Positions 1 to 64,000 of a DNA stretch of 64,000 nt are shown one piece after another. The DNA comes from an uncultured Collinsella sp. (GTDB taxonomy: Bacteria > Actinomycetota > Coriobacteriia > Coriobacteriales > Coriobacteriaceae). The position numbers and the translations under genes were made by a program. Under the pieces are notes generated by a model, which saw only the letters and a program-made list of their open reading frames with translations, was not told the origin of the DNA and ran no database searches. Where the stretch lies: contig CABQXN010000001.1 in NCBI GenBank assembly GCA_902468085.1, forward strand, positions 73,254 through 137,253. Reading direction: 5' to 3'. Position 1 is the stretch's first letter; each line of letters opens with the position of its first letter.

Positions 1-2
1 AC

Positions 3-275
3 GCCATCATTGGGCTCTACGTCCACCTCTGCTGTCTCGTTGAGCGCCTTGTTACCAGAAACCCCATTGAGACCTACGTTGGCCAGGACCGCTTCGAGGA
101 GGAGCGTGCCGATTTCATCGAGTCCTTCAGGCAGAGCTTCTCGAGCATCTCGACGCGCTATCGCGTAGAGGTTCCCGTAAGCGAGATCGCATATGTCTTC
201 GACTACATAAGCGTGAGCGCCGCCCCGGCGCGAGAAGAGCGCCTCGGCTCCTCGGACCTCCTGCTCGACGAGTGA
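3..275 (+). CDS. PRD-domain transcriptional regulator, C-terminal fragment (5' end outside window)
   Basis: Frame-3 translation AIIGLYVHLCCLVERLV...SVSAAPAREE ends at TGA 273-275. It has a PRD-like LxxHLxxxxER motif and sits directly upstream of the PTS operon. Confidence 0.4.
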   Translation, partial: AIIGLYVHLCCLVERLVTRNPIETYVGQDRFEEERADFIESFRQSFSSISTRYRVEVPVSEIAYVFDYISVSAAPAREERLGSSDLLLDE

Positions 276-398
276 CCTTCCCCGCGCCGCCGCAAGCTGA
301 CTGCGCGTCCTCAATAATCCGATAACCCCTTGCCCGGCGCGAATCCGGATAGCGCCGAGGCAGTACCGAACGTAAAACTTCATTTGATAGGAGCAAAC

Positions 399-872
399 AT
401 GAGTGTTGTTATGGCACGAATCGACAATCGCCTGCTTCACGGCATCATCGTGACGCAGTGGGCCCCGGTGTCGGGCGCGACCCGAGTCATGGTCATCGAC
501 GACAAGGTCGCCGGCGACGAGGTCCTGAAGTCCACTATGAGGATGGCGCGCCCCGCGGGCATGGCCGTCTCGATCATCTCCGAGCAGACCGCGCTCAAGA
601 ACTTCGCGGCGGGCAAGTACGACCGCGAGAAGGTCTTTGTCATCGCCAAGGAGCCCGAGACGATCCTCCACCTGGTCGAGTCGGGCATCGAGCTCCCGTC
701 GCTGATCGTCGGCGGCTCGCTCGTCAAGGAGGGCGGCGTCCAGCTCACCCAGCGCGCCTATGCCTCCGCCGAGAACGTCCAGAGCTACAAGGCGCTCATC
801 GCCCGCGGCGTCAAGGTGACGGCACAGTTCGTGCCCGCCGACAAGCCCGTCTCCGTCGCCGACCTCATCTAA
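399..872 (+). CDS. PTS mannose/fructose/sorbose-family EIIB component
   Basis: MSVVMARIDNRLLHGIIVTQW matches the EIIB-Man N-terminus. ATG at 399 lies inside listed ORF 330..872, and an AGGAG RBS precedes it. Confidence 0.85.
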   Translation: MSVVMARIDNRLLHGIIVTQWAPVSGATRVMVIDDKVAGDEVLKSTMRMARPAGMAVSIISEQTALKNFAAGKYDREKVFVIAKEPETILHLVESGIELPSLIVGGSLVKEGGVQLTQRAYASAENVQSYKALIARGVKVTAQFVPADKPVSVADLI

Positions 873-881
873 GGAGGGATC

Positions 882-1667
882 ATGGTCAACTTCACTATTC
901 TGCAGGTCGTCCTTTTGACCCTGCTGGCCTTCATCAAGCACGTGGACTACTACGGCATCCCGATGATCTTCGTCAACTATGCCGTCTTCTGGGGCCTTAT
1001 CACCGGCGTCGTCATGGGCGACTGGCAGACCGGCCTCGTCATCGGCGGCACCATCCAGCTCATGCAGCTCGGCGTCGCGGGCTTCGGCGGCTCGTCGATT
1101 CCCGACTACGGCACGATGGCCATCATCGCCACCGCCTACGGCGTGACCCTGGGCGCGGACACGGGCCTCGCCATCGGCCTGCCGGTCGGCATGCTCGGCA
1201 TCCAGCTCGACGTCATCGTCAAGATCCTCAACGGCTTCGTCGTCGAGAAGTCCCAGAAGTTCTGCGACGAGGGCAAGTTCAAGCAGATGAACGCCATCCT
1301 GTGGGTCTGCCCCGTGCTCTTCGGCCTGTGCGCCGCCCTGCCCGTCTTTGTCTCCGTGACGCTCGGCCAGCCCGCCGTCAACTGGCTCCTCGAGGTCATG
1401 CCTCAGTGGTTCCTCTCCGGCCTCACCCTCGCCGGCAAGATGCTCCCGGCCATCGGTATCGCCATGCTGCTCCGCTACATGCCCACCGGCAAGTACTTCC
1501 AGTACCTGCTCGTCGGCTTCTTCCTCTCGGCCTTCCTGAACGTGCCCATCATCGGCGCCGCCATCGTCGGCGTTGCCCTCGCGATCGCGTTCTACCAGCG
1601 TGCCGAGAGGGACACCGAGCTCGCCGCCCACGCTTCCGCAGACGCCTTCATCGGAGAGGATGAGTAA
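882..1667 (+). CDS. PTS mannose-family EIIC component
   Basis: 261-aa polytopic membrane protein with typical EIIC-Man sequence. RBS GGAGGG at 872-877. Confidence 0.85.
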   Translation: MVNFTILQVVLLTLLAFIKHVDYYGIPMIFVNYAVFWGLITGVVMGDWQTGLVIGGTIQLMQLGVAGFGGSSIPDYGTMAIIATAYGVTLGADTGLAIGLPVGMLGIQLDVIVKILNGFVVEKSQKFCDEGKFKQMNAILWVCPVLFGLCAALPVFVSVTLGQPAVNWLLEVMPQWFLSGLTLAGKMLPAIGIAMLLRYMPTGKYFQYLLVGFFLSAFLNVPIIGAAIVGVALAIAFYQRAERDTELAAHASADAFIGEDE

Positions 1668-1669
1668 CC

Positions 1670-2503
1670 ATGGAAAACGAGAACATCACCGCCGTCGCCG
1701 AGGGCAAGCCCTCCGGCTACAAGGTCACCAAGAAGGACCTGCGCAACGCGAACTGGCGCTGGCTCATGAGCGTGTGCACCTTCAACTACCAGACCCAGCA
1801 GGGCGCCTCAGTCGCCTACGCCCTCTCGCCGGTCCTGAGGAAGATCTACACGAACGACGAGGACTATAAGCAAGCGCTCAACAACCACTTCCGCTACTAC
1901 AACACCCAGCCTTGGCTCGCTGCCATCATCCTTGGCGCCTGCGTGGCCATGGAGGAACGCGACGGCCTAGCGGCGGCGGACGCCGTCCAAGACCTAAAGA
2001 TCGGCACCATGGGACCGCTCGCCGGCGTCGGCGACTCCCTGCTCATGACCATGATCCCGACCATCATGGGCTCCATCGCCGCCTACATGGCCATCGAGGG
2101 CAACCCCGTGGGAGCCGGCATCTGGTTCGCGCTCATCCTGGCCATCTTCTGGGTCCGCATGCACGCCCTCGAGTTCGGCTACAAGCAGGGCGTGAAGCTC
2201 GTCACCGACTTCAGCGAGAAGCTTCCCAACCTCACTGCCGCCGCCTCCGTGCTCGGCCTCACCGTGGTCGGCTGCCTCATCGCCTCGGTTATCGGCGTCA
2301 CCTGCCCGATTAGCTTCAGCTTCGGCGACGTCTCGATGGAGATTCAGCCGCTGCTCGACAAGATCCTGCCTGCCATGATCCCCGCCGCCATCACGGGAAG
2401 CGCGTATTACCTTCTTACCAAGAAGAACGCGAGCATGACGGCCCTCATCCTCGTGGTGATCGTCCTCGCGATGGTCGCCTCCGCCGCCGGCATCCTTGCC
2501 TAG
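1670..2503 (+). CDS. PTS mannose-family EIID component
   Basis: 277 aa. N-terminal GYKVTKKDL...NANWRWLM is typical of EIID-Man. Start overlaps the IIC stop. Confidence 0.85.
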   Translation: MENENITAVAEGKPSGYKVTKKDLRNANWRWLMSVCTFNYQTQQGASVAYALSPVLRKIYTNDEDYKQALNNHFRYYNTQPWLAAIILGACVAMEERDGLAAADAVQDLKIGTMGPLAGVGDSLLMTMIPTIMGSIAAYMAIEGNPVGAGIWFALILAIFWVRMHALEFGYKQGVKLVTDFSEKLPNLTAAASVLGLTVVGCLIASVIGVTCPISFSFGDVSMEIQPLLDKILPAMIPAAITGSAYYLLTKKNASMTALILVVIVLAMVASAAGILA

Positions 2504-2529
2504 CTTCGACCCAAGAGATTGGTGAATCA

Positions 2530-2928
2530 ATGAGAAAGATAGTTGTGGCGAGCCATTCCCTTCTCGCCCAGGGCTTCAAGGACACCCTCGAGTTCCTTAC
2601 GGGTAAGAGCGACGCCGTCAACGCCGTGTGCGCCTACGTGAACGACAACGGCGAGGGGCTCGACGCGGCGGTCGAGGCGGCTCTTTCGGGCACTGACGAG
2701 GTCGTCGTCCTCACCGACGCGCTCGGCGGCAGCGTGAACCAGCGCTTCTCCCGCTTCGCCTCCGACCGGATCCACGTGATCGCGGGTGTCAACCTCCCGC
2801 TCGCCATGACGGTCGCGCTCGCGCGCCCCGACGAGAAACTCGACTTCGACGCCCTCGTCGACGAGGCGCGCCAGCAGATCGTCTACGTGAACGGTGCCAG
2901 TTCCGCCGAGTGCGAAGACGACGAATAG
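2530..2928 (+). CDS. PTS mannose-family EIIA component
   Basis: 132 aa. MRKIVVASHSLLAQGFKDTLEFLTG resembles the EIIA-Man phosphohistidine region. Confidence 0.8.
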   Translation: MRKIVVASHSLLAQGFKDTLEFLTGKSDAVNAVCAYVNDNGEGLDAAVEAALSGTDEVVVLTDALGGSVNQRFSRFASDRIHVIAGVNLPLAMTVALARPDEKLDFDALVDEARQQIVYVNGASSAECEDDE

Positions 2929-2940
2929 AGGAGGTCGACG

Positions 2941-4065
2941 ATGAGAGAGTTCCTTAAGGACGTGTGGATGCACGGCGGTGAGGAAAGCCGCGCCATCACC
3001 CCCGAGAACATCACGGGCGAGAAGGGCCGTGCCGCCATGTCGGCCAGCCACCTCGGCGTCGGCCGCAAGGGCTCGTGCTGCGTGCCCCTTGAGTCCGGCG
3101 AGACCATCACGCTCGCGGACATCGAGGGCCCCGGCATCATCCGCCACATCTGGATGACCGTCCCCGACAAGACCGCCGCCGGCAGCTTCGTCATGCGCGA
3201 CCTCGTGCTGCGCTTCTACTGGGACGACGAGGAGACCCCCTCGGTCGAGTGCCCTGTCGGCGACTTCTTCTGCAACGGCTTCGGTGAGCGCGCCATCGTC
3301 AACTCGATGCCCATCTGCGTGAACCCGACGGGCGGCATGAACTGCTACTTCGAGATGCCTTTCAGGAAGCACGCCAAGGTCACGCTTACGAGCGAGCACC
3401 CCGGGTTCATTAAGTACATCTTCTACACGTTCAACTACGCGCTCACCGACGTGCCGGACGACGCCATGTACTTCCACGCCCGTTTTAACCGCGAGCGCAG
3501 CACCCGCAGGGGCGTCGACTACACCGTGCTCGACGGCGTGCGCGGTAAGGGCTACTACGTCGGCACCTACATGGCCCTGTGCGCCCTGGAGCGCTATTGG
3601 TGGGGCGAGGGCGAGATGAAGTTCTTCCTCGACGGCGACGAGGAGTTCCCCACGGTCACCTCGACGGGAGCCGAGGACTACTTCGGCGGTGCCTGGGCCT
3701 TCCTCGACAGGCCGCCCCATGCGCTGCCCGAGGCGCAGTGCTTCAACACGCTGTTCGCCGGCTACCCGTACCGCTCGACGCGCGACGCCACGCGCGACCG
3801 CTTCAGCGCGGGCAAGCCGAACCCGAACCCGATGCTCGCGACCAACGACGACGCGCTGCCCAGGCATGGCCTCTACAGGTGGCACCTTCCCGACCCGATC
3901 TCGTTCAAGGAGGACCTGCGCGTGACGTTCCAGGACCTCGGCAACGACGACATCAAGCTCTACGAGCGCGAGGATGACATCTCCACCGTCGCCTACTGGT
4001 ACCAAAGCGAGCCGCACGCCGTGCTCGCCCCGTTTGCCGCAAGGCAGGACCGCGTGCCCAGGTAG
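2941..4065 (+). CDS. DUF2961 / glycoside hydrolase family 172-like protein (cytoplasmic)
   Basis: 374 aa with no signal peptide. WxxGE, FFLDGDE and GAEDYFGGAW motifs are characteristic of DUF2961 (GH172, alpha-D-fructofuranosidase / difructose-dianhydride enzymes). Confidence 0.7.
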   Translation: MREFLKDVWMHGGEESRAITPENITGEKGRAAMSASHLGVGRKGSCCVPLESGETITLADIEGPGIIRHIWMTVPDKTAAGSFVMRDLVLRFYWDDEETPSVECPVGDFFCNGFGERAIVNSMPICVNPTGGMNCYFEMPFRKHAKVTLTSEHPGFIKYIFYTFNYALTDVPDDAMYFHARFNRERSTRRGVDYTVLDGVRGKGYYVGTYMALCALERYWWGEGEMKFFLDGDEEFPTVTSTGAEDYFGGAWAFLDRPPHALPEAQCFNTLFAGYPYRSTRDATRDRFSAGKPNPNPMLATNDDALPRHGLYRWHLPDPISFKEDLRVTFQDLGNDDIKLYEREDDISTVAYWYQSEPHAVLAPFAARQDRVPR

Positions 4066-4144
4066 GGTCGCCTCGAAACAAGCCAACGTTATGGGCGCCC
4101 GCGGTTGACCATGACTGCGGGCGTTCCTTTGTAAGGAGGATCAC

Positions 4145-5029
4145 ATGAGCGAAAAGCAAATGAGGCTCGGCGCCCTCGAGGCCGGCGGGACCAAGATGGT
4201 CTGTGCCGTGGTGTCCGGCGACGGCGAGGTCCTCGACCGTATGGAGACCCCGACGCTTATGCCCGCCGAGACCGTCCCACAAATGGTCGAGTGGTTCACC
4301 GCCCGTGATGTGAACGCGTTGGGCATCGGCGCCTTCGGCCCGACCTGCGTCGACCCCAACGATGAGCGCTACGGTTCCATCCTTCAGACGCCCAAGCTCG
4401 CGTGGCGAGGCTATGGTCTTCGCGCCGCGTTCGCCGACGCCCTCGGGATTCCGGTGGCCTACGACACGGACGTGAACGTTGCCTGCCTCGGCGAAGTAGT
4501 CTTCGGCTGCTGCAAGGGGCTCGAGGACGCCGTATACGTGACCATCGGCACCGGCGTGGGCGCGGGCGTCATGTGCGCGGGCAGGCTCCTTCACGGCATG
4601 CTGCACCCCGAGGCCGGCCACATGCTGGTAAGGACCCGTCCCACCGAGGAGGGACGCTGCGTCTGCCCGAGCCACGCGAGCTGTCTCGAGGGCCTCGCCT
4701 CCGGCCCCGCCATCGCCGCGCGCTGGGGAAAGCCCGCGGCCGAGCTCGCGGACAACGCTGAGGTGTGGGCGCTCGAGGGGGATTATCTGGGGCAGATGTG
4801 CGCGAACCTCGTGCTCATGTACTCGCCTCGCCGTATCGTCCTCGGCGGCGGCGTGATGCACCAGGAGCAGCTCTACGGCATCGTCCGCAAGAAGACCCTC
4901 GAATATCTGGGTGGCTACATCCAGACCGCCGAGCTTAAGGACATAGAGAGCTACATCTGCGCCCCGGGCTGCGGCGGCGACCAAGGAATCCTTGGCGCGG
5001 CCGAGCTGGCAAGAAGGGCGCTCGCGTAA
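4145..5029 (+). CDS. ROK-family sugar kinase (fructokinase-like)
   Basis: 294 aa. Has the LEAGGTK ATP-binding N-terminus and the CxCxxHxxC zinc motif (CVCPSHASC) of ROK kinases. RBS AAGGAGG at 4132. Confidence 0.8.
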   Translation: MSEKQMRLGALEAGGTKMVCAVVSGDGEVLDRMETPTLMPAETVPQMVEWFTARDVNALGIGAFGPTCVDPNDERYGSILQTPKLAWRGYGLRAAFADALGIPVAYDTDVNVACLGEVVFGCCKGLEDAVYVTIGTGVGAGVMCAGRLLHGMLHPEAGHMLVRTRPTEEGRCVCPSHASCLEGLASGPAIAARWGKPAAELADNAEVWALEGDYLGQMCANLVLMYSPRRIVLGGGVMHQEQLYGIVRKKTLEYLGGYIQTAELKDIESYICAPGCGGDQGILGAAELARRALA

Positions 5030-5064
5030 CTTGCGCTCTCTCCGCCATACAACGCGTTAAGAAA

Positions 5065-5120
5065 AGACGAGCGCTTCTTGCCAATTGGGCGGCAAGAAGT
5101 GCTCGTCTTTTGCATTTTTG
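5065..5120 (+). terminator. Rho-independent terminator after the PTS/GH172/kinase operon
   Basis: 18-bp stem AGACGAGCGCTTCTTGCC / GGCAAGAAGTGCTCGTCT with one G-T wobble, followed by a T-rich tract. Confidence 0.75.
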
Positions 5121-5213
5121 CCTCTCAAAATCTTATTTTCACGATTTGCATTTTCATCCCGTTGTCACCGACCCTTGCGAGAACCCGGAAAAAGCCGCTG
5201 ACGGAAGGGTCTC

Positions 5214-5489
5214 TCAAATCGTTGTAACCCAGCATATAGCCGCGACTTGTGACCTGCAGACGGCTGTCCCACGTGCCGATTTCCTTGGCGGCATCCGAAA
5301 CCGCAAAATATGCCCCACATCCTTGATTTTTGCAGTCTTAAGCCATGTTTTTGCGATCATCTTTACCGCCGTCCGATTGGCAGCATCAAAGACCAGCACG
5401 CCGCCGGGGAAAGCGTCCGCCATCCCCCGCACCAGTTCCCGGACCTGCTGGGTCAGAAAGTAATAGAACACCCCGGAGGCAAAGAACAC
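5214..5489 (-). pseudogene. Class I SAM-methyltransferase remnant (C-terminal fragment)
   Basis: 91-aa ORF. AFPGGVLVFDAAN resembles the methyltransferase motif region. No N-terminal SAM-binding part is present, and the surrounding 5.1-5.6 kb is otherwise non-coding. Confidence 0.25.
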
Positions 5490-5688
5490 CGCCCCGCGGG
5501 AGGCATCGATTTTGCTAAACCATGCGGTGTCTTTCAGGTCGCGTTGCCGCCTGTGGCTTCCGCTCGGGACGGGCGGTCACCCACGACCGCGCGCGAGGAC
5601 CGGAGAATCTTCACGATGGTAGTTGACGCCTAATACCTTGCATCGTATAGTGTGTATAGCACAGTATATGACGAGAGGAGGTGTGCGG

Positions 5689-6009
5689 ATGGAGGCCCAG
5701 ATGAAGCGCGGCTTCCTGGAGGCTTGCGTGCTCGCGGCCATTTCCGGCGAGGAGTCCTACGGCTACCAGATCGTGAAGGACGTGCCGTCGAGCATGGGGC
5801 TCACGGAGTCGACGCTCTACCCGCTGCTCAAGCGCCTGGAGAAGGCCGGGTGCATCACGGCGCGCTCCGCCGAGCACAACGGGCGGCTGCGCCGGTACTA
5901 CCGCATCACGGACGATGGGCGTGCGCGCATCGAGGAGTTCCTGGCCGAGTGGCCGTCCGTACGGGAGATTTACGCATACGTTGAGGGGGCGCACCATGAC
6001 GCGCGATGA
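5689..6009 (+). CDS. PadR-family transcriptional regulator
   Basis: MEAQMKRGFLEACVLAAISGEESYGYQI...LYPLLKRLEKAG is the canonical PadR winged helix. Confidence 0.8.
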   Translation: MEAQMKRGFLEACVLAAISGEESYGYQIVKDVPSSMGLTESTLYPLLKRLEKAGCITARSAEHNGRLRRYYRITDDGRARIEEFLAEWPSVREIYAYVEGAHHDAR

Positions 6010-6619
6010 GTTTCTGGGCCGGTTGGGCGAGCTGCTCGCCTGCCTGCCGGCCGAGCAGGTGGAGGAGACCAAGGCGTTCTACGCGGAGGCCATCGCCGAC
6101 CGCATGGAGGACGGTATGAGCGAGGAGGAGGCCGTGGCCGCCATGGGCGCGCTCGGCGAGGTGGCGGAGGCCACGCTCGACGACCTGCCCGCCGTGCCGC
6201 GCGCGATCGCGAGGACGCGCCGGCGCAGCACCGCGCTGCTGTGGGTGCTGACCATCGTGGGCTCCCCAGTGTGGGTGCCGCTGCTCGCCGCCTTCGCCGC
6301 CGTGGCCGTCACGGTCTATATCTGCATCTGGGTGCTGGCGCTCTGCGTGTGGATCGTCGCGGCGGCACTCGGGGGCGCGGGCGTAGTTGGGCTCCTGCTT
6401 GCCGTAAGCGGCGTCACCATCGGCCACTTCCCGTACGTCCTCGCCTCGGCGGGCGTGGGGCTCAGCCTCGTCGGCGTGGCGCTCTTCGTTGGTGCTGGCG
6501 CTTGGGCCGCCTCAAAACAAATTGCGCGCCTCTCGGCGCTCTGGGCGAGGAAGGCCGCCTCGCCCTTCTGGAAGGGTAAGGGCGAGAAGGGTGGCGCTGC
6601 CGCGTATCTCGCGGCGTAG
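5996..6619 (+). CDS. DUF1700-like membrane protein (PadR partner)
   Basis: MTRDEFLGRLGELLACLPAEQVEE...YAEAIADRMEDG followed by two transmembrane segments. ATGA overlap with PadR. Confidence 0.6.
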   Translation: MTRDEFLGRLGELLACLPAEQVEETKAFYAEAIADRMEDGMSEEEAVAAMGALGEVAEATLDDLPAVPRAIARTRRRSTALLWVLTIVGSPVWVPLLAAFAAVAVTVYICIWVLALCVWIVAAALGGAGVVGLLLAVSGVTIGHFPYVLASAGVGLSLVGVALFVGAGAWAASKQIARLSALWARKAASPFWKGKGEKGGAAAYLAA

Positions 6620-6625
6620 AAAGGA

Positions 6626-6889
6626 GTGAGTACCATGACCAGCGCGAAGAAGATCTACCTCGCCGTGGCGGGCGGGCTCGTTGCCGCGGGCGTTGTCCTC
6701 GCGGGCATTGGCTTTATCGCCTCGGGTTTCGACCCGGCCGTGTTCACAACCCAAATCGACACGCGCGACAGCACCATCGTGCTCGGCGGCGTCGAGGTGG
6801 ACGAATACGAGAGTATCCCGTTCATCAGCCAGCTCGCCAATCTGGGCGAGATCGACACCTCCGACGTCGCGGATCCCGCCGCGTCCTAG
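6626..6889 (+). CDS. DUF4097-like putative adhesin, N-terminal part only (truncated)
   Basis: 87 aa: a TM helix plus the start of a beta-rich domain. Homologues of the PadR/DUF1700/DUF4097 triad are about 250 aa. The gene stops where the accessory region begins. Confidence 0.35.
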   Translation: MSTMTSAKKIYLAVAGGLVAAGVVLAGIGFIASGFDPAVFTTQIDTRDSTIVLGGVEVDEYESIPFISQLANLGEIDTSDVADPAAS

Positions 6890-7304
6890 GCGCAGCGAGC
6901 CCGGGCGCTCTGCCCGCCAAGCTGCGTAAGCCGACGAAACCCGAACCTCGGCTCCAGCGCAACTGGTCTCAAGCCTGTGCCGATTCGCTCTCAGCGCCGC
7001 GCGGGGGCCCATGACGCATACCCAAAATCCATCCGAGGAGAAAAGAACGCAATGACGACAGCCGTGCCCCTCCGCCTTTACGGGGTCACGCAGGACCGGG
7101 AGCGACTGGGCCGGGCGGTGGGGCTGTGCTTGGATTGGCTACACTGATATGGACAGTTCCGTGAGGGGCGCGAGAGACGGGACTCCGGGGAGATCTCCGA
7201 GGAGGAGTACCTTGACTGGAAGCGTGGGTTCAGTGGAGCATGAACCTAATCTCTGTCTCTCTTGCTTTTTCTGATTTGTTGAGAAGCCGGCATTTGGGGG
7301 CATT

Positions 7305-8027
7305 TTGGATAGCGAACAGTTCAAACAAGAAGCTGAGAAAATAGAACAAAGCCTGAGTGCCTTGAGAGTCGCCGAGCGCAATGCAGTGATTCCCTTCATG
7401 AACGGCGACTTTACCCAATGGGATCTATATCTGGCATCCTCCTCTGAATATGCGATGAGATTGATAGACGGATTCATCTCCATGCTCGAGTCGAGGAATC
7501 TTGTTTGCGTCGCCCAGCTTCTCCGCGCACAGGTTGGAGTCTGCCTGCGGACATTCGCGTTATTTGCCGCCGAAGACCAGGATGACTTTCTCAAGCAGGT
7601 GTTTCAAGGTGTGCCTGTGAACAAGCTGAAAGATTTCTCGGGTGAGAAGATGTCCGATAGAAGACTTCAAGACTTACTCGCGAAGTCCGATCCAAAGGTA
7701 AAAGATGTATACAAGGTGACGTCTGGATTCGTCCACTTCTCTACTGATATTCTGCCGAGCATGGGTGTGCCTAGGGAGGGCTATGAGGTCGAGTTTAATT
7801 TTGGAGCCGAGCCCAACGAGAGAAACAATGTGCCTCTCGTGGAATGCGGCAAGGCGTTCTGCCACTATGTCGACCTGCATCTCCAGATGCTCCATAAGGT
7901 GATTGCTTCGGATGAATGGTATGCCGATCGATTCCGTATCGATTCCGATGGTTCTGCAGACGAAGCCTCGACAAGCGAGAAGGTGAAGGTCAAACGCATT
8001 GACGCTGCCTTGACAGCATCCCGATAA
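7305..8027 (+). CDS. Hypothetical acidic protein (accessory region)
   Basis: 240-aa ORF with a TTG start at 7305 (first ATG further in). Local GC is lower than the flanks. No recognisable domain. Confidence 0.35.
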   Translation: MDSEQFKQEAEKIEQSLSALRVAERNAVIPFMNGDFTQWDLYLASSSEYAMRLIDGFISMLESRNLVCVAQLLRAQVGVCLRTFALFAAEDQDDFLKQVFQGVPVNKLKDFSGEKMSDRRLQDLLAKSDPKVKDVYKVTSGFVHFSTDILPSMGVPREGYEVEFNFGAEPNERNNVPLVECGKAFCHYVDLHLQMLHKVIASDEWYADRFRIDSDGSADEASTSEKVKVKRIDAALTASR

Positions 8028-8373
8028 AATAACGAATGGGAGGCTCCCTGCGAAATGTGCGCTTCTGTATATTCTCGCTAGGAAGCCCCCGACCGATAAG
8101 CCGTCGTTGAGTTCAATTTGAGTTTAGCTCGGGTACCCGAAAATAGTCCAACTCTGATAAAGGGGGAGACGACGGTACACCACGTAGACGAGAGGTTATG
8201 GAAGTGCACGATTTGATTACCGAATGGGAATAAGCGATATTCGTTGATTTCAAGCCTCCGAACTGCGAAAACAGGTCGGGGGCTTCTTATTTTGCAACCT
8301 CTGTGCAACCTTTGCGGTTTCGCGCCCCGTGAACAGGGGACGTAGCACTGTTCACGTCTGGGCCCATGTCGGC

Positions 8374-8436
8374 ACCGATCAATGCCCGCGCTGCTTCTGC
8401 TTGCGCTTCAGCTTCCGCTGCTCGAAGCACGTCGCC
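8374..8436. repeat. Direct repeat copy A: remnant of the DUF2992 gene 3' end (att-like)
   Basis: About 62 bp matching 14364-14426 with about 5 mismatches. The minus-strand translation ...FEQRKLKRKQKQRGH* equals the C-terminus of the intact gene at 14368-14787. Confidence 0.7.
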
Positions 8437-8490
8437 CGGAGTTCCCCGCCAGAGGAGAACTGACCGTTCCTTGCGAAACCGCGAGACCAG

Positions 8491-9165
8491 CTATATCCGC
8501 TTGCTGCGGGCTTGCTTGAGCCAGTTCCTCTTGAAAGAGCCTATACCTCCGAAGAACTTGTTGTACGTCTCACCGTCCTCCTTGGCCTCGTACTTGACCA
8601 AGGCAAGTTCGATGGTGCAGAGGTAATCCGCCACCTGCTCGAGGCGGTAGTCGGTCATCGAGGTCTTGCGGCGTCGGACGACCCCTTTTGAGAGGATTTT
8701 GCCCACCGAGCGGTCGAGCGCCTGCTTGACGATATCCTGACCGTTGTCGTAGTAAACCTTCACGTCGTCGAAGGATTGAAAGAAGCCCAGGTGTTCAATC
8801 ATGGCAGAGGAGATATCGCGCCCCATACGCTCCATTAGCCTTGCCGGGTCTTCGAACTGGCTGCGGCGGTAGACGAACGTGATATAGGAAATGGGAAGTT
8901 TGCGGACGAACGAGGAGAAGTAGGCGAGCATCACCTTGCGCTGCTCGATGTTAAGAAACTCATAATCCTTGTGCCCGTTCATGAGAGGCTCGGAGTGAAA
9001 CGGAATGTTAGGGAGATCGGCCCTGGCAAGCTTGGCCTCATAGCCCGTGACCGCATCGGCGATGCTGTCTGCCTGGTCGTGAAAGACGAGTGTGAGCAGG
9101 TAGTAGCGAGCTTTGCCGCCGCGGTCGCCGCTCTCGTCGACGAAGATGCTGAGCTCCTTGGCCAA
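8491..9165 (-). CDS. DUF3800-family protein
   Basis: MAKELSIFVDESGDRGG has the IFxDESG signature of DUF3800. 224 aa. Confidence 0.65.
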   Translation of the reverse strand: MAKELSIFVDESGDRGGKARYYLLTLVFHDQADSIADAVTGYEAKLARADLPNIPFHSEPLMNGHKDYEFLNIEQRKVMLAYFSSFVRKLPISYITFVYRRSQFEDPARLMERMGRDISSAMIEHLGFFQSFDDVKVYYDNGQDIVKQALDRSVGKILSKGVVRRRKTSMTDYRLEQVADYLCTIELALVKYEAKEDGETYNKFFGGIGSFKRNWLKQARSKRI

Positions 9166-9479
9166 TGGGGACTCCTAATGGAATGGATAAAAAAATAGCC
9201 GGGGGACTCCCCCGGCACTTGGAGGTAGCTTAATGAGCCACCAACAACCTTATAGCATGCTCTGACGGTGAGTGCAAGGGGGGCGAGCCGGTACATGGCG
9301 TCGCGGCTGATGCGCAGCATCGCGCACGCCTCGTCGGCGTCGAATATCACGTTAGTCGATGCGATGAGCCACACCTGGTTCCTGCCAATGCTCTTGGTCA
9401 TGGTCGTCCTCGAGCTCCTTTCGTCTCGAGGTTCCCTCGCGTGCCCGGCCGCGGGCGGCTCCCAGGGCGGTCGCGGCAG

Positions 9480-9698
9480 TCATTTCCTCCTGCTCCTCGA
9501 CTCGACGTAGGCGTCCACTGACGCCCTCGACACCAGGAGCTTCCTGCCGAGCTTGTACGAATCGATCTTTCCCGACCAGATGAGGTCGTACGCCTTGTTT
9601 CGGCTCGCCCTCATGTACTCCTGCATCTCGATCACCGTCATCCATTCGTCGCGGCCCCGGTTGCCCTCGGGCGCGGCGCATTTCGTCGTGTTCGCCAT
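9480..9698 (-). CDS. Excisionase-like HTH DNA-binding protein
   Basis: C-terminal MTVIEMQEYMRASRNKAYDLIWSGKIDSYKLGRKLLV matches the Xis/MerR-like helix-turn-helix excisionase family. Start could instead be the internal Met (9641). Confidence 0.45.
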   Translation of the reverse strand: MANTTKCAAPEGNRGRDEWMTVIEMQEYMRASRNKAYDLIWSGKIDSYKLGRKLLVSRASVDAYVESRSRRK

Positions 9699-9882
9699 GG
9701 TTCCTCCAATCCTTCCGCGCGATGCGCCTGCGCGGTCCCGTGTGCGTTTTCGTCTGCGCGACGATTGAACCGCCTGACGGCGATTGGCGCGCACGGCGGG
9801 AGCGGAGATGGGTCGAGCTGGTCGGGTCTTCACGAAACGGCCATGATCCACACGTCTTAACTGGCAGCTAAGTCCCTGAAAA

Positions 9883-9907
9883 GTAAAAGGCGCCCATGCG
9901 GGCGCCT
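9883..9907. terminator. Hairpin GGCGCCC-atgc-GGGCGCC
   Basis: 7-bp GC stem in the intergenic region between the excisionase-like and XRE genes. Confidence 0.4.
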
Positions 9908-10189
9908 GCCTAATAACTGGAGTTGTTCGGTTGCGGTCGGAATGCTCGTCTCCCGCGGTGCTATCGTCCGGGGTCCGGCATCTGTCGTTCGCCTCTTCTG
10001 TCGTGTTTGATGTTGCGTGTTCTGCGAACGACCTTATGCAGGTTTTTTAACCCGTTGCCCCAGGTGCACCCAGATAAATGGTACCCATCCGTTGGGATAC
10101 GGACATTGTGGGAGGGCTGTCTGGGTAAGCTGGGATGTACGAGTGGCGGGGCTCTAAAAGCGATAAATCAAGTTAAAGGGCCTTGTGCT

Positions 10190-11059
10190 CTATTTTGTAA
10201 AACGCGAGGGCGCAATCAACTCGACGATTTCCCCGAACCTTTTCTGAACCATATAGCGACTTGCGCTTTCGTCTCGAACCAGGCGGTTTTCCTCGTCGTA
10301 GCAGTCGTCGATGGTCTTGCTAATCGCCTTCACCGCCTCCATGAATCGCGGCCGCTCCACAGGCGATACCCCGGCCGACTCAAAAACGGCCTCGTTGATC
10401 GCTTCTGCCTCATGAAGCTCTTCCTCAGGTGCGTCGGGCCCGGGTGCGACAAAGTCGTCGCGATACCTAAAGGCCCTGTTGACGAGTTCCTCCCCGTATT
10501 CTGCAACGACGGCCTCCGTTATATCGTCTCTCTTGTCATTAAGCCGAACCAAGCACGCCATTTCGTCGAGAAGCTCTGGGAGGATGGGCGATTTTAGGAT
10601 TTCGCTTATCATTGCGCTGTTCGAGCCCCGGCTTTCTCCGAGGTGGTACTTGCGTTCGAAATGCGTGATTTTGCGAACTTCCTCGAGGGCGGATTCCTCT
10701 ATCCCCGTGTACTCATGGGCATCCTGCGCCTTATAGGTCTTGCATTCGATATCGCCTATGAGATAGCCGAGATCGACCTCGAGTACCGCGGCGATTTGAA
10801 GCATGATTTCGAATTTGGGAAAAGGCCGCACATGGCCCTTCCTGTCCGGAAGACCAGCATTGACCCACGCGCTGACGTTCTTCTGCGTAAACTGATCGCT
10901 CTCGCCATAGAACCGATTGTTTATCAGCTCCGCGAGACCATTCTGCGTTAGGCTCCGCTCCTTCATGAGCCCAAGGAGATTGTCTCGCCACGATTTAAGT
11001 CTTGACTTCACGACTTCGTTTGACTGCAGAAGTTCTGCCTTTGGACCACTCATCTTCAA
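10190..11059 (-). CDS. XRE-family HTH regulator with uncharacterised C-terminal domain
   Basis: N-terminal LKSWRDNLLGLMKERSLTQNGLAELIN is an XRE-type HTH. The acidic 200-aa C-terminal region is unassigned. RBS GGAGG at 11068. Confidence 0.6.
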   Translation of the reverse strand: MKMSGPKAELLQSNEVVKSRLKSWRDNLLGLMKERSLTQNGLAELINNRFYGESDQFTQKNVSAWVNAGLPDRKGHVRPFPKFEIMLQIAAVLEVDLGYLIGDIECKTYKAQDAHEYTGIEESALEEVRKITHFERKYHLGESRGSNSAMISEILKSPILPELLDEMACLVRLNDKRDDITEAVVAEYGEELVNRAFRYRDDFVAPGPDAPEEELHEAEAINEAVFESAGVSPVERPRFMEAVKAISKTIDDCYDEENRLVRDESASRYMVQKRFGEIVELIAPSRFTK

Positions 11060-11180
11060 TATCCTCCTAAGTGACTATTACATGATTCAATCTACAGTTA
11101 TTACCGTTAATCGATTCTACCATTCTGCTTTTCATCGAGGCATACTAACAGGCAGAGAGCAAGTAGACAAGGAGTGCTAG

Positions 11181-12158
11181 ATGAGCAAGACCTATACCAA
11201 CGCGGAGATTCTCGATCGGCTCAAGAGTCTTGAGGGGCTGCTTCTGGAGCGAGTTTTCGAAACCTCGTACAGCGAGAGCCTGCGTACCTACGACCTTATC
11301 GACCACCTGCGAAGCAAGGCCCACGACCTTGGGTTGGAGGGGGAGGACACCTACGCCGCCCTCATTCGGGATCTAGAGAAGCTCAGTTCGACCATAGGCG
11401 GGCTGATCAACGGGAAGCGCGGCGAGCTTCTCGCCGCAAAGAGTCTCAAATGTCTTCGCGGCGATAGCCTGCTGCTTTCCAACATCGCGCTTCCTAATGG
11501 AGACTCGTTCGAGGAATACGATCAAGTTCTAATCGCCCGTTCGGGCGTATACGTGATCGAGGTAAAGAACTATCGAAACGACGTCGTGATAGACGATGGG
11601 GGAATCCTGCGCTGCGGTCCTCGCTCCTACAACGTCGGTGAGCGAATGCGTGAGAAGATGCATGCCCTTTGGGATGCGATTCAATTCTCTTCTGACGGCT
11701 GCATGAGCGAAGAGGACGTGAATGGCATGCTTCTTTTCGTGAATAACGAGGCAAGTGTTACCGATTTCTTCCATCGAGTCCCCGTGATGCGTTGTGGTCA
11801 GATTGTCTACAGCATCGAAGACGCAAACCGATGCGACGAGAAGCTGTCTTGGGAGGACATGGTTCGCATCAAGTCCGTCCTCCTCGCACGAAAGACGGCG
11901 GCAGAGTTTCCAATGCCGCTTGACGAAAACCGTGTAAAAAGCGAGCTCGAGGATTTCCTCGATCTGGTCGAGGCCAAGACTGCAAAGACCGCTGCTAAAT
12001 CAATAGCTGCTGGCCACAACGAAGTTGATTCTTCAACAACACTCGATAACCATGCTCGACATTCACAATTGCCCAGCTGGGTACCCGCCGTGGCGGCTGT
12101 CATCTCTGGTTTGGCAATAGGCGCGGGTGGGCTATTCCTGCATGCAAAGAAAGGATAA
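11181..12158 (+). CDS. NERD (nuclease-related) domain membrane protein
   Basis: Residues 80-190 (AAKSL...LSNIALPNG...YDQVLIARSGVYVIEVKNY) fit the NERD domain. Has a C-terminal TM helix. Divergent from the XRE gene. Confidence 0.6.
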   Translation: MSKTYTNAEILDRLKSLEGLLLERVFETSYSESLRTYDLIDHLRSKAHDLGLEGEDTYAALIRDLEKLSSTIGGLINGKRGELLAAKSLKCLRGDSLLLSNIALPNGDSFEEYDQVLIARSGVYVIEVKNYRNDVVIDDGGILRCGPRSYNVGERMREKMHALWDAIQFSSDGCMSEEDVNGMLLFVNNEASVTDFFHRVPVMRCGQIVYSIEDANRCDEKLSWEDMVRIKSVLLARKTAAEFPMPLDENRVKSELEDFLDLVEAKTAKTAAKSIAAGHNEVDSSTTLDNHARHSQLPSWVPAVAAVISGLAIGAGGLFLHAKKG

Positions 12159-12213
12159 GGAGCCTGGCTGTTGGATGCGGAAAGCACAGTTTGACTACAA
12201 AAAAGGAGTAAGG

Positions 12214-12510
12214 ATGACCGAAAACACGATGGGGTCCATTGCAATAAGCGACGTGACGATTGATGCCGTGAACGAGAAGGCCATTAATTGTCGGGGCATG
12301 CTCAAATCCCTTGCCGATGCGACGAACGGCATCACCGGGCCTCAGGCTGGCCTTCTCGGATGCCTCGTCGTTTCCGTTGCCGGGGTTGCGGGATATGGAA
12401 TCTACGCCCTTTGCGACCTGGTCAAATCTGGACACCCCGTCGAACTCACCTCTGGAGGGGTGCGCTTTGCGGCGAATACGGCAGCGCTCGGCGAGGCGAG
12501 CAGCCTCTAA
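12214..12510 (+). CDS. Small glycine-zipper membrane peptide (bacteriocin-like?)
   Basis: 98 aa. RBS AAAGGAG at 12202. Hydrophobic core AGLLGCLVVSVAGVAGYGIYAL carries GxxxG-type motifs. Confidence 0.3.
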   Translation: MTENTMGSIAISDVTIDAVNEKAINCRGMLKSLADATNGITGPQAGLLGCLVVSVAGVAGYGIYALCDLVKSGHPVELTSGGVRFAANTAALGEASSL

Positions 12511-12529
12511 TCGGCAGGTAGGAGAATCG

Positions 12530-12823
12530 ATGCAGATGAATGAGATGCCCTCGATCGGGACCACGCTGACTTACGGCGAGGCGATTAAAGCATGTGACCG
12601 CTTCGAGCGGACGATGCTCGAGAAGGCGTACGGGGCCGAACTCCTGCCCGCGGTGGGGCTGTACGACCTGCTCTGGCAGCTTGAGTCGCTCGCGCAGAAG
12701 TTCGGAATCGAGGGCAAAAAGGGCCTTCTCAAGGCTCAAGAGGGAAATCCGGTCGTTTTCGAGCGAGAGGACCGCTCTGGCGAACGGGATGAACGGCGAG
12801 AGGTTCTACCTGCTGCAAGATGA
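12530..12823 (+). CDS. Small hypothetical protein
   Basis: 97-aa ORF 19 nt after the preceding peptide gene. RBS GGAG at 12521. Confidence 0.25.
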   Translation: MQMNEMPSIGTTLTYGEAIKACDRFERTMLEKAYGAELLPAVGLYDLLWQLESLAQKFGIEGKKGLLKAQEGNPVVFEREDRSGERDERREVLPAAR

Positions 12824-13364
12824 ATCGGCGCTCAGGCAGCATAATGAAACGCACCTTTTCAAGGTTGGAATCGACGAGGGACAGGCTCGCCGGCGACCGC
12901 GACGAGACCATCGAGCTGCTTTCAAAAGAGTCTGCCAAGACCGATGAGCACGGCAACACGTATTCACCTGATTGTCTGGGACGGGATTCCGACGGTTTGG
13001 CGAAGACCTCTTCATGAAATGGGCCGGAATCGGGTTTTGCGCGATGACGGTCTGCTTGGGAATCTCGATACTCGTCCGTTCGGCCTTCCAGATCAGCTTC
13101 TGTTCCAAGTGGTTCCTCTAATGCGGGGACCGTTGAACGAGCAAGCTTTCATTCAATCGCCAACTCATGAGCAAGCCATCCGAGACTACTCACTTTTCCG
13201 CTGATGGCGAAGACCTGCGACCTGCGGTTTTGCAAACTGCATGCAAGCCACCTGCGCTGATTCGCTTAAGATTGCAACTGGTGGCTTGCAGGCTAAAGTG
13301 CGTTTGAGTTTCGAAACGGGCGCTATCGGCGCTATAGAGCCTCCAAAGGCGGCCCACCGCGCCC

Positions 13365-13444
13365 TTTGGGGCAAAAACAAAAACTCAACCCACTGAGTTT
13401 GAAAAAAGTTTTGAAGTTGTCCCAGCTTTTGTCCCCGAAGCCGA
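13365..13444. repeat. About 80-bp repeat, copy 1 (TTTGGGGCAAAA...CTCAAC..CTGAGTT..GAA...)
   Basis: Roughly 75% identical to 19394-19475. Both copies are intergenic. Confidence 0.5.
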
Positions 13445-14363
13445 TGAAACACGACATGGTGCTACTTGGCGGCGCTCGATTAGAGACGGCAGCGAAAACT
13501 GGATGCAACTAGAATGATGGGGCAGCAAAATCAGAACCATCGAGTGGGAGTAGCCGAGGGTCTAAAACGGCACGTCACAAAAGGTAGTGAATAGCAATGA
13601 ATCCCCAGGTAGAATTGGCTATCTGGGGCTTCTTCATGCAACGCCGCGATGTGCTCCATAACGCTCTATTTGGGGAATTTAGTTCAGGCAATGAAGACGG
13701 GCGCATGAACGCAGAAAGGACGGCACGAGGCCCACTTGAATCCACGGCACTCATCCGCATTATCGTTGCCCCAATGCCCTCTGCATCAAGCGAGGTCGGC
13801 GGTTAAGTAACGGCTCGGCGAGTGTTATTTTGAGAGCTGCGCGCATCTAAGGCGAGTTTTCGTGGTAAAAACTACTTGCCGGAAGCCGCGGCTTTCAGAG
13901 TACGGCTTACGTGCACGTTTAACCTCCGTGGGCGACGGGGTGCCGCAAGGCGTAGAGTATCGCTCACCTGTAGGGGCAGCGCCGTTTCAGGACCGAGGGC
14001 TCTGCCTACTACGAGACGCTCCAGCGCATCATCGACGGCAACACCAAGCGCATTGTCTCCGAGTGTCAGGCGTACCTCGACCGCTACGAGCGCGAGGGAA
14101 GGCCTCGTTTTGCCGTCGACATCGATCGCATCGTGGGGCTGCTGGAGGGCGAGAAGTAGGGCGCCTCGGCTCAGTCTCGAGCCATGCGGAGTCGCTCCGC
14201 ATTTTTGAACGCCGCGTGTGCGTTCCAAATACTTGAGAAACAAGCTGTGAAGTGCGGTGGCGCGCCCGTGCCCGTGCATAGCCGTCACCATTAGCGTCTA
14301 CGCGGCGTCGGCTTCAAGTGGAACTGGCACCGCTGCTGTATATGGTTTGCCTTGCTGCAAATG

Positions 14364-14426
14364 GCGATCAATGCCCACGATGCTTCTGCTTGCGCTTCAG
14401 CTTTCGCTGCTCGAAGCGCGTCTCCG
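14364..14426. repeat. Direct repeat copy B: 3' end of the intact DUF2992 gene
   Basis: Matches 8374-8436. Includes the stop codon (TCA at 14368-14370 on the plus strand). Confidence 0.7.
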
Positions 14427-14787
14427 CCTCATCCGCGCGACGCTGGCTTCTTGCTTGAGCCGACTCCCGCTTCATCGCTTCCCGCTGTGCCGCGAGCGCC
14501 TGTTGTGCCTTGGTGCTCACCGCGGGCCGTTTAAGGGCTTTCGCTGCCTCGCGAGCGCGCCGCTTGGGGTTCTTCGCGGGCTTGCTCGCCTCGGTCGGCT
14601 CGTCGCCGAAGAACGAGAGCATTGCCCATTTGCCTGTAATGAAATGCAGGATTTCCTCATTGGATGGCTCCGCGCCGAAGACGATGCGAGCGACGCCGTA
14701 TCTGCCGTCCTCGACATGCTCCGCCAGCCCGACCCAGAATTGACCGTCGTGATATACGGTCAGGGTGGACGACACACTGATCTGCAT
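14368..14787 (-). CDS. DUF2992 (YjdC-like) protein
   Basis: 139 aa: MQISVSSTLTVYHDGQFWVGL...IVFGAEPS then a lysine/arginine-rich tail. RBS AAGGAGG at 14795-14801. Confidence 0.7.
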   Translation of the reverse strand: MQISVSSTLTVYHDGQFWVGLAEHVEDGRYGVARIVFGAEPSNEEILHFITGKWAMLSFFGDEPTEASKPAKNPKRRAREAAKALKRPAVSTKAQQALAAQREAMKRESAQARSQRRADEAETRFEQRKLKRKQKHRGH

Positions 14788-15000
14788 GGTTGGTTCCTCC
14801 TTTATGTAGATGACCATGCAGAGAAGGGACAACCAAGGAGGCAGGTTACTGATGCGGACTAGCGCACGCCCACGACTACCCGACGGGGACTGTGTTTTCA
14901 TCTCTGGTGGTTGGATTGTAGCACGTGCGAATGCGCCCGGCATCGCTGCTGACATGGCGCTACTGGGATTCGCTCCTCGATGCATCCTTGTGTACATTGC

Positions 15001-15049
15001 CTTCTCGGTTTCGAAACTTTAGAAATAATCGAGTTTCGAAACCGAGAAG
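15001..15049. repeat. Perfect 17-bp-stem hairpin (CTTCTCGGTTTCGAAAC / GTTTCGAAACCGAGAAG)
   Basis: 15-nt AT-rich loop. Sits exactly at the 5' truncation point of the following ATPase pseudogene. Confidence 0.6.
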
Positions 15050-15071
15050 GAGTGGATTATGGCTTGGGTAG

Positions 15072-15620
15072 ACCGCAATACGTACCGACTCCACTGTGTT
15101 GGAGAGGCTGGCCGAGTACATGATGGACAACTCCGGCGACCTCAACTCGCCCAACAACATCGCCAACGTCCTCGACGCCAACAGGGTTCCTACCAACCAC
15201 GTCACCGTCGGGCGCTACATCTCGTACCTCCGCGACGCTTTCGCCCTCTATGAGGCGAAGCGCTATGACATCAAGGGGAAGAAGTACCTGAGCACGCAGG
15301 CGAAGCATTACGTATGCGACTCGGGAATGCGCTATGCGGTTCTGGGAACGCGCGACATGGACTGGGGCCGCATGTACGAGAACGCGGTCTTCCTGGAGCT
15401 GATGAGGCGAGGGTACGAGACCTACGTCGGGAAGCTGTACCAAAAGGAGGTTGACTTCGTTGCGAAGAGGGGGTCGGAGCTTGTCTACATCCAGGTAAGT
15501 GACGACATCAGCTCCGAATCGACGCTCGAGAGGGAGCTCGCGCCGCTTCTGTCCGTCAGGGATGCGTTCCCGAAGGTTCTCATTGACGACAGGGGTGAGC
15601 GTGGTGCTGTTCAAGAAGGA
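15072..15620 (+). pseudogene. DUF4143/AAA-ATPase family gene, 5'-truncated and frameshifted
   Basis: The reading frame opens at an in-frame TAG at 15069 with ...LERLAEYMMD, which is internal sequence of this family. The frame switches near 15600 (ORFs 15096..15845 and 15499..16104 overlap). Confidence 0.45.
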
Positions 15621-15868
15621 CACGTACCTGTACGTCAAGGCCGGCAAGAGCACATGGGCAGAGGCGCTGGTTCTGTCGCTGGCAAAGGGGACCGTCAGCA
15701 TCGAGAGCCTCTTCGCCGAGTCGACCTACAGCGCGAAGACCAAGCGGGTCTACGCGGTCCCCAGCAAGCTGAGCTACCACGGCAGGACCTTCAAGGTCGC
15801 CACGCTCGGTTGCAGCGTATACCCCAAGGCGAGCAAGGCGGTTGACTGCCGTTGCCTAAGCAGTCTTG

Positions 15869-16336
15869 TTATATCGTTGCCGCAGTCCCCGGCGCAGTGC
15901 GCAGCTCCTGCCGAATCTTCCGAAAGCGTTCCGGGACTTCGGCAAGCTCCATCTTCTGCGGGGCATCGACCGTACCCGCTTCCTTCGCCGTTTCGTAATA
16001 CCAGCACTTGTAATCCACCATCTCCATGGTGTGCTGCAATTCCGCCATCCGCTGTTTCAGAACTTCTTGTTGGCGCCGGAACATGGCAAGGCGCAAATCG
16101 ATAGTGTCGTCTCCTTGCAGCGCCATCTCGATGTACTGCCGGATGTCCTTGATGGACATCCCGGCTTTCTTCATGCAGCCGATCACCTGCAGCCATTCGA
16201 TATCTGATTCCCGGAACATGCGAATGCCACCGGAGGAGCGCTCCACGAAGGGCAGCAGCCCCTCCTTGTCGTAGTAGCGCAAGGTGGACGCCGCAACCCC
16301 CAGCAGCTTCGCCATTTCCCCCACCGTATAGACCAT
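15869..16336 (-). CDS. MerR-family transcriptional regulator
   Basis: MVYTVGEMAKLLGVAASTLRYYDKEGLL is the MerR HTH. Has a coiled-coil dimerisation region. RBS GGAGGG at 16343-16348. Confidence 0.8.
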   Translation of the reverse strand: MVYTVGEMAKLLGVAASTLRYYDKEGLLPFVERSSGGIRMFRESDIEWLQVIGCMKKAGMSIKDIRQYIEMALQGDDTIDLRLAMFRRQQEVLKQRMAELQHTMEMVDYKCWYYETAKEAGTVDAPQKMELAEVPERFRKIRQELRTAPGTAATI

Positions 16337-16369
16337 CTGAAAAACCCTCCGAATTATTCCGGAATCCCC

Positions 16370-16400
16370 TTGACTTAAAGTTAACTTCAAGTTCTAGGAT
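16370..16400 (+). promoter_or_regulatory. MerR-type promoter: TTGACT - 19-bp spacer with dyad ACTTAAAGTT/AACTTCAAGT - TAGGAT
   Basis: -35 at 16370-16375, -10 at 16395-16400. The 19-bp spacing and the 20-bp near-palindrome at 16373-16392 are diagnostic of MerR-activated promoters. Confidence 0.7.
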
Positions 16401-16469
16401 GCACATGAAGTTTAAAGGAAGCATGCTTCCAAACAGGATGTTTGTCAATCATAAGGAGGGAAATCGAAC

Positions 16470-17192
16470 GTGAACAGGCCGTATGTTTTCTGCCACATGA
16501 TGTGCGCTTTGGACGGAAAGATCATGGGTGGTTACATGGGAACGCCGCAGGGCAGAGCGGCGGGCGATGCGTTCTACGACATCGCCTTCGGGAAAGAGCC
16601 CTTTTACCATCACCAGGGCTGGCTGTCCGGCAGGGTAACAACGGACGACAACTTCACCTTCTACAGGAAGCCGGACCTGGACGAAGATGCGCCGGCCGTT
16701 CCGGCGGGTGATTTCATCGCGCAACCGGACTTCGGAATGTTCTATGTCTCCGTGGACCCCCACGGCAAGCTGGGGTGGAAAAGCAGCACCCTGCGCTATG
16801 TGGACACCACCGCCCATGTCGTCGAGGTGCTGACAGAGCAGGTCGGCAACGCCTACAGGGCATTTTTGAGAAAGCTGGGAATCTCGTACATCATCGCGGG
16901 AGAAACGGAGCTGGATCACGGCCTGGCCCTTTCCAAGCTGAAAGAAGAATTCAATATCGAGACCCTGATGCTGGGCGGTGGCGGCGTGCTGAACTGGTCG
17001 TTCCTGCAAGCGGGGATGTGCGATGAGATCAGCATCGTGTTGGCGGCGGCAGCAGACGGGAGCCCGGATACGCCTCCGGTTTTCCGAGCCGCAGAAGGCA
17101 TTTCGGAGAGCAAGGCCCTTGGCTTCACGCTGAAAGAGGCGAAGGCCATGGACGGCGGGGCGGTCTGGCTGCGCTATGGCGTGAATCGATGA
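16470..17192 (+). CDS. RibD C-terminal domain / dihydrofolate-reductase-like reductase
   Basis: 240 aa. GTG start 8 nt after AGGAGGG. The pattern LGGGGVLNWSFLQAGMCDEISIV fits the RibD_C reductase family. Confidence 0.65.
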   Translation: MNRPYVFCHMMCALDGKIMGGYMGTPQGRAAGDAFYDIAFGKEPFYHHQGWLSGRVTTDDNFTFYRKPDLDEDAPAVPAGDFIAQPDFGMFYVSVDPHGKLGWKSSTLRYVDTTAHVVEVLTEQVGNAYRAFLRKLGISYIIAGETELDHGLALSKLKEEFNIETLMLGGGGVLNWSFLQAGMCDEISIVLAAAADGSPDTPPVFRAAEGISESKALGFTLKEAKAMDGGAVWLRYGVNR

Positions 17193-17214
17193 TCCTTAGT
17201 AGGAGGTTTCAATT

Positions 17215-17646
17215 ATGAGGTATGAACGAAAAGAGCAGTTCGAGAAGGTCAACGCATTCGGCACGGGAACGGCGAACACCGCCTATGCCCAGTACTTCAC
17301 CGGCGATTCGTTCCTGAATCCGCTGACCGATCCGGAAGGCGGCCTGTTCGCCGCCAACGTGACCTTCGAGCCGGGATGCCGCAACAACTGGCATATCCAC
17401 CACGCGGACAAAGGAGGCGGTCAGCTCCTGCTCTGCATGGCTGGCGAGGGCTGGTACCAGGAGGAAGGCAAGGCCGCCGTCAGCCTGCACGAGGGCAGCG
17501 TTGTGATGATCCCCGCCAACGTCAAGCACTGGCACGGAGCGAAGAAGGACAGCTGGTTCAGCCACATCGCCGTGGAGGTTCCCGGCGAGAATTGCGAGAA
17601 CGAGTGGTGCGAGCCGGTATCCCATGAAGAGTACGCAAGGCTGTAG
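17215..17646 (+). CDS. Cupin-domain protein
   Basis: 143 aa. NNWHIHHADKGGGQLLLCMAGEGWY is a cupin metal-binding motif. RBS AGGAGG at 17200. Confidence 0.7.
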   Translation: MRYERKEQFEKVNAFGTGTANTAYAQYFTGDSFLNPLTDPEGGLFAANVTFEPGCRNNWHIHHADKGGGQLLLCMAGEGWYQEEGKAAVSLHEGSVVMIPANVKHWHGAKKDSWFSHIAVEVPGENCENEWCEPVSHEEYARL

Positions 17647-17659
17647 GGAGGAACGAAAC

Positions 17660-17986
17660 ATGGCAGTCAAGCAGACGGCAGGCAGAGATGCCCTGGGCGA
17701 ATTCGCCCCGAAATTCGCGGAACTGAACGATGACGTGCTCTTCGGAGAGGTCTGGAGCCGAGAGGGGCAGCTCAGCCTCCGCGACCGCTCCCTCGTGACC
17801 GTCGTCGCGCTGATGGCTCAGGGGCTTACCGATGAGAGCTTCCGCTATCACCTGACGGAGGCAAAGAAGAACGGGATTACAAAAGAAGAAATCGCGGAGG
17901 TCGTGACCCATGCAGCCTTCTACTGCGGCTGGCCCAAGGCGTGGGCGGTTTTCCGCATGGCAAAGGATATCTGGGGCGAGGAGTAG
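17660..17986 (+). CDS. Carboxymuconolactone decarboxylase (CMD)-family protein
   Basis: 108 aa. LFGEVWSREGQLSLRDRSLVTVVAL...AAFYCGWPKA is the CMD/AhpD-like signature. Confidence 0.75.
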   Translation: MAVKQTAGRDALGEFAPKFAELNDDVLFGEVWSREGQLSLRDRSLVTVVALMAQGLTDESFRYHLTEAKKNGITKEEIAEVVTHAAFYCGWPKAWAVFRMAKDIWGEE

Positions 17987-17990
17987 AACG

Positions 17991-18860
17991 ATGATTTTGA
18001 ATGAAACCTACCCGTTGGCAAACGGAGTTCAGGTTCCCAAACTGGGACTGGGCACCTGGTTCATCGACGATGCCGAGGCGGCGGAAGCCGTTCGCGAGGC
18101 GGTAAAGCTGGGCTATCGCCTGATCGACACCGCGCAGGCCTATGGAAACGAACGCGGCGTCGGCGAGGGCGTGCGCACCTGCGGCGTTCGCCGGGAAGAG
18201 CTTTTCGTCGCCAGCAAGATCGCGGCAGAGCTGAAGACCTACGAGGATGCGGCGAAGTCCATCGATGAGACGCTGGAGAGGATGGGGCTCGGCTGCCTCG
18301 ACCAGATGATCATCCACTCTCCCCAGCCGTGGAGCGAGTTCCGTGTGGAGAAGCGCTATTTCGAGGAGAACAAGGAGGTCTGGCGTGCGTTGGAGGATGC
18401 GCGGGCGGCGGGCAAGGTCAAGGTAATCGGCGTGTCCAACTTCCTGCAAGATGACCTTGAGAACCTCCTGGGCTCTTGCCGCGTGATGCCCATGGTCAAT
18501 CAGATCCTCCTGCACATCACCAACACCGATTCGGCATTGGTGGACTTCTGCAAGGCGCAGGGCATCCAGGTGGAGGCATACTCTCCCATTGCCCACGGTG
18601 AGGCGCTGAAGAATCCGGCGATCGTTAAGATGGCAGAGAAGTACGGCGTATCTGCCGCCCAGCTCTGCATCCGCTATGTCCTTCAGCTTGGAGCCGTCGC
18701 GCTTCCCAAGACGGCAGATCCCGCCCACATGGAAAGCAACGCGGACGTGGATTTCGCGATCTCCGAGGAAGACATGGAAACTCTCAAGAACATGGAGCGC
18801 ATCGCCAATTATGGTGACTTCAGCGCATTTCCCGTGTTCAGCGGAAAGCCTCTTGCATGA
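17991..18860 (+). CDS. Aldo/keto reductase (2,5-diketo-D-gluconate reductase-like)
   Basis: 289 aa. VPKLGLGTW...YRLIDTAQAYGNE...IIHSPQP are AKR catalytic motifs. Confidence 0.85.
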   Translation: MILNETYPLANGVQVPKLGLGTWFIDDAEAAEAVREAVKLGYRLIDTAQAYGNERGVGEGVRTCGVRREELFVASKIAAELKTYEDAAKSIDETLERMGLGCLDQMIIHSPQPWSEFRVEKRYFEENKEVWRALEDARAAGKVKVIGVSNFLQDDLENLLGSCRVMPMVNQILLHITNTDSALVDFCKAQGIQVEAYSPIAHGEALKNPAIVKMAEKYGVSAAQLCIRYVLQLGAVALPKTADPAHMESNADVDFAISEEDMETLKNMERIANYGDFSAFPVFSGKPLA

Positions 18861-18874
18861 GGAGAAAGCGTGAA

Positions 18875-19351
18875 ATGAAAACCTTGATTCTGTACTACTC
18901 CTACGGAGGCAACACGAAGCGCATCGCCGAGATGATCCAGAGGAAAATCGGTGGGGATATTGCTCGTATGGATACGGTTGTTCCCTACGATGGCGATTAT
19001 GATGAAGTCGTCAATCAGGGGCAGCGTGAGATTGCCGAGGGTTATTGCCCGGAACTGAAGCCGCTGCACATTGGCTGGAGAGATTACGACACCATCATCT
19101 TGGGTTCTCCTGTCTGGTGGTACACCTTTGCGCCTGCCATGCGCAGTTTCCTGGAGCAGGCTGACCTGACCGGGAAGATCGTGTATCCGTTTGCCACCAA
19201 TGGCGGCTGGCTGGGACACGCGCTGAAGGACTTTGAGGAAGCCTGCAAGGGCGCAATCGTGAAGCCGGGCCTCGATGTGCAGTTCGATGAATCCATGCTC
19301 CGTACTTCTGAGAAAGATATTCAGGCATGGATTAATACAATCCGAAGATAA
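18875..19351 (+). CDS. Flavodoxin-like protein
   Basis: MKTLILYYSYGGNTKRIAEMI is a flavodoxin FMN-binding loop. 158 aa. Confidence 0.75.
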   Translation: MKTLILYYSYGGNTKRIAEMIQRKIGGDIARMDTVVPYDGDYDEVVNQGQREIAEGYCPELKPLHIGWRDYDTIILGSPVWWYTFAPAMRSFLEQADLTGKIVYPFATNGGWLGHALKDFEEACKGAIVKPGLDVQFDESMLRTSEKDIQAWINTIRR

Positions 19352-19393
19352 TTGATCTGCAGCTTTCGGCATCCGCCACAGAACTGGCAAGGG

Positions 19394-19475
19394 TTTGGGG
19401 CAAAACGAAAGCTCAACGCCCTGAGTTCGAAGTGTTTTTATTGTAACTGTCTTGGCTTTAATTCCCGGAACCGAC
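19394..19475. repeat. About 80-bp repeat, copy 2
   Basis: Homologous to 13365-13444. Followed at 19549-19578 by the hairpin GGGGCCAA-N14-TTGGCCCC. Confidence 0.5.
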
Positions 19476-19597
19476 AAAGCGTGCCTCCGCCTCTTTTGCG
19501 TGAAGCCGGCCGGGATGTGAGGCAGTTTTGCGTCAGCAGATTAGTGCAAGGGGCCAACGGATGGGGCTTCATTGGCCCCTTGCACACCGATTGCGAA

Positions 19598-19951
19598 TTA
19601 GAACATGATAGCGTCGTCGGCCGTGAAAGCATCAAGGGACCCCTGCTTGACCTGGATGCAGACGTATGTGATGCCCGAGTCGGACGCGGCGCGGAACTGG
19701 CGGTGTGCGGCGGGGGAAATGCGCAGCCAGTCGCCGGCTGCAAGCTCGATTTCCTCACCGTCGATCGTGACCGAGCCGGCGCCTTCGAGCACGCCATAGA
19801 TTTCCTCGTTTTCCTTGTGTGCATGGACGAACGGAACGCCAGCGCCGGCGGGAAGATTGTTGACACTCACCTCTGCCCCGGTAAGCCCGAGCACTTCGTG
19901 CAGCTCGACACGGCTCTCATTACCGATGTGGGTCTTTGCATAATTAGCCAT
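19598..19951 (-). CDS. Cupin-domain protein
   Basis: 117 aa. PFVHAHKENEEIYGVLEGAGSV is a cupin motif. Divergent from the HxlR regulator. Confidence 0.7.
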   Translation of the reverse strand: MANYAKTHIGNESRVELHEVLGLTGAEVSVNNLPAGAGVPFVHAHKENEEIYGVLEGAGSVTIDGEEIELAAGDWLRISPAAHRQFRAASDSGITYVCIQVKQGSLDAFTADDAIMF

Positions 19952-20105
19952 AATGGTTCCTCTCTTGGGGTTGATTTACCTTGCAGGCATCTCCTGCGTG
20001 AGCTATATTCAACGCGAAGGCGCATGCAAATACGAGTACGCACATATTTGTAACTGCGTACTTTTTTGTGAAACCGGTATGGTCAAGGAGGTTGGGTCTC
20101 CCGTG

Positions 20106-20429
20106 ATGGCGAAAGAGGAGCTTCCGGAGTGTCCGGTCGCAACGGCGGTAGCGCTCATTGGCGGCAAGTGGAAGCTGCTCATTATCCGTAACTTGCGCGT
20201 ACGCCCTTGGCGTTTCAACGAGTTGCGCCGCAACCTTGAGGGGATCTCTCAGAAGGTGCTTACCGACAGCCTGCGGCAGATGGAGGATGATGGGCTGGTC
20301 TTTCGCCATGACTATGGCGAGAATCCTCCCCGCGTTGAGTATGGCCTTACCGAGCTCGGCCGCCAGATGATGCCCATCATGGACTCGCTCGCAGACTTCG
20401 GCGCTTATTACAAGACGGTCGTTTCGTAG
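20106..20429 (+). CDS. HxlR-family (MarR-like) transcriptional regulator
   Basis: CPVATAVALIGGKWKLLIIRNL...RFNELRRNLEGISQKVLTDSLRQMEDDGLV is the HxlR signature. Confidence 0.75.
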   Translation: MAKEELPECPVATAVALIGGKWKLLIIRNLRVRPWRFNELRRNLEGISQKVLTDSLRQMEDDGLVFRHDYGENPPRVEYGLTELGRQMMPIMDSLADFGAYYKTVVS

Positions 20430-21043
20430 CGGACATGCTGCTTAGGGGGCGGAGAAGCGCTACGAGTACGGTAGCGGTACTCCTACAGCTGCTGTCGTTC
20501 CCGCAGGATTAGAGCGGAAGGAGACTGCAATGGTGTCGTCCGCTCCACAAGAAGGTCTTCCCTTCCCGGTGTGTCACCGACATGTGCATGCCGACTCAAA
20601 CTGCTCGATGCGCGAAGTGTTGTTATGGCTTCACTAAGCCTGCGGATGCCCAATCATCCGTGCACCACATTCTGCTCATGTGCATGGGCGGCTGCCCCCA
20701 CCGCCACATGGTCTCCGACGTGCGCCGTTGCCCCGGTTCAAAGACGGCCTTGACGCCTACGTCCTCGCCAAAACTCGCGCCGCCCGCAAGAGCCGCCAAT
20801 AAAACCTCTGGCCCTGCTTGGCCCCGGGAATAAACGTCAGACTTGCCGATTCACGTTTCGCGCAAGGGCCGTTCTGCTTCCCAAACCTGATCTGCCCGTT
20901 GCACAGCTCGAGGTCAGCAAAGGAAGCCTGGGCCACCTCCTTGATATCCTCTGCGAACTACTGGAGTGCGGCACAGTCGGATGAGTGGACCGTTTTCGTT
21001 GGGGCTTGGTTGTTTGCCTGTGTGAATGGCGTATTTGTTTTAG

Positions 21044-21964
21044 CTAGCGGTTGCGACACTTTGTTGCGGAAATGCCAACTGCTGCAACTGCGCCACCGGC
21101 AATACTCAGGGCGACAGCCATCGCGCCGTTGTCGCCCGTCGCGGGTAGGGCAGTCCCGGCTGGTTTAACCGCCGCTACTGCCTTAGTGGAAACGGGATTT
21201 GCCGCGGGCTTTTCTGCCTTGGGCTGCGGTGTGGGTTCGGGTTTGGTTTTCGGTTCGGGTTTGACCTCTGGGCTTGGCTTAATACTTGGATCGGGTTTGG
21301 AACCGCTCGTGTCGGTTGCAATCAAGTGCACGTCGCTGTCGAAGACGTAGCGGATGTAGTAATCGTGCCGCGTCTCGTGCATAATCCCCTGCCCGCTGTC
21401 GAAGTCACGGTCAACGTGTGTGCCAAGGCGGGTTGAGCTGGTGAGGTTCAGTCTGTAAGGGATTTGGTCGTCGGCGTAGCCGCCTGTAAAGACAGCGGTT
21501 GCTCTAACGTGATTGTCGATCATGGTCAGGGCAATAGAGACGCTGGCCTCTTTGGGGTTCTCGGTTTTTATAAGGCTTTCGGTATCGGTGTCGATCTTGA
21601 AGAGATAGACGGTGTCGTTAAGCCCGTAGATGAAGTCCTCGGGTTTGTCGGGGGAATCGTATACAAACGCCTCATTCTGGACCAACATGAAGGCAGGAGG
21701 GAGCTCCAAGTCATAGTTATGGTCGACAACGGTGGTGGCTGTGAGGCTGCCTTCTGCGTTGGCTTCGTCGCAGGTAATGGGTGCTGCGACATCGGTTTCG
21801 GGCATTTCGGTCGCCAGTGCTGCGCAGGGTAGCAAAAGCAGTCCTGCCACAAGAATGCTTACTCCGAAGGCGGCGACTCTGGCGCCTGCATGACGCTTGA
21901 CGTCGCGGATAGACAGGCCAGTCCGTTTGTTATGGGTCTGCGGTGCAACATGCTGTCCATACAT
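21044..21964 (-). CDS. LPXTG (LPATG) cell-wall-anchored surface protein
   Basis: N-terminal signal peptide, a Pro/Lys-rich linker, and a C-terminal LPATG + hydrophobic stretch + KCRNR sorting signal. Confidence 0.7.
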   Translation of the reverse strand: MYGQHVAPQTHNKRTGLSIRDVKRHAGARVAAFGVSILVAGLLLLPCAALATEMPETDVAAPITCDEANAEGSLTATTVVDHNYDLELPPAFMLVQNEAFVYDSPDKPEDFIYGLNDTVYLFKIDTDTESLIKTENPKEASVSIALTMIDNHVRATAVFTGGYADDQIPYRLNLTSSTRLGTHVDRDFDSGQGIMHETRHDYYIRYVFDSDVHLIATDTSGSKPDPSIKPSPEVKPEPKTKPEPTPQPKAEKPAANPVSTKAVAAVKPAGTALPATGDNGAMAVALSIAGGAVAAVGISATKCRNR

Positions 21965-22285
21965 AAGGCGCTCCTTGTTCGTAGGCCGGTTTCCGCGGAT
22001 CTATATTGCGCCTGGCCGATGTGGCTAGGCTCTTTCACGCGAACGCTTACGCGAGCAGGGAGAAAGCTCAAGCTAATTTTCCCACAGTCGATACTTTGTG
22101 AGCAACGATTTGCTGTTCAATTCTCGTAGAGAGAATCAAGACGGTCGAGGAGTTATCAGGCAATGAGATTGTGTCTAGAGAGCGCGAACGAGAGATGCGA
22201 TCTACAGACGACTGAATAGCTCCATCTGTTTTGGTTACAACGAAATGTGTGCCGCGCGCCTGCGGCATGAAGAAGGGAGATTCTT

Positions 22286-22816
22286 ATGAATATCGTTGTA
22301 TTGAGTGGTAGCCCGCGCAAGGGAGCCAATACCGACACCATGGTTGAGGCGTTTGCCGAGACCGCGCGCGAGGCTGGCAATGCGGTCGAGATCGTTCGCG
22401 TTGCCAGCAAGAAAATCGCTGGTTGTCTGGGATGTCAGTACTGCTTTACCCATGAGGGCACCTGTGTGCAGAAGGACGACATGGCCGGTGTGGTCGAGAC
22501 ACTGAAAGGCGCCGACATGGTTGTCTTCGCTTCGCCCATCTACTGGTTTGATATCACTGCGCAGGAGAAGGCCGCCATCGACCGTCTGTACGCCTTCGGT
22601 GCTACGGGCTTCCCGTTCACCAAGACGGCCCTTTTACTCGATAGCCACAGCGAGGGCGTCTATGATGCGGCGATCGCTATGTACAAGTCGACCTGCGCGT
22701 ACTGCAAGTGGGAGGACCAGGGCATTTGCACCATCAGCGGTATGACCGAGCGCGACAGCATGGCATCGTCGCCCAAGCTGGAAGAGGTGCGAGGGCTCGC
22801 TCGCAAGCTCGCCTAA
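22286..22816 (+). CDS. NADPH-dependent FMN reductase / flavodoxin-fold protein
   Basis: MNIVVLSGSPRKGANTDTMVEAF plus the CLGCQYC cysteine cluster. Iron-sulfur flavoprotein family. Confidence 0.7.
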   Translation: MNIVVLSGSPRKGANTDTMVEAFAETAREAGNAVEIVRVASKKIAGCLGCQYCFTHEGTCVQKDDMAGVVETLKGADMVVFASPIYWFDITAQEKAAIDRLYAFGATGFPFTKTALLLDSHSEGVYDAAIAMYKSTCAYCKWEDQGICTISGMTERDSMASSPKLEEVRGLARKLA

Positions 22817-22923
22817 GGACAAGAAGAACGCATGGCAATCAGCGTTGGCGGAAAGCCTACTTCCCTTACCAAGAGGATTACTGATTGCCATGCGTTGATG
22901 TCCTTATGGACAATCTCCGCGTG

Positions 22924-23364
22924 CTAGGAGACTTTCTCGCTCAGGAACTCCCTGAATGCGGGGATGTCAAAGCCAACGAGACCACGCCCACGTTCCCCGA
23001 TGACGCCGTCCTCGAGAAGGCGGCGTTTGTATTGGCTTGCGTAGTTGCTGGCGACGCCCATGCGTTTGGCTATCTCCGAGACCCTGCTGGGGCCAGAATC
23101 GGGCAGCATCGCGAGTAAAAACTCAATGTCTTTATCGGAAAGCTCTCGATAGGTCGTTTCGAGAGAAGCCCGATGCCATGCTTCTCGAGTTGCCTGAAGA
23201 TGCCATTCATGCACGTGCGCCAGTTGCCCTGGGCTTCTTGAACATATGTCCAAGAAGCCCACTGGGCCAATTTGAACACCGTTTATGCGCGCGTGAGACT
23301 GTGAAAGGTAGCTATCTGCCGCTTCTTTGGTTCGCTCGATAATATCTTCGAGCATGCCTGGCAT
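22924..23364 (-). CDS. Winged-helix DNA-binding protein, probable C-terminal fragment of an ATPase-family gene
   Basis: Only a C-terminal wHTH-like region (LPDSGPSRVSEIAKRMGVASNYASQYKRRLLEDGVI). No upstream ATPase domain. The tandem repeats begin immediately upstream. Confidence 0.3.
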   Translation of the reverse strand: MPGMLEDIIERTKEAADSYLSQSHARINGVQIGPVGFLDICSRSPGQLAHVHEWHLQATREAWHRASLETTYRELSDKDIEFLLAMLPDSGPSRVSEIAKRMGVASNYASQYKRRLLEDGVIGERGRGLVGFDIPAFREFLSEKVS

Positions 23365-23397
23365 GGCGGAGCCATTTGCTGTACTCCATGGTGTCTC

Positions 23398-23454
23398 CTT
23401 TGCAAGTTTTGCTAATTTTTGCAACTTTTGCTAACTTTTGCGAGTTTTGCTAAC
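23398..23454. repeat. Tandem 9-10-bp repeat (TTTTGCNAAC-like), about 6 copies
   Basis: CTTTGCAAG TTTTGCTAA TTTTTGCAAC TTTTGCTAAC TTTTGCGAG TTTTGCTAAC read directly from the sequence. Confidence 0.7.
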
Positions 23455-23592
23455 GGCTTAGGACGGTGCGGGAAGCCCCCGTATCGTCGACATTTCCGAG
23501 GATGACCTCCGCGACGAGCGGGGCCCGGGGCGCGATATTGCTGCGTTCCGGGCCCCGCTGCTTTGTAAAACTATGGCGGTTCTGCCGTCGTC

Positions 23593-25833
23593 CTAATCAA
23601 ACAAACTCGGCATGTCGTTTTCTTTCATAAGGGCACCGGCGGAGGGGAGGCTCTGCGCGGTGAACTTTTCGGCCGAGACGCCGGCGCCAAGGATCTCCTC
23701 GGTCGTGCCGACGGTGGTGACCGAGCGACCCTTCTTGGCTGTAAAGGCCTGGACGCCCTGCGTGTTGGTGGTCGTCTTGGTCTTGAGCAGCGACGTGTTG
23801 AAGTTCATCAGGCGGTAGTCGCTCGAGACCAGCGCGATGTCGCGGTCCTCCTTGAGTACCTGAGCATACAGCAGTTTGCTGCCGCCGTAGATGGCGTTCT
23901 TGAGGCGCTTGCGGTTGGTCTTGGTAACGTATCCGGCAAGTGCGACGCGCACCACACGGCCGTTCTCAAAGACAAACAGCACGTCGGCCTTATAGTCCTC
24001 GGGGTCGATGACCCAGATGACGCTCTCGTCGGGTTCCATCTCAAGATCGGTCGGCAGGTACGAGCCCAGCTGGGCCGACTTGGTGTCCTCAAACGCCGCA
24101 ACCTTGCACTTGTACACCTGGCTCTTGTTGGTAAAGACCAGCAGCTCGTGGGTGTTGGAGGACGGGAACTCGATAAAGGGTTTGTCGCCGTCTTTGTACT
24201 TGAGCGTAGCGGCCTTCTTGAGTACGCGGTCCGTCATCTTCTTAAGGTAGCCATCGCGCGAGAGCATGATGGTAACCGGGTATTCCTCGACCTCGGGCTC
24301 CAGGCTTACCTCGATAACCTCATGGGGCTCGATCCTGCCCGTGCGGCGCGGCATCACGTACTTCTTGTTGACCGCGGCCAGCTCGTCGCTGATGACCTTC
24401 TTGATGTTCTCCTCGCTGGAGAGGATCTCCTCAAGCTCGGCAATCTCGCCCTCAAGCTTGGCAATGTCCTTGGTGCGGTTGAGGATGTACTCCTCGTTGA
24501 TGTTACGGAGCTTGAGCTCGGCAACAAACTCGGCTTGGGTCTCGTCGATGTCGAAACCCTTCATAAGGTTGGGCACGACCTCGGCTTCGAGCTTGGTGCC
24601 GCGGATGATGGCGATGGCCTTGTCGATGTCGAGCAAGATTGCCTCGAGGCCGTGCAGCAGGTGCAGGCGCTCGGACTTTTTGCCCAGGTCAAAGTTAATG
24701 CGGCGACGCGTGGACTCAATACGCCACTTGACCCACTCGTGCAGGATCTGGCGCACGCCCATAACGCGAGGGTAACCATCGACCAACACGTTGAAGTTGC
24801 ACGAGAACGAATCCTGCAGCGTGGTCGAGCGATAGAGCTTGGCCATGAGCTTGTCGGGGTCGACACCGCGCTTAAGATCGATGGCGATGCGCAGGCCCGA
24901 GAGGTCGGTCTCGTCGCGGATGTCAGCGATCTCCTTGACCTTGCCCTCTTTGGAGAGCTTGACGATGCGCTCGATGATGACATCGGTCTTGGTGGTGTAG
25001 GGGATCTCGTAGACCTCGATGATGCGCTCTTCGGGAATCCAACGCCAGCGGGAGCGAATCTGGAAGCTGCCCAGGCCGGTCTCAATAATCTTTTCCATCT
25101 CCTCGCGGCGGTAGATGATCTCGCCGCCGGTCGAGAAGTCGGGCATGGGCATGTACTCGAGCAGGTCGCAATCGGGATCCTGCAGGTAGTGCATCGTGGC
25201 GGTGCAGACCTCGTTGAGGTTGAAGCCGCAGATGTCGGACGCCATGGCGACGCCGATGCCCTTGTTGGCCGAGACAAGGATGTTGGGGAACGTGGTGGGC
25301 AGCAGGCGCGGCTCCTTCATGGCACCGTCGTAGCTGTCGACGAAGTCGACCGGGTCCTTGTCGATGTCCTTGAAGATCTCGGCGCTGATGGGGGAGAGCT
25401 TGGCTTCGGTATAACGCGAGGCGGCGTAGCTCAGGTCGCCCGAATAGTACTTGCCAAAGTTGCCCTTCGACTCAACGAACGGTGCGAGCAACGCCTCGTT
25501 GCCGGTTGCCAGGCGCACCATCGTCTCGTAGATCGCGGCATCGCCGTGCGGGTTGAGCTTCATGGTCTGGCCCACGATGTTGGCGCTCTTCTGGCGCTCG
25601 CCCTTGAGCAGACCCATCTTGTACATGGTGTAGAGCAGCTTGCGGTGCGAGGGCTTAAAGCCGTCGATCTCGGGGAACGCACGCGAGACGTTGACGCTCA
25701 TGGCGTAGGGCATGTAGTTGACCTCGAGCGTCTGCGTGATCGGCTGGTCGGTGACCTCGGAGTGCAGGCCGATGACGTTCTCGGCGTTGACCTGCTTTTT
25801 CTTCGGCTGGTTCTTCGTCTTCTTCTTTGCCAC
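23593..25833 (-). CDS. parC: Type IIA topoisomerase subunit A (ParC/GyrA family; topoisomerase IV-like)
   Basis: 746 aa. YAMSVNVSRAFPE...DGFKPSHRKLLY and the active-site region AASRYTEAKL match the family. The short divergent C-terminal domain and position next to the B subunit favour topo IV over gyrase. Confidence 0.7.
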   Translation of the reverse strand: MAKKKTKNQPKKKQVNAENVIGLHSEVTDQPITQTLEVNYMPYAMSVNVSRAFPEIDGFKPSHRKLLYTMYKMGLLKGERQKSANIVGQTMKLNPHGDAAIYETMVRLATGNEALLAPFVESKGNFGKYYSGDLSYAASRYTEAKLSPISAEIFKDIDKDPVDFVDSYDGAMKEPRLLPTTFPNILVSANKGIGVAMASDICGFNLNEVCTATMHYLQDPDCDLLEYMPMPDFSTGGEIIYRREEMEKIIETGLGSFQIRSRWRWIPEERIIEVYEIPYTTKTDVIIERIVKLSKEGKVKEIADIRDETDLSGLRIAIDLKRGVDPDKLMAKLYRSTTLQDSFSCNFNVLVDGYPRVMGVRQILHEWVKWRIESTRRRINFDLGKKSERLHLLHGLEAILLDIDKAIAIIRGTKLEAEVVPNLMKGFDIDETQAEFVAELKLRNINEEYILNRTKDIAKLEGEIAELEEILSSEENIKKVISDELAAVNKKYVMPRRTGRIEPHEVIEVSLEPEVEEYPVTIMLSRDGYLKKMTDRVLKKAATLKYKDGDKPFIEFPSSNTHELLVFTNKSQVYKCKVAAFEDTKSAQLGSYLPTDLEMEPDESVIWVIDPEDYKADVLFVFENGRVVRVALAGYVTKTNRKRLKNAIYGGSKLLYAQVLKEDRDIALVSSDYRLMNFNTSLLKTKTTTNTQGVQAFTAKKGRSVTTVGTTEEILGAGVSAEKFTAQSLPSAGALMKENDMPSLFD

Positions 25834-25878
25834 GATATCCTCTTGAACTTCTTAAGGGCCGTCGTTATCGATTTGCTG

Positions 25879-27876
25879 CTACTGCAGGTCCAGCTGGTCC
25901 AGATATTCCTTGCCGTGCTCGGAGATATGGCGCTTGCGGCCCGCTTCGTCGTTGCCCAGCAACAGGTTAAACATGGTCTCCATCTTGGTGACGTCCTCGG
26001 GCTCCACCTTGATCAGGCGACGCGTCTCGGGGTTCATGGTGGTGAGCCACATCATGTCCGGGTCGTTCTCGCCAAGACCCTTGGAGCGGTTGATGGAGCA
26101 CTTCTGGTCGCCAATCTCCTTGAGGATGCCGTTCTTCTCGAGCTCGGTGTAGGCAAAGTAGGTCTTCTCTTTGCAGTTGATCTCGTAGAGCGGCGACTCG
26201 GCGATATACACGTAACCCTCGTCGATAAGTGTGGGCACCAGGCGGTAAAGCATGGTGAGCACGAGCGTGCGGATGTGGTAACCGTCGACGTCGGCGTCCG
26301 TACAGATGATGACCTTGTTCCAGTTGAGGTTGTCCAGGTCAAAGGCACCAAGGTTTTTGATGCGCTTGTCCTTGATCTCCACGCCGCAGCCCAGCACGCG
26401 CATGAGGTCCATGATGATGTCGGACTTAAAGATGCGCGGATAGTCTTCCTTCAGGCAGTTGAGGATCTTACCGCGGACGGGCATAACGCCTTGGAACTCG
26501 GCATCGCGCGAGGTGCGAATGGCGCCTGCTGCCGAGTCGCCCTCTACGATGTAGATCTCGCGGCGGCTCTTGTCCTTGGAGCGGCAGTCGATGAACTTCT
26601 GCACGCGGTTGGCCATGTCGGTCTTCTGCTGTAGGTTGGTCTTGATGCTCTGACGCGTCTTCTCGGCGTTCTCGCGCGAGCGCTTGTTGATGAGCACCTG
26701 CTCCATGATCTTGTTGGCGGCGTCTTTGTTCTCGATCAGGTAAGTCGAGAGGCGCTCCTTAAAGAAGACCGTCATAGCCTGCTGGATAAAGCGGTTGTTG
26801 ATGGCCTTCTTAGTCTGGTTTTCATAGGACGTCTGGGTGGAGAAGCAGTTGGTCACCAGCACCAGACAGTCCTGGACATCCTGCCACTTAATGCCGCTCT
26901 CGTTTTTGTTGTACTTGCCCTGTTGCTTAATGTAAGCATCGATGGCACTGGTCAGAGCGCTGCGGGCGGCCTTCTCGGGCGAACCGCCGTTCTCGAGCCA
27001 CGATGAGTTGTGGTAGTACTCCTGCATCATGAAGGTGCGCGAGAAGCACATGCACGCGGTGATCTTTACGTTGTAGTCGGGTAGGTCCTCGCGGTCGCGA
27101 CCGCGACGGTCGGCCTCGATAAAAAAGGGCTCGGTGAGGTAGTCGGTACCGACCTTCTCGAGCACGTAGTCTTCGATGCCCTTGGGATAGCAAAAGTTCT
27201 CTTCGGAAAACTCGCCATCGTCACCTTCGATGCGCAGGCGGAAGGTCACGTTGGCGTTGACCACGGCTTGGCGGCGCATGGTCTCGCGATACCAATCGTG
27301 GGGGATACTGATGGAGGTAAAGACCTCAAGATCGGGGCGCCACTTGATGGTGGTGCCGGTGCGGTTCTCGTCGCTGGGCTCAATCTCGAGTGCCTTCTTT
27401 TTGGCACCGACGACCTTGCCCTTCTTAAAGTGCAGGGAGTACTTGTTGCCGTCGCGCCAAACCGTGACGTCCATGTACTCGGAAGCGTACTGAGTCGCGC
27501 AGGAGCCCAGGCCGTTGGTACCGAGCGAGAAGTCGTAGTCGCCGCCCTGGTTGTTGTTGTATTTGCCACCTGCGTAGAGCTCGCAAAAGACGAGCTCCCA
27601 GTTAAAGCGCTTCTCGGAGGGGTTCCAGTCGAGCGGGCAGCCGCGGCCGTTGTCCTCTACCTGAATGGAGCCATCGCGAAAGGCGGTAAGGGTGATGAGC
27701 TTGCCGTAGCCCTGGCGTGCCTCGTCAACGGCGTTGGACAGGATCTCGAAGGCGGCATGCGCGCAGCCGTCGAGCCCGTCCGAGCCAAAGATGACGGCGG
27801 GGCGCAGGCGTACGCGCTCCTCGTCCTTGAGCTGGCGGATGCTGTCGTTACCATAGTTTGCGGTGTTTTTTGCCAT
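25879..27876 (-). CDS. parE: Type IIA topoisomerase subunit B (ParE/GyrB family; topoisomerase IV-like)
   Basis: 665 aa. Contains GHKL ATPase, Toprim (EGDSAAGAIRTSRDAEFQGVMPVRGKILN) and C-terminal PLYEI motifs. Divergent from canonical GyrB. Confidence 0.7.
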   Translation of the reverse strand: MAKNTANYGNDSIRQLKDEERVRLRPAVIFGSDGLDGCAHAAFEILSNAVDEARQGYGKLITLTAFRDGSIQVEDNGRGCPLDWNPSEKRFNWELVFCELYAGGKYNNNQGGDYDFSLGTNGLGSCATQYASEYMDVTVWRDGNKYSLHFKKGKVVGAKKKALEIEPSDENRTGTTIKWRPDLEVFTSISIPHDWYRETMRRQAVVNANVTFRLRIEGDDGEFSEENFCYPKGIEDYVLEKVGTDYLTEPFFIEADRRGRDREDLPDYNVKITACMCFSRTFMMQEYYHNSSWLENGGSPEKAARSALTSAIDAYIKQQGKYNKNESGIKWQDVQDCLVLVTNCFSTQTSYENQTKKAINNRFIQQAMTVFFKERLSTYLIENKDAANKIMEQVLINKRSRENAEKTRQSIKTNLQQKTDMANRVQKFIDCRSKDKSRREIYIVEGDSAAGAIRTSRDAEFQGVMPVRGKILNCLKEDYPRIFKSDIIMDLMRVLGCGVEIKDKRIKNLGAFDLDNLNWNKVIICTDADVDGYHIRTLVLTMLYRLVPTLIDEGYVYIAESPLYEINCKEKTYFAYTELEKNGILKEIGDQKCSINRSKGLGENDPDMMWLTTMNPETRRLIKVEPEDVTKMETMFNLLLGNDEAGRKRHISEHGKEYLDQLDLQ

Positions 27877-28268
27877 ACTCGCTCTCTCGGTGCTCCTTTG
27901 CTGCGTTTAAGTCATATAGATAGTCAAGGTAGCATAGCCCAGCCCATAGGCGATTCCAACCAACACGAAATCCATCGAACAATCGTTCGAGCTTAGGCTG
28001 AAAAGAGCTTACTCGGACAAAACCGAGTCGGCTCTTTCCGAGTAAGTTTGAAAGCGGTCGAATGCGCCTTGCTGCGTTTGCGGTTGGATACGTTGTCGAA
28101 AACGTGTCGTGCGGATTGTTGGCGAAAAGACGGCGTGCCAAGCTCGAGGCAGAGCTCGACTCCTCTGACGATATCTAATGCGTAATGGGCTGGCTCTGGG
28201 TATCCAGAACCAGCCCATTTTGATGGTCGATGAGCCGAGTCGGCGTCTCTCGCAAAGGTAACTAGGAG

Positions 28269-31200
28269 CTAGCGAGGCTTATCCGAATTGACCTCATCGG
28301 TGGTGTCTTTTTCGAGCGCCGTGCGGCGGGTGCTGTAGGCGACGAGGCCTGCGCCTGCTGCGGCGAGTGCTGCTGCGGCTGCCGTAAGGGGAGCGTTGAC
28401 ATCGCCCGTGCCCGCAAGCGCGCCCGCTTTTCCGGGGCGCTTGTTATTGCCGTGATCCTTGCCACTGCTGGAGCTGCTTCCGCCGGAGCCGTCGCCCTTG
28501 TCAGTACCGCCGCCACTTGAGCCGCCACCGCCGTCCGCCGTCATCGGTGCATCGTGAAGTCCTGTCGTATCCGCGCTGTTGTATACGCCGACCTGAACTT
28601 CTGAGCGCTCGCATGCCGCGTCGGGCACATGGAGCTCGTGCAGCACGGCACCCAGCGCCGAGTTTGCGCCCGGTCGAATTTCCTCGAGCGTTACGGGATC
28701 GAGCGCCACCAGATTACGCGCCTTCGCATACAGCGTTACGCGTTTGCCCACTTCGTCGCTCCAACTCTCGGGGATAGCGAAGCTCATGCGGAACTGTGCC
28801 GTGCAACCCGGTGCCAGCACGGCGTTGCCGTTGTCGGCAACCAGCGGGTGCGTTGCAAAACGTGCGCCCAGCGTCTAGAGCGCGTACTTCACGTGTGCCA
28901 TGTCGTTGGCCGAAGCGTCCTCGGCAAGTTCTGGATCGTAGATCGAAGCCATGCGTGCGTTCACTCCGAATCCGATGGATGCGCTGGAGAACGGCTGGCT
29001 GGAGCTCTCTCGGTACAGATCGATCGTGCCGGCGGTCAGCAAGGTGTTGCCGTCGTTTCGCACCGTGACCATGAAGGATTCGCCTGCTGCTCCGGGCACC
29101 ACCGCGCCCGAGGTAGCGACTGCGCCCGTCGGAGTGGCACACGCCACCAAGGGCACTTCGATGCCGTGTAGTTCTGCCTCGCTCTTCTCCGCGCTCACAA
29201 TGTGCGTGGCGAGCGCGGAGAGCATGCTCCCCGACGTCAAAAATGTCGTTATCTGATCGACGGGATGGTCCAGCTCGCACATCACGAACGGCTCCGTAAA
29301 CAGATCGCCTGCCAAGGTGCTGGCGAAGATGCGGAAGTGCTTGCCCATCACTGCTACCGGGTTGCCTTCTTCGTCGTAGGTTTGCCCCACCTTGCCATCG
29401 GTGTTCTCTACATAGAGCACGCACCTGCCGTTGTTGCTTACGCTAAACGATGCCGGGCCACAGCCTGCGGCACCCACGGGCTGCGTTGCAAATGCCGATG
29501 CGCCTCGTGCCCAAGTAATATGCTGCAGCTGCTCGTTGACGGTAGCCAAAAAGCCCGTGTGCTGCGGCCACGGCACCGCGTGGGGTACTGTGGCGTCTGG
29601 TGACATAACGCCCCAGCCCGCAATGGACTGGCCGATCACGGCGTACGATGCGCAGCCGCAACCGTCTGCGGTCTCGTACGCAACGGGCACCACCATTTTG
29701 CCGTTGATATTCTCGGGCTCGCCCAGCTCGATACTCGACGGTGCCTGCGGAAAGCGGAGAATCTGGCGGAACGTCAGGCTGTCGCCCGAAACGTCCGACC
29801 ACAGGGTAAAGCATTCCAGCGCAACCTCGGCCTCGCTGCCGAGCGCCTTCTCTGCGGTGGCTCCGCGGCGGTGGAGGTAGGCGCCCGACAGACGTCCGTC
29901 GACCAGCGTCTTGCCCACCGTGATACGCGGGCACTGCAGGCAATGATAGCCATCCTCCTGAAGGCGGCCGCGCGAGATGCTGCGCCACGACGTGTGCGAT
30001 ATCACGCGAACTCCGTCGTTGCTTATGCGCAGGCGCACAACGGACAGTATGCCGGCTGTGCTTGCCGTATCGAAAAAAGTGTTGTCGCCGTCGGGGCGCT
30101 CGCCCGAGACCAGCAGCACGTAGGCGTCCTGGTTTCCTCTTCCGTCCTTATATTCCACCACGTCGAAGTCGTAATCGTATATGCCGTCGCGCTCCACGTC
30201 GCCCTCGCCAAACCCAAGGGGGAAGTCCACGGGCGTGGGAGCGGACCACGTGCCGTTCGTCTTTGTATGCACCACCAGGCGCGAACGACCATTCTCGCCG
30301 TAGCGCACCGAGGCGATACGGAATAGGCACTCCACGCCGGCAATCATCGTTAGCTTCATGTGGGCTTCGCTGAGCACGCCGGAAAACAGCACGTTGTCGC
30401 TCGAGGGTTTTATGCCGCCACGCTCGTCCTCCGACACGCCGGCAGAATTGGCGTTGGGGTCCGCAACGGCGTTCGTCGCCTGCCCGATATAGGTGTACTC
30501 ATACATCGGTGCGGCGTTTTCGTCGTTTCCCATCAGTGCGTGGACGAAATGCTCAACCTGTCCTGTGTCGTCGCTTTCTGCATCCGCCTCGAGCTCAATG
30601 CGCGTGACCGCTTGATCCCAATCGCGCACGACAGGCGCAACGTTTGCGGCAGTGGCATTAACCTCGGCGCGTGCGAGCAGCTCGGCGTTGGTGACGATGG
30701 TGGCCGATGCGATAAATTGCGGCACGCCGCCCGCCTCGGCGTTGCCGGCCGAGCCGAAGCAGGCATCCAGCGTGTAAGGCGTATCTCCGCCCAATGCGAG
30801 TTCAGAGCGCTGGAGTACATACTGGTCGCCGTTGCTCACCGACATATTCCACGAATCGAGGAGTGTGGGCCACGACCCCGACCAAGCCTTGGTGGTCCAC
30901 TTGAACATTACGAACTGGAGTATCACATCGACATCGACGTCTGCACCCACGCGCAGCCGCGGAAGCTGGTGGCCGTCCGCCTTCTCGTATCCAATGAACA
31001 GTGTGAGGGACGCGGCGCCACGCACGGCAGACGAAGCGACGCCTGCAACGCCGGCGCCAAAGGTGACGGCGAGCCCGATCTGGATAGTGAATGAGCCCGA
31101 CGTGTTGGAATAGTCGAGCGAAATGTTTTTAAAAAACGCCGCGCCGCTGCCGTGCGTGTGGGCACCCACGGCGAGCGCCAGCTTCGCCAACACCCAGGGG

Positions 31201-32639
31201 TTGACGTTTAGGAAAAACGGCACCGGTCCTAGGGTAAACTGCTCGGTCCAATTGAGGTCGGTTCTTACCTGGAAGAGGGCCTTAATATTGCCGTATGCGG
31301 GGTCGTTGTTGTTGCCCCAGGTTTTGCCCACCCAATCGTAGGCGAGCGAGCCGTACAGCTGTGTGGCGATATCCATCGTGAACAGCGGCGTGCAATGGTG
31401 GCGAAGGAGTTTGGTGTTTCTTGGATCGGTGCCCGAACCGGCACTCATACTTTTGTACTGATTCCACTTCCCCTCCATCTCGTCGAGATAGCGGTTTGCC
31501 TGCTTGGCGCCCGACTCACGCGGTGACTTCTTCCAGTACTCCGGATCCGGATTGCCCGAATCGTTCATATAGCTGGCTGGTTTGTATCCTCCGCCAAACA
31601 GTACGTACCCGGCAAACGAGAAATCGAACAGAATGGGAAATGTGGGCATCCAACACGTGAACTTATTGCCGCCGATACCGGGAAACGCCGCGGGGAAATC
31701 AAACGGAGTGATCTCTTGGTCCATGGTGGTGGGAATGATGGTGGTCGAGCCCGATTCCGCCTTTGCGGCCGGCGCGGTGACAACGGCCATAGGGGATGAG
31801 AGCGTGTAGGTTTTGCCCTGGTAGTCGAGCATAAAGCGCAGCTTGCACCCTTCCTCCAGAAGGCCCGAAGCTGCATCGAGGAACGTGTCTTCAAGCGTGA
31901 ACGTCGCCAGATTATCCGCGCCCGATGCGCTGGCCTTGATCTGGCCGATCTGCGTGACGGTTTCGGTTGAGCTGCCCGCAGCGGGCATCACTTTATTGAT
32001 ATGCAACGTTGCCTGCCCGCCCTGCGGCAGATGAGCCTGCACGGTAAAAGCGTGCGTGTCGGGCTGGTCGTTTGCTGCTTCGTCCGCTGGCATTGCCATA
32101 AACGTGGCGTCGGCGTACTGGATGTCCCATTCGTCGAACGTGAGCTGTCGAAAGTACGGCTCGCCATCGGAGAGCGGACGTGTGGGTGCGGTAATAGCGG
32201 TGCCGCCTTGGACACGCGCGAGGGGAATCTCGACATCGCGGTAGCCCGCCATGCTAATGGAGATGCCGCCGTTAAAGTCGTACGCGTCGAGAAGCGTCGC
32301 CTCGTCCACGTAGCCTTCCGAAAGCGGCGCGACCTCAAAGATGGCCGTGCCTTCGTCATCGGTCGTGGCGGAGAGCTGCTTGCCCGCGGCATAGCGCGAT
32401 GTGAGCGTGACCCTGGCTCCCTTGATGGGCGTATTCTTGTTGGCGACATCGACCACGACCACACCGAACATGGTGCGCGAGAGAACGAGCACCCTGAAGG
32501 GGTCTTTTTCGTCGGCATAGGCTTCGGTGGGCGCGAACGGCAATATGAAGGCGTTTGCGCTTCCCGGCACGCGCGGCAACATAATGCTCGCCAGCGAGGA
32601 CGCTCCGGCAACAAGTAACGAACGGCGATCAAGCATCTT
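28269..32639 (-). pseudogene. Giant surface protein (Tat-like signal peptide, LAGTG sorting signal) interrupted by one in-frame TAG
   Basis: ORFs 28875..32732 and 28269..28820 are in the same frame, separated only by TAG at 28875-28877. N-terminus is MLDRRSLLVAGASSLA...ANA. C-terminus has a Gly/Ser linker, then LAGTG, a hydrophobic stretch and a charged tail. Confidence 0.6.
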
Positions 32640-32792
32640 TGGCTCCCATCCCGCAAACATCGGAGGAAATAATCCAATTTTGCGAGAAGGTGCCCCGTGG
32701 CGGTAGTGCCGTCCGAGGGCCAAAATGTCCAATTTGAGCGAGCGAAGCGCCGGGGCTCCGGAGCGCGCATGCTGCGCTAGACAGTCTGGCCG

Positions 32793-33797
32793 CTAACGCA
32801 GCATATGCGCGACCAGCTCAGTGCGCGTGCCGATGCCAAGCTTTGCATACACACTGGATAGGCGGTTTTTGACAGTGCCCGGCGATACTCCCATATGGCG
32901 TGCGATTTCGGCGTTGGTCCATCCGCGGCAGGCGAGCATGGCCATGGTGAACTCTGTGGTCGTCAGGTCGTCAGCCACGTCCTCGCCCGAATCGGGGTTG
33001 TGGATGCGCCGCCAGCCGTAGCTGAATCGATACGTGATTTCGATAATGCGCGCGAAATCGTCAGGGTATTGCGATTTTAAGCATGCCTCGATAAGCCCCT
33101 GTAAAAGGCCGTGATGCTCGCCAATGAGCTCAATAAGGCCGTCGGGGCGCGCAATGTTCCAAGCAACTCCGAAGTGCGTTTTTGCGGCGCCGATGTCCTT
33201 GAGGCTCATACATGCCATGGAAGCTGCCAGGTGTAGGAATAGTTCCGAGATCGGATAGCTTCCCTGTTTCATGATCAGGGCGTTTTCCGCCATGCCCAGA
33301 CTGCGGCCATATTCGCCGCGCAGGTATAGGGCATGCGCCATCACGTAACTGGCGAACAGGCGCAGGCCTTCGGGCAGATGCGCCGCAAGCGGATAAAACT
33401 CTTCGGCGGAATACGGGGAAGGCAAGTGCAGCAGGACGCTCGCGGCCGAGGCGAATAGGATATGCGTGGCGTGGACGGCGGGCGATTCCTCGTCAGCCGG
33501 CGTATCGAGGATGCCCGCAAGACAACGGCGGGCGTCGGCGATACGGTTGAGCGACAGGCTGGCGTATCCGCAGATAAAGCATGCGGAATAGCGCAGTGCG
33601 GAATCGGTGGCGTCAAGATAGGGGCGCGCCGTCTTGGCAGCGAGGGCGGCCTGTCCGCGAAAGTACAGCGCTTCTGCCGTGGCGATGGTGCGTGAATCGG
33701 GGTCGGAAATGCCTGCAACCGCAGCGTCAATCTGCCCCGGCACAAAGGCAGTGCACATCAACGGCATGGGAACGCATGGGTAGCCATCGCAGTCCAT
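32793..33797 (-). CDS. LuxR-family transcriptional regulator with large N-terminal helical domain
   Basis: C-terminal LTTTEFTMAMLACRGWTNAEIARHMGVSPGTVKNRLSSVYAKLG is the LuxR HTH. Confidence 0.75.
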   Translation of the reverse strand: MDCDGYPCVPMPLMCTAFVPGQIDAAVAGISDPDSRTIATAEALYFRGQAALAAKTARPYLDATDSALRYSACFICGYASLSLNRIADARRCLAGILDTPADEESPAVHATHILFASAASVLLHLPSPYSAEEFYPLAAHLPEGLRLFASYVMAHALYLRGEYGRSLGMAENALIMKQGSYPISELFLHLAASMACMSLKDIGAAKTHFGVAWNIARPDGLIELIGEHHGLLQGLIEACLKSQYPDDFARIIEITYRFSYGWRRIHNPDSGEDVADDLTTTEFTMAMLACRGWTNAEIARHMGVSPGTVKNRLSSVYAKLGIGTRTELVAHMLR

Positions 33798-33865
33798 CTT
33801 CCATCTCCCAACAGCTGGCAACAATAGCAGCAATTGTACTCCTGTTGCTCGGGACCCCTTTCGTT

Positions 33866-35017
33866 TTACTGTTCGGTTAACGCTACGGATCGTTTTGGAA
33901 GGCTTACGAGCATGGTGGTCCCGTTCTCGGAACTTGTTTCAACCTCTACCGTGCCACCGTGAAGCGCTGCAATCTCCCAAACAAGCGCTAGTCCGAGTCC
34001 TGCGCCGCCGTATGCCCTGCTGCGGGATTTATCCAGGCGAAAGAACGGTTGGAAGATGCTCTCACGGTACTGCTTGGGTATTCCCGGGCCCTGGTCCTCG
34101 ACTCGCAGGAACACGTGGCTGTCGTTGTCGCAGATGGAGACGTTGACAGTCGAGCCGGGGTGGCTGTAACGGATGGCATTTTCGACCAGGTTAAACACCA
34201 GCCGATAGAGGAGCGTGTCGCTCCCGATTACTAAAGCGTTCCCAGCACAATTGAGGGCTATGCCCTTATTTTCGGCAAGTGGCGCAAGGTCGGTGAGGAT
34301 CTCTTCGGACAAGGGACCAAGTTCCACATCGTCCTCGCAAGGAACGCTGCGGAGCTCACTCATCTCGAGCAACACCTTGGTCATCCGCGACATTCGCTCA
34401 GTTTGTTCTTGTAGCAGGCCGAGCAACTCGGCTGTTTCGGGTTGTAAGTTGGAGCGCTCGGAGACAAACAGTTCGATCTGTGCCTGCATAAGGGCGAGCG
34501 GGGTTCGCAGCTCGTGCGCGGCGTTGCCGGTAAATTGACGCTGTGCAGAGAACCCTTCGCCAAGACGGGCGATCATGTCGTTGAAAGAGGCGCTGCATCG
34601 TTGTAGCTCGGTGGGCACATCTTCACTGAGTCTGATTTCGCTTAGGTTGTCAGGCTGCACACGCTCAACCTGGGCTGCAAAAGCTCGTAGCGGTTTGAGT
34701 GCACGGCCGCTTACAAAGTATGCCAGCACGCCGCCAAGGAGTGTGACTCCAGCCGTGATGCGCCAGGCTGTCGTGCCAAAAGACTCCTGTGCGTCGTTTA
34801 CGACGATCGTGACCTCGTCATCGAGGGTCGCTTTCGTTGGGTCGAACGCCTGGGGCGAATCTTCGCCGGTTGCGGTAAAGGCCGAGATGTCACTGCCGAT
34901 GGCATCCATGTAGCGCATGCCCGTATAGCCGACCAGGCAGTTCGTCAGCACGCATGCCGCACACGTGAGCAGTGCCGTCATAATCGTTATGCGCCACTGC
35001 AGCGACAAACGCTTCAT
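33866..35017 (-). CDS. Sensor histidine kinase
   Basis: Two TM helices, HisKA (AAHELRTPLA) and HATPase_c (GGAGLGLALV) motifs. Confidence 0.85.
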   Translation of the reverse strand: MKRLSLQWRITIMTALLTCAACVLTNCLVGYTGMRYMDAIGSDISAFTATGEDSPQAFDPTKATLDDEVTIVVNDAQESFGTTAWRITAGVTLLGGVLAYFVSGRALKPLRAFAAQVERVQPDNLSEIRLSEDVPTELQRCSASFNDMIARLGEGFSAQRQFTGNAAHELRTPLALMQAQIELFVSERSNLQPETAELLGLLQEQTERMSRMTKVLLEMSELRSVPCEDDVELGPLSEEILTDLAPLAENKGIALNCAGNALVIGSDTLLYRLVFNLVENAIRYSHPGSTVNVSICDNDSHVFLRVEDQGPGIPKQYRESIFQPFFRLDKSRSRAYGGAGLGLALVWEIAALHGGTVEVETSSENGTTMLVSLPKRSVALTEQ

Positions 35018-35688
35018 TCGCAGTCCTCCATAACGTAGCCCTCTCCAATCCGATTGCGAATCGGGTCGTATCCCAAAGCGCTGCGCAACTTTTTTCGGAG
35101 CGACGAGATATGAACGCGGGTTGCGTTGCTAAAGCTGTTCACGCTGCTATCCCAAACGTGCTCGATAAGCTCCTCTTGGCTTACCGGTCGCCCCTGATTA
35201 AGCATCAGGTATTCCAAGATTCCCGTTTCCTTGCGCGTAAGAGATAAAGCCTCGCTGTCCACGGAAGCGATGCGCGCCTTGGTGTCAAAGCGGAGCTTTC
35301 CGCAGGTTAAAACTATGTCGCTTTGTGTAAAGCGTCTGAGGGTAAGGCTGCGAATCCTTGCCGCAAGCTCGTCCAGATGAAACGGCTTGGTGAGGTAATC
35401 GTTGGCGCCGGCATCGAGTCCGGCGACTTTATCGGATACTTCGCCGCGTGCGGACAGAATCAGTACCTTGGTCTCGCAGTCGGTTTTCCTAAGTTCCCTG
35501 AGCACGGTCATGCCGTCGATGCGGGGAAGGTTGAGGTCGAGTACCACGAGGTCGAAGGCCTCAACGTCCAGTAGGTCGAGCGCCTCCTGTCCGTCGTGAC
35601 AGCAGTCGACGCTGTACGCCAAGTTTCGCAAGCTGCGCGCGATTGCGTCACACAGTGCTCGCTCGTCTTCGACGATCAAAATACGCAT
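35014..35688 (-). CDS. OmpR-family response regulator
   Basis: MRILIVEDERAL...DLVVLDLNLP receiver domain plus winged-helix C-terminus. 4-bp overlap with the kinase. Confidence 0.85.
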   Translation of the reverse strand: MRILIVEDERALCDAIARSLRNLAYSVDCCHDGQEALDLLDVEAFDLVVLDLNLPRIDGMTVLRELRKTDCETKVLILSARGEVSDKVAGLDAGANDYLTKPFHLDELAARIRSLTLRRFTQSDIVLTCGKLRFDTKARIASVDSEALSLTRKETGILEYLMLNQGRPVSQEELIEHVWDSSVNSFSNATRVHISSLRKKLRSALGYDPIRNRIGEGYVMEDCE

Positions 35689-35950
35689 AACAGTCTCCTT
35701 GCACATTTCAAATCGCGCTTAACACGGATTTTATAGCCGATATGGTCCAATGGTCGCGTAACGAAAGGAGTGGTCAGGTTGTTCAAAGCGGTAAAACCCG
35801 TGGTACAGGTCGCTTTGTTGATCGTCGGAATTGCCATGGTGTGCTTTGGCGTTATGCGTGGCGAGGCGGATGCCGTGCTGGCCAAAGCGATTAGGCTGTG
35901 CTTGGAGTGTATCGGAATTGGATAAAAGAGAAAACACTGCGTCGCATGTT

Positions 35951-36820
35951 TTGGCTCGATTTCGCGGATTCATTCAGGCGGCGGCGACGCTTGTCACCAA
36001 CATTCACCTGCCAAACTTTGCCAAAGGCGGCATCTATCAGGGCGCGGGAAAAACAGTCTGCGTACCTGGACTTAATTGCTATTCGTGCCCCGCGGCATCG
36101 GGTGCGTGCCCCATCGGGTCGTTCCAGTCGGTGGTGGGTTCATCCAAGTTCAACTTTTCTTACTACGTCACCGGTACGCTCATTTTGCTCGGCGTGCTGC
36201 TGGGACGCTTTGTATGCGGCTTTCTATGCCCGTTTGGCTGGCTGCAGGAGCTGCTTCATAAGATTCCCGGCAAAAAGTTCTCCACGAAAAAGCTCAAGCC
36301 GCTCACGTACATCAAGTACGTCGTGCTGCTGTTTGCCGTGGTGCTGCTGCCCGTCTTGGTGGTTAACGACGTGGGCATGGGCGACCCGTTCTTTTGTAAG
36401 TACATCTGTCCGCAGGGTGTGCTCGAGGGCGCCATTCCTCTGGCCATTGCCAACGCCGGCATTCGATCTGCGTTGGGACATCTCTTTACTTGGAAACTTG
36501 CCGTTCTCATTGCCGTGGTAGTGCTGAGCGTTTTGTTCTAACGCCCCTTCTGCAAATGGATTTGTCCACTCGGCGCATTCTATGCGCTCATGAATAAGGT
36601 GTCCTTGTTGGGGATTCAGGTTGACGCGTGCAAATGCGTCTCGTGCGGCAAGTGTTCAAGGGTTTGTCAGATGGACGTTGATGTGGTCCGCGCGCCCAAT
36701 CATGCCGAATGTATCCGGTGCGGAAAGTGCATCGGGGCCTGTCCCGTCGATGCCATCAGCTATCGCTATGGCCTGGATGTGTCGGCGGAAAAGCTTCCCT
36801 TGACCGCCGATAAAAAGTAA
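35951..36820 (+). pseudogene. NapH/MauN-like 4Fe-4S-binding membrane protein interrupted by in-frame TAA
   Basis: ORFs 35831..36541 and 36590..36820 share a frame with TAA at 36539-36541 between ...VLSVLF and RPFCKWICPLGAF. CxxCP membrane motifs are followed by two ferredoxin CxxCxxCxxxCP motifs. Start is uncertain (TTG at 35951). Confidence 0.55.
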
Positions 36821-36843
36821 ACAAGCTTCGACAAAACGGAGGA

Positions 36844-37821
36844 ATGACCATGAAGCTTTCTAAGATTGCGGCCCTGTTTATGGTGCCGGTACTGGCCTTG
36901 TGTCTTGTGGCGTGCTCGGCACCTGGTGGCAATGCGAGCGAATCTGCGAGCTCCGATCCTAAGATCGCAGAACTCACTGCGCAGAAGCCGGCCAATGCCG
37001 ACGAGGCCGCCGAGCTGTATGCGAAGCTCATGCAGAAGGAGAACGAGATCTTTTCGAGTGATAACGCGCTGTGGGAAAAGGTATTCAATGCGGCAAATAA
37101 AGACTCGGCAATGATTGAGGACGGCAGCAATTACGGCGATTTCCTGCTCAAGACCATCGACGGCGCCAAGGATGAGTTCACGGCGGATGAGCTCAAGACG
37201 CTCAAGGCCGGTGCACAGCAGATCAAGGAGATCGAGGACAAGCTCGAGAGCCTGGAGAAGGAGTTCCCCGGCTGTGGAAGCACGCCGAGTGCAGGCGAGA
37301 GCGTCGACGCTTCGACCGCTGGCATGACGGCTGGTGCCAATGCTTCGAGCGAGGCGACGAAGTTCCCCAGCTTTACGGGCAAGGACCTGGATGGCAACGA
37401 CGTGAACAGCGACGAGCTGTTCTCTAAGAACAAGGTCACCGTCATGAACTTCTGGTTCACCACTTGCAAGCCATGCGTGGGCGAGCTGGGCGATCTTGAG
37501 AAACTGAATCAGGAGCTTGCCGAGAAGGGCGGCCAGGTCGTGGGCGTCAATTCCTTTACGCTCGATGGCAACAAGGGCGAGATTGCAGATGCCAAGGACG
37601 TGCTGAGCAAGAAGGGCGTGACGTATAAGAACATCTGGTTCAAGTCGGATAGCGATGCCGGTAAGTTTACGTCAAATTTGTTCTCGTTCCCGACAACGTA
37701 TGTCATCGATCAGAATGGCAACATCGTAGGGGATCCAATCGTGGGAGCCATCAGCTCCGCCGAGCAGCGCGCAGCACTCGACAAGCTTATCGACCAGGCG
37801 ATTGCGAATAGCGAGCAGTAG
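36844..37821 (+). CDS. Lipoprotein with C-terminal TlpA/ResA-like thioredoxin domain
   Basis: Lipobox LALCLVAC. The CxxC redox motif is WFTTCKPCVGE. Confidence 0.75.
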   Translation: MTMKLSKIAALFMVPVLALCLVACSAPGGNASESASSDPKIAELTAQKPANADEAAELYAKLMQKENEIFSSDNALWEKVFNAANKDSAMIEDGSNYGDFLLKTIDGAKDEFTADELKTLKAGAQQIKEIEDKLESLEKEFPGCGSTPSAGESVDASTAGMTAGANASSEATKFPSFTGKDLDGNDVNSDELFSKNKVTVMNFWFTTCKPCVGELGDLEKLNQELAEKGGQVVGVNSFTLDGNKGEIADAKDVLSKKGVTYKNIWFKSDSDAGKFTSNLFSFPTTYVIDQNGNIVGDPIVGAISSAEQRAALDKLIDQAIANSEQ

Positions 37822-38075
37822 AAAACGCGTAAAGCATGGCGAAGACCGTGCGCCGCTGTGCGAAGTAGTCCGCTACCTTTCAAGACAAGCTCCACCATGT
37901 AGAGGTCCCGCTCGGGACCTCTTCTTTTGGGCGCCGTTCCGTTCGTTTTTTGATGCGGTTCCCTACATTCCTCACTGGCGCCGGCAAAAAATGGGGATAG
38001 AGTAGGACAAACGCGTCGAATACGAACGGCGGGGGAGAGTGGGCGAGTGCGCCCGCGTGGGAGAGGTTGCCGTCC

Positions 38076-41000
38076 ATGTTGGAGCTCAAAGGTATTTGCA
38101 AAAGATACGTTACGCAGTCGTTTACGCAGGTGGCGCTCGACAACGTGAGCCTGTCTTTTCGGGATAACGAGTTCGTGGCCATTCTGGGTCCCTCGGGTTC
38201 GGGTAAAACTACGATGCTCAATGTTATCGGTGGGCTCGATCATTTCGATTCCGGCGACCTGCTGATCGACGGCATCTCGACCAAGGATTTTCGCGATCGC
38301 GATTGGGATGCCTACCGCAACAACCGCATCGGCTTTGTGTTCCAGAGCTATAACCTCATTCCGCACCAGACCATCTTGGAAAACGTGGAGCTGGCGCTCA
38401 CGCTCACAGGCGTGGGGCATGCCGAGCGCCGCCAGCGTGCGCGCGAGGCGTTGGAGAAAGTTGGCCTGGGCGAGCACGTTAACAAGCGCCCGAGCCAGCT
38501 ATCGGGCGGACAGATGCAGCGCGTGGCCATTGCCCGCGCCCTGATCAATGACCCTGAGATCGTCCTTGCCGACGAGCCGACTGGTGCTTTGGATTCAACG
38601 ACATCCGTACAGGTTATGGATTTGCTCAAAGACGTTGCGCGCGACCGCCTGGTTATCATGGTCACGCACAATCCCGAGCTGGCGTACCAGTACGCCACGC
38701 GTATCGTCAATCTGGCGGACGGCAAGATCACCGACGATTCCGACCCCTTTGATGCTGCCAAGGCCGCGCGTCGCGAGGCAAAGCCTACGCGCAAAACCTC
38801 GATGAGCTTTGTGACGGCGCTGGGGCTTTCTGCCCGAAACCTCATGACCAAGAAGGGCCGCACGGCCATGACTGCCTTTGCAGGCTCGATTGGCATTATC
38901 GGCATTGCGGCGATTCTGGCGCTGTCCAATGGCGTAAACGGCTACATCAAAAAGGTCGAGGAGGATACGCTCTCGAGCTACCCGCTCACCATTTCCAAGC
39001 AGGATTACGACCTGTCGTCCATGATGGGCGGGCAGGGGGCTGCGGATGATGACTCGCCTGAAAACGTGGATTCGTCCGACAACAGTGCCGGCGGCAAGGC
39101 TAAGGGAACCGATAAGATTCCTGTGGTCACGGCCGTAAAGGATATGTTTGCGAGCGTTAAGTCCAACGACATGACGAGCTTCAAGGCATGGCTCGATGCC
39201 GGTGGCGATGGCATCGATAAAGAGGTCAACGCCATTCAGTACGGCTACGGTGTATCGCCGGTTGTCTATCGCGCCGGCAAGGGCGGTGAGAAGCCTGTCC
39301 GGCTGGTGCCCAACGCCATGACCGAGGCCATGAGCGGCGGCGCGAGCTCGGCGGCAACGGTGAGTATGGAATCCATGGGAACCTCGGTCTTTAACGAGAT
39401 GATTGACGACCAGGGCCTGCTCGACAGCCAGTACGATGTCGTCGCCGGTCATTGGCCCATGTCCGCAAACGAAGCCGTGATGGTGCTTTCGAGCCGCGGT
39501 ACGGTGGGCGACTACACGCTCTATAGCATCGGCGCGCTGGATATCGATGAGCTCAACGATCTGGTAAACAGCGCTATGACGGCTGACGGTGGGGTCGAAA
39601 CGCCCGAGACCGGCACCGACTTTACCTACGACGATGCGCTGTCTACCACGTTTAAGGTGCTGTCGCCGGCCGATGCGTATCGCAAAAACGAAGAGACCGG
39701 CATGTGGACTGACATGTCTGGCGACGTCGACTTTATGACAGCCAAGGTTGCCGACGGTATCGACGTGCACATTGTGGGCGTGGTGCGACCCAACGAGACG
39801 GCCAACGCGAGCGCGTTGTCCCCGGGCATTGCCTATACGCATGCGCTGACTCGCCAGCTTATGGAGCGCGCTGCCGATTCGCAGATTGTGCAGGAGCAAC
39901 TCGCCCACCCCGAGACGGATGTCTTTACGGGTAAAACCTTCGACGAACTGCAAGGCGAGGCCAAACAAGGCGTGGATCTGAGCAGCATGTTCAGCGTGGA
40001 CGAGGCGGCGCTCAAGAGCGCGTTCTCGTTTGATGCGTCTGCACTTTCGGGTGCGGCCGGCGGTATGGACCTTTCTGGTATCGACTTATCCGGGTTGGAC
40101 ATTGACCTCTCGGACGTTGGCAAGGACATCGACTTCAGCGACATCATGGCAAAAGCACCGGCTCCAGATTTCTCGGGCATCTTTGACGGTCTGGAGCTCA
40201 CGCCCGAGCAAATGCAGCAGGTGGGAATACTTGCCAACCAACTGTTTGAGGGCTTTTTGCAGTCTGATCAGTTTAAGGCGCTGTCGCCCGAAGATCTTAA
40301 AGACGCGTCAAAGCTCGCTGCCGCATTCTCGACGTATCTTGAGAATGATGCCGCAGCCCAGCAATGCCTGGCTCAATTGAAGGCGCTCGGCGGCGATGCC
40401 CTGGCCGAGCGCCTGCAACAGGCGATGACCGACTATGTGCAAAAGCAGCTGGCTCCGTATCTGCAGCAGGCTATGGATCAGGTGATGAAGGTAATCAGCG
40501 AGCAGATAGCGTCGACGGTATCGTCCCAGCTCAAGGCGGGCACAGCGGGGCTTATGGACCAGATGGCGACGCAGATGTCTTCGAGTTTTGCCAACCTGGC
40601 GAGCGCCATGCACGTGGATGCGAGCGCCTTTGCTCGTGCCATCCATTTCAACATGGACGCCGAGGACCTGAGTTCGCTCATGATGAGCTATGCCAAGGCT
40701 TCGAAGCTCACCTACGACAACAATCTGACCACGTTGGGTTATGCGGACGAGGCGGACCCCATCTCGGTCAAGATTTTCCCGCGCGACTTTGAGGCCAAGG
40801 AGCGCGTACTCGATCACATCGATGCGTACAACAAGCAGGTCAAAGCCGCTGGCCACGATGATCGGGCAATTTCGTACACCGACTACATGGGCATCATCAT
40901 GGGTTCGGTGACCGACATCGTGAACACCATCAGCTTGGTGCTCATCGCATTCGTAAGCATCAGCCTGGTGGTGAGCTCCATCATGATCGGCATCATCACG

Positions 41001-41330
41001 TACATCAGCGTACTGGAGCGCAAGAAGGAGATCGGCATCCTACGTGCGATCGGTGCGTCGAAGCGCAACGTGGCAAACGTGTTCAACGCCGAGACCTTTA
41101 TCGAGGGCCTCATTGCCGGCGTCTTTGCCATTGTCGTCGTGGTAGCCGTGAGCTTCCCGGTTAATGCCTGGGCGCTTGCGGCCAAACAGGTCCCCAACCT
41201 GATGAGCCTGCCCGCGCAGGATGCGCTGGTGCTCATCTCAATTTCGGTGCTGCTAACGGTCGTTGCCGGCCTGCTGCCTGCCCGCAGCGCATCCAAGAAG
41301 GACCCCGTCGAAGCCCTGCGCTCCGAATAA
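38076..41330 (+). CDS. MacB-type ABC transporter, fused ATP-binding and FtsX-permease protein with large extracytoplasmic domain
   Basis: Walker [10 protein letters not shown], signature [15 protein letters not shown], and a C-terminal FtsX-like 3-TM region. 1,084 aa. Confidence 0.8.
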
Positions 41331-41359
41331 TGTGACAAAGGGACAGTCCCTTTGTCACA
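41331..41359. repeat. Palindromic repeat TGTGACAAAGGGACAGTCCCTTTGTCACA (family copy 1)
   Basis: Perfect 29-nt palindrome immediately after the ABC gene stop, followed by a second hairpin AGACCC-N10-GGGTCT. Related copies at 47518 and 47830. Confidence 0.8.
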
Positions 41360-41455
41360 TTGAGACCCTTGCGAAAACGGGGTCTAATTACCGTTCGGCA
41401 GGTTAAGAACTCCCTCTCCCCGCTTAATGCTTGACGAAGAGTCCTCTGGTTTATA

Positions 41456-41469
41456 TACCTATCGGTAGG
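41456..41469. promoter_or_regulatory. Candidate TetR operator TACC-N4-GGTAGG overlapping the -10 of the MFS gene promoter
   Basis: TTGACG at 41431-41436, TATATA at 41452-41457, then TACCTATCGGTAGG. The same motif lies upstream of the agmatine deiminase gene at 43633. Confidence 0.45.
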
Positions 41470-41505
41470 CATATAGGATGTATTGCCGATAGAAATGGAG
41501 CAACC

Positions 41506-42786
41506 ATGACTCTCACCACACCAGCCAAAAAAGATTGTCTCCGTGAAAGCGGCGCATTTGCTTGGGTCGTCGTTATTGCGCTCGGCTTAATGTCCGCCGG
41601 AACAACTGGCACATATAGCATTATTGCCGGCTCATTCGTTGCTCCAGTATGTGAAGATCTGGGCTTTGACTACACTTCTTTTTCTTTCTATTTCACCGCG
41701 ATTCTTCTTGGCCTTGCGCTTGGGCTTCCGCTTTTGAGTCGCTTCATTCCAAAAGTAATCGGCAAACCATGGCATATTTGCATTGAACTCGTCCTTATTG
41801 CCGCCGGCGCCGCAATGGCGTTCTACACCGAGGTCTGGATGTTCACCGTCTCCGCCGCAGTGATCGGCATCTGCTTTTCGTTTACAACGGGCGTCTGCAT
41901 GTCCGATGTCATTGACCAATGGTTCAGCAAATCGTCCGGTCTCGCCATCGGCCTCGCTTGGGGCGTTAATTCTCTCTGCACGCTGTTATTGAGTCCTGTC
42001 ATTACACTGGTCATCGAGCAGCAAGGCTGGCGTACGGGATACATCGTGCTTGCGGCCGTTTCTGCAGCTATGATTTTGCCTGCAAGCGCATTTATCATTC
42101 GCCTTAACCCCTCTGATCGCAATATGCTTCCGTACGGAGAGACCGCCTCCGAAACCCATGAGAGCTGCAGCGCCGATGAGCAGGAAGATGTCCTTTCGGG
42201 CATGGCACTCCGCGATGCCGCGAAAACGCCGTCTTTTATTCTCTGTGTCCTCTTGCTTTGCGTGGCGCAGCTCACCTGCTGCATGAACCAGCTGTTTCCA
42301 ACCTATGCAAGCGAGGTCGGTTTCAATCCTATCGTAGGAAGCTTAATGGTCTCGGCAGCTTCACTCTCCGATATCTTCCTAAATCCCTTCGTGGGCAAAA
42401 CATGCGACAAGCTTGGCGCTATTAAAGCAACGGTCGCATGGACAGGTGTCAGCATTCTTTCATTCCTGCTTCTTATCATTGGCGGAAGCAATGAGACCGT
42501 TTCCATCATTGCAGCTGGTGTAAACGATGTCATGTTCGCCATCGTTGGAACCGCAATGCCGATGCTTCTCCTCTCGCTCTTTGGATCACGCGATTTTGGA
42601 AGGATCTATTCGATCGTTTGCTCAGCGGGCTATGTCGTCGGTGCTTTTGGAATGCCGGTCATGATGAAGGTTTACGGCATGGCAGGGTCATTCCAGGGAG
42701 TATTTATCTTCTGCATTGCCTGCAACCTTATGATTGCTGCGTTTGCTATCGTTTCCGGCTTTCTCAATAAGGCTGCTGAAAAGTAA
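41506..42786 (+). CDS. MFS transporter (paralog 1)
   Basis: 12-TM MFS protein. About 60% N-terminal identity with the 46166..47431 gene. Confidence 0.8.
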   Translation: MTLTTPAKKDCLRESGAFAWVVVIALGLMSAGTTGTYSIIAGSFVAPVCEDLGFDYTSFSFYFTAILLGLALGLPLLSRFIPKVIGKPWHICIELVLIAAGAAMAFYTEVWMFTVSAAVIGICFSFTTGVCMSDVIDQWFSKSSGLAIGLAWGVNSLCTLLLSPVITLVIEQQGWRTGYIVLAAVSAAMILPASAFIIRLNPSDRNMLPYGETASETHESCSADEQEDVLSGMALRDAAKTPSFILCVLLLCVAQLTCCMNQLFPTYASEVGFNPIVGSLMVSAASLSDIFLNPFVGKTCDKLGAIKATVAWTGVSILSFLLLIIGGSNETVSIIAAGVNDVMFAIVGTAMPMLLLSLFGSRDFGRIYSIVCSAGYVVGAFGMPVMMKVYGMAGSFQGVFIFCIACNLMIAAFAIVSGFLNKAAEK

Positions 42787-42924
42787 TATGCGCCGATTTG
42801 CATCGGCATAGATTGCCATGCAACAGGGGTCGACTCCAAGCCAGACTGGAGTCGACCCCTGTTTTCGTTTTAAAGGTTGCCCGCAGGCACCATGGGTGCC
42901 AACATGCGCTTCAGCTTGGCTGGT

Positions 42925-43503
42925 TTATTTGAACATAAGCTCGACTATTCCCGCCCAAACCGCTTTCTCATCAATATCCTCACCTTGAGCGACCGTATTG
43001 CTTGCTCCCTCCAGAACGGTATAAAGAATTTGTACGTAGAGCATTACGTCGGCGCTATCGGAAAACGCGCCAATCTCTACGCCATGAAGAAGGATGTCTT
43101 TAAGCGCATCCATGGTTCGTTTGGTCGCCGTCGCTTGACGTTCCTGAACTGCAGGAATTCGATTTGCTTGAACGCTAACCTCGGCCAGCACGCGCCGGCG
43201 CTTTTCATCGCTTCGATAGCCACCTATAACTGAATTGCCGAGCTCGATAAGCGCGGCCTTGAACCCGTCCCTATCGACTATTAGCGAGTAGTCGCGCTGA
43301 TAGTCAATGGTCGGAAACATGCTGTCCAAGAGCGTAGTGAAAATCTCCTCTTTTGAGGGAAAGTAGTAGTACACCGACGGCTTGGATATACCGACAAAGT
43401 CGCAAATCTTTCCGATAGACGCTTTGTCATAACCGACTTCTGCCACAAGATCGTACATTGCGTCCAATATTTTTTTTCTTGTGCTCACGCTGCATTTCTC
43501 CAT
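42925..43503 (-). CDS. TetR/AcrR-family transcriptional regulator
   Basis: RKKILDAMYDLVAEVGYDKASIGKICDFVGISKPSVYYYF is the TetR HTH. Confidence 0.85.
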   Translation of the reverse strand: MEKCSVSTRKKILDAMYDLVAEVGYDKASIGKICDFVGISKPSVYYYFPSKEEIFTTLLDSMFPTIDYQRDYSLIVDRDGFKAALIELGNSVIGGYRSDEKRRRVLAEVSVQANRIPAVQERQATATKRTMDALKDILLHGVEIGAFSDSADVMLYVQILYTVLEGASNTVAQGEDIDEKAVWAGIVELMFK

Positions 43504-43632
43504 TGCAAATCACTTCCGCACTACCAACATTATTAAGGATGGCAACGGAACATCAATTCGTGTCCAAACATGACCACTATATACGGCGAACGGTATGTAT
43601 CAGTAGGCGAGCGGCAATTATTCAAAATTATC

Positions 43633-43646
43633 TACCGAACGGTAGG
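43633..43646. promoter_or_regulatory. Candidate TetR operator TACC-N4-GGTAGG (second copy)
   Basis: TACCGAACGGTAGG lies between the divergent tetR and agmatine deiminase genes. Confidence 0.45.
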
Positions 43647-43727
43647 TATAGTAGTACTATAGCAGGTGAAACCCCGCTATTGTCGCGGCCGGACAGCATC
43701 GCGGGAAACCCGACGGAAGGACCAACC

Positions 43728-44966
43728 ATGTACGAGAACTATCGTATGCCGGGCGAGTTCGAGAAGCGCTCCAACGTCTATGTGACATGGCTTCCCGATT
43801 ACATCCGTGCAGAGGGCTACGATAACCGCCAGCCCTGCGTTGACGTGATCAAGGCTCTGCTCGAGTATGGCGACGTTACGGTCAACCTCAATTGCGGCAC
43901 CCCCGGCTCCTATGAGGAGGCTTGCTCGCGCCTGAAGGAGGAGGGGGCTGATCTCGATCGCATCGAGATCACGCAGTTCGAAGACTCCAACTTCTATGTC
44001 CGCGACAACGGTCCCAGCATCATGGTCGACGACAAGGGCCATTCTTATATGGTCAACCCCGCTTGGACCTATTACGGCGTGTGGGACAAGAACTCCCCGG
44101 AGTGCCAGTCCGCACGTAAGGCAGCCGTTCACATGGCGGTTGCGCTCGGTTGCTTCGATATCGTCAATTCCGAAATGGTTTCGGAGGGCGGCGACCGCGA
44201 GTTTGACGGTCACGGCACTCTGATCGCCATCGAGGACACGGAATGCCGCAAGCGTAATCCCGAGTTCACGAAAGAGGAAGTAGAGGCCGAGTATAAGCGC
44301 ATCTACAACCTCAACAAGGTTATCTGGCTTCCGCAGCCTATGCTCGAGGACGACGACTATCGACTGGGCATCCTCGACGAGAAGGAAGACGGAACTCCCG
44401 TCTTTGGCATGAGCTTTGCAGCTCACATTGATGAGATGTGTCGCTTTATCACTCCGAACAAGATTCTTCTTGCCGAGGTGTCCGATGAAGAGGCAGCCTC
44501 GAGCAAGGCTGGAGCAGAGTCTCGTCGCCGCATTGAGGCAGCCTACGAGATCCTGAGCAACGAAACGGACTGGGAGGGCAAGCCCTTCGAGATCGTTCGT
44601 ATGCCCACCGCCGAGCCTATTGAAGTCGTTATCGCCCCTGGCGATGAAGATTACGAGCTCTATAAGGGCTTCATCGACGAAATGGGCGGCAAGTTTATGG
44701 ATGGCACCCCCTGGCCCGAGGGCCCCGTCCACTTCTACGCCGCAGCGAGCTACTGCAACTTCCTGATTTGCAACGGCGTCGTTCTTGGCCAGCGTTATTA
44801 CCACGAGGGCATGAGCGAGGTCGTGAAAGAGAAGGATGAGCAGGCCAAGGCAGTTCTTGAGAGCTGCTTCCCCGATCGCAAAGTCATCATGATTGATTCC
44901 CTCGCGCTTAACCTGTCCGGCGGCGGCGTGCACTGCTGGACTAAGGACGTGGCGGCCAGTCGTTAG
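43728..44966 (+). CDS. aguA: Agmatine deiminase family protein (PAD_porph superfamily)
   Basis: 412 aa. C-terminal LSGGGVHCWTKDV holds the catalytic Cys of agmatine deiminases. RBS GGAAGG at 43715. Confidence 0.75.
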   Translation: MYENYRMPGEFEKRSNVYVTWLPDYIRAEGYDNRQPCVDVIKALLEYGDVTVNLNCGTPGSYEEACSRLKEEGADLDRIEITQFEDSNFYVRDNGPSIMVDDKGHSYMVNPAWTYYGVWDKNSPECQSARKAAVHMAVALGCFDIVNSEMVSEGGDREFDGHGTLIAIEDTECRKRNPEFTKEEVEAEYKRIYNLNKVIWLPQPMLEDDDYRLGILDEKEDGTPVFGMSFAAHIDEMCRFITPNKILLAEVSDEEAASSKAGAESRRRIEAAYEILSNETDWEGKPFEIVRMPTAEPIEVVIAPGDEDYELYKGFIDEMGGKFMDGTPWPEGPVHFYAAASYCNFLICNGVVLGQRYYHEGMSEVVKEKDEQAKAVLESCFPDRKVIMIDSLALNLSGGGVHCWTKDVAASR

Positions 44967-45089
44967 TGAGCCTTAGAGCCTGCGCTCTTTGGCTTAGGCG
45001 CCACATGTACCGCTCCCCGAGGGATATCCGTGTTTTCCTCGGGGACACATTCAACAATAATTTTGATAATAATTCGAAAGGAAATAGGC

Positions 45090-46154
45090 ATGAACAACAG
45101 CCTCCGCGGTCGCGACTACATCAACATCCATGATCTCTCCTCCGAGGATTTCCGCTATCTCATCGATCTTGCCTGGAACCTTAAGGCTCAGAAGAAGTCT
45201 GGTGTCGACCAGCGCTACTTCCCCGGCAAAAACGTCCTCGCCAACTTTGAGTGGGGCTCGACCCGTACTCGTTGCGCATTCGAGACCTCCTGCAATGATT
45301 TGGGCATGGGCTTCACTTATCTGACCAACTCCCACATGGGTGACTGCGAGACCGTCAAGGATGCCATGCGCGTCTTTAACGGCATGTACGATCTCATCGT
45401 CTACCGCGCACAGAAGGACGAGCAGTTCCTCTATGACGTCGCCGACCTGGTTGACATCCCGGTCATCAATGCCCTTACTCTCGGCGATCACCCGACTCAG
45501 ATGCTCGCTGACGCTCTTACGATGGAAGAGCAATGGGGCGGTCTGCGTACGAGCCGCGGCAAGAAGATGGCTTTCGTTGGCAACTGCGCCGGCGCCCCAG
45601 TGTGGTATGGCCGTCTGTGCGCTATGCTCGACATGGACTTCCTCGCCATCGGCCCCGACGACCTCCGTCATCAGATGTGCAAGGAAATGATCGAAGAGGT
45701 GGAGGCCTGCTACGCCAAGTACGCTCCCAATAGGACCTTTACCATCACCTCTGACCTCGATGCCCTGGATGGCGTTGACGTTATCGTTACCGAGGAGTGG
45801 CGCTACATCAACCCCGAGTGCGGAGAAGAGGTTCTGGATCCCGACGACTACAACTCCTGGTTGGGCGATGCCGAGTCTCTGTACCCCTATCGCGTCACCA
45901 GCGAGCTGTGCAAGCGCACCAACAATCCCGACATCTTCTGCATGCATGAGCTTCCCTCTGTCCACAACGCGGATCACCGTGTTGGCAAGATGCTCCTCGA
46001 CCAGTGCAAGAACGACCTTCATCGCGAGATCATCACCGAGGGTTTCGAGATTGCCGACGAGTGCTTTGAGGCCAACGCTTCGGTCATCTTCCGTGAGGCA
46101 GAGAACCGTCAGCACACCATCAAGGCCGTTATGTGTGCCCTTCTGGGTCTCTAG
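45090..46154 (+). CDS. Putrescine/ornithine carbamoyltransferase
   Basis: STRTR carbamoyl-phosphate motif, HPTQ, and FCMHELP (HCLP-like). Its position next to the agmatine deiminase gene suggests putrescine carbamoyltransferase. Confidence 0.75.
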   Translation: MNNSLRGRDYINIHDLSSEDFRYLIDLAWNLKAQKKSGVDQRYFPGKNVLANFEWGSTRTRCAFETSCNDLGMGFTYLTNSHMGDCETVKDAMRVFNGMYDLIVYRAQKDEQFLYDVADLVDIPVINALTLGDHPTQMLADALTMEEQWGGLRTSRGKKMAFVGNCAGAPVWYGRLCAMLDMDFLAIGPDDLRHQMCKEMIEEVEACYAKYAPNRTFTITSDLDALDGVDVIVTEEWRYINPECGEEVLDPDDYNSWLGDAESLYPYRVTSELCKRTNNPDIFCMHELPSVHNADHRVGKMLLDQCKNDLHREIITEGFEIADECFEANASVIFREAENRQHTIKAVMCALLGL

Positions 46155-46165
46155 GAGCTGCGTCA

Positions 46166-47431
46166 ATGGAAAATGCAAAGTTAAAGAGCAGCAAGGTTTA
46201 CGCATGGGTTCTCGTAATCGCGCTCGGCCTTATGTCTGCCGGCACGACCGGATCCTATAGCGTCATCGCGGGCTCCTTCGTCGCACCCGTGTGCGAGGAG
46301 TTCGGGTTTGACTATTCCATCTTCTCGTATTACTTCACCGCAACGCTCATTGGTCTTGCGGCAGCTCTTCCGTTTGTCGGAAAACTCATTCCCAAGGTCG
46401 TTGGCAAGGTTTGGCTCCCCGTTGTCGAGCTTATTTTGCTCGCTGCCGGCGCAGGCATGGCCTTCTACACCGAAGTCTGGATGTTCATCGCCGCTGGCGC
46501 CCTGATTGGCGTTTGCTTCGCCTTCACCACCGGCGTCGCTATGTCCGACGTTATTGACCAGTGGTTCAAAAAATCTGGTGGCCTGGCAATCGGTCTCGCT
46601 TGGGCAGTGAACTCGATTTACATGCTCATCATGAGTCCCGTCATCACCTCTGTCATCGAGGCCGCTGGCTGGAGAACTGGTTATCTGGTGCTCGCCGGTG
46701 TTTCCGCAGTGCTCATTCTCCCAGCTTCCATTCTGATCATCCGCTACAAGCCTCAGGACAAGGGCATGCTGCCCTATGGCTACGTCGAGGGCGAGACGGT
46801 CACCGAGACCGAGGAGACGACCGAGGATAGCACGCGTGGCGTTAGCTATGCGCGCGCCATTAAGTCGCCTGCCTTCTTCTTCTGCATCGGCTTCCTCTGT
46901 CTCGTTCAGCTCACTTGCTGCATGAACCAGCTCTTCCCGACGTATGCTTCCGAGGTTGGTTTTAGCCCCATGGTGGGCGGCTTCATGGTATCCGCTGCAT
47001 CGCTCTTCGATCTGTTCCTCAATCCGATCGTCGGCACCACTTGCGATAGGTTCGGCAGCACGAAGGCCATTCTGGGCTGGCTCGCTGTCTCCATCCTCTC
47101 CTTTGTCATGCTCATGATGAGCAGCGGCAACTCGACGCTCAGCATCCTCGCAGCAGGCGTGAACGACGTAATGTACGTCATCGCTGGCACTGCCCTGACC
47201 GTTTTGGTTATGGATGTCTTTGGCTCCCGCGATTTCGGTCGCATCTTCGCGCTGATCTGCTCCGTGGGCTATATCGTCGGCGCCTTTGGCATGCCCGTTA
47301 TGATGAAGGTCTATGAGCTTGTCGGCTCCTTCCAGGGCGTCTTCATCTTCTGCATCGCATGCAACGTTATTATCGGCCTGTTCTTGCTGCTGGCAAAAAA
47401 GACTGGTAAGAACCTCTCCTGGGACGAATAG
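46166..47431 (+). CDS. MFS transporter (paralog 2)
   Basis: Paralog of 41506..42786. RBS AGGAG at 46153. Confidence 0.8.
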   Translation: MENAKLKSSKVYAWVLVIALGLMSAGTTGSYSVIAGSFVAPVCEEFGFDYSIFSYYFTATLIGLAAALPFVGKLIPKVVGKVWLPVVELILLAAGAGMAFYTEVWMFIAAGALIGVCFAFTTGVAMSDVIDQWFKKSGGLAIGLAWAVNSIYMLIMSPVITSVIEAAGWRTGYLVLAGVSAVLILPASILIIRYKPQDKGMLPYGYVEGETVTETEETTEDSTRGVSYARAIKSPAFFFCIGFLCLVQLTCCMNQLFPTYASEVGFSPMVGGFMVSAASLFDLFLNPIVGTTCDRFGSTKAILGWLAVSILSFVMLMMSSGNSTLSILAAGVNDVMYVIAGTALTVLVMDVFGSRDFGRIFALICSVGYIVGAFGMPVMMKVYELVGSFQGVFIFCIACNVIIGLFLLLAKKTGKNLSWDE

Positions 47432-47517
47432 TTCGATTCGTCTTAGACATACGCTGTAGGGCTTAACCTGCAGCCGCTTTGGGGCATCGACTAACATCGG
47501 TGCCCTTTTTCATCGAA

Positions 47518-47546
47518 TGTGACAAAGGAGCAGCCACTTTGTCACA
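47518..47546. repeat. Palindromic repeat TGTGACAAAGGAGCAGCCACTTTGTCACA (family copy 2)
   Basis: 10-bp arms identical to copy 1, and the same ATTGAG follows it. Confidence 0.75.
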
Positions 47547-47563
47547 TTGAGTGGCATGTAAAT

Positions 47564-47745
47564 CGAGGTCTAATACTTTTCCGAGAAGTGAACGGCCATA
47601 CTTGGGCCTCCGAAGCATCGACATTTTTAGACGTCAAACCCGCAGGATTTGGCTGGCAAAACCGCAGGAAATTGCATCTCGAAAGTGCAGATGCTTCGGG
47701 GCCCGTTTTCACTCGTTCACTTCTCGGGAAAAGTATTAGACCTCG
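47564..47745. mobile_element. MITE-like element with 31-bp terminal inverted repeats
   Basis: CGAGGTCTAATACTTTTCCGAGAAGTGAACG is inverted against CGTTCACTTCTCGGGAAAAGTATTAGACCTCG (1 indel). The 120-bp core has an internal inverted repeat CCGAAGCATC/GATGCTTCGG and a direct repeat AAACCCGCAGGA. Confidence 0.5.
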
Positions 47746-47829
47746 TTGTATGGGGTGCGGCTGGAGGGTGGTCATCGTTCAGTAGCTACCTCTTCCTTGT
47801 GAATCGCCTGAAGCGCAAGGCATAATGCA

Positions 47830-47858
47830 TGTGACAAAGGGACGGCCCCTTTGTTGTG
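47830..47858. repeat. Palindromic repeat family copy 3 (degenerate: TGTGACAAAGGGACGGCCCCTTTGTTGTG)
   Basis: The left arm is identical and the right arm degraded. Lies 20 nt upstream of the Dus gene. Confidence 0.6.
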
Positions 47859-47878
47859 TTGATATGAGAGAAGAGTAG

Positions 47879-48832
47879 ATGATCCTTTCGCTGGCCCCCA
47901 TGGAGGGGATTACCGGGCATGTGTTCCGTCGCGTGCATGCGGAGTGCTTCGGTGCGCTCGATTGCTATTACACGCCATTTTTGCCGCCGCCGCGGGTGGG
48001 AAACCGCTTTGGCGGCAAGGCGTTTAAGGAGATCGATCCTGCCAATAACCAGGGGCTCAACGTGGTGCCTCAGCTGATGTCCAAGAACGCGGACGAGTTT
48101 GTGTGGGCGGCACAGGTGCTCGCTGACATGGGCTACCGCGAGGTCAATCTCAACTTGGGTTGCCCTTCGGGAACGGTTGTCGCCAAGGGCAAGGGCTCGG
48201 GTTTCTTGCGCAATCTCGACGAGCTCGAGGCGTTCTTAAGCGATGTGTGCGAGCGGTCGCCGTTGCCGGTATCGGTCAAAACTAGGCTGGGGCTCGAGGA
48301 CGACGACGAGTATGAGCGCGTGCTCGATCTGTATTGCCGCATGCCGCTAACAGAGCTGATCGTGCATCCGCGCGTACAGAAGGACCGTTATACAGGCTCA
48401 CCGCGCAAAGAGTTCTATGGCGAGACGCTGGAACGTGCGCCGTTTCCGGTGGCATACAACGGCGATATTTTTGATCTTGAGGATATGGATGCGCTGGTGG
48501 AGGCCTATCCCGGGACACGCCATGTGATGCTGGGGCGTGGCTTGCTTGCGAATCCCGCTCTCGCTCGCATGGTCAAGGGCGGCCCTGCTGCCACGGCAGC
48601 CGAACTGCAGCGTTTCCACGACACGCTGTTTGCGGCCTATGCAGAAGAGATTGGCGGTAACGCGGTCTTTCGTATGAAGGAGTGGTGGTTCTACGCCAAG
48701 TGCGCTTTCGTCGACCCCGCTACCGTTCACAAGCTCGTACGTAAGACCAAAAAGGTCGACGAATACCGCGCCGCCGTCGAGCGGGTCTTTCGCGAGCAGC
48801 CACTCGCACCCATAGCTCGCTTCCGCGGCTAG
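47879..48832 (+). CDS. tRNA-dihydrouridine synthase
   Basis: MILSLAPMEGITGHVFRR...NLNLGCPS is the Dus family FMN/active-site region. 317 aa. Confidence 0.85.
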   Translation: MILSLAPMEGITGHVFRRVHAECFGALDCYYTPFLPPPRVGNRFGGKAFKEIDPANNQGLNVVPQLMSKNADEFVWAAQVLADMGYREVNLNLGCPSGTVVAKGKGSGFLRNLDELEAFLSDVCERSPLPVSVKTRLGLEDDDEYERVLDLYCRMPLTELIVHPRVQKDRYTGSPRKEFYGETLERAPFPVAYNGDIFDLEDMDALVEAYPGTRHVMLGRGLLANPALARMVKGGPAATAAELQRFHDTLFAAYAEEIGGNAVFRMKEWWFYAKCAFVDPATVHKLVRKTKKVDEYRAAVERVFREQPLAPIARFRG

Positions 48833-48837
48833 TTAGA

Positions 48838-48885
48838 CATCGGGGACGTTCTTTAGCGACTAGTCATTTAAGAACGTCCCCGATG
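48838..48885 (+). terminator. Terminator hairpin after the Dus gene (16-bp perfect stem)
   Basis: CATCGGGGACGTTCTT-N16-AAGAACGTCCCCGATG. Confidence 0.7.
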
Positions 48886-48960
48886 ACTACCCGCAAAAAC
48901 TGTACACCAGCATCCAAAGATGTCGAAAGATGTCGACTTTGGATGCTGGCGTATATGTTT
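48868..48960. repeat. 93-bp direct repeat, copy 1 (includes the CCAGCATCCAAAG...CTTTGGATGCTGG hairpin)
   Basis: Matches 49954..50043 with about 6 mismatches. Confidence 0.75.
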
Positions 48961-48981
48961 GGGTCGGCGGGGGAGTTGAGT

Positions 48982-49248
48982 TTAGGCAATCATTGCATCG
49001 AGCGTGATGAGCTCCCTGAGTCGCTCCGTGCGTGTTTGCCCATGGCGCTTTGCTTTTGCGTCAAGGGCTTCAAGGACCGATTCGCCCACACGTGCCGATA
49101 AAACAACGCTTGGCTCATCGGAGATCGACGGCCTTCCCAGCTTGATGGTGCGACCCTTCGGCCATTCATCTTTTTCGTATGCCTCTGCGGCTTTCTCCAA
49201 CTCTCCGGGGGCAAACCCCATCATTTTTTCGAGCTGCTTAGCGTCCAT
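48982..49248 (-). CDS. Ribbon-helix-helix (CopG/BrnA-like) antitoxin-family protein, no adjacent toxin
   Basis: 88 aa. C-terminal SARVGESVLEALDAKAKRHGQTRTERLRELI is an RHH motif. No partner ORF on either side. Confidence 0.5.
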   Translation of the reverse strand: MDAKQLEKMMGFAPGELEKAAEAYEKDEWPKGRTIKLGRPSISDEPSVVLSARVGESVLEALDAKAKRHGQTRTERLRELITLDAMIA

Positions 49249-49652
49249 AGCGTCTCCTATCGATCGGCATAATGTCGAGCACAGGTCAACGGATAATCTT
49301 TTTGTATACAGTCTTGTAGACAAAAAAACAAACAGTTTATCAGGCTAATTAGCTTGTTTTGACCCGCGTGTTCGATAGAAAATGAGCATTGACGGCTTCG
49401 ATACTCCTTTGCTTTTCAGCCTGGAATTTGGATGCTCATTGAACTTCCGGAGGGGAGCGCTTTATTAAGCTATCGAGATTCTGGGCAGGAGCTCTCACTG
49501 GTCTTCGATAATGGGACCAGCTTAATTCGCGACACAGTGTGTCGCGAATGGGAGTAGTCGTTAGGTGTCCTTCAATGGCTAATCATATAAGAACGTCCAA
49601 GTGCCGGATTTTGTCATTTAGTGTCGTCCTCAGCGGCTATTCTGGAGGGTCG

Positions 49653-49880
49653 TGGTCAAAAAAGGGCAAATATGAGTACTGTTGCCATTATAGTTGCATT
49701 TATTTTGCTATAAATAGTAACTCCTGATGAGATTTGTTCCCATTAGGAGCTACTTTTATTGAACATATGAGGAGAAATAGCGTCGTCTGCGGACGTATGG
49801 AACGTTGAATAGTTCCTGAAGTGATCAAAATCGCTGCTACTAAACAGATAGCAGTACTCATATTTGCCCTTTTTTGACCA
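49653..49880. mobile_element. AT-rich element bounded by perfect 29-bp inverted repeats (MITE-like)
   Basis: TGGTCAAAAAAGGGCAAATATGAGTACTG and its exact reverse complement flank a 170-bp AT-rich core. Degenerate IR extensions reach about 40 bp. Confidence 0.5.
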
Positions 49881-49953
49881 CAGCCCTCTCGGAAACCCTT
49901 TCCAGAGGCGTCAAACAGCCATAATCCAAAGGCCGCCTCAAACAATTAGCCGG

Positions 49954-50043
49954 TTAAGAGCGTCCATGACTACCCGCAAAAGCTGTACACCAGCATCCAA
50001 AGATGTCGAAAAATGACGACTTTGGATGCTGGTGTACATGTTT
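49954..50043. repeat. 93-bp direct repeat, copy 2
   Basis: See copy 1. The two copies bracket the RHH gene and the IR element. Confidence 0.75.
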
Positions 50044-50085
50044 AGGCCGTATGGGGTGGGGCCTTGGGCGGACGGGATGCGCATG

Positions 50086-50331
50086 CTAGAGCAGGTTCTT
50101 CTGTACCCATGCGATGATGTCGCTCGACTCGTAGAGTGGCTTGCCGTCGATGAATAGGCAGGGAACCTGGCGCTTTCCGCCGGCGGCGATGAGTGTCTGC
50201 TCGGCTTCGGTATCGGTCGAGATATTGCGCTCGGGAATGGTCACACCGTTATCGGCAAGGAATCGCTTGACTTTTATGCAATACGGGCAGCCGGTCATAA
50301 CGTACAGCGTGAGCTCATGATTAGTAGCCAT
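50086..50331 (-). CDS. Glutaredoxin
   Basis: LTLYVMTGCPYCIKVKRFL carries the CPYC active site. Confidence 0.8.
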   Translation of the reverse strand: MATNHELTLYVMTGCPYCIKVKRFLADNGVTIPERNISTDTEAEQTLIAAGGKRQVPCLFIDGKPLYESSDIIAWVQKNLL

Positions 50332-50382
50332 GGGTCTCCAATCGGTTGAGGTTTCGATTGAAATACCCAAAGCCGCCGCGGT

Positions 50383-51210
50383 CTATGCGCGGACCAGTGA
50401 CGACTCGATGGCCTGGACCAGAAACGCCGTGGCTCCGGTGCCGCAGGGCTTGTCGTAGTAGTCAACAAAGTGCTGGTCGGCAAGATAACCATTGGCGAGG
50501 CCCAGGTACGCTTCGTTCTGGGGCTCGCATCCCCAGTTGAGGGCAATCCAGCGACGATGCATCGCGACAAGCTTGCGAGCCTCGCTTCCATTCGCATCGC
50601 CATCGCCCATGGCAATCGAGAATTGGCCCAGAATAGCGCGTTCAAGTTCCTTCATGTCGTTCCATGTCTCGGGGTCCATGTCCAGCAGCGCTTCATTTGC
50701 TGCATCGATAGCCTCATCGCCATAGCGTGCCCGCGCTTCGGCGCCGTAGCGCTCCTCGTTTTCCTGCACGGTGCGCCAGCGCTCCAGTTGCGGCAGGACG
50801 GCGCCCATGAGCGAGACGGCTTCGTCGAGCGACATGCCGGTGTTTTGCGCCAGCCGCGGGGCGCAATCCTCAATCATCGCCTCCATGGTGGTGTCGTAGG
50901 TGTACTTGCCGTGGTCGTAGCACCACTTGCAGTAATGGTCGGTCGTGGCGCCCGTGGCATCGGTGCCGCAGTCGTCGGGCGTGAGTATCATGCCGCAGCT
51001 CTGGCAATAATGCTCGGGCATTTCGAGCAGGTGGGACAACGGCTCTCCGGTTACGGCGGCAATGAGCTTCATCATGTCGATGCCCGGGGTGACCTCGTCG
51101 CGCTCCCAACGGCTGACGGCTTGGCGTGTGACGAAGAGTTTGGCGGCGAGCTGCTCTTGGGTAAGGTGATGGGCGCGACGGATGGCAATGAGCTTTTCTG
51201 CAAAGGCCAT
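50383..51210 (-). CDS. XRE-HTH / zinc-ribbon / TipAS-domain transcriptional regulator
   Basis: N-terminal EKLIAIRRAHHLTQEQLAAKLFVTRQAVSRWE, a C4 pair CQSCG...CKWC, and a TipAS-like C-terminus (HRRWIALNWG, YLADQHFVDYYD). Confidence 0.6.
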   Translation of the reverse strand: MAFAEKLIAIRRAHHLTQEQLAAKLFVTRQAVSRWERDEVTPGIDMMKLIAAVTGEPLSHLLEMPEHYCQSCGMILTPDDCGTDATGATTDHYCKWCYDHGKYTYDTTMEAMIEDCAPRLAQNTGMSLDEAVSLMGAVLPQLERWRTVQENEERYGAEARARYGDEAIDAANEALLDMDPETWNDMKELERAILGQFSIAMGDGDANGSEARKLVAMHRRWIALNWGCEPQNEAYLGLANGYLADQHFVDYYDKPCGTGATAFLVQAIESSLVRA

Positions 51211-51342
51211 AGTGGCTCCTTTCTGCTGGTTGATGGCTTAAGCATACGCGGCGGCAGGCGCCCTTCCAAGCAACCGTTGGTTGCACGACAGGAGTCCACG
51301 GCGAAGAATTGCGCGCAACGCCCCACGCCTCCATGCCGTACA

Positions 51343-52089
51343 ATGACCGGCATGGAACCTATTGCACACATACATACCGACCTGCCGCAGAAGTTCGGCA
51401 TTCCGCGCAACAGCTTTTTGGCGCCTCATCTGCAGGGACGCATCGTTTTTGAGCCGGAATTTGCCTCCAATGCAGCGGTTGAGGGTCTGGACTCCTTCTC
51501 TCACCTGTGGCTGCTGTGGCGCTTCGAAAACGGAACGCCCGGCGGCACGGCTAAGGACATAGCCGCCGATGCCAAAACGCAGGACAGGTCCGGTACCAAC
51601 GCAAAATGGTCGAAGACCGTGCGTCCGCCGCGCCTGGGTTGAGCCGAGCGTGTGGACGTCTTTGCCACGCGCAGCCCGTTTCGCCCTAATCCCATCGGTC
51701 TCACCTGCGTCAAGCTCGATCGTGTCGAGCTCACCGACGATGGCCCCATCATCTATGTGCTGGGGGCCGATCTGCGCGACGGCACGCCCATCTACGACAT
51801 TAAGCCCTACATTCCGTTTGCGGACTGCCACTCGGATGCGACCGGCGGCTGGATCGAGGATGCTCCGTGGCAAGAGCTCGATGTTAAGTTTCCGCAAGCA
51901 CTGCAGGATATGGTCCCGCCCGCAAAGCTCCCCGGCTTGGTCGAGGTTCTACGCCAAGATCCGCGCCGCGCGGGCAGCAAGCACGAACCAAACCGCGTCT
52001 ACCATCTGGCCTACGCCGGGCTCGACATATCGTTTACGGTCGACGAAACCCAGCTAACCGTAGTCGCCGTCAACGACGCGCAAGACTAA
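51343..52089 (+). pseudogene. tsaA: tRNA (m6t6A37) methyltransferase TsaA/YaeB-family gene interrupted by in-frame TGA
   Basis: GIPRNSFLAP...SHLWLLWRF...VRPPRLG then TGA (51640-51642), then AERVDVFATRSPFRPNPIGLT in the same frame. The stop sits where homologues have Gly (RLGG). Confidence 0.6.
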
Positions 52090-52197
52090 CCATCCGTCCG
52101 TATCCGTCAAAAACAACGCCAAACCCCATGCCAAAACCGCCCACGCTGGTGGACAATAACGCCTATCGAAACAGTCTACTTTGCATGGGAGCTCAGC

Positions 52198-53412
52198 ATG
52201 AAATACGACTTTAGCTCGCTTATCGACCGCCACGGCATGGACTCCATCGCCGTTGACTCCTGGGGCGAGATCCCCGGTATGGCTCCGAACGCACCCGACG
52301 AGGGCTTCGACCGCATTCCCATGTGGGTGGCCGACATGAATTTTGCCACGGTGCCCACGGTCCAGGAGTACATCATTCAGCGCGCTCAGCATCCCATGTT
52401 TGGCTACTTTAACCCGCGCGCCGAGTACTTCGACCGCATCATCGAATGGCAGAGCCGCCGCAATGGCGTCGAGGGCCTGCGCCCTGAACATATCGGCTAC
52501 GAAAACGGCGTGCTGGGCGGTGTCGTGTCGACACTGCGTGCGTATGTTCAGCCGGGCGATGCGGTGCTGGTCCACAGCCCCACCTACATCGGCTTTACCA
52601 AGTCCATTGAGGCCGCGGGCTATCGTATTGTCCACAGCCCGCTTAAGCTCGACGACCAGGGCGTGTGGCGTATGGACTTTGAGGACATGGAGCACAAGCT
52701 CGCCCAAAACCACATCCATGCCGCGGTGTTCTGCTCGCCGCACAATCCCTGCGGCCGCGTATGGGAGCGTGACGAGATCGAGCGCGCCATGGACATCTAT
52801 CGTCAGCACGATTGCGTGGTGATCTCGGACGAGATTTGGTCCGATATCATCCTGCCGGGCCACAAGCATATCCCGACGCAGTCGGTGAGCGAGGATGCTC
52901 GCATGCGCACGGTTGCCCTCTACGCGCCCAGCAAGACGTTCAACCTGGCGGGCCTGGTCGGCAGCTACCACATCATCTATAACGAGACGCTGCGCGACCG
53001 CGTGTGCGCCGTGTCCAACAAGACCCACTACAACGAGATGAATGTCCTCTCCATGCACGCGCTTATCGGTGCCTACCAGCCGCAAGGCTACGAGTGGGTG
53101 GACGAGCTCAACCAGGTGCTTGCCGGCAATATCGAGTACTTCTGCGATTACGTGGACGAGCATTTTGAGGGCGTGTCCTATTCGCGTCCGCAGGGCACGT
53201 ACATGGTGTTTCTGGACTGCACCGAGTGGTGCCGAGAGCATGGCCGCGATATTCAGTGGTTGCTCGATGAGGGGGCACGCGTGGGCGTGGGGTATCAGGA
53301 CGGCCGCCCGTTCCACGGACCCCGCCACATTCGCGTGAATCTGGCGCTGCCGCTTTCGCGCGTGAGGGAAGCGTGCGACCGCCTGGACCGCTACGTTTTT
53401 AATGCACGGTAG
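52198..53412 (+). CDS. PLP-dependent C-S lyase (MalY/PatB-type aminotransferase class I/II)
   Basis: 404 aa. PLP-lysine motif YAPSKTFNLAGL. Confidence 0.8.
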   Translation: MKYDFSSLIDRHGMDSIAVDSWGEIPGMAPNAPDEGFDRIPMWVADMNFATVPTVQEYIIQRAQHPMFGYFNPRAEYFDRIIEWQSRRNGVEGLRPEHIGYENGVLGGVVSTLRAYVQPGDAVLVHSPTYIGFTKSIEAAGYRIVHSPLKLDDQGVWRMDFEDMEHKLAQNHIHAAVFCSPHNPCGRVWERDEIERAMDIYRQHDCVVISDEIWSDIILPGHKHIPTQSVSEDARMRTVALYAPSKTFNLAGLVGSYHIIYNETLRDRVCAVSNKTHYNEMNVLSMHALIGAYQPQGYEWVDELNQVLAGNIEYFCDYVDEHFEGVSYSRPQGTYMVFLDCTEWCREHGRDIQWLLDEGARVGVGYQDGRPFHGPRHIRVNLALPLSRVREACDRLDRYVFNAR

Positions 53413-53556
53413 GCGTGCGCTGCATGCGGGACCTTCTGCCAAGTCGGCTGGAAGGCCCCGCATGGTAGAACGTCTGTAACCATTGGGCACTCGCGTGGTT
53501 TCGTTTGCTATTATCTTTAACCATTTCAGTCTGTAAACAGGATTGTCTGGAGCTCG

Positions 53557-54426
53557 ATGAAAAGACCCCGTCGCTCGGTTGCCATATCGTTGTTTGTTGC
53601 GCTTGCGGGAGCGTGTGCCTTTGTCGTAGCGATAGCCGGCTGTTCCGGGTCGAATGGCAGGGTCTCGACGTTTGCATTAGAAGGCCTGGACGCCTCGCAG
53701 GCCAAAGACGACAACCTTAAGACGCTCAACGTCGGCAGCGACCTCTATCCACCGTTTGTGTATACCGACGAGTACGGCGATATCGTTGGCCTGGATGTCG
53801 AGATATTGACCGAGGCTTTGGCCCGCATTGGTTACAAGCCAAAGTACCAGCTGATCGATTGGGAAAAGAAGAACGAGCTACTGGCGAGCGGCGAGCTCGA
53901 TTGCGTCATGGGCAGCTTTAGCATGACGGGTCGCGAAAACGAGTATCGTTGGGCCGGCCCGTACCTTGCGAGCCGCCAGGTGGTCGCGGTCGATCCCCAG
54001 AGCGATATCTACACGCTTGCCGATCTTGAGGATAAGGTCGTGGCGGTCCAGTCCACCACCAAGCCCGAGGACATTTTGCTCAATCATACAAATGAAAACG
54101 TTCCGCAGATCAAAGAGCTCTACTGCTTTTCGGACCGTTCGTATCTGAACCCGGCGCTCGTCGAGGGTCTGGTCGACGCCATCGCCGCGCATGAGTCCTC
54201 GCTGCTCACCTACGAAAAAGACTATGGCGTAACGTATCGCATTTTGCATGAGCCGCTGCTAGAGGTTGGTTTGGGCACCGCTTTCGATATCAACGATACG
54301 CGTGGCATCGACGTTAAGCTCACTCATGCCTACCAAGAAATGCTTGTCGATGGCACCATGGAACGTCTGGTGTCAAAGTACTTTGATGACCCTTCGCCAT
54401 TTTTGAATATGGAGGGCCTGTCATGA
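53557..54426 (+). CDS. Amino-acid ABC-type substrate-binding lipoprotein (SBP_bac_3)
   Basis: Lipobox IAGCSG. Family 3 solute-binding fold. ATGA overlap with the downstream kinase. Confidence 0.8.
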   Translation: MKRPRRSVAISLFVALAGACAFVVAIAGCSGSNGRVSTFALEGLDASQAKDDNLKTLNVGSDLYPPFVYTDEYGDIVGLDVEILTEALARIGYKPKYQLIDWEKKNELLASGELDCVMGSFSMTGRENEYRWAGPYLASRQVVAVDPQSDIYTLADLEDKVVAVQSTTKPEDILLNHTNENVPQIKELYCFSDRSYLNPALVEGLVDAIAAHESSLLTYEKDYGVTYRILHEPLLEVGLGTAFDINDTRGIDVKLTHAYQEMLVDGTMERLVSKYFDDPSPFLNMEGLS

Positions 54427-56615
54427 TCGATGCGCCCGACCACGCCGCTCAGGGGCGGGGCAATCGTTCGACAGGGGCATGGCTCCTTGTCGCCCTGCTG
54501 GGGATAGCGCTCTCGGTTGTTGCCGGCATGATGAGCTACGGCTACACGACGGCCCAAGCCGAGCAGCGCTTTGCCGACGTTGTCGATTACGTGGCGACGC
54601 AGAGCCTTTCCTACGATGCATTCAATAGCGCCTATACGACCAAAAACCTGATTCGCGTTATGGAGATCGCCGGAGAGACAGCGCGCGATATTGAGCGCGA
54701 CGGTTCGGTGGATAACGCCATGCTGGAGCAATATGCCGACCAGTTCAACGTGAGCGCACTGATCGTGACGGACGCATCGGGCAATTTGGTGTCCGAATCC
54801 TCGACGGATGGCGTGGGCTACGAGTCGCTCGCTACGTATCTCAAGGAAGCACCCGTGCTGGAGGTGGCAGCCCATCCGCTTAAGTCCTATACCGCCCGCA
54901 TTACGCTTTCGAATGATTCGGTCGCAGACATTGGCTGCGTAACCCGGCAGGATGACGAGGGCATCGTTGTCGCAGTAAGGCATCAGAGCGCGAAGGCAGT
55001 TGCAAGCAATACGCTCAAACTGCAGAGCTTGCTTGATGGCTATGAAACCATCGATAGCGGCAATATCGTGATCGAAAGCGACGGCAAGGTCGTTGCGACC
55101 AATGCCGTTGAACCCACCGTATTGGGCGTGTTCGATCTGCCTGCGACGGATGTCTTCATTGTCGACGGTATTAAGGATCGATGCCTGGCTGGTAAGGTCA
55201 GATTGGTTAACGCCGACGGCGAGTGGTATTTGGGCACATTTGGAAAAGCGCACAAATTCTATGTGTACACCTATGCCTCGGCGCAGCGCTACTTTGAGGT
55301 CGCCGCGGCTGTTGCCGCCGGCGTGCTGGTGCTCTACGGCGGTGTTATAGCCGTTGTTGTGACGGTGCGTCGCCGCGCTGATCGTCGACGTTTGACGGAC
55401 TTGCTGCAGCAGGAGCGCGACTATGGCGACAAGCTGGCAAAGGCGGCGCGTGAGGCCTCGTCTGCCAACTCGGCAAAGACGGAGTTTCTGCGTCGCATGA
55501 GCCACGATCTGCGCACGCCCATCAACGGCATTCGCGGTATGGTTGAGGTCGGCGATGCCAATGCGGACGATCTGCAAAAGCAGACCGAGTGCCGCTCAAA
55601 AATCTGGACAGCATCGGGACTGCTGCTCGACCTTGCCAACGAGGCACTCGATATGAGTCGCCTGGAGAGCGGGCAGGTCGACCTGGAGCTTGTTCCCACA
55701 AACTTGGCGACCCTCAACCACGAGGTGTGCGATATTCTTGAGCGCCAGGCCGAGGAGCGTCTGGTCACAATTATCTGCGACCAGCAGACGCTTGATCATC
55801 CCTATGTGCGGGTGAGCGTGACGCACCTCAAGCGCTTGTTGCTCAATATTGCCGGCAATGCCGTCAAGTACAACCGCCAGGGCGGCTATGTTCGCCTGGT
55901 GTGCCGCGAGGTGGAGCCAGCGGATGGCGTCCCCGTCTATGAATACACGATCGCCGACAACGGTATTGGCATGAGCGAGGAGTTCCAACAGCGCCTCTAC
56001 GAGCCGTTTTGCCGTGAGGAGCAACAGGTGGAAGGCGCTTCATCGGGAACTGGCCTGGGCGCGCCTATCGCAAAACAGTTGGTCGAGCTTATGGGCGGAA
56101 CCATGAGCTTTACGAGCGTCTTGGGGTAGGGGACGACGTTTACCATCCGCCTGCCGTTCGAGAAGTGCGACCGCTCCGAGATTCCTCAGGCAGTTCGCGT
56201 AGATGCGGGCGACGGCGATGCGTTCCAGGGCCTGCGCGTTTTGCTCGTAGAGGATAACGATCTGAATGCCGAGATCGCGCAGTTTACGCTCAGCCGTGCC
56301 GGTGCCGTCGTGACGCATGCTAAGGATGGCGAGTCTGCCGTCGAGATGTTTGCCGCGAGCGTGCCGTACGAGTACGACGTGGTGTTGATGGACATCATGA
56401 TGCCCGGTATCGACGGCCTTGAGGCCACGCGTCGAATTCGAACACTCGATCGCGAGGATGCCGCGACTACGCCGATTATCGCCGTGAGTGCCAACGCCTT
56501 TGCCGACGACCGCAGGCTTTCGCGTGAGGCGGGCATGGACGCGCACCTGAGTAAACCCGTGAGTTCGCAGGAGCTCGTTGAGGTGTTAGCGCACATCGCC
56601 GCCGACGCTTCATAA
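54423..56615 (+). pseudogene. Hybrid sensor histidine kinase (Cache-like sensor, HisKA, HATPase, receiver) interrupted by in-frame TAG
   Basis: ...GGTMSFTSVLG, then TAG at 56127-56129, then GTTFTIRLPF in the same frame as receiver ORF 56241..56615. The stop lies inside the conserved G2 box. Confidence 0.65.
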
Positions 56616-56685
56616 GCATAGGGCCCGGTTCCAAGGTGGGTTGGGACCGGGCCCTATTGCTATTTGTGAGGTCTGCTCTTGAGGC

Positions 56686-57165
56686 TTATTTTTCCTGAAT
56701 CTGCTTACCGCAAAGATGCTCAATCGTAATCTCGTAGAGCTGGACGCCCTTAATGTCCTTGGCGATTTCCTCTTCGACTTCTTCGGCAGAAGGGTAGTAC
56801 TTAAGGGCGAGCTGGCGGACTTTGTCCTCGATAAACGCGGGGGTGTCATTCGCCAGGCGACAACGGCCAAAGACGACGGTGCTCATAACGTAGGGAGCCC
56901 AGTCGCCGTCCTGGTACCACTCGTTGCCGTAAACGGTAAAGCAGACCTTGTCATCGCGCTTGAGTGCGTCGACCTTGTGGCCGGCTTTGGCGCCATGGAA
57001 ATAAATCTTGTCGTGCTCGGCGTCAAAGAAGTAGTTGACGGGAATGGCGTACGGGTAGCCATCGTCACCGTTGACGGCAAAGACGCCGCGCTTGCAGGTG
57101 GCGAGCAGTTTACGCGCTTCCTCGTCGGTGATGGCGCGTTTCTTTCGACGTAAGGGCCTAAACAT
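56686..57165 (-). CDS. Pyridoxamine 5'-phosphate oxidase-family FMN-binding protein
   Basis: 159 aa with a NimA/PNPOx-like split-barrel pattern (GYPYAIPVNYFFD). Confidence 0.65.
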   Translation of the reverse strand: MFRPLRRKKRAITDEEARKLLATCKRGVFAVNGDDGYPYAIPVNYFFDAEHDKIYFHGAKAGHKVDALKRDDKVCFTVYGNEWYQDGDWAPYVMSTVVFGRCRLANDTPAFIEDKVRQLALKYYPSAEEVEEEIAKDIKGVQLYEITIEHLCGKQIQEK

Positions 57166-57205
57166 CGTTGGCTTCCTTTCTGGTCGTGCGTGGTTGCTGC
57201 AAAAA

Positions 57206-60016
57206 CTATAGCGAAACGGATCCGTTTTTCTTGATGCGGGCGAGTATGTTTTTGAGCTTGTTAAAGTCGAGCGGTTTGGACAGATGGGCGTTCATGCCGG
57301 CGTCGTGTGCCGCCTTGGCGTCCTCGGCAAAGGCATTGGCGGTGAGCGCGATGATGGGGATATCGGCTGCATCGACCTTCTCGCTCAGGCGAATCGCGCG
57401 GGTTGCCTCGTAGCCGTCCATGTCCGGCATCATAATGTCCATCAGGATCGCATCGAAGCTGCCGGCGGGATGAGACAGGTACAGATCGACGACTTCGTTG
57501 CCGTTGACGGCGCGGGTGACCACGACGCCCTCGGATTCTAGCAGCGTCTGTGCAATCTCGGCATTCAATTCGTTGTCTTCGGCGAGCAGCACGTTCATGT
57601 CGGCGAGCGAGCAGTCGAGCGCCCTCTCGACCGTATTCGCCCGCGCCCGGGGGTTCTTGTCGATATCGAGCGGAATTTCCACGTAGAACGTGGTGCCCAC
57701 ATGGAGTTCGCTGGTGACTTCGATGGTGCCGCCCATCAGTTCAATAAGCGACTTGACGATTGGCATGCCCATGCCGGTTCCTTGGAACTTGCTGCGCGCA
57801 TCGTCTCCTTCTTGGGCAAACGGCTCATAGATATGCTTTAAAAACTCGGGAGTCATGCCAATGCCGGTATCCGAAACGCTAAAGCAAAAGAGCGCGCGCC
57901 CGTTATCGAGTGGCTTGGTCTTTGAACTAAAGGTGACGGAGCCGCCGTGCTTGTTGTACTTAATGCTGTTGTCTAACAGGTTGATCATGATCTGTCGGAT
58001 ATGGGTGGGACTGCCGATCATGTATGGCCCCGTGGCGTACGGCAGACTATTGTCCTGCATTGTGATGCCGTTGCTGGACGCGCGGAGCTTGCACAGCACC
58101 AGCGTATCGTCACAGAGCTCTTTGAGGTTAAAAGGCACATGTTCCAGTGTTAGCTTGCGGTCTTCGATTTTTCCCATCTCGAGGATGTCGTTGATCAGCG
58201 AGAGCAGGTGATTGGCGGCAACGCGCGCCTTGGCACGGTTCTCGCGGGCGACTTGCATATCGCCTTCCTTCAATTCCTCGATCTCGATAAGGCCCAGGAT
58301 GCCGTTGAGCGGCGTGCGGATGTCGTGGCTCATGCGCGTGAGGAACGCCGTCTTAGCGGCGTTGGCGGCATCGGCTTTTTTGCGCTCGGTTCGAGCGCGC
58401 ACGAGCGCCCAGATGAGCAGGACGATGCCGACCGACAACATACCGATGAGGGTAGCTGCAATGGCGGTGCGGTTGCGAAAAAGGAATTGAAGCGTGTTGG
58501 ATTCCTGGGCCGTGTACGACGTGGAGGAGAAATTGCTTGCGGAGAGCGATTCTCCGGCATTGATGATGCCCTTGTTGATGATTCCCAACAGCTCGGGTTT
58601 TCCGCGCGAAATCCAGCACGAGAGCTCACAGGTGTCAGGGAGCTCGGTCGTCTCGCAGTCCTCGAGATTGTAACGGTCACCGATGGTTTTTACGCGTGAA
58701 CTGGGAGCGACGATGCAGTGCGCCGTTCCCTTCCTGAGGGCGTCGAACGCTTCATCGTCGGATTGGTATTCGGTTACGGTTGCTGTGGGGAACAGACTTT
58801 CAAGTGCATTTTTGTTGACAAACGATGATTTGGTACAGGCGATGTTCTGAAGGTCTTTGTTCAGGTTGCTGCCGGTGTGGATGGCGGTGAGGGATATGGT
58901 CCCCAACGATACCGACTGCACAACGCCTGTTTGCTCGGCAAACCAGTAATCTCGGTATACCGGCAGCGCAACGTCTATGCTTCCCTTTGACAGGGCCTTT
59001 GACATCATCTTGTAGCTATCAAAGGCGACGGTTTTGACCGTAATGCCAAATTTATCGTGTAGCGTCGTCGCAAGCGATGCGAGCGAGCCTTCCATTTCGC
59101 CGTTTTCGTCTTCGTTGCAGTAGGGGAGTTTGCCCGTAATGTAGCCGAGCGTGATGGTGTTGTTGTTTGCTTTGAGCCAGGAACATTCGGGGCCGTTGAG
59201 CGATGATGAACCGCTGTTTTGGGCCGAGTAGTTAGATTTGACTTCGTCGATATAGCGTGGGTTAACGCGGGCGATTGCCGACATGGCGGCATTGATGTCG
59301 TCCATCAGGTCGGGGCGGCTTTTGGGGACGGCAAAATAGTAGTCGCTCGAACCAATGTAGAACATGGGGGAGGCGCTGGGCGACGAGGTCGTGTCGTTCA
59401 TGATGACGGCATCGACCTCGCCGTTTGCCAGCGCATCAAAGAGAACGGAGTTTCCGTCATACTCCTTGTATGTGCAGGCGATTCCTTCGTTGGCGAGCCA
59501 CTGCTGGCCAACGAAGGTTTGCATAACGCCGGGGTTACAGCCGATGGTAAGGCCTTGGAGCGCTTGGGGGTCACCCTTGGCCAGATCGTCGCGCTCGGGC
59601 TTGGCGTAGATGTAGTAGCGCTCAGTGCCCTCGGGGTTCGAGGAAAAGAGCAGCTTTTGGGCGCGTTCCTCGGAGTAGGAGATGTTGGGCATGAGGTCGA
59701 TCTCGCCCGCCTCGAGCATGTCCATAAGCTCGGCGAAGGTGCCGGAGACGTATTCGTACTGCCAGCCGGGTGTGTAGTACGAGAGGGTCTGGAGGTACTC
59801 GTAACCCCATCCCGAGAGACGCTCGCCGGGGGTGCCGTCCTGGAAGCCCTCGTTGTTGACAAGCCAACCAACGCGGACCGTTTTGACCTGCTGATCGGTA
59901 TTGGCGGCATAGGCGGGGGCGGGCATGATGGTGCTCAGTACGGCGAGCACGGCAAGCGCGACGGCCAAGGTGCGATATATAACTGAACGAAGGACAGCGG
60001 AAGCTCTCACATGCAA
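57206..60016 (-). CDS. Hybrid sensor histidine kinase with two periplasmic SBP_bac_3 domains (BvgS-like)
   Basis: 936 aa: signal peptide, two solute-binding domains, TM, HisKA (MSHDIRTPLNGI), HATPase, and a C-terminal receiver (LLAEDNELN...DIMMPDMDG). Confidence 0.85.
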   Translation of the reverse strand: MHVRASAVLRSVIYRTLAVALAVLAVLSTIMPAPAYAANTDQQVKTVRVGWLVNNEGFQDGTPGERLSGWGYEYLQTLSYYTPGWQYEYVSGTFAELMDMLEAGEIDLMPNISYSEERAQKLLFSSNPEGTERYYIYAKPERDDLAKGDPQALQGLTIGCNPGVMQTFVGQQWLANEGIACTYKEYDGNSVLFDALANGEVDAVIMNDTTSSPSASPMFYIGSSDYYFAVPKSRPDLMDDINAAMSAIARVNPRYIDEVKSNYSAQNSGSSSLNGPECSWLKANNNTITLGYITGKLPYCNEDENGEMEGSLASLATTLHDKFGITVKTVAFDSYKMMSKALSKGSIDVALPVYRDYWFAEQTGVVQSVSLGTISLTAIHTGSNLNKDLQNIACTKSSFVNKNALESLFPTATVTEYQSDDEAFDALRKGTAHCIVAPSSRVKTIGDRYNLEDCETTELPDTCELSCWISRGKPELLGIINKGIINAGESLSASNFSSTSYTAQESNTLQFLFRNRTAIAATLIGMLSVGIVLLIWALVRARTERKKADAANAAKTAFLTRMSHDIRTPLNGILGLIEIEELKEGDMQVARENRAKARVAANHLLSLINDILEMGKIEDRKLTLEHVPFNLKELCDDTLVLCKLRASSNGITMQDNSLPYATGPYMIGSPTHIRQIMINLLDNSIKYNKHGGSVTFSSKTKPLDNGRALFCFSVSDTGIGMTPEFLKHIYEPFAQEGDDARSKFQGTGMGMPIVKSLIELMGGTIEVTSELHVGTTFYVEIPLDIDKNPRARANTVERALDCSLADMNVLLAEDNELNAEIAQTLLESEGVVVTRAVNGNEVVDLYLSHPAGSFDAILMDIMMPDMDGYEATRAIRLSEKVDAADIPIIALTANAFAEDAKAAHDAGMNAHLSKPLDFNKLKNILARIKKNGSVSL

Positions 60017-60208
60017 TCCTAACGAATCGAGACATTACCGCATAAGGATACCAGCTCAGCCTGCCCAGTCGGCAGCTGCACCGCTAAACGGTCCCGCCCG
60101 GCAGTTGGGGACAGTCCCTTTCTGCCGGCACAAAAGGAACGTTCCTAACTGTCGGTTGTGGGACAATATCGAGCGAATGTGATTGGGCGTCTGGGAAAAG
60201 GGGTCGCG

Positions 60209-60634
60209 ATGAACAGGTTGAGGACGCTTGCCGATGTGCTGCGACAGGCTGGCTTTGCACGCATCACGGGCCTGTTTCTTATCTTTTACCTGCTGTGCTC
60301 GACGGCTGTCTGGCTGTCCGAGCCTACGACCCTCACCTTTGGTGATGGCCTGTGGTTTAGCTTTGAGACGGTCTCGACGATCGGCTTTGGCGATATCCCA
60401 GCAGAAACGCCGGTTGCCCGCGGCATTACCGTCATCCTAAGCGTCATCAGTATCTTCTATATCGCCATGCTTACGGGCGTGGCGGTGAACTACTGCAATA
60501 CGCTCATCAAGCTGCGCCAAAAGGACACTATGGCGCGCTTTATGGACGATCTTGAGCATTTGGAGGAGCTCGATCGTGACGAGCTCGCCGACCTGTCGCG
60601 CCGCGTGCGCGAATATCGCCGCCGCCAACGCTAG
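60209..60634 (+). CDS. Two-TM potassium-channel-like protein
   Basis: A pore helix and filter-like TIGFGD between two TM helices. 141 aa. Confidence 0.65.
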   Translation: MNRLRTLADVLRQAGFARITGLFLIFYLLCSTAVWLSEPTTLTFGDGLWFSFETVSTIGFGDIPAETPVARGITVILSVISIFYIAMLTGVAVNYCNTLIKLRQKDTMARFMDDLEHLEELDRDELADLSRRVREYRRRQR

Positions 60635-60669
60635 AACGGGCGCCGCGCGTCACGATTGGGGGACTGAAT

Positions 60670-61203
60670 ATGAATATCACCGTGTATCTGGGTGCCAGCG
60701 TTGGTAACGACCCAGCGTTTCTGCCCGCGCTGCAGGAGCTGGGCAACTGGATTGGCTCCAACGGACACGCGCTGGTATACGGCGGGTCCAAGTCGGGCCT
60801 GATGGGTGCGCTCGCCGATAGCGTGCTCGAGGCAGGTGGACATGTGACGGGTGTTGAGCCGAGCTTTTTTATCGAGGCCGAGTTTCAGCATGACGGTATC
60901 GACGACCTTATCGTGACGAGCGATATGGCCGAGCGCAAGGCCAAGATGATTGAGCTCGGCGATGCGTTCATCGCCTTTCCCGGTGGGACGGGCACGCTCG
61001 AGGAGATTGCCGAGGTCATGTCCGCGGTGTCGTTGGGGCATCTCGATGCGCCGTGCATTTTGTACAACCTGAACGGTTACTACAACGACCTCAAGGCGCT
61101 GCTCGGGCACATGATTGATAAGGGGCTTTCGAGCCTGAAGCGCCAGCACGGTATCTACTTTGCCGACGATTTGCGCGAGATTGCCTCGATTATCAACGGA
61201 TAA
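60670..61203 (+). CDS. LOG-family cytokinin riboside 5'-monophosphate phosphoribohydrolase-like protein
   Basis: VYGGSKSGLMG and the PGGTGTLEE motif of the LOG/TIGR00730 family. Confidence 0.8.
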   Translation: MNITVYLGASVGNDPAFLPALQELGNWIGSNGHALVYGGSKSGLMGALADSVLEAGGHVTGVEPSFFIEAEFQHDGIDDLIVTSDMAERKAKMIELGDAFIAFPGGTGTLEEIAEVMSAVSLGHLDAPCILYNLNGYYNDLKALLGHMIDKGLSSLKRQHGIYFADDLREIASIING

Positions 61204-61328
61204 GTCTTGAGCCTGCCCCACTATGGCTCCCAATGGTGCCGTTTGCGGCGCAGGTGGTTGGCTCGTTCGGGTAACGCTCGCTCTACAATAAAACGTATCT
61301 ATGTCGACTTTGACCGCGGGAGGACCCG

Positions 61329-62633
61329 ATGGATAACCTTGCCAAACCCACAAACCGCGCGCTGTTTTTAGTTAGCGTTGCCGTGACCGGTGCGTTCGCA
61401 GGTGCCGCAGTCTGGCTGTTCTTCTTTGCGATGGAGCACGGCATCGACTATCTATGGACCGAGATTCCACACGCGCTGGGCGTCGCTTCGCCCGAGCTTG
61501 CCAGCGGCCCGTTTGGCTTTCTGCCATACCCGTTTTTCGTCTGCCTGCTGGGCGGCCTGCTGATCGGTCTGTACGAAAAGACGACGGGCACCAAGACCGA
61601 TGACCTCAACCAGGTGATGGCCAAGGTAAAGCGCGATGGACGCTACCCGTACGACAATCTGGGCAAGCTTTCGCTCGCGGCATTGCTGCCGCTGCTGTTT
61701 GGCGGCAGCATTGGACCGGAGGCCGGCCTGACCGGCGTCATCGCGGGTCTGTGCAGCTGGGTCGGCGATCGCATGCGTCGCTTTGGCGCCGAGTTTAGGG
61801 AGCTCACGCTGCTGGGCACCCAGGCTGCCCTGACGGCACTCTTTACCGCGCCCGTCTTTGGCTTTGTGGCGCCGCTTGCCGGAAGTACTGACGGCCAGGG
61901 CGAAGACGCCGACGATGAGTCCGCGTCCGGCGAGATCACCATCAAGCTGCCCAAGGCGCAAAAGACGGTGGTCTACGGCATTGCGATTGCCGGTGGTCTG
62001 GGCACCTACCTGCTGCTCGGCCAGCTCATGGGCGGCGGCATGGGCATGCCGAGGTTCGAGGCCGCCGTGGTGGGCAACCTGGAACTTGTCTGGCTCATTC
62101 CGCTGGCGTTGGTCGGCACCGTTTGCGGATGGCTGTACTTTGTCTCTGAGCATGCGAGCGAGGCGCTGTCTCATGCAATAGGGGAGCGTCCTGTCGTCAA
62201 GGCCATGCTAGCCGGTCTGGCGCTCGCCATCTGTGGCACGGTTCTGCCCTACACCATGTTTGCCGGCGAGACCCAGGCCGACGTGCTCATGGAGACCTAC
62301 CTGACCATTCCCGCTGGTGTGCTTATCGCGACCGGTCTTGTTAAGGCCATGCTGACGCCCGCCCTCATCAACCTTGGTTGGCGTGGCGGCCACTTCTTCC
62401 CGGTTATCTTCTCGGGTGTGAGCCTGGGCTACGGCCTTGCCATCCTCACCGGCGCCAATCCGGTCTTTTGCGTCGCCGTCTGCACGGCATCGACGATGGG
62501 CGCCGTCATGCGCCAGCCGGTCATGGTCGTGGGTCTGCTGCTCATGTGCTTCTCACTCAAGGGTATCGTCTGCATGATCATTGCGGCCGTCATCGCCGCC
62601 GGCATTCCGCTGCCCAAGCCGCTGCGCAAATAG
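61329..62633 (+). CDS. ClC-family chloride channel / H+-Cl- exchanger-like membrane protein
   Basis: 434-aa polytopic protein with GGSIGPEAG (GxEGP-like) and GGHFFPVIF (GxFxP-like) motifs. Confidence 0.65.
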   Translation: MDNLAKPTNRALFLVSVAVTGAFAGAAVWLFFFAMEHGIDYLWTEIPHALGVASPELASGPFGFLPYPFFVCLLGGLLIGLYEKTTGTKTDDLNQVMAKVKRDGRYPYDNLGKLSLAALLPLLFGGSIGPEAGLTGVIAGLCSWVGDRMRRFGAEFRELTLLGTQAALTALFTAPVFGFVAPLAGSTDGQGEDADDESASGEITIKLPKAQKTVVYGIAIAGGLGTYLLLGQLMGGGMGMPRFEAAVVGNLELVWLIPLALVGTVCGWLYFVSEHASEALSHAIGERPVVKAMLAGLALAICGTVLPYTMFAGETQADVLMETYLTIPAGVLIATGLVKAMLTPALINLGWRGGHFFPVIFSGVSLGYGLAILTGANPVFCVAVCTASTMGAVMRQPVMVVGLLLMCFSLKGIVCMIIAAVIAAGIPLPKPLRK

Positions 62634-62670
62634 CGCGGTTAATCGCGAGTCAACTCCAGAGGGGTACGAG

Positions 62671-63462
62671 ATGATCCTGTACTTTAGCGCGACGGGGAAC
62701 AGCGAACATGTGGCGCGTCGCATTGCGGCGGCGACAGACGACAAGGTTGTGTCGATTGAGCGTTTTGATGTCGAAGCCCTTCGCCTTGTTGCGACGGAAG
62801 GCCCCTGCCAGCTGGGATTTGTTGCTCCGGTGTATGCCTGGGGTCTGCCGACACCGATGATCGAGTTTTTGAAGACTGCCGACCTGTCGATTGCTGCCGG
62901 TGCAAAGGGCGGCGAGCGCCCCTATACGTTCTATGTTTCGACGTACGGTTCGACGACCGGCCAATCTGCCAAGTTTGCCCGCGACCTGCTGCACGAGCGT
63001 GGGCTCGAGTTAGATGCGGCGATGAGCGTCAAGATGCCCGATACCTGGACGCCTGTTTTCGACCTGTCTGACCCTCAAAAGGTTGAGGGTATCAATAGAG
63101 CTGCCGAGGCGCAGATTGATGCCGTGATCGAGGCGGTGCGGGCACGCCGCACGGGCAACATGATGCGCCATCGCGTGCCTCTGTTTGCATCGTGCGCGTA
63201 TCACGCAATTGGGCTGCCGCGCATGCAACAGACGAGCAAGTTTGCCGTCGATGCCGATCGCTGCATCGGCTGCGGCCTGTGTGCCAAGCGCTGCCCCATG
63301 GCGGCGATTGAGATGCGCGACGGCCTTCCCGTCTGGACAAAGCCGGAGTGCGCAGCCTGCCTTCGTTGCCTGCACCGTTGTCCCAAATTTGCCATCTCGC
63401 ACGGTAAGCGCACGGCATCCCACGGTCAGTACAGGCATCCCAAGCCAGGTGTGAGGATGTAG
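62671..63462 (+). CDS. Flavodoxin-like domain plus 4Fe-4S ferredoxin-domain protein
   Basis: MILYFSATGNSEHVARRIA (flavodoxin loop) and two CxxCxxCxxxCP clusters (CIGCGLCAKRCP, CAACLRCLHRCP). Confidence 0.65.
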   Translation: MILYFSATGNSEHVARRIAAATDDKVVSIERFDVEALRLVATEGPCQLGFVAPVYAWGLPTPMIEFLKTADLSIAAGAKGGERPYTFYVSTYGSTTGQSAKFARDLLHERGLELDAAMSVKMPDTWTPVFDLSDPQKVEGINRAAEAQIDAVIEAVRARRTGNMMRHRVPLFASCAYHAIGLPRMQQTSKFAVDADRCIGCGLCAKRCPMAAIEMRDGLPVWTKPECAACLRCLHRCPKFAISHGKRTASHGQYRHPKPGVRM

Positions 63463-63477
63463 CGGCTGCTGGCCGCG

Positions 63478-63945
63478 CTACTTCCAAACCGCGAGCGCCG
63501 CAGTGCCCAGTACGATGAGGGCGAGACCGATGGCGCTGCGCCGCGAGACCTTTTCGTTGAATGCCAAGCGCGCAAATAGTACCGATACGACAATCGATAG
63601 TTTGTCGATCTGCACCACGACGCTCACCTGGCCTGCGGCGATGGCATAGTAATAGAGCAGCCACGATGCTCCGGTCGCGATGCCCGATGCCGCGAGAAAT
63701 ACGAGCTCGTAGCGGTCTACGTGCACGGCTTGGCCCATCTTGCCTTTAGCTGCCACGATTGCCCATGCCATAACCAGTACCATGCAGGTGCGGATTGCCG
63801 TGGCCAGGTTTGACTCGACGCCTTCGATGCCGATCTTAGCGAGGACGGAGGTGAGTGCTGCGAACATGGCGGCGCCGAGGGCGTAAGCGAGCCAGGTCCG
63901 GTCTTGCTGCTGCTCGGGTCCGGCGGATTGCTGCTTCTCGGTCAT
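63478..63945 (-). CDS. EamA/DMT-family small transporter
   Basis: Four or five TM helices with the EamA pattern. The start is near the window edge and may lie upstream. Confidence 0.45.
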   Translation of the reverse strand: MTEKQQSAGPEQQQDRTWLAYALGAAMFAALTSVLAKIGIEGVESNLATAIRTCMVLVMAWAIVAAKGKMGQAVHVDRYELVFLAASGIATGASWLLYYYAIAAGQVSVVVQIDKLSIVVSVLFARLAFNEKVSRRSAIGLALIVLGTAALAVWK

Positions 63946-64000
63946 TAAAAACGTGCCGAGGGTAATGACGGCGGTTCCCACGAGCTTAACCGCAAGGTTG

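Follow-up and report, generated by a model that had tools for sequence, protein, structure and literature searches.

Does the second copy of a gene's 3′-end, lying ∼6 kb from the intact gene, mark the border of a mobile element or the relic of another event? This question is raised by the window analysed here, a 64-kb (64,000-nt) stretch of DNA from an uncultured Collinsella sp. Positions 8376–8436 and 14365–14425 of the window align without gaps, with 56 of 61 nt identical (92%), 5 mismatches and a longest exact run of 23 nt. In this respect the first-pass annotation, which had reported direct repeats of ∼62 bp with 5 mismatches and identified them as the duplicated 3′-end of a DUF2992 gene, was correct to within ≤2 nt in its coordinates; the right copy is the tail of the intact gene, and the left copy is still in frame, tblastn reading it as FEQRKLKRKQKQRGH followed by a stop. 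Attachment (att) sites classically lie at the 3′-ends of tRNA or protein genes, and the pair resembles the trace of an element that duplicates such an end, being a short in-frame copy, in direct orientation and a few kilobases from the intact gene. A match by chance or low complexity, the latter named at the time as one of the cases that would refute this reading, has practically negligible probability. The repeat does contain a short GCTTC-type periodicity (TRF score 33–40), but a 21-nt piece of it, with ≤3 mismatches allowed, occurs at only two sites across the 64 kb where shuffled sequences give an expectation of 0; moreover, besides the identities and the frame shared with the DUF2992 C-terminus, the same stump is kept in ∼15 other loci.

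In 80 Collinsella genomes, in which DUF2992 orthologues are 90–96% identical, the native order is the riboswitch and DUF2992 convergent to guaA, and in five loci of relatives (L009, L010, L022, L023 and L031) the two stop codons are 99 nt apart, with a spacer of ∼93 nt. The riboswitch of the window matches RF01764 over its full length (56.4 bits against a gathering score of 45). The window ends short of guaA itself, and so covers neither the far end of the array nor any integrase or ICE that may reside there in this genome. The guaA protein ends in KPPATIEWE-stop; the last codons of the gene are ATCGAGTGGGAATAA (reverse complement TTATTCCCACTCGAT), and a 16-nt core, TAYTCCCACTCGATGG, is the reverse complement of those encoding TIEWE-stop. 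Within 2 mismatches of TAYTCCCACTCGATGG, 112 cores were found in 80 GTDB loci, every one of them on the same strand as DUF2992; the opposite strand has none. It is at this core, between DUF2992 and guaA, that elements pile up.

Two such cores lie in the window and bound a unit of 5.3 kb (Table 1). Read on the plus strand, core 1 is a guaA 3′-end stump, SKIRTIEWE-stop, the site at 13542 giving TIEWE-stop, and core 2 reads LITEWE-stop, the site at 8222 giving ITEWE-stop. Because core 2 is degenerate, the copy in the window may no longer be recombinable.

Table 1. Features of the probable guaA array in the window (positions in the 64-kb stretch)
Feature	Position	Strand	Remark
5′-truncated LCM-type methyltransferase fragment	5113–5542	−	remnant of MTase-LCM unit
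Next accreted block	5543–8216	+	Pfam and gene calls
HAAS-domain protein and PadR, genes of that block	about 5689–6889		
84-aa truncated protein, same block			
240-aa protein, same block	7305–8027		
att core 2, degenerate, TTATTCCCATTCGGTAA	8217–8233	−	13/17 matches; right border of unit and left border of next block
Spacer ‘gamma’, DUF2992-to-guaA intergenic variant with hairpins	8234–8375	−	travels with stump
DUF2992 3′-end stump, left repeat copy	8376–8436	−	61 nt
DUF3800 protein, 224 aa	8491–9165	−	Pfam PF12686, 6.6e-7
Excisionase-family HTH_17 protein, 72 aa	9480–9698	−	Pfam PF12728, 4e-12
287-aa protein, XRE-like by eye	10190–11053	−	variable middle of unit
NERD (nuclease-related domain) protein, 325 aa	11181–12158	+	Pfam PF08378, 4.3e-11
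Four small ORFs (98, 97, 65 and 35 aa), cargo	12214–13121	+	gene calls on identical contigs
Conserved ∼400-nt non-coding arm after core	13157–13536	−	seen in many Collinsella units
att core 1, TACTCCCACTCGATGG	13537–13552	−	15/16 core matches; left border of unit
Chromosome-side flank, DUF2992 to core 1	13553–14364	.	contains remnant of 149-aa gene
Remnant of 149-aa gene, C-terminal 60 codons	13977–14159	+	312 nt lost
Right repeat copy	14365–14425		last 58 nt of DUF2992 (∼19 codons and stop) and 3 nt past stop
Intact DUF2992 (yjdF-family) gene	14368–14787	−	Pfam PF11208, 3.6e-42
yjdF/azaaromatic riboswitch, leader of DUF2992 gene	14809–14911	−	Rfam RF01764
5′-truncated DUF4143 ATPase gene	15096–15845	+	divergent from riboswitch; Pfam PF13635 only, N-terminal AAA part absent

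From 13552 to 8217 the unit holds the arm, the small ORFs, the NERD, XRE-like, HTH_17 and DUF3800 genes, the DUF2992 stump and the spacer. The arm is 79–90% identical in >30 loci with variable neighbours; it has no Rfam match, and covariation in its alignment is weak. None of the four small ORFs matches Pfam or PADLOC, nor does the 287-aa protein match Pfam, NCBIfam or PADLOC. The unit is a mosaic whose middle (10143–12245) is represented by other alleles in relatives; in L089–L098 the 325-aa NERD protein is swapped for a 382-aa NERD allele and the 287-aa gene for a 199-aa gene. The excisionase-like HTH gene reported earlier is confirmed, the protein also matching TIGR01764 (excise) at 44.6 bits against a cutoff of 28.8, and a truncated second HTH_17 ORF is present in the unit. 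The segment that includes this gene (9282–10249) is 86–88% identical to the core-proximal end of an integrative and conjugative element (ICE) with a type IV secretion system (T4SS), beside the guaA core, in L073 and ∼12 other loci. DUF3800 always adjoins the DUF2992 stump (window, L073/L076, L028/L068, L072 and L089–L098). The first ∼50 nt of gamma stand after full-length DUF2992 genes in L070 and L099–L102, and in L089 gamma leads into the core and then guaA.

The earlier statements that the interval contains horizontally acquired DNA and that no recombinase lies between the repeats both hold: Pfam showed no recombinase domain in any sizeable ORF, and a tblastn query of the window with the related L024 integrase gave no match. 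Between the cores (8217–13552), no recombinase, relaxase or T4SS match was found among all called genes with Pfam, NCBIfam and PADLOC, and Tn916-type modules are absent; the gene lists of 10 other copies of the unit likewise contain no integrase, conjugation or mobilisation genes.

On the chromosome side, the 149-aa gene is intact in L003 (987–1436) and resembles a TenpIN type III toxin only weakly (1.1e-7, under the cutoff), while full-length homologues of the truncated DUF4143 gene in L038 and L028 have 407–421 aa. Beyond core 2, the block with the 240-aa and PadR genes recurs in L025/L026, where a DUF2992 spacer and a partial core come before it, and the LCM fragment corresponds, at 96–99% identity, to the 3′ portion of an LCM gene (276 aa; Pfam PF04072) located before guaA in L008-type loci.

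The unit and its borders are also seen in other strains. In L089, L091, L092 and L098 it adjoins guaA without intervening blocks and carries an identical stump, and in L089 and L092 it is bordered on both sides by the perfect 16-nt TATTCCCACTCGATGG. Four left flanks join it exactly at the core 1 sequence, i.e. the 149-aa remnant (window and L048), MerR with 407 nt (L089 and L097), DUF6273 (L090 and L093) and a histidine kinase (L095), the last of which adjoins guaA itself in L014, L030 and L079. Past core 2 follow guaA (L089), another arm (L073/L076), an integrase-bearing element (L024) or the 240-aa/PadR block (window, L090, L095 and L097). In at least five independent flank combinations the unit ends, to the nucleotide, at 16 nt that match the end of guaA exactly. 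Neither a circular form nor an excision product at strain level was observed, and these varied contexts could in part reflect homologous exchange between strains instead of site-specific moves. An empty site is also available: L048 is 94% identical to positions 14956–13537 of the window (with the 312-nt deletion), after which the core runs straight into guaA.

These data bear directly on the interpretation first given to the repeats, that the 61-bp copies are attL and attR and the 6 kb between them an element whose integrase was lost or acts in trans. We consider this highly improbable, and it is largely refuted already by the stump that persists without its partner: in L089, L091, L092 and L098 the cargo is present with a 100% identical stump, and no full DUF2992 gene occurs in the 4.9–10 kb captured upstream of it. 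Nor do the repeats delimit the element, as the context switches fall at 13537–13552 and 8217–8233, both of them copies of the guaA-end core. The stretch 13553–14364, formerly placed inside the element, runs into guaA at the core in L048 and stands after DUF2992 in ∼50 genomes that have no cargo. Moreover, several genomes have two full-length DUF2992 genes (in tandem in L011, L045, L057 and L066), which could not be produced by duplication of a 61-bp att site. Taken together, the partner-less stump, the core borders, the flank in L048 and the double full-length genes make guaA, not DUF2992, the target, and the stump a passenger relic. The empty site proposed as a check, DUF2992 joined to position 8375 between the flanks of the window, was not found in 80 genomes or a metagenome scan, in which a full DUF2992 gene with the gamma spacer occurred only in relatives 89–93% identical and with other flanks. 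Unlike the copies made by 3′-end-duplicating elements, the DUF2992 copy is not a recombination site, persists without a partner and lies away from the borders of presence and absence.

Some details do favour a role for the DUF2992 3′-end. The repeat keeps its frame and ends 3 nt past the stop codon, and L003 agrees fully (100%) with the window as far as 14401 but diverges by 3.8% past that point, the switch falling inside the repeat. The stumps have near-equal 5′ limits beside DUF3800 in the window, beside a 47%-identical DUF3800 in L072 and beside unrelated DNA in L038, and a 28-nt class of stumps shares a common limit in L024 and L058/L060; against this, the L024 stump adjoins an IS256-family transposase fragment, which suggests ordinary disruption. 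From the cuts at nearly the same codon beside the two DUF3800 genes (47% aa identity) and the L038 DNA, and from the 28-nt class in two contexts, one might propose that the DUF2992 3′-end is a second attachment or target site of its own, serving an uncharacterised module linked to DUF3800. In that case an insertion system, either recombinase-independent or with a novel recombinase, would be nested in the guaA array and marked by DUF3800 or a partner, but we regard this as very unlikely. In the reading that we prefer, the left repeat is what decay has left of the 3′-end of another DUF2992 copy; it lies together with the spacer of that copy where the unit comes nearest to guaA, and is a captured piece of the chromosome neighbouring the att site and not a recombination site. 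This reading does not account for the cutting of the copy to 61 nt, and the similar cut position beside unrelated DNA in L038 may point to a non-random process.

Machinery that could act on the cores is present at guaA in relatives. A tyrosine integrase gene (18045–19208) lies 1.2 kb from the core and guaA in L035, and in L024 an integrase gene (12175–13239; Phage_integrase, 3e-17) adjoins the core; an integrase of its own beside the att end, absent from the unit in the window, was seen only in these two relatives. In L073, DUF2992, spacer and core are followed by genes for a T4SS coupling protein, PrgI and VirB4-like proteins. The homologous HTH_17 segment is terminal in this ICE and internal in the unit, and the two are not collinear; simple deletion from the L073 ICE would not yield the unit.

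Based on these observations, the window probably contains part of an array of integrative elements built up by tandem accretion at the Collinsella guaA 3′-end, and the unit is best read as a remnant dependent on functions in trans, like the cis-mobilisable elements (CIMEs) of other bacteria. In this model, the last codons of guaA would serve as att core for tyrosine-integrase elements, and successive insertions followed by decay would leave several cores, all in direct orientation and each the border of a foreign DNA block. The interval originally annotated would then span two things, the DUF2992 chromosome-side flank (13553–14364) and most of the 5.3-kb unit. For the unit to move, a co-resident ICE or genomic island would have to supply an integrase of matching specificity that recombines the flanking cores, and the unit's own HTH_17 excisionase-like protein may help. 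Past moves of the blocks were presumably integrase-catalysed. Alternatively, the locus might be a hotspot lacking site-specific mobility, in which blocks are exchanged by homology between DUF2992 copies, 400-nt arms and guaA ends, with illegitimate deletions, the stump being a decayed tandem DUF2992 paralogue. Many block borders off the cores (e.g. 13807, 13977, 14302, 5542 and 5113), the allelic swaps in the middle of the unit, the truncated DUF4143, LCM and 149-aa genes and the full-length tandem DUF2992 genes favour this view. We nevertheless think it unlikely, because it does not account for the nucleotide-exact guaA-end borders in their several flank combinations, for the single orientation of all the cores or for the presence of integrase genes and of an ICE at these cores, and the core is a documented att core of guaA-targeting islands (PMC4844618, PMC13418153).

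That documented core is GAGTGGGAATA at the guaA 3′-end, used by Tn5801/Tn6647-like and GIflu-1 islands (PMC4844618; bioRxiv 10.64898/2026.03.26.714560; PMC13418153), and ATE-1, from the actinobacterium Trueperella, is one of the IMEs that target guaA (PMC5704250). Tyrosine-integrase islands at the guaA 3′-end are thus described in Firmicutes (Tn5801/Tn6647-like), Proteobacteria (GIflu-1/GIsul2) and Actinobacteria (ATE-1) (PMC4844618, PMC13418153, PMC5704250). Our locus resembles them in its core, TATTCCCACTC being the 11-bp GAGTGGGAATA published for the guaA stop codon in reverse complement, in the direct-repeat cores at both ends and in the L035 integrase beside guaA, whereas the unit in the window has no integrase, Tn916-type conjugation module or resistance genes. 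For the accretion of CIMEs, the model is the set of ICESt1/ICESt3-related islands at the fda 3′-end of Streptococcus thermophilus (PMC5704250). Like these, the unit has on both sides direct core copies that derive from a conserved gene's 3′-end (perfect in L089 and L092), carries neither integrase nor transfer genes and stands in tandem with other blocks, and in relatives the site is also occupied by islands with integrases and by an ICE. In contrast to them, the target is guaA and not fda, the host belongs to the Coriobacteriia, one core of the unit is degenerate, its mobility is predicted from sequence, and it keeps an excisionase-like gene and a relic of the neighbouring DUF2992.

Mobile islands are well known to land at guaA, so the island array seen here in gut Collinsella is of an ordinary kind; the unit is a known kind of element and reveals no new mechanism. 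This actinobacterium is common in the human gut, and the 3′-end of its guaA gene is a heavily used landing site, at which integrase-bearing islands, a T4SS conjugative element, AbiD-type abortive-infection genes and integrase-less core-bounded blocks have piled up, which should be useful for annotating Collinsella accessory genomes and in searches for cargo that may serve in defence. When a gene neighbours a real integration hotspot, a short in-frame copy of its 3′-end does not suffice as evidence of an att pair. Here, the riboswitch-controlled DUF2992 neighbour has been repeatedly copied, moved and truncated along with the blocks at the guaA site.

The 5.3-kb unit between core 1 and core 2, two copies of a 16-nt sequence from the 3′ end of guaA, is best read as a CIME-like block (CIME, cis-mobilizable element) within an array built by tandem accretion at the 3′ end of Collinsella guaA, and is of a kind already known. 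CIMEs and the accretion route to tandem arrays were defined in PMC5704250, guaA-targeting IMEs include the actinobacterial ATE-1 (PMC5704250), and Tn5801/Tn6647-like and GIflu-1 islands use GAGTGGGAATA at the guaA 3′ end as their att core (PMC4844618; bioRxiv 10.64898/2026.03.26.714560; PMC13418153). Read from DUF2992 towards guaA, the window holds intact DUF2992 with its flank (to 13553), core 1, the unit and a degenerate core 2, and past this the 240-aa/PadR block, a truncated LCM gene (5113-5542) and conserved chromosome.

Features of the locus, and flanks of the unit in the window and in comparison loci
Feature	Position	Strand	Remarks
DUF2992, intact	14368-14787	minus	PF11208, 3.6e-42; 3′ end is the right repeat copy
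yjdF/azaaromatic riboswitch, DUF2992 leader	14809-14911	minus	RF01764
Core 1	13552-13537	minus	TACTCCCACTCGATGG; plus strand reads ..SKIRTIEWE*
Four small ORFs	right of NERD gene
NERD	11181-12158	plus
287-aa gene	between HTH_17 and NERD		no family match
Excisionase-family HTH_17, 72 aa	9480-9698	minus
HTH_17-like ORF, truncated	between DUF3800 and 72-aa HTH_17 gene
DUF3800	8491-9165	minus
Core 2, degenerate	8233-8217	minus	TTATTCCCATTCGGTAA; plus strand reads ..LITEWE*
Unit left flank, window			149-aa gene remnant
Unit left flank, L089 and L097			MerR + 407 nt
Unit left flank, L090 and L093			DUF6273 gene
Unit left flank, L095			histidine-kinase stretch; adjoins guaA in L014, L030, L079
Unit right flank, L089			guaA
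Unit right flank, window, L090, L095 and L097			240-aa/PadR block
Unit right flank, L073/L076			arm of another unit
Unit right flank, L024			integrase-bearing element

Pairwise alignment of 8376-8436 (the stump) with 14365-14425 gave an ungapped direct repeat of 61 nt with 5 mismatches and an identical centre of 23 nt, in which the left copy keeps the last 17 DUF2992 residues in frame; when a 21-nt piece was searched with up to 3 mismatches, the two repeat sites were the only ones in the window (0 expected). The repeated DUF2992 3′ end reported by the first-pass annotation is thus real, and its description of integrase-less acquired DNA with an excisionase-like HTH gene also held: Pfam on the useful-size ORFs of 7000-15900 and on large ORFs elsewhere, together with tblastn with the integrase of locus L024, found no recombinase in the 64 kb. 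Between the small ORFs and the right repeat, ~1.3 kb has no convincing ORF. PADLOC gave no match for the unit's genes, an AbiD match being limited to the Abi_2 gene of relatives, and a PDB sequence search returned nothing meaningful for DUF3800.

The placement of the borders did not survive junction alignment. The same annotation had bounded the element by the repeats, with DUF2992 as target, but the unit starts and stops at one 16-nt sequence, TAYTCCCACTCGATGG, which is perfect at both unit ends in strain contig L089 and whose reverse complement is the guaA end (guaA of L089 finishes ..SKPPATIEWE*). In five species riboswitch-DUF2992 and guaA are convergent: 99 nt separate their stop codons, and the core lies at that of guaA. 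This is the native, unoccupied arrangement. Cores with up to two mismatches numbered 112 in 80 species loci, every one on the DUF2992 strand and at most four per locus. Locus L048 is 94% identical to window 14956-13537, shares its 312-nt deletion, and then passes from core directly to guaA; this junction gives core 1 its empty site, and 13553-14364, previously assigned to the element, is therefore chromosome-side DNA. Of 22 block-border breakpoints inspected, two proved to carry the guaA core, and no motif was common to all. Elsewhere, at 49546-49560 (minus strand), lies a third ‘..EWE*’-type site, TACTCCCATTCG, which matches the core at 12/16 positions and has AT-rich surroundings (GC 0.47); chance alone would give ~0.3 sites of this type.

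Moreover, the stump occurs on its own. Exact-protein look-ups together with a scan of GTDB species representatives assign the window to Collinsella (Coriobacteriia), and they supplied the comparison set of 80 loci centred on DUF2992 orthologues (L007-L086) and strain-level contigs (L001-L006, L087-L098); an identical 72-aa HTH_17 protein is encoded on 22 contigs. In strain contigs L089, L091, L092 and L098 the cargo (small ORFs, a NERD allele, a 199-aa gene, HTH_17, DUF3800, the stump and a 155-nt spacer) is followed by GMP synthase (guaA). Their stump is 100% identical to the window's 61 nt, the 155-nt spacer is also shared, and no full DUF2992 lies in the sequence captured on the upstream side of the stump (4.9-10 kb); therefore the stump exists without its supposed partner repeat, which argues against reading the two copies as attL and attR. 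A metagenome scan for the stump's spacer preceded by full DUF2992 returned four contigs, all 89-93% relatives with other flanks, and thus no empty site for the element as originally drawn.

An event directed at DUF2992 itself nevertheless has some points in its favour: the stump cut position recurs within a few nucleotides beside a 47%-identical DUF3800 (L072) and beside unrelated DNA (L038), a 28-nt stump class is shared by L024, where it adjoins an IS256-family transposase fragment, and L058/L060, and the identity between strain contig L003 and the window drops from 100% to 96% at about 14400, within the right repeat. That switch is also compatible with homologous exchange among multiple DUF2992 copies. 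Other observations speak against a simple att pair: two full-length riboswitch-DUF2992 modules lie 3-8 kb apart in L011, L045, L057 and L066, a second DUF2992 copy is frameshifted in L025/L026, and stumps are present in further Collinsella loci. We give a DUF2992-directed event a small probability. The likeliest origin of the stump is a DUF2992 copy that formerly adjoined the att site; full-length DUF2992 with the first ~50 nt of the stump's spacer is found in L070 and in four metagenome contigs. This copy would have been cut on its 5′ side by DUF3800-bearing DNA, and the truncated copy would now be carried along within the core-bounded unit.

In structure the unit, which closes with DUF3800, the stump and the spacer, fits a CIME: it has att repeats, and genes for an integrase or for transfer are absent. 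Judged from the several contexts in which its sequence is found, it may be mobile, and the degeneracy of core 2 points to a window copy that may be immobilised. In the MerR + 407-nt flank, the last ~200 nt match the guaA-proximal end of the integrase-bearing island in L035, where a 387-aa tyrosine recombinase lies 1.2 kb from core and guaA inside an 8.9-kb core-to-core island, a candidate intact IME of the guaA-site family. In this island (L035 11414-20383) the tyrosine integrase adjoins guaA, and aminoglycoside-phosphotransferase-like, nucleotidyltransferase-like and MobC-like genes and HsdS fragments were noted by eye. A 354-aa integrase (Phage_integrase 3e-17, Arm-DNA-bind_4) adjoins a core in L024, and an AbiD-type Abi_2 gene is frequent cargo at guaA cores. 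In L073 and ~12 further loci, a counterpart of window 9282-10249 (HTH_17), 86-88% identical, comes after DUF2992, spacer and core; the genes next to it, for a T4SS coupling protein (3e-54), for PrgI and for a VirB4-like ATPase, make this element an ICE. DUF2992 was considered as its target and dropped, since the native DUF2992-spacer-core-guaA order puts the ICE at the guaA core.

In L073/L076 a 95% copy of window 8221-8710 is located past the position of the window's left end, and the DUF3800-stump-spacer segment may therefore be present twice in this strain. Contigs L004, L088 and L001 end at window 8263, 8292 and 8667, and the breaks of two independent assemblies thus fall close to the stump, in a stretch of ~400 nt.

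Modules combine as a mosaic at this locus, and many of their breakpoints are shared. The nearest relatives of the window's left chromosome (L040, L043, L046, L047, L054 and L084; 99% over 1-5542) have the order DUF2992, 149-aa gene, methyltransferase, LCM gene and then window 5112 leftwards; they lack the stump, DUF3800 and the PadR block, and their difference from the window spans 13806 to 5543, not repeat to repeat. In L008-type loci (~10420-13965) the 149-aa gene, methyltransferase and LCM block lies inside the DUF2992-guaA spacer, flanked by direct repeats of ~13 nt (CATACAGCAGCGG; compare window 14330-14364), and its methyltransferase-LCM part is also bounded by guaA cores. The window keeps a remnant of the 149-aa gene (13977-14159, plus) from which 312 nt are gone, start included; the gene is intact at L003 987-1436, and the deleted form is also kept in L048 and L022-type loci. 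A type III toxin-antitoxin role for it was rejected: there are no upstream ToxI-like tandem repeats and no Pfam match, and the sole match, given by the intact form, is to TenpIN below threshold.

Directly after the core, a ~400-nt non-coding arm (13157-13536, minus) is 79-90% conserved in >30 loci with variable adjacent genes (alignment A2) and includes a terminator-like hairpin with a T-run behind it. A permissive Rfam scan of 12900-14400, arm included, gave nothing, and an RNA was not called, RNAalifold on 15 copies giving weak covariation (-1.46 kcal/mol); arm sites for an integrase, or a promoter/terminator, could lie in the arm. At the gathering threshold, the yjdF riboswitch is the sole Rfam match in the whole window. 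Together with DUF2992 it forms a 572-nt module (14361-14932) present in 1-2 full copies per Collinsella locus, and in L022-type loci a riboswitch-leader-like piece (84% to window 15017-14777) precedes a different gene. A perfect 19-nt inverted repeat (15000-15050) lies between the riboswitch and a DUF4143 ATPase gene, at the recurrent breakpoint 15052/15084; this gene (15096-15845, plus) is 5′-truncated, the full length in relatives being 407-421 aa. Adjacent GyrA/ParC-like (746 aa) and GyrB/ParE-like (665 aa) genes (23593-27876, minus) lie ~9 kb from the array and are probably chromosomal backbone, since their order is conserved in L038.

Follow-up and report, generated by a model that had tools for sequence, protein, structure and literature searches.

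PAL, a dispersed Collinsella palindrome found at the junctions of gene cassettes, including an agmatine deiminase module

The REP/BIME elements of Enterobacteria and Pseudomonas (REPIN-RAYT) are extragenic palindromes of 20–40 nt that form hairpins at 3' ends or between cistrons, many of them within 15 nt of a stop codon. REPs occur in hundreds of copies per genome, are imperfect palindromes with an asymmetric GTAG head, often form REPIN or BIME doublets, have a cognate RAYT (Y1 transposase) gene that they typically flank, and are reportedly join-points for duplications and rearrangements. Nunvar et al. 2010 (PMC2817692) put their abundance at usually more than 100 copies per genome. Integron attC cassettes and the pdif (Xer-site) modules of Acinetobacter plasmids have a short palindromic site abutting the 3' end of the cargo, and their content and order vary. 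The minimal mobile elements of Neisseria place alternative cassettes without mobility genes between a conserved gene pair. The element described here, PAL, is a dispersed, low-copy, Collinsella-specific 31-nt perfect palindrome of the form A-TGTGACAAAGGGAC-N-GTCCCTTTGTCACA-T.

Three copies of PAL, none of them assigned a strand, lie in the window, the 64-kb stretch of DNA that was analyzed. PAL1 (41330..41360, core 41331-41359) is a perfect 14+1+14 palindrome with the flanking A and T conserved in the family, confirming the perfect 29-nt palindrome that the preliminary description placed at 41331. The TAA stop codon (41328-41330) of the ABC/FtsX gene directly abuts it. PAL2 (47517..47547, core 47518-47546), the second copy reported, has perfect 10-bp arms and a diverged centre, with four mismatches to the consensus. 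As had been stated, its arms are identical to those of PAL1 and both copies have the same trailing TTGAG. PAL2 lies 11 nt beyond the canonical terminator of the MFS2 gene. The degenerate third copy also held up; PAL3 (47829..47859, core 47830-47858) has five mismatches to the consensus and a mutated dus-proximal arm, and the start codon of dus is 20 nt downstream. Orthologues of PAL3 in other genomes are perfect palindromes. The centres of the three copies all differ. The pattern TGTGACAAAG-N5-13-CTTTGTCACA gave 2 matches versus 0.00 expected from 100 shuffles, and no further half-site with one mismatch or less was found elsewhere in the whole 64 kb. Folded as single-stranded DNA hairpins, PAL1, PAL2 and PAL3 have energies of −15.8, −11.0 and −7.6 kcal/mol (z = −9.4, −5.3 and −3.0, respectively), and the 13–15-bp PAL stem is very stable. 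A hairpin at 60100-60128 does contain GGGACAGTCCCTTT as described, but it was rejected as a family member as its arms differ and it is located in a divergent 5' region.

PAL is not confined to the window. In 0.93 Mb of related DNA 169 copies were found at no fewer than 49 distinct intergenic flank-pair sites. At least 120 matching stretches were found in the GTDB species genomes. Among the 80 matches listed 70 carry a Collinsella label, and nine of the remaining 10 have flanks common to Collinsella sites. A near-full-length match in PLSDB was found only in a C. aerofaciens record, and no family member was found in the phage collections searched. An 899,693-bp C. aerofaciens record has matches at 7–8 BLAST places, which we interpret as about four sites, both strands having been counted. 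Density was one copy in an unbiased 50-kb piece and three in the window. Copies are clustered, with two or more within 8 kb in 41/116 loci, compared with about four sites per 0.9 Mb genome-wide.

The consensus is fully symmetric and the copies are single. The centre is conserved (G11 and G12 92%, C14 95%) in a search whose pattern left it unconstrained, and the most variable positions, 13, 15 and 17, all lie in it. Variants that keep the symmetry include TGAGGC..GCCTCA, TATGAC..GTCATA and TGCGAC..GTCGCA. In size (29–31 nt) and extragenic location (49/49 sites) PAL resembles a REP. Assignment as a canonical REP was rejected because of the low copy number (about four detectable sites per 0.9 Mb, whereas REPs number in the hundreds) and the lack of a GT(A/G)G head and of inverted doublets. 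No Y1 transposase or RAYT was seen beside any PAL in the flanking loci examined. At 5.8 kb from one PAL there is a single IS200-like TnpA (L076:6066-6566), whose end hairpins are unrelated to PAL. Nor is PAL a MITE, in which terminal inverted repeats enclose about 100–400 bp next to a target-site duplication; PAL has a single central base with no internal sequence, and the A...T that flanks it is an extension of the palindrome, not a direct duplication. Thus the suggested REP/MITE-like family is a dispersed repeat family that lacks the defining features of both classes. Orthologous copies of PAL1 are conserved at 0.936, compared with 0.924–0.955 in neighbouring non-coding DNA, which argues against strong selection for a sequence-specific function.

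All 49 sites are intergenic, and apparent calls inside genes are artefacts of ORF start choice. Not all of them are convergent: at 12 PAL separates convergent 3' ends, where the intergenic DNA can be as short as 40 nt, but it also occurs between genes of one operon. The distance from the upstream stop codon to PAL has a median of 7 nt, is 15 nt or less in 31/39 sites, and is zero or overlapping in 15. The stop codon is sometimes supplied by the TGA of PAL itself, and in one RefSeq annotation the stop codon of a HAD hydrolase is followed by PAL at 0 nt.

This spacing, the very stable stem, the location between convergent genes and within operons, and the variants that preserve pairing by compensatory changes raise the possibility, to which we give tentative weight, that PAL functions mainly as an RNA element. 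Forming a hairpin in mRNA, at the 3' end or between cistrons, it could block exonucleases, attenuate read-through or, where the stop codon is no more than 15 nt away, stall terminating ribosomes, activities reported for E. coli REPs, and its location at cassette borders would be a by-product of marking operon ends. In line with such a role, PMC12306157, citing Liang et al., reports that REPs stall ribosomes when 15 nt or less separate them from a stop codon. However, G.U-compatible mismatches are not in excess over A.C mismatches relative to the upstream gene (29 vs 26, p = 0.79), and orthologous copies evolve at the rate of neighbouring DNA. Moreover, PAL is found 15–20 nt upstream of dus in all genomes, where a strong terminator is impossible.

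Intrinsic terminators, like PAL, are stable GC-containing hairpins that follow stop codons and also occur between convergent genes. A T-tract (at least five T in the first 8 nt) is present in only 5/67 PAL flank types, and a terminator scan found no site at PAL1, PAL2 or PAL3, the nearest match being the separate hairpin at 47481-47506. Classification as an intrinsic terminator was rejected on these grounds. Unlike terminators, PAL has one sequence repeated at 49 or more sites, occurs a short distance upstream of dus, and accompanies canonical terminators, PAL2 following one and other copies preceding one. The scarcity of T-tracts, the position relative to dus and the neighbouring terminators also weigh against an RNA element. 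The alternative that these were the only copies and behave as ordinary terminators was thus not borne out.

PAL arms contain TGTGA/TCACA, some copies lie 50–170 nt upstream of a start codon, and about ten copies per genome would resemble a regulon, as expected of an operator for a CRP/FNR-like or other dimeric transcription factor controlling the neighbouring genes. We consider such an operator highly improbable. The half-sites are separated by N19, not the N6 of TGTGA-N6-TCACA (or the N4 of TTGAT-N4-ATCAA) found in promoters, so the earlier dismissal of CRP/FNR sites was correct and this class was rejected. Conservation extends over the full 29–31 nt including the centre, symmetric double changes in both arms are unexpected for a protein site, and many sites lie between convergent 3' ends. 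The downstream genes (TetR, dus, Kup, sugar kinase, AAA ATPases) are functionally unrelated. Furthermore, the polyamine module has its own TetR and its promoters carry a different palindrome, TACCG-NN-CGGTA.

PAL1 and PAL2 bracket this module. The ABC/FtsX gene (38067..41330, + strand; a MacB-like ABC ATPase with an FtsX permease domain) and dus (47879..48832, + strand; dihydrouridine synthase) are the conserved left and right flanks of a hot spot. Between them the 6.1-kb agmatine deiminase module (41389..47510, + strand) comprises MFS1 (41507-42786), a terminator (42822-42863), tetR (42925-43503, minus strand), aguA (43728-44966), a putrescine carbamoyltransferase gene (45030-46154), MFS2 (46133-47431) and the terminator that follows it (47481-47506). 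It behaves as one indel unit. Its ends (41389 and 47510) are identical in 80 loci anchored on aguA, while some Collinsella lack the module and have a single PAL at the junction, as the comparison of related genomes proposed earlier revealed. In L146 and L159 the module is found at the opposite end of the ABC gene, between that gene and prx.

A second hairpin containing GGTCTAAT had been reported after both PAL1 and PAL2. The GGTCTAAT sequence is real, but after PAL2 it opens the terminal inverted repeat (GAGGTCTAATACTTTTCC...) of LH, a near-perfect 185-nt foldback (47559..47750, no strand), and only a remnant follows PAL1. The remnant TTGAG...GGGGTCTAAT (41360..41388, + strand) consists of the spacer and the first few LH bases. 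Other genomes have a full LH copy at the equivalent position. LH, whose orientation varies among genomes, always has a PAL about 16 nt away, and the ABC-dus hot spot is the only place where it was seen. In L144 and L145 the module lies between direct repeats of about 230 bp, each consisting of PAL and LH, and LH follows PAL1 in five other loci (L147, L150, L155, L156, L176). An alternative repeated unit at the module is PAL plus terminator plus the ABC upstream region. Since the repeated unit is longer than PAL, PAL need not be the crossover point there, and the 230-bp repeats would suffice for ordinary homologous recombination. Nothing seen at the module points to a dedicated site-specific system. 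The earlier proposal that copies bracket the polyamine module is supported.

Comparison between genomes, made between species throughout, showed that homology breaks exactly at the edges of PAL. Of 68 flank types, 17 have two or more different partners across PAL, and for most of the 17 homology stops at the PAL edge. Three loci are clean, with PAL-cassette-PAL in one genome and a single PAL in another: L014 vs L027 (an AAA_16-HTH gene), L018 vs L059, and the window vs L065/L096 (the polyamine module). Single-gene cassettes have their 3' end abutting PAL, and cassette order is permuted; the module, for instance, may precede or follow the ABC gene.

Breaks, abutting cassettes and permutation are also what the core site of a dedicated, unlinked, trans-acting site-specific recombinase would produce, by lox/dif-like or by integron attC- or pdif-style cassette exchange. 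PAL can be read as 13 + 7 + 13 bp with its variable positions in the centre, comparable to the 11–13-bp arms and 6–8-bp crossover of lox/dif sites, a geometry that is not diagnostic alone. If PAL were such a site, single genes or operons such as the agmatine deiminase module would move among about ten landing sites per Collinsella genome. We regard this as unlikely. PALs flanking one cassette share a centre in 6/46 pairs compared with 14.8% for random pairs, and the centres of PAL1, PAL2 and PAL3 all differ. No integrase or recombinase adjoins PAL clusters, the annotation of C. aerofaciens shows none within 20 kb of its PAL pair, and a scan of about 45 gene families beside PAL revealed no recombinase or transposase. 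Partner sites of the lox/dif type are thus not indicated. The longer direct repeats at the module and the lack of special constraint on orthologous copies also argue against a recombinase site. Membership in attC was rejected. Those sites are 55–140 nt long and imperfect with R''/L''-L'/R' boxes and form an array next to intI, whereas PAL is a perfect 29–31-nt palindrome with no AAC...GTT boxes, and no integrase was found in its flanks. PAL has neither the R/L boxes and extrahelical bases of attC nor the XerC/XerD arm asymmetry of pdif and, unlike both, is dispersed over the chromosome, with no linked integrase found and with unmatched partner centres.

Taken as a whole the comparisons suggest that PAL is probably a REP-like dispersed palindrome that provides portable homology for the gain and loss of cassettes. 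PAL copies, alone or with adjacent repeats such as the 185-nt foldback, would serve as short stretches of homology, and the self-complementary sequence may be prone to hairpin or cruciform formation and breakage. We infer that host homologous recombination, single-strand annealing or replication slippage between two PALs could delete the genes between them and leave one copy. Insertion could occur by the reverse reaction, or by replacement through conserved flanks after DNA uptake. At 29–31 bp the repeat has only the minimum length for RecA-dependent exchange. Indels naturally fall at operon ends, so PAL would be expected to coincide with some junctions even if it had no causal role. A purely recombinational role leaves the tight spacing between PAL and stop codons unaccounted for. 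By analogy with REPs, we infer as a candidate physiological role a 3' or intercistronic mRNA hairpin that may influence how the mRNA of the upstream gene decays or how its translation terminates; the RNA-element reading is compatible with portable homology.

Collinsella is an abundant and highly strain-variable genus of the human gut, and PAL marks exact points at which gene content varies from strain to strain. The variable genes include an entire agmatine-to-putrescine pathway along with its transporters and regulator. Because PAL marks the module junctions, it helps to account for differences in polyamine metabolism between strains and to predict them. PAL may also be used to mark variable loci and places where assemblies or bins are likely to break, and is a candidate landing site for engineering. 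It provides a clean, low-copy case outside the Proteobacteria in which a palindrome coincides base-for-base with cassette junctions. The small size of the system makes it testable whether repeats cause rearrangements or merely mark them.

The polyamine module is, as judged from the sequences, one PAL-bounded cassette (PAL1 and PAL2) among alternatives at these junctions. The ABC...dus interval is a hot spot like the minimal mobile elements of Neisseria, with at least six architectures and no recombinase in the cargo. Unlike the Neisseria elements, each internal ABC-dus junction carries one specific palindrome, and transformation is not an established route of exchange in Collinsella. Depending on the genome, the interval holds the polyamine module, LysR/aldo-keto reductase/flavodoxin genes, DUF3592 with an unknown gene, or the foldback alone.

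The palindrome family PAL (29-31 nt) is represented three times in the window. PAL1 (41331-41359) is a perfect 29-nt palindrome, TGTGACAAAGGGAC-A-GTCCCTTTGTCACA, which directly follows the terminal TAA codon of a MacB-like ABC/FtsX gene (38067-41330). It is followed in order by an MFS transporter, TetR (minus strand), agmatine deiminase, putrescine carbamoyltransferase, a second MFS transporter, a canonical terminator (47481-47506), PAL2 (47518-47546), a 185-nt inverted-repeat element termed the foldback (47559-47750), PAL3 (47830-47858) and dus. PAL2 has the same 10-bp arms as PAL1 and PAL3 is a degenerate copy. The 29-nt palindrome and two further copies reported in the preliminary description are real. 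The arm pattern has 2 matches in the 64-kb window against 0.00 expected. The three copies form a local cluster inside 6.5 kb; neither additional half-sites with ≤1 mismatch nor further full PALs with ≤7 mismatches were found in the 64-kb window. Hairpin stability as single-stranded DNA is very high (PAL1 -15.8, PAL2 -11.0 and PAL3 -7.6 kcal/mol). Even with a permissive cutoff of E ≤ 1, Rfam gave no match to the foldback or to any PAL in the window. Elsewhere in the window, on the minus strand at 14809-14911, Rfam identifies an azaaromatic (yjdF) riboswitch aptamer with 56.4 bits, above the gathering score of 45. A hairpin at 60100-60128 (GGCAG-TTGGGGACAGTCCCTTT-CTGCC), placed in a divergent 5' region, has 14 nt in common with the PAL centre and different, self-complementary arms. 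It may be a decayed relative or mere coincidence.

One genome per GTDB species was scanned with the arm pattern, yielding at least 120 matching stretches. Of the 80 matches listed, 70 carry a Collinsella label. Nine of the remaining ten have flanks common to Collinsella sites; the last one belongs to a Pirellulaceae genome and its centre is unrelated. The collected loci and the window (0.93 Mb) contain 169 copies with ≤6 mismatches, representing 68 flank types and 49 distinct flank-pair sites. The suspected dispersed repeat family is supported and extends beyond three local copies. The centre is conserved although it was left free in the search pattern. The bases adjoining the palindrome are also kept, with A at 90% on the left side, and T on the right side in 60/67 flank types. 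Because this outer A and T are conserved, the full element is taken to be A-TGTGACAAAGGGAC-N-GTCCCTTTGTCACA-T. Clustering is general, 41/116 loci having at least two PALs no more than 8 kb apart.

BLAST found only 7-8 places in a 0.9-Mb Collinsella aerofaciens record. Since a palindromic query should match both strands these were read as about 4 sites, 3 of which were examined directly. BLAST place counts, together with direct inspection of 90 kb of this record, give roughly ten PAL copies per genome, not hundreds. The record (NZ_OY725717.1, 'plasmid 6' of strain TSDC17.2-1.1; L123 and L124) provides the sole near-full-length PAL match in PLSDB. It carries recA, ftsK, lexA, dxs and map, a gene content that points to a chromosomal fragment and not a plasmid. 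A plasmid origin of PAL was rejected because the only near-full-length match lies on this chromosomal record; a Paenibacillus plasmid gave a 19-nt chance match (E = 1). A phage origin was rejected because two viral contigs have the arms only, with unrelated centres, and BLAST against a phage collection gave no match. A RAYT/IS200 origin was likewise rejected, as one IS200-type transposase was found, in a single locus, and its hairpins are unrelated to PAL.

The preliminary description proposed testing whether the copies are always intergenic or convergent. All 49 flank-pair sites are intergenic, the few assignments inside ORFs being artefacts of over-extended starts or antisense ORFs, and convergent placement applies to some sites but not all. 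The nearest upstream stop codon is a median of 7 nt from PAL (quartiles 0 and 44) and ≤15 nt away at 31/39 sites. At 15/39 sites it is at 0 nt or within the palindrome, in which case PAL's own TGA is the stop. The same picture comes from the RefSeq annotation of the C. aerofaciens record: one copy begins immediately after the stop codon of a HAD-hydrolase gene, a second precedes a TetR-like gene by 121 nt, and the third lies between convergent genes.

Only 5/67 flank types are T-rich, a canonical terminator may stand before or after PAL, and PAL is 15-20 nt upstream of dus in every genome compared. These results led to rejection of an ordinary terminator reading. With a genus-wide family as well, the alternative that only the window copies exist and behave as ordinary terminators was not borne out. 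The neighbours of PAL are functionally unrelated housekeeping and accessory genes, and a transcription factor operator reading was also rejected. A sigma-70-like promoter, TTGAG(A/T)-16/17-TCTAAT, was considered 3' of PAL1 and PAL2, PAL then being its upstream activator site. It was rejected because TCTAAT is the beginning of the foldback inverted repeat, because in other genomes this position is taken up by 13 nt or by a complete foldback, and because the agmatine-deiminase module has an internal promoter-like TTGACG-17-TATACC with TetR-type operators. The palindrome TACCG-NN-CGGTA occurs in the window only at 41389-41400, 41456-41467 and 43633-43644, all in module promoter regions (upstream of the first MFS gene and between tetR and aguA). 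They probably serve as operators for the TetR regulator encoded in the module.

PAL copies coincide with the boundaries of variable gene blocks. Via PAL, 17/68 flank types are joined to more than one partner flank, and in most of these similarity between genomes stops at the palindrome edge. PAL-cassette-PAL and single-PAL arrangements were found as clean pairs for an AAA_16-HTH gene between SpoU-methylase and UvrA-like genes (L014 vs L027), for a 380-bp segment lying between HAD-hydrolase and TetR genes (L018 vs L059), and for the polyamine module, which is present between two PALs in the window and replaced by a single PAL in L065 and L096. The last pair bears on the suggested comparison of relatives for the module's presence or absence between the repeats. 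The hot spot between the ABC gene and dus takes at least 6 architectures. Its cargo can be the polyamine module, LysR with aldo-keto reductase and flavodoxin, or DUF3592 plus an unknown protein, and it can also consist of nothing but the foldback. Every junction bears PAL.

To examine the module, 80 metagenome loci were gathered via the agmatine deiminase protein and so were not selected for PAL. Its ends are constant, at window positions 41389 and 47510, and the usual arrangement is ABC-PAL-module-PAL. In L144 and L145 the module is flanked by full direct repeats of ~230 bp consisting of PAL, spacer and foldback. A foldback copy also follows PAL1 in 5 other loci (L147, L150, L155, L156 and L176). 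After PAL1 the window retains only the remnant TTGAG...GGTCTAAT, and L171/L172 retain 13 nt. In L146 and L159 the module is placed between prx (peroxiredoxin-like) and the ABC gene, with a degenerate PAL after it and a flanking ~100-bp duplication of the ABC upstream region. Judged from these gene orders, the module is a discrete unit that has undergone insertion, loss and repositioning. Its border repeats include PAL and can exceed it in length.

The foldback is near-perfect, with terminal inverted repeats of 24-30 nt and a regional folding z-score of -10. It was found in the ABC-dus hot spot only, always with PAL ~16 nt away. A small foldback element and an sRNA gene are both candidate identities. 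Genomes differ in the orientation of the foldback's inner part; an inversion from PAL2 to PAL3 was rejected as the cause since the foldback's own 30-nt terminal inverted repeats suffice.

These comparisons establish PAL, at the level of sequence, as a Collinsella-specific, low-copy dispersed palindrome situated near stop codons and at cassette junctions. PAL copies would serve as portable homology, either by themselves or combined with repeated DNA next to them, and would probably also be fragile sites that form hairpins. Intervening genes would be deleted or inserted there through host recombination, annealing or slippage, and exchange via conserved flanking genes would spread the variants. 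A dedicated site-specific recombinase acting at PAL finds no positive support. No recombinase or transposase was found among ~45 families adjoining PAL, and the 7-nt centre is common to both cassette-flanking PALs in 6/46 pairs vs 14.8% of random pairs, which speaks against a lox-type requirement for spacer matching. A search of the compared loci for sites empty of PAL alone, meant to reveal a target duplication, found none; it turned up a 23-nt slippage deletion inside PAL (L007) and an intergenic PAL indel (L105 vs L014) that is ambiguous.

It is plausible that PAL also acts in RNA as a REP-like hairpin, either 3' or intercistronic, and this is compatible with the junction role. Selection for a sense-strand hairpin gets no sign from stem mismatches relative to the upstream gene (29 G.U-compatible, 26 A.C; p = 0.79). 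Two-arm variants that keep symmetry occur (TGAGGC..GCCTCA, TATGAC..GTCATA and TGCGAC..GTCGCA), and the covariation score is 0.099 vs 0.084 for shuffles, reached in 1/500 shuffles, with few independent events. Template-switch 'correction' of quasi-palindromes could yield symmetric variants without selection. Orthologous PAL1 copies show no special constraint relative to neighbouring DNA (mean identity 0.936 vs 0.924-0.955 for non-coding and 0.911 for coding DNA).

The earlier REP/MITE-like or recombination-site interpretation holds in part. PAL is a dispersed repeat that brackets the module and works like REP elements, but it falls outside the REP class by its low copy number, its symmetric ends and its single rather than doublet copies. 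No RAYT was seen linked to PAL in the loci examined. PAL also differs from MITEs, attC sites and CRP/FNR sites. Its hot spot is similar to the minimal mobile elements of Neisseria. In the searchable literature the PAL sequence appears in no paper and no Collinsella REP is described. PAL is best filed with dispersed intergenic palindromic repeats marking recombination junctions.

Several other variable segments were observed. L009 (3746-7310) and L103 (5208-7999) have a lower-GC island (46-52% GC) of DUF4230 and unknown genes after the PAL of the SpoU-methylase gene. In L009 the island also includes a resolvase-type serine recombinase, located 3 kb from PAL. The island may be an integrated element exploiting the SpoU-methylase junction. 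At window position 33855-33897 relatives carry an extra cassette with a GMP-synthase-C-like gene, PAL and a terminator. At 37821-38067 they carry a CoA-disulfide-reductase-like gene with PAL, where the window keeps only the right half of the terminator. A second hairpin repeat is present as 91-nt copies at 48883-48973 and 49966-50056 (89% identical), flanking a ~1-kb segment with a ribbon-helix-helix (CopG-like) ORF (48982-49323, minus strand). Several relatives have one 91-nt copy and lack the segment, which parallels the repeat-cassette-repeat vs single-repeat pattern of PAL.
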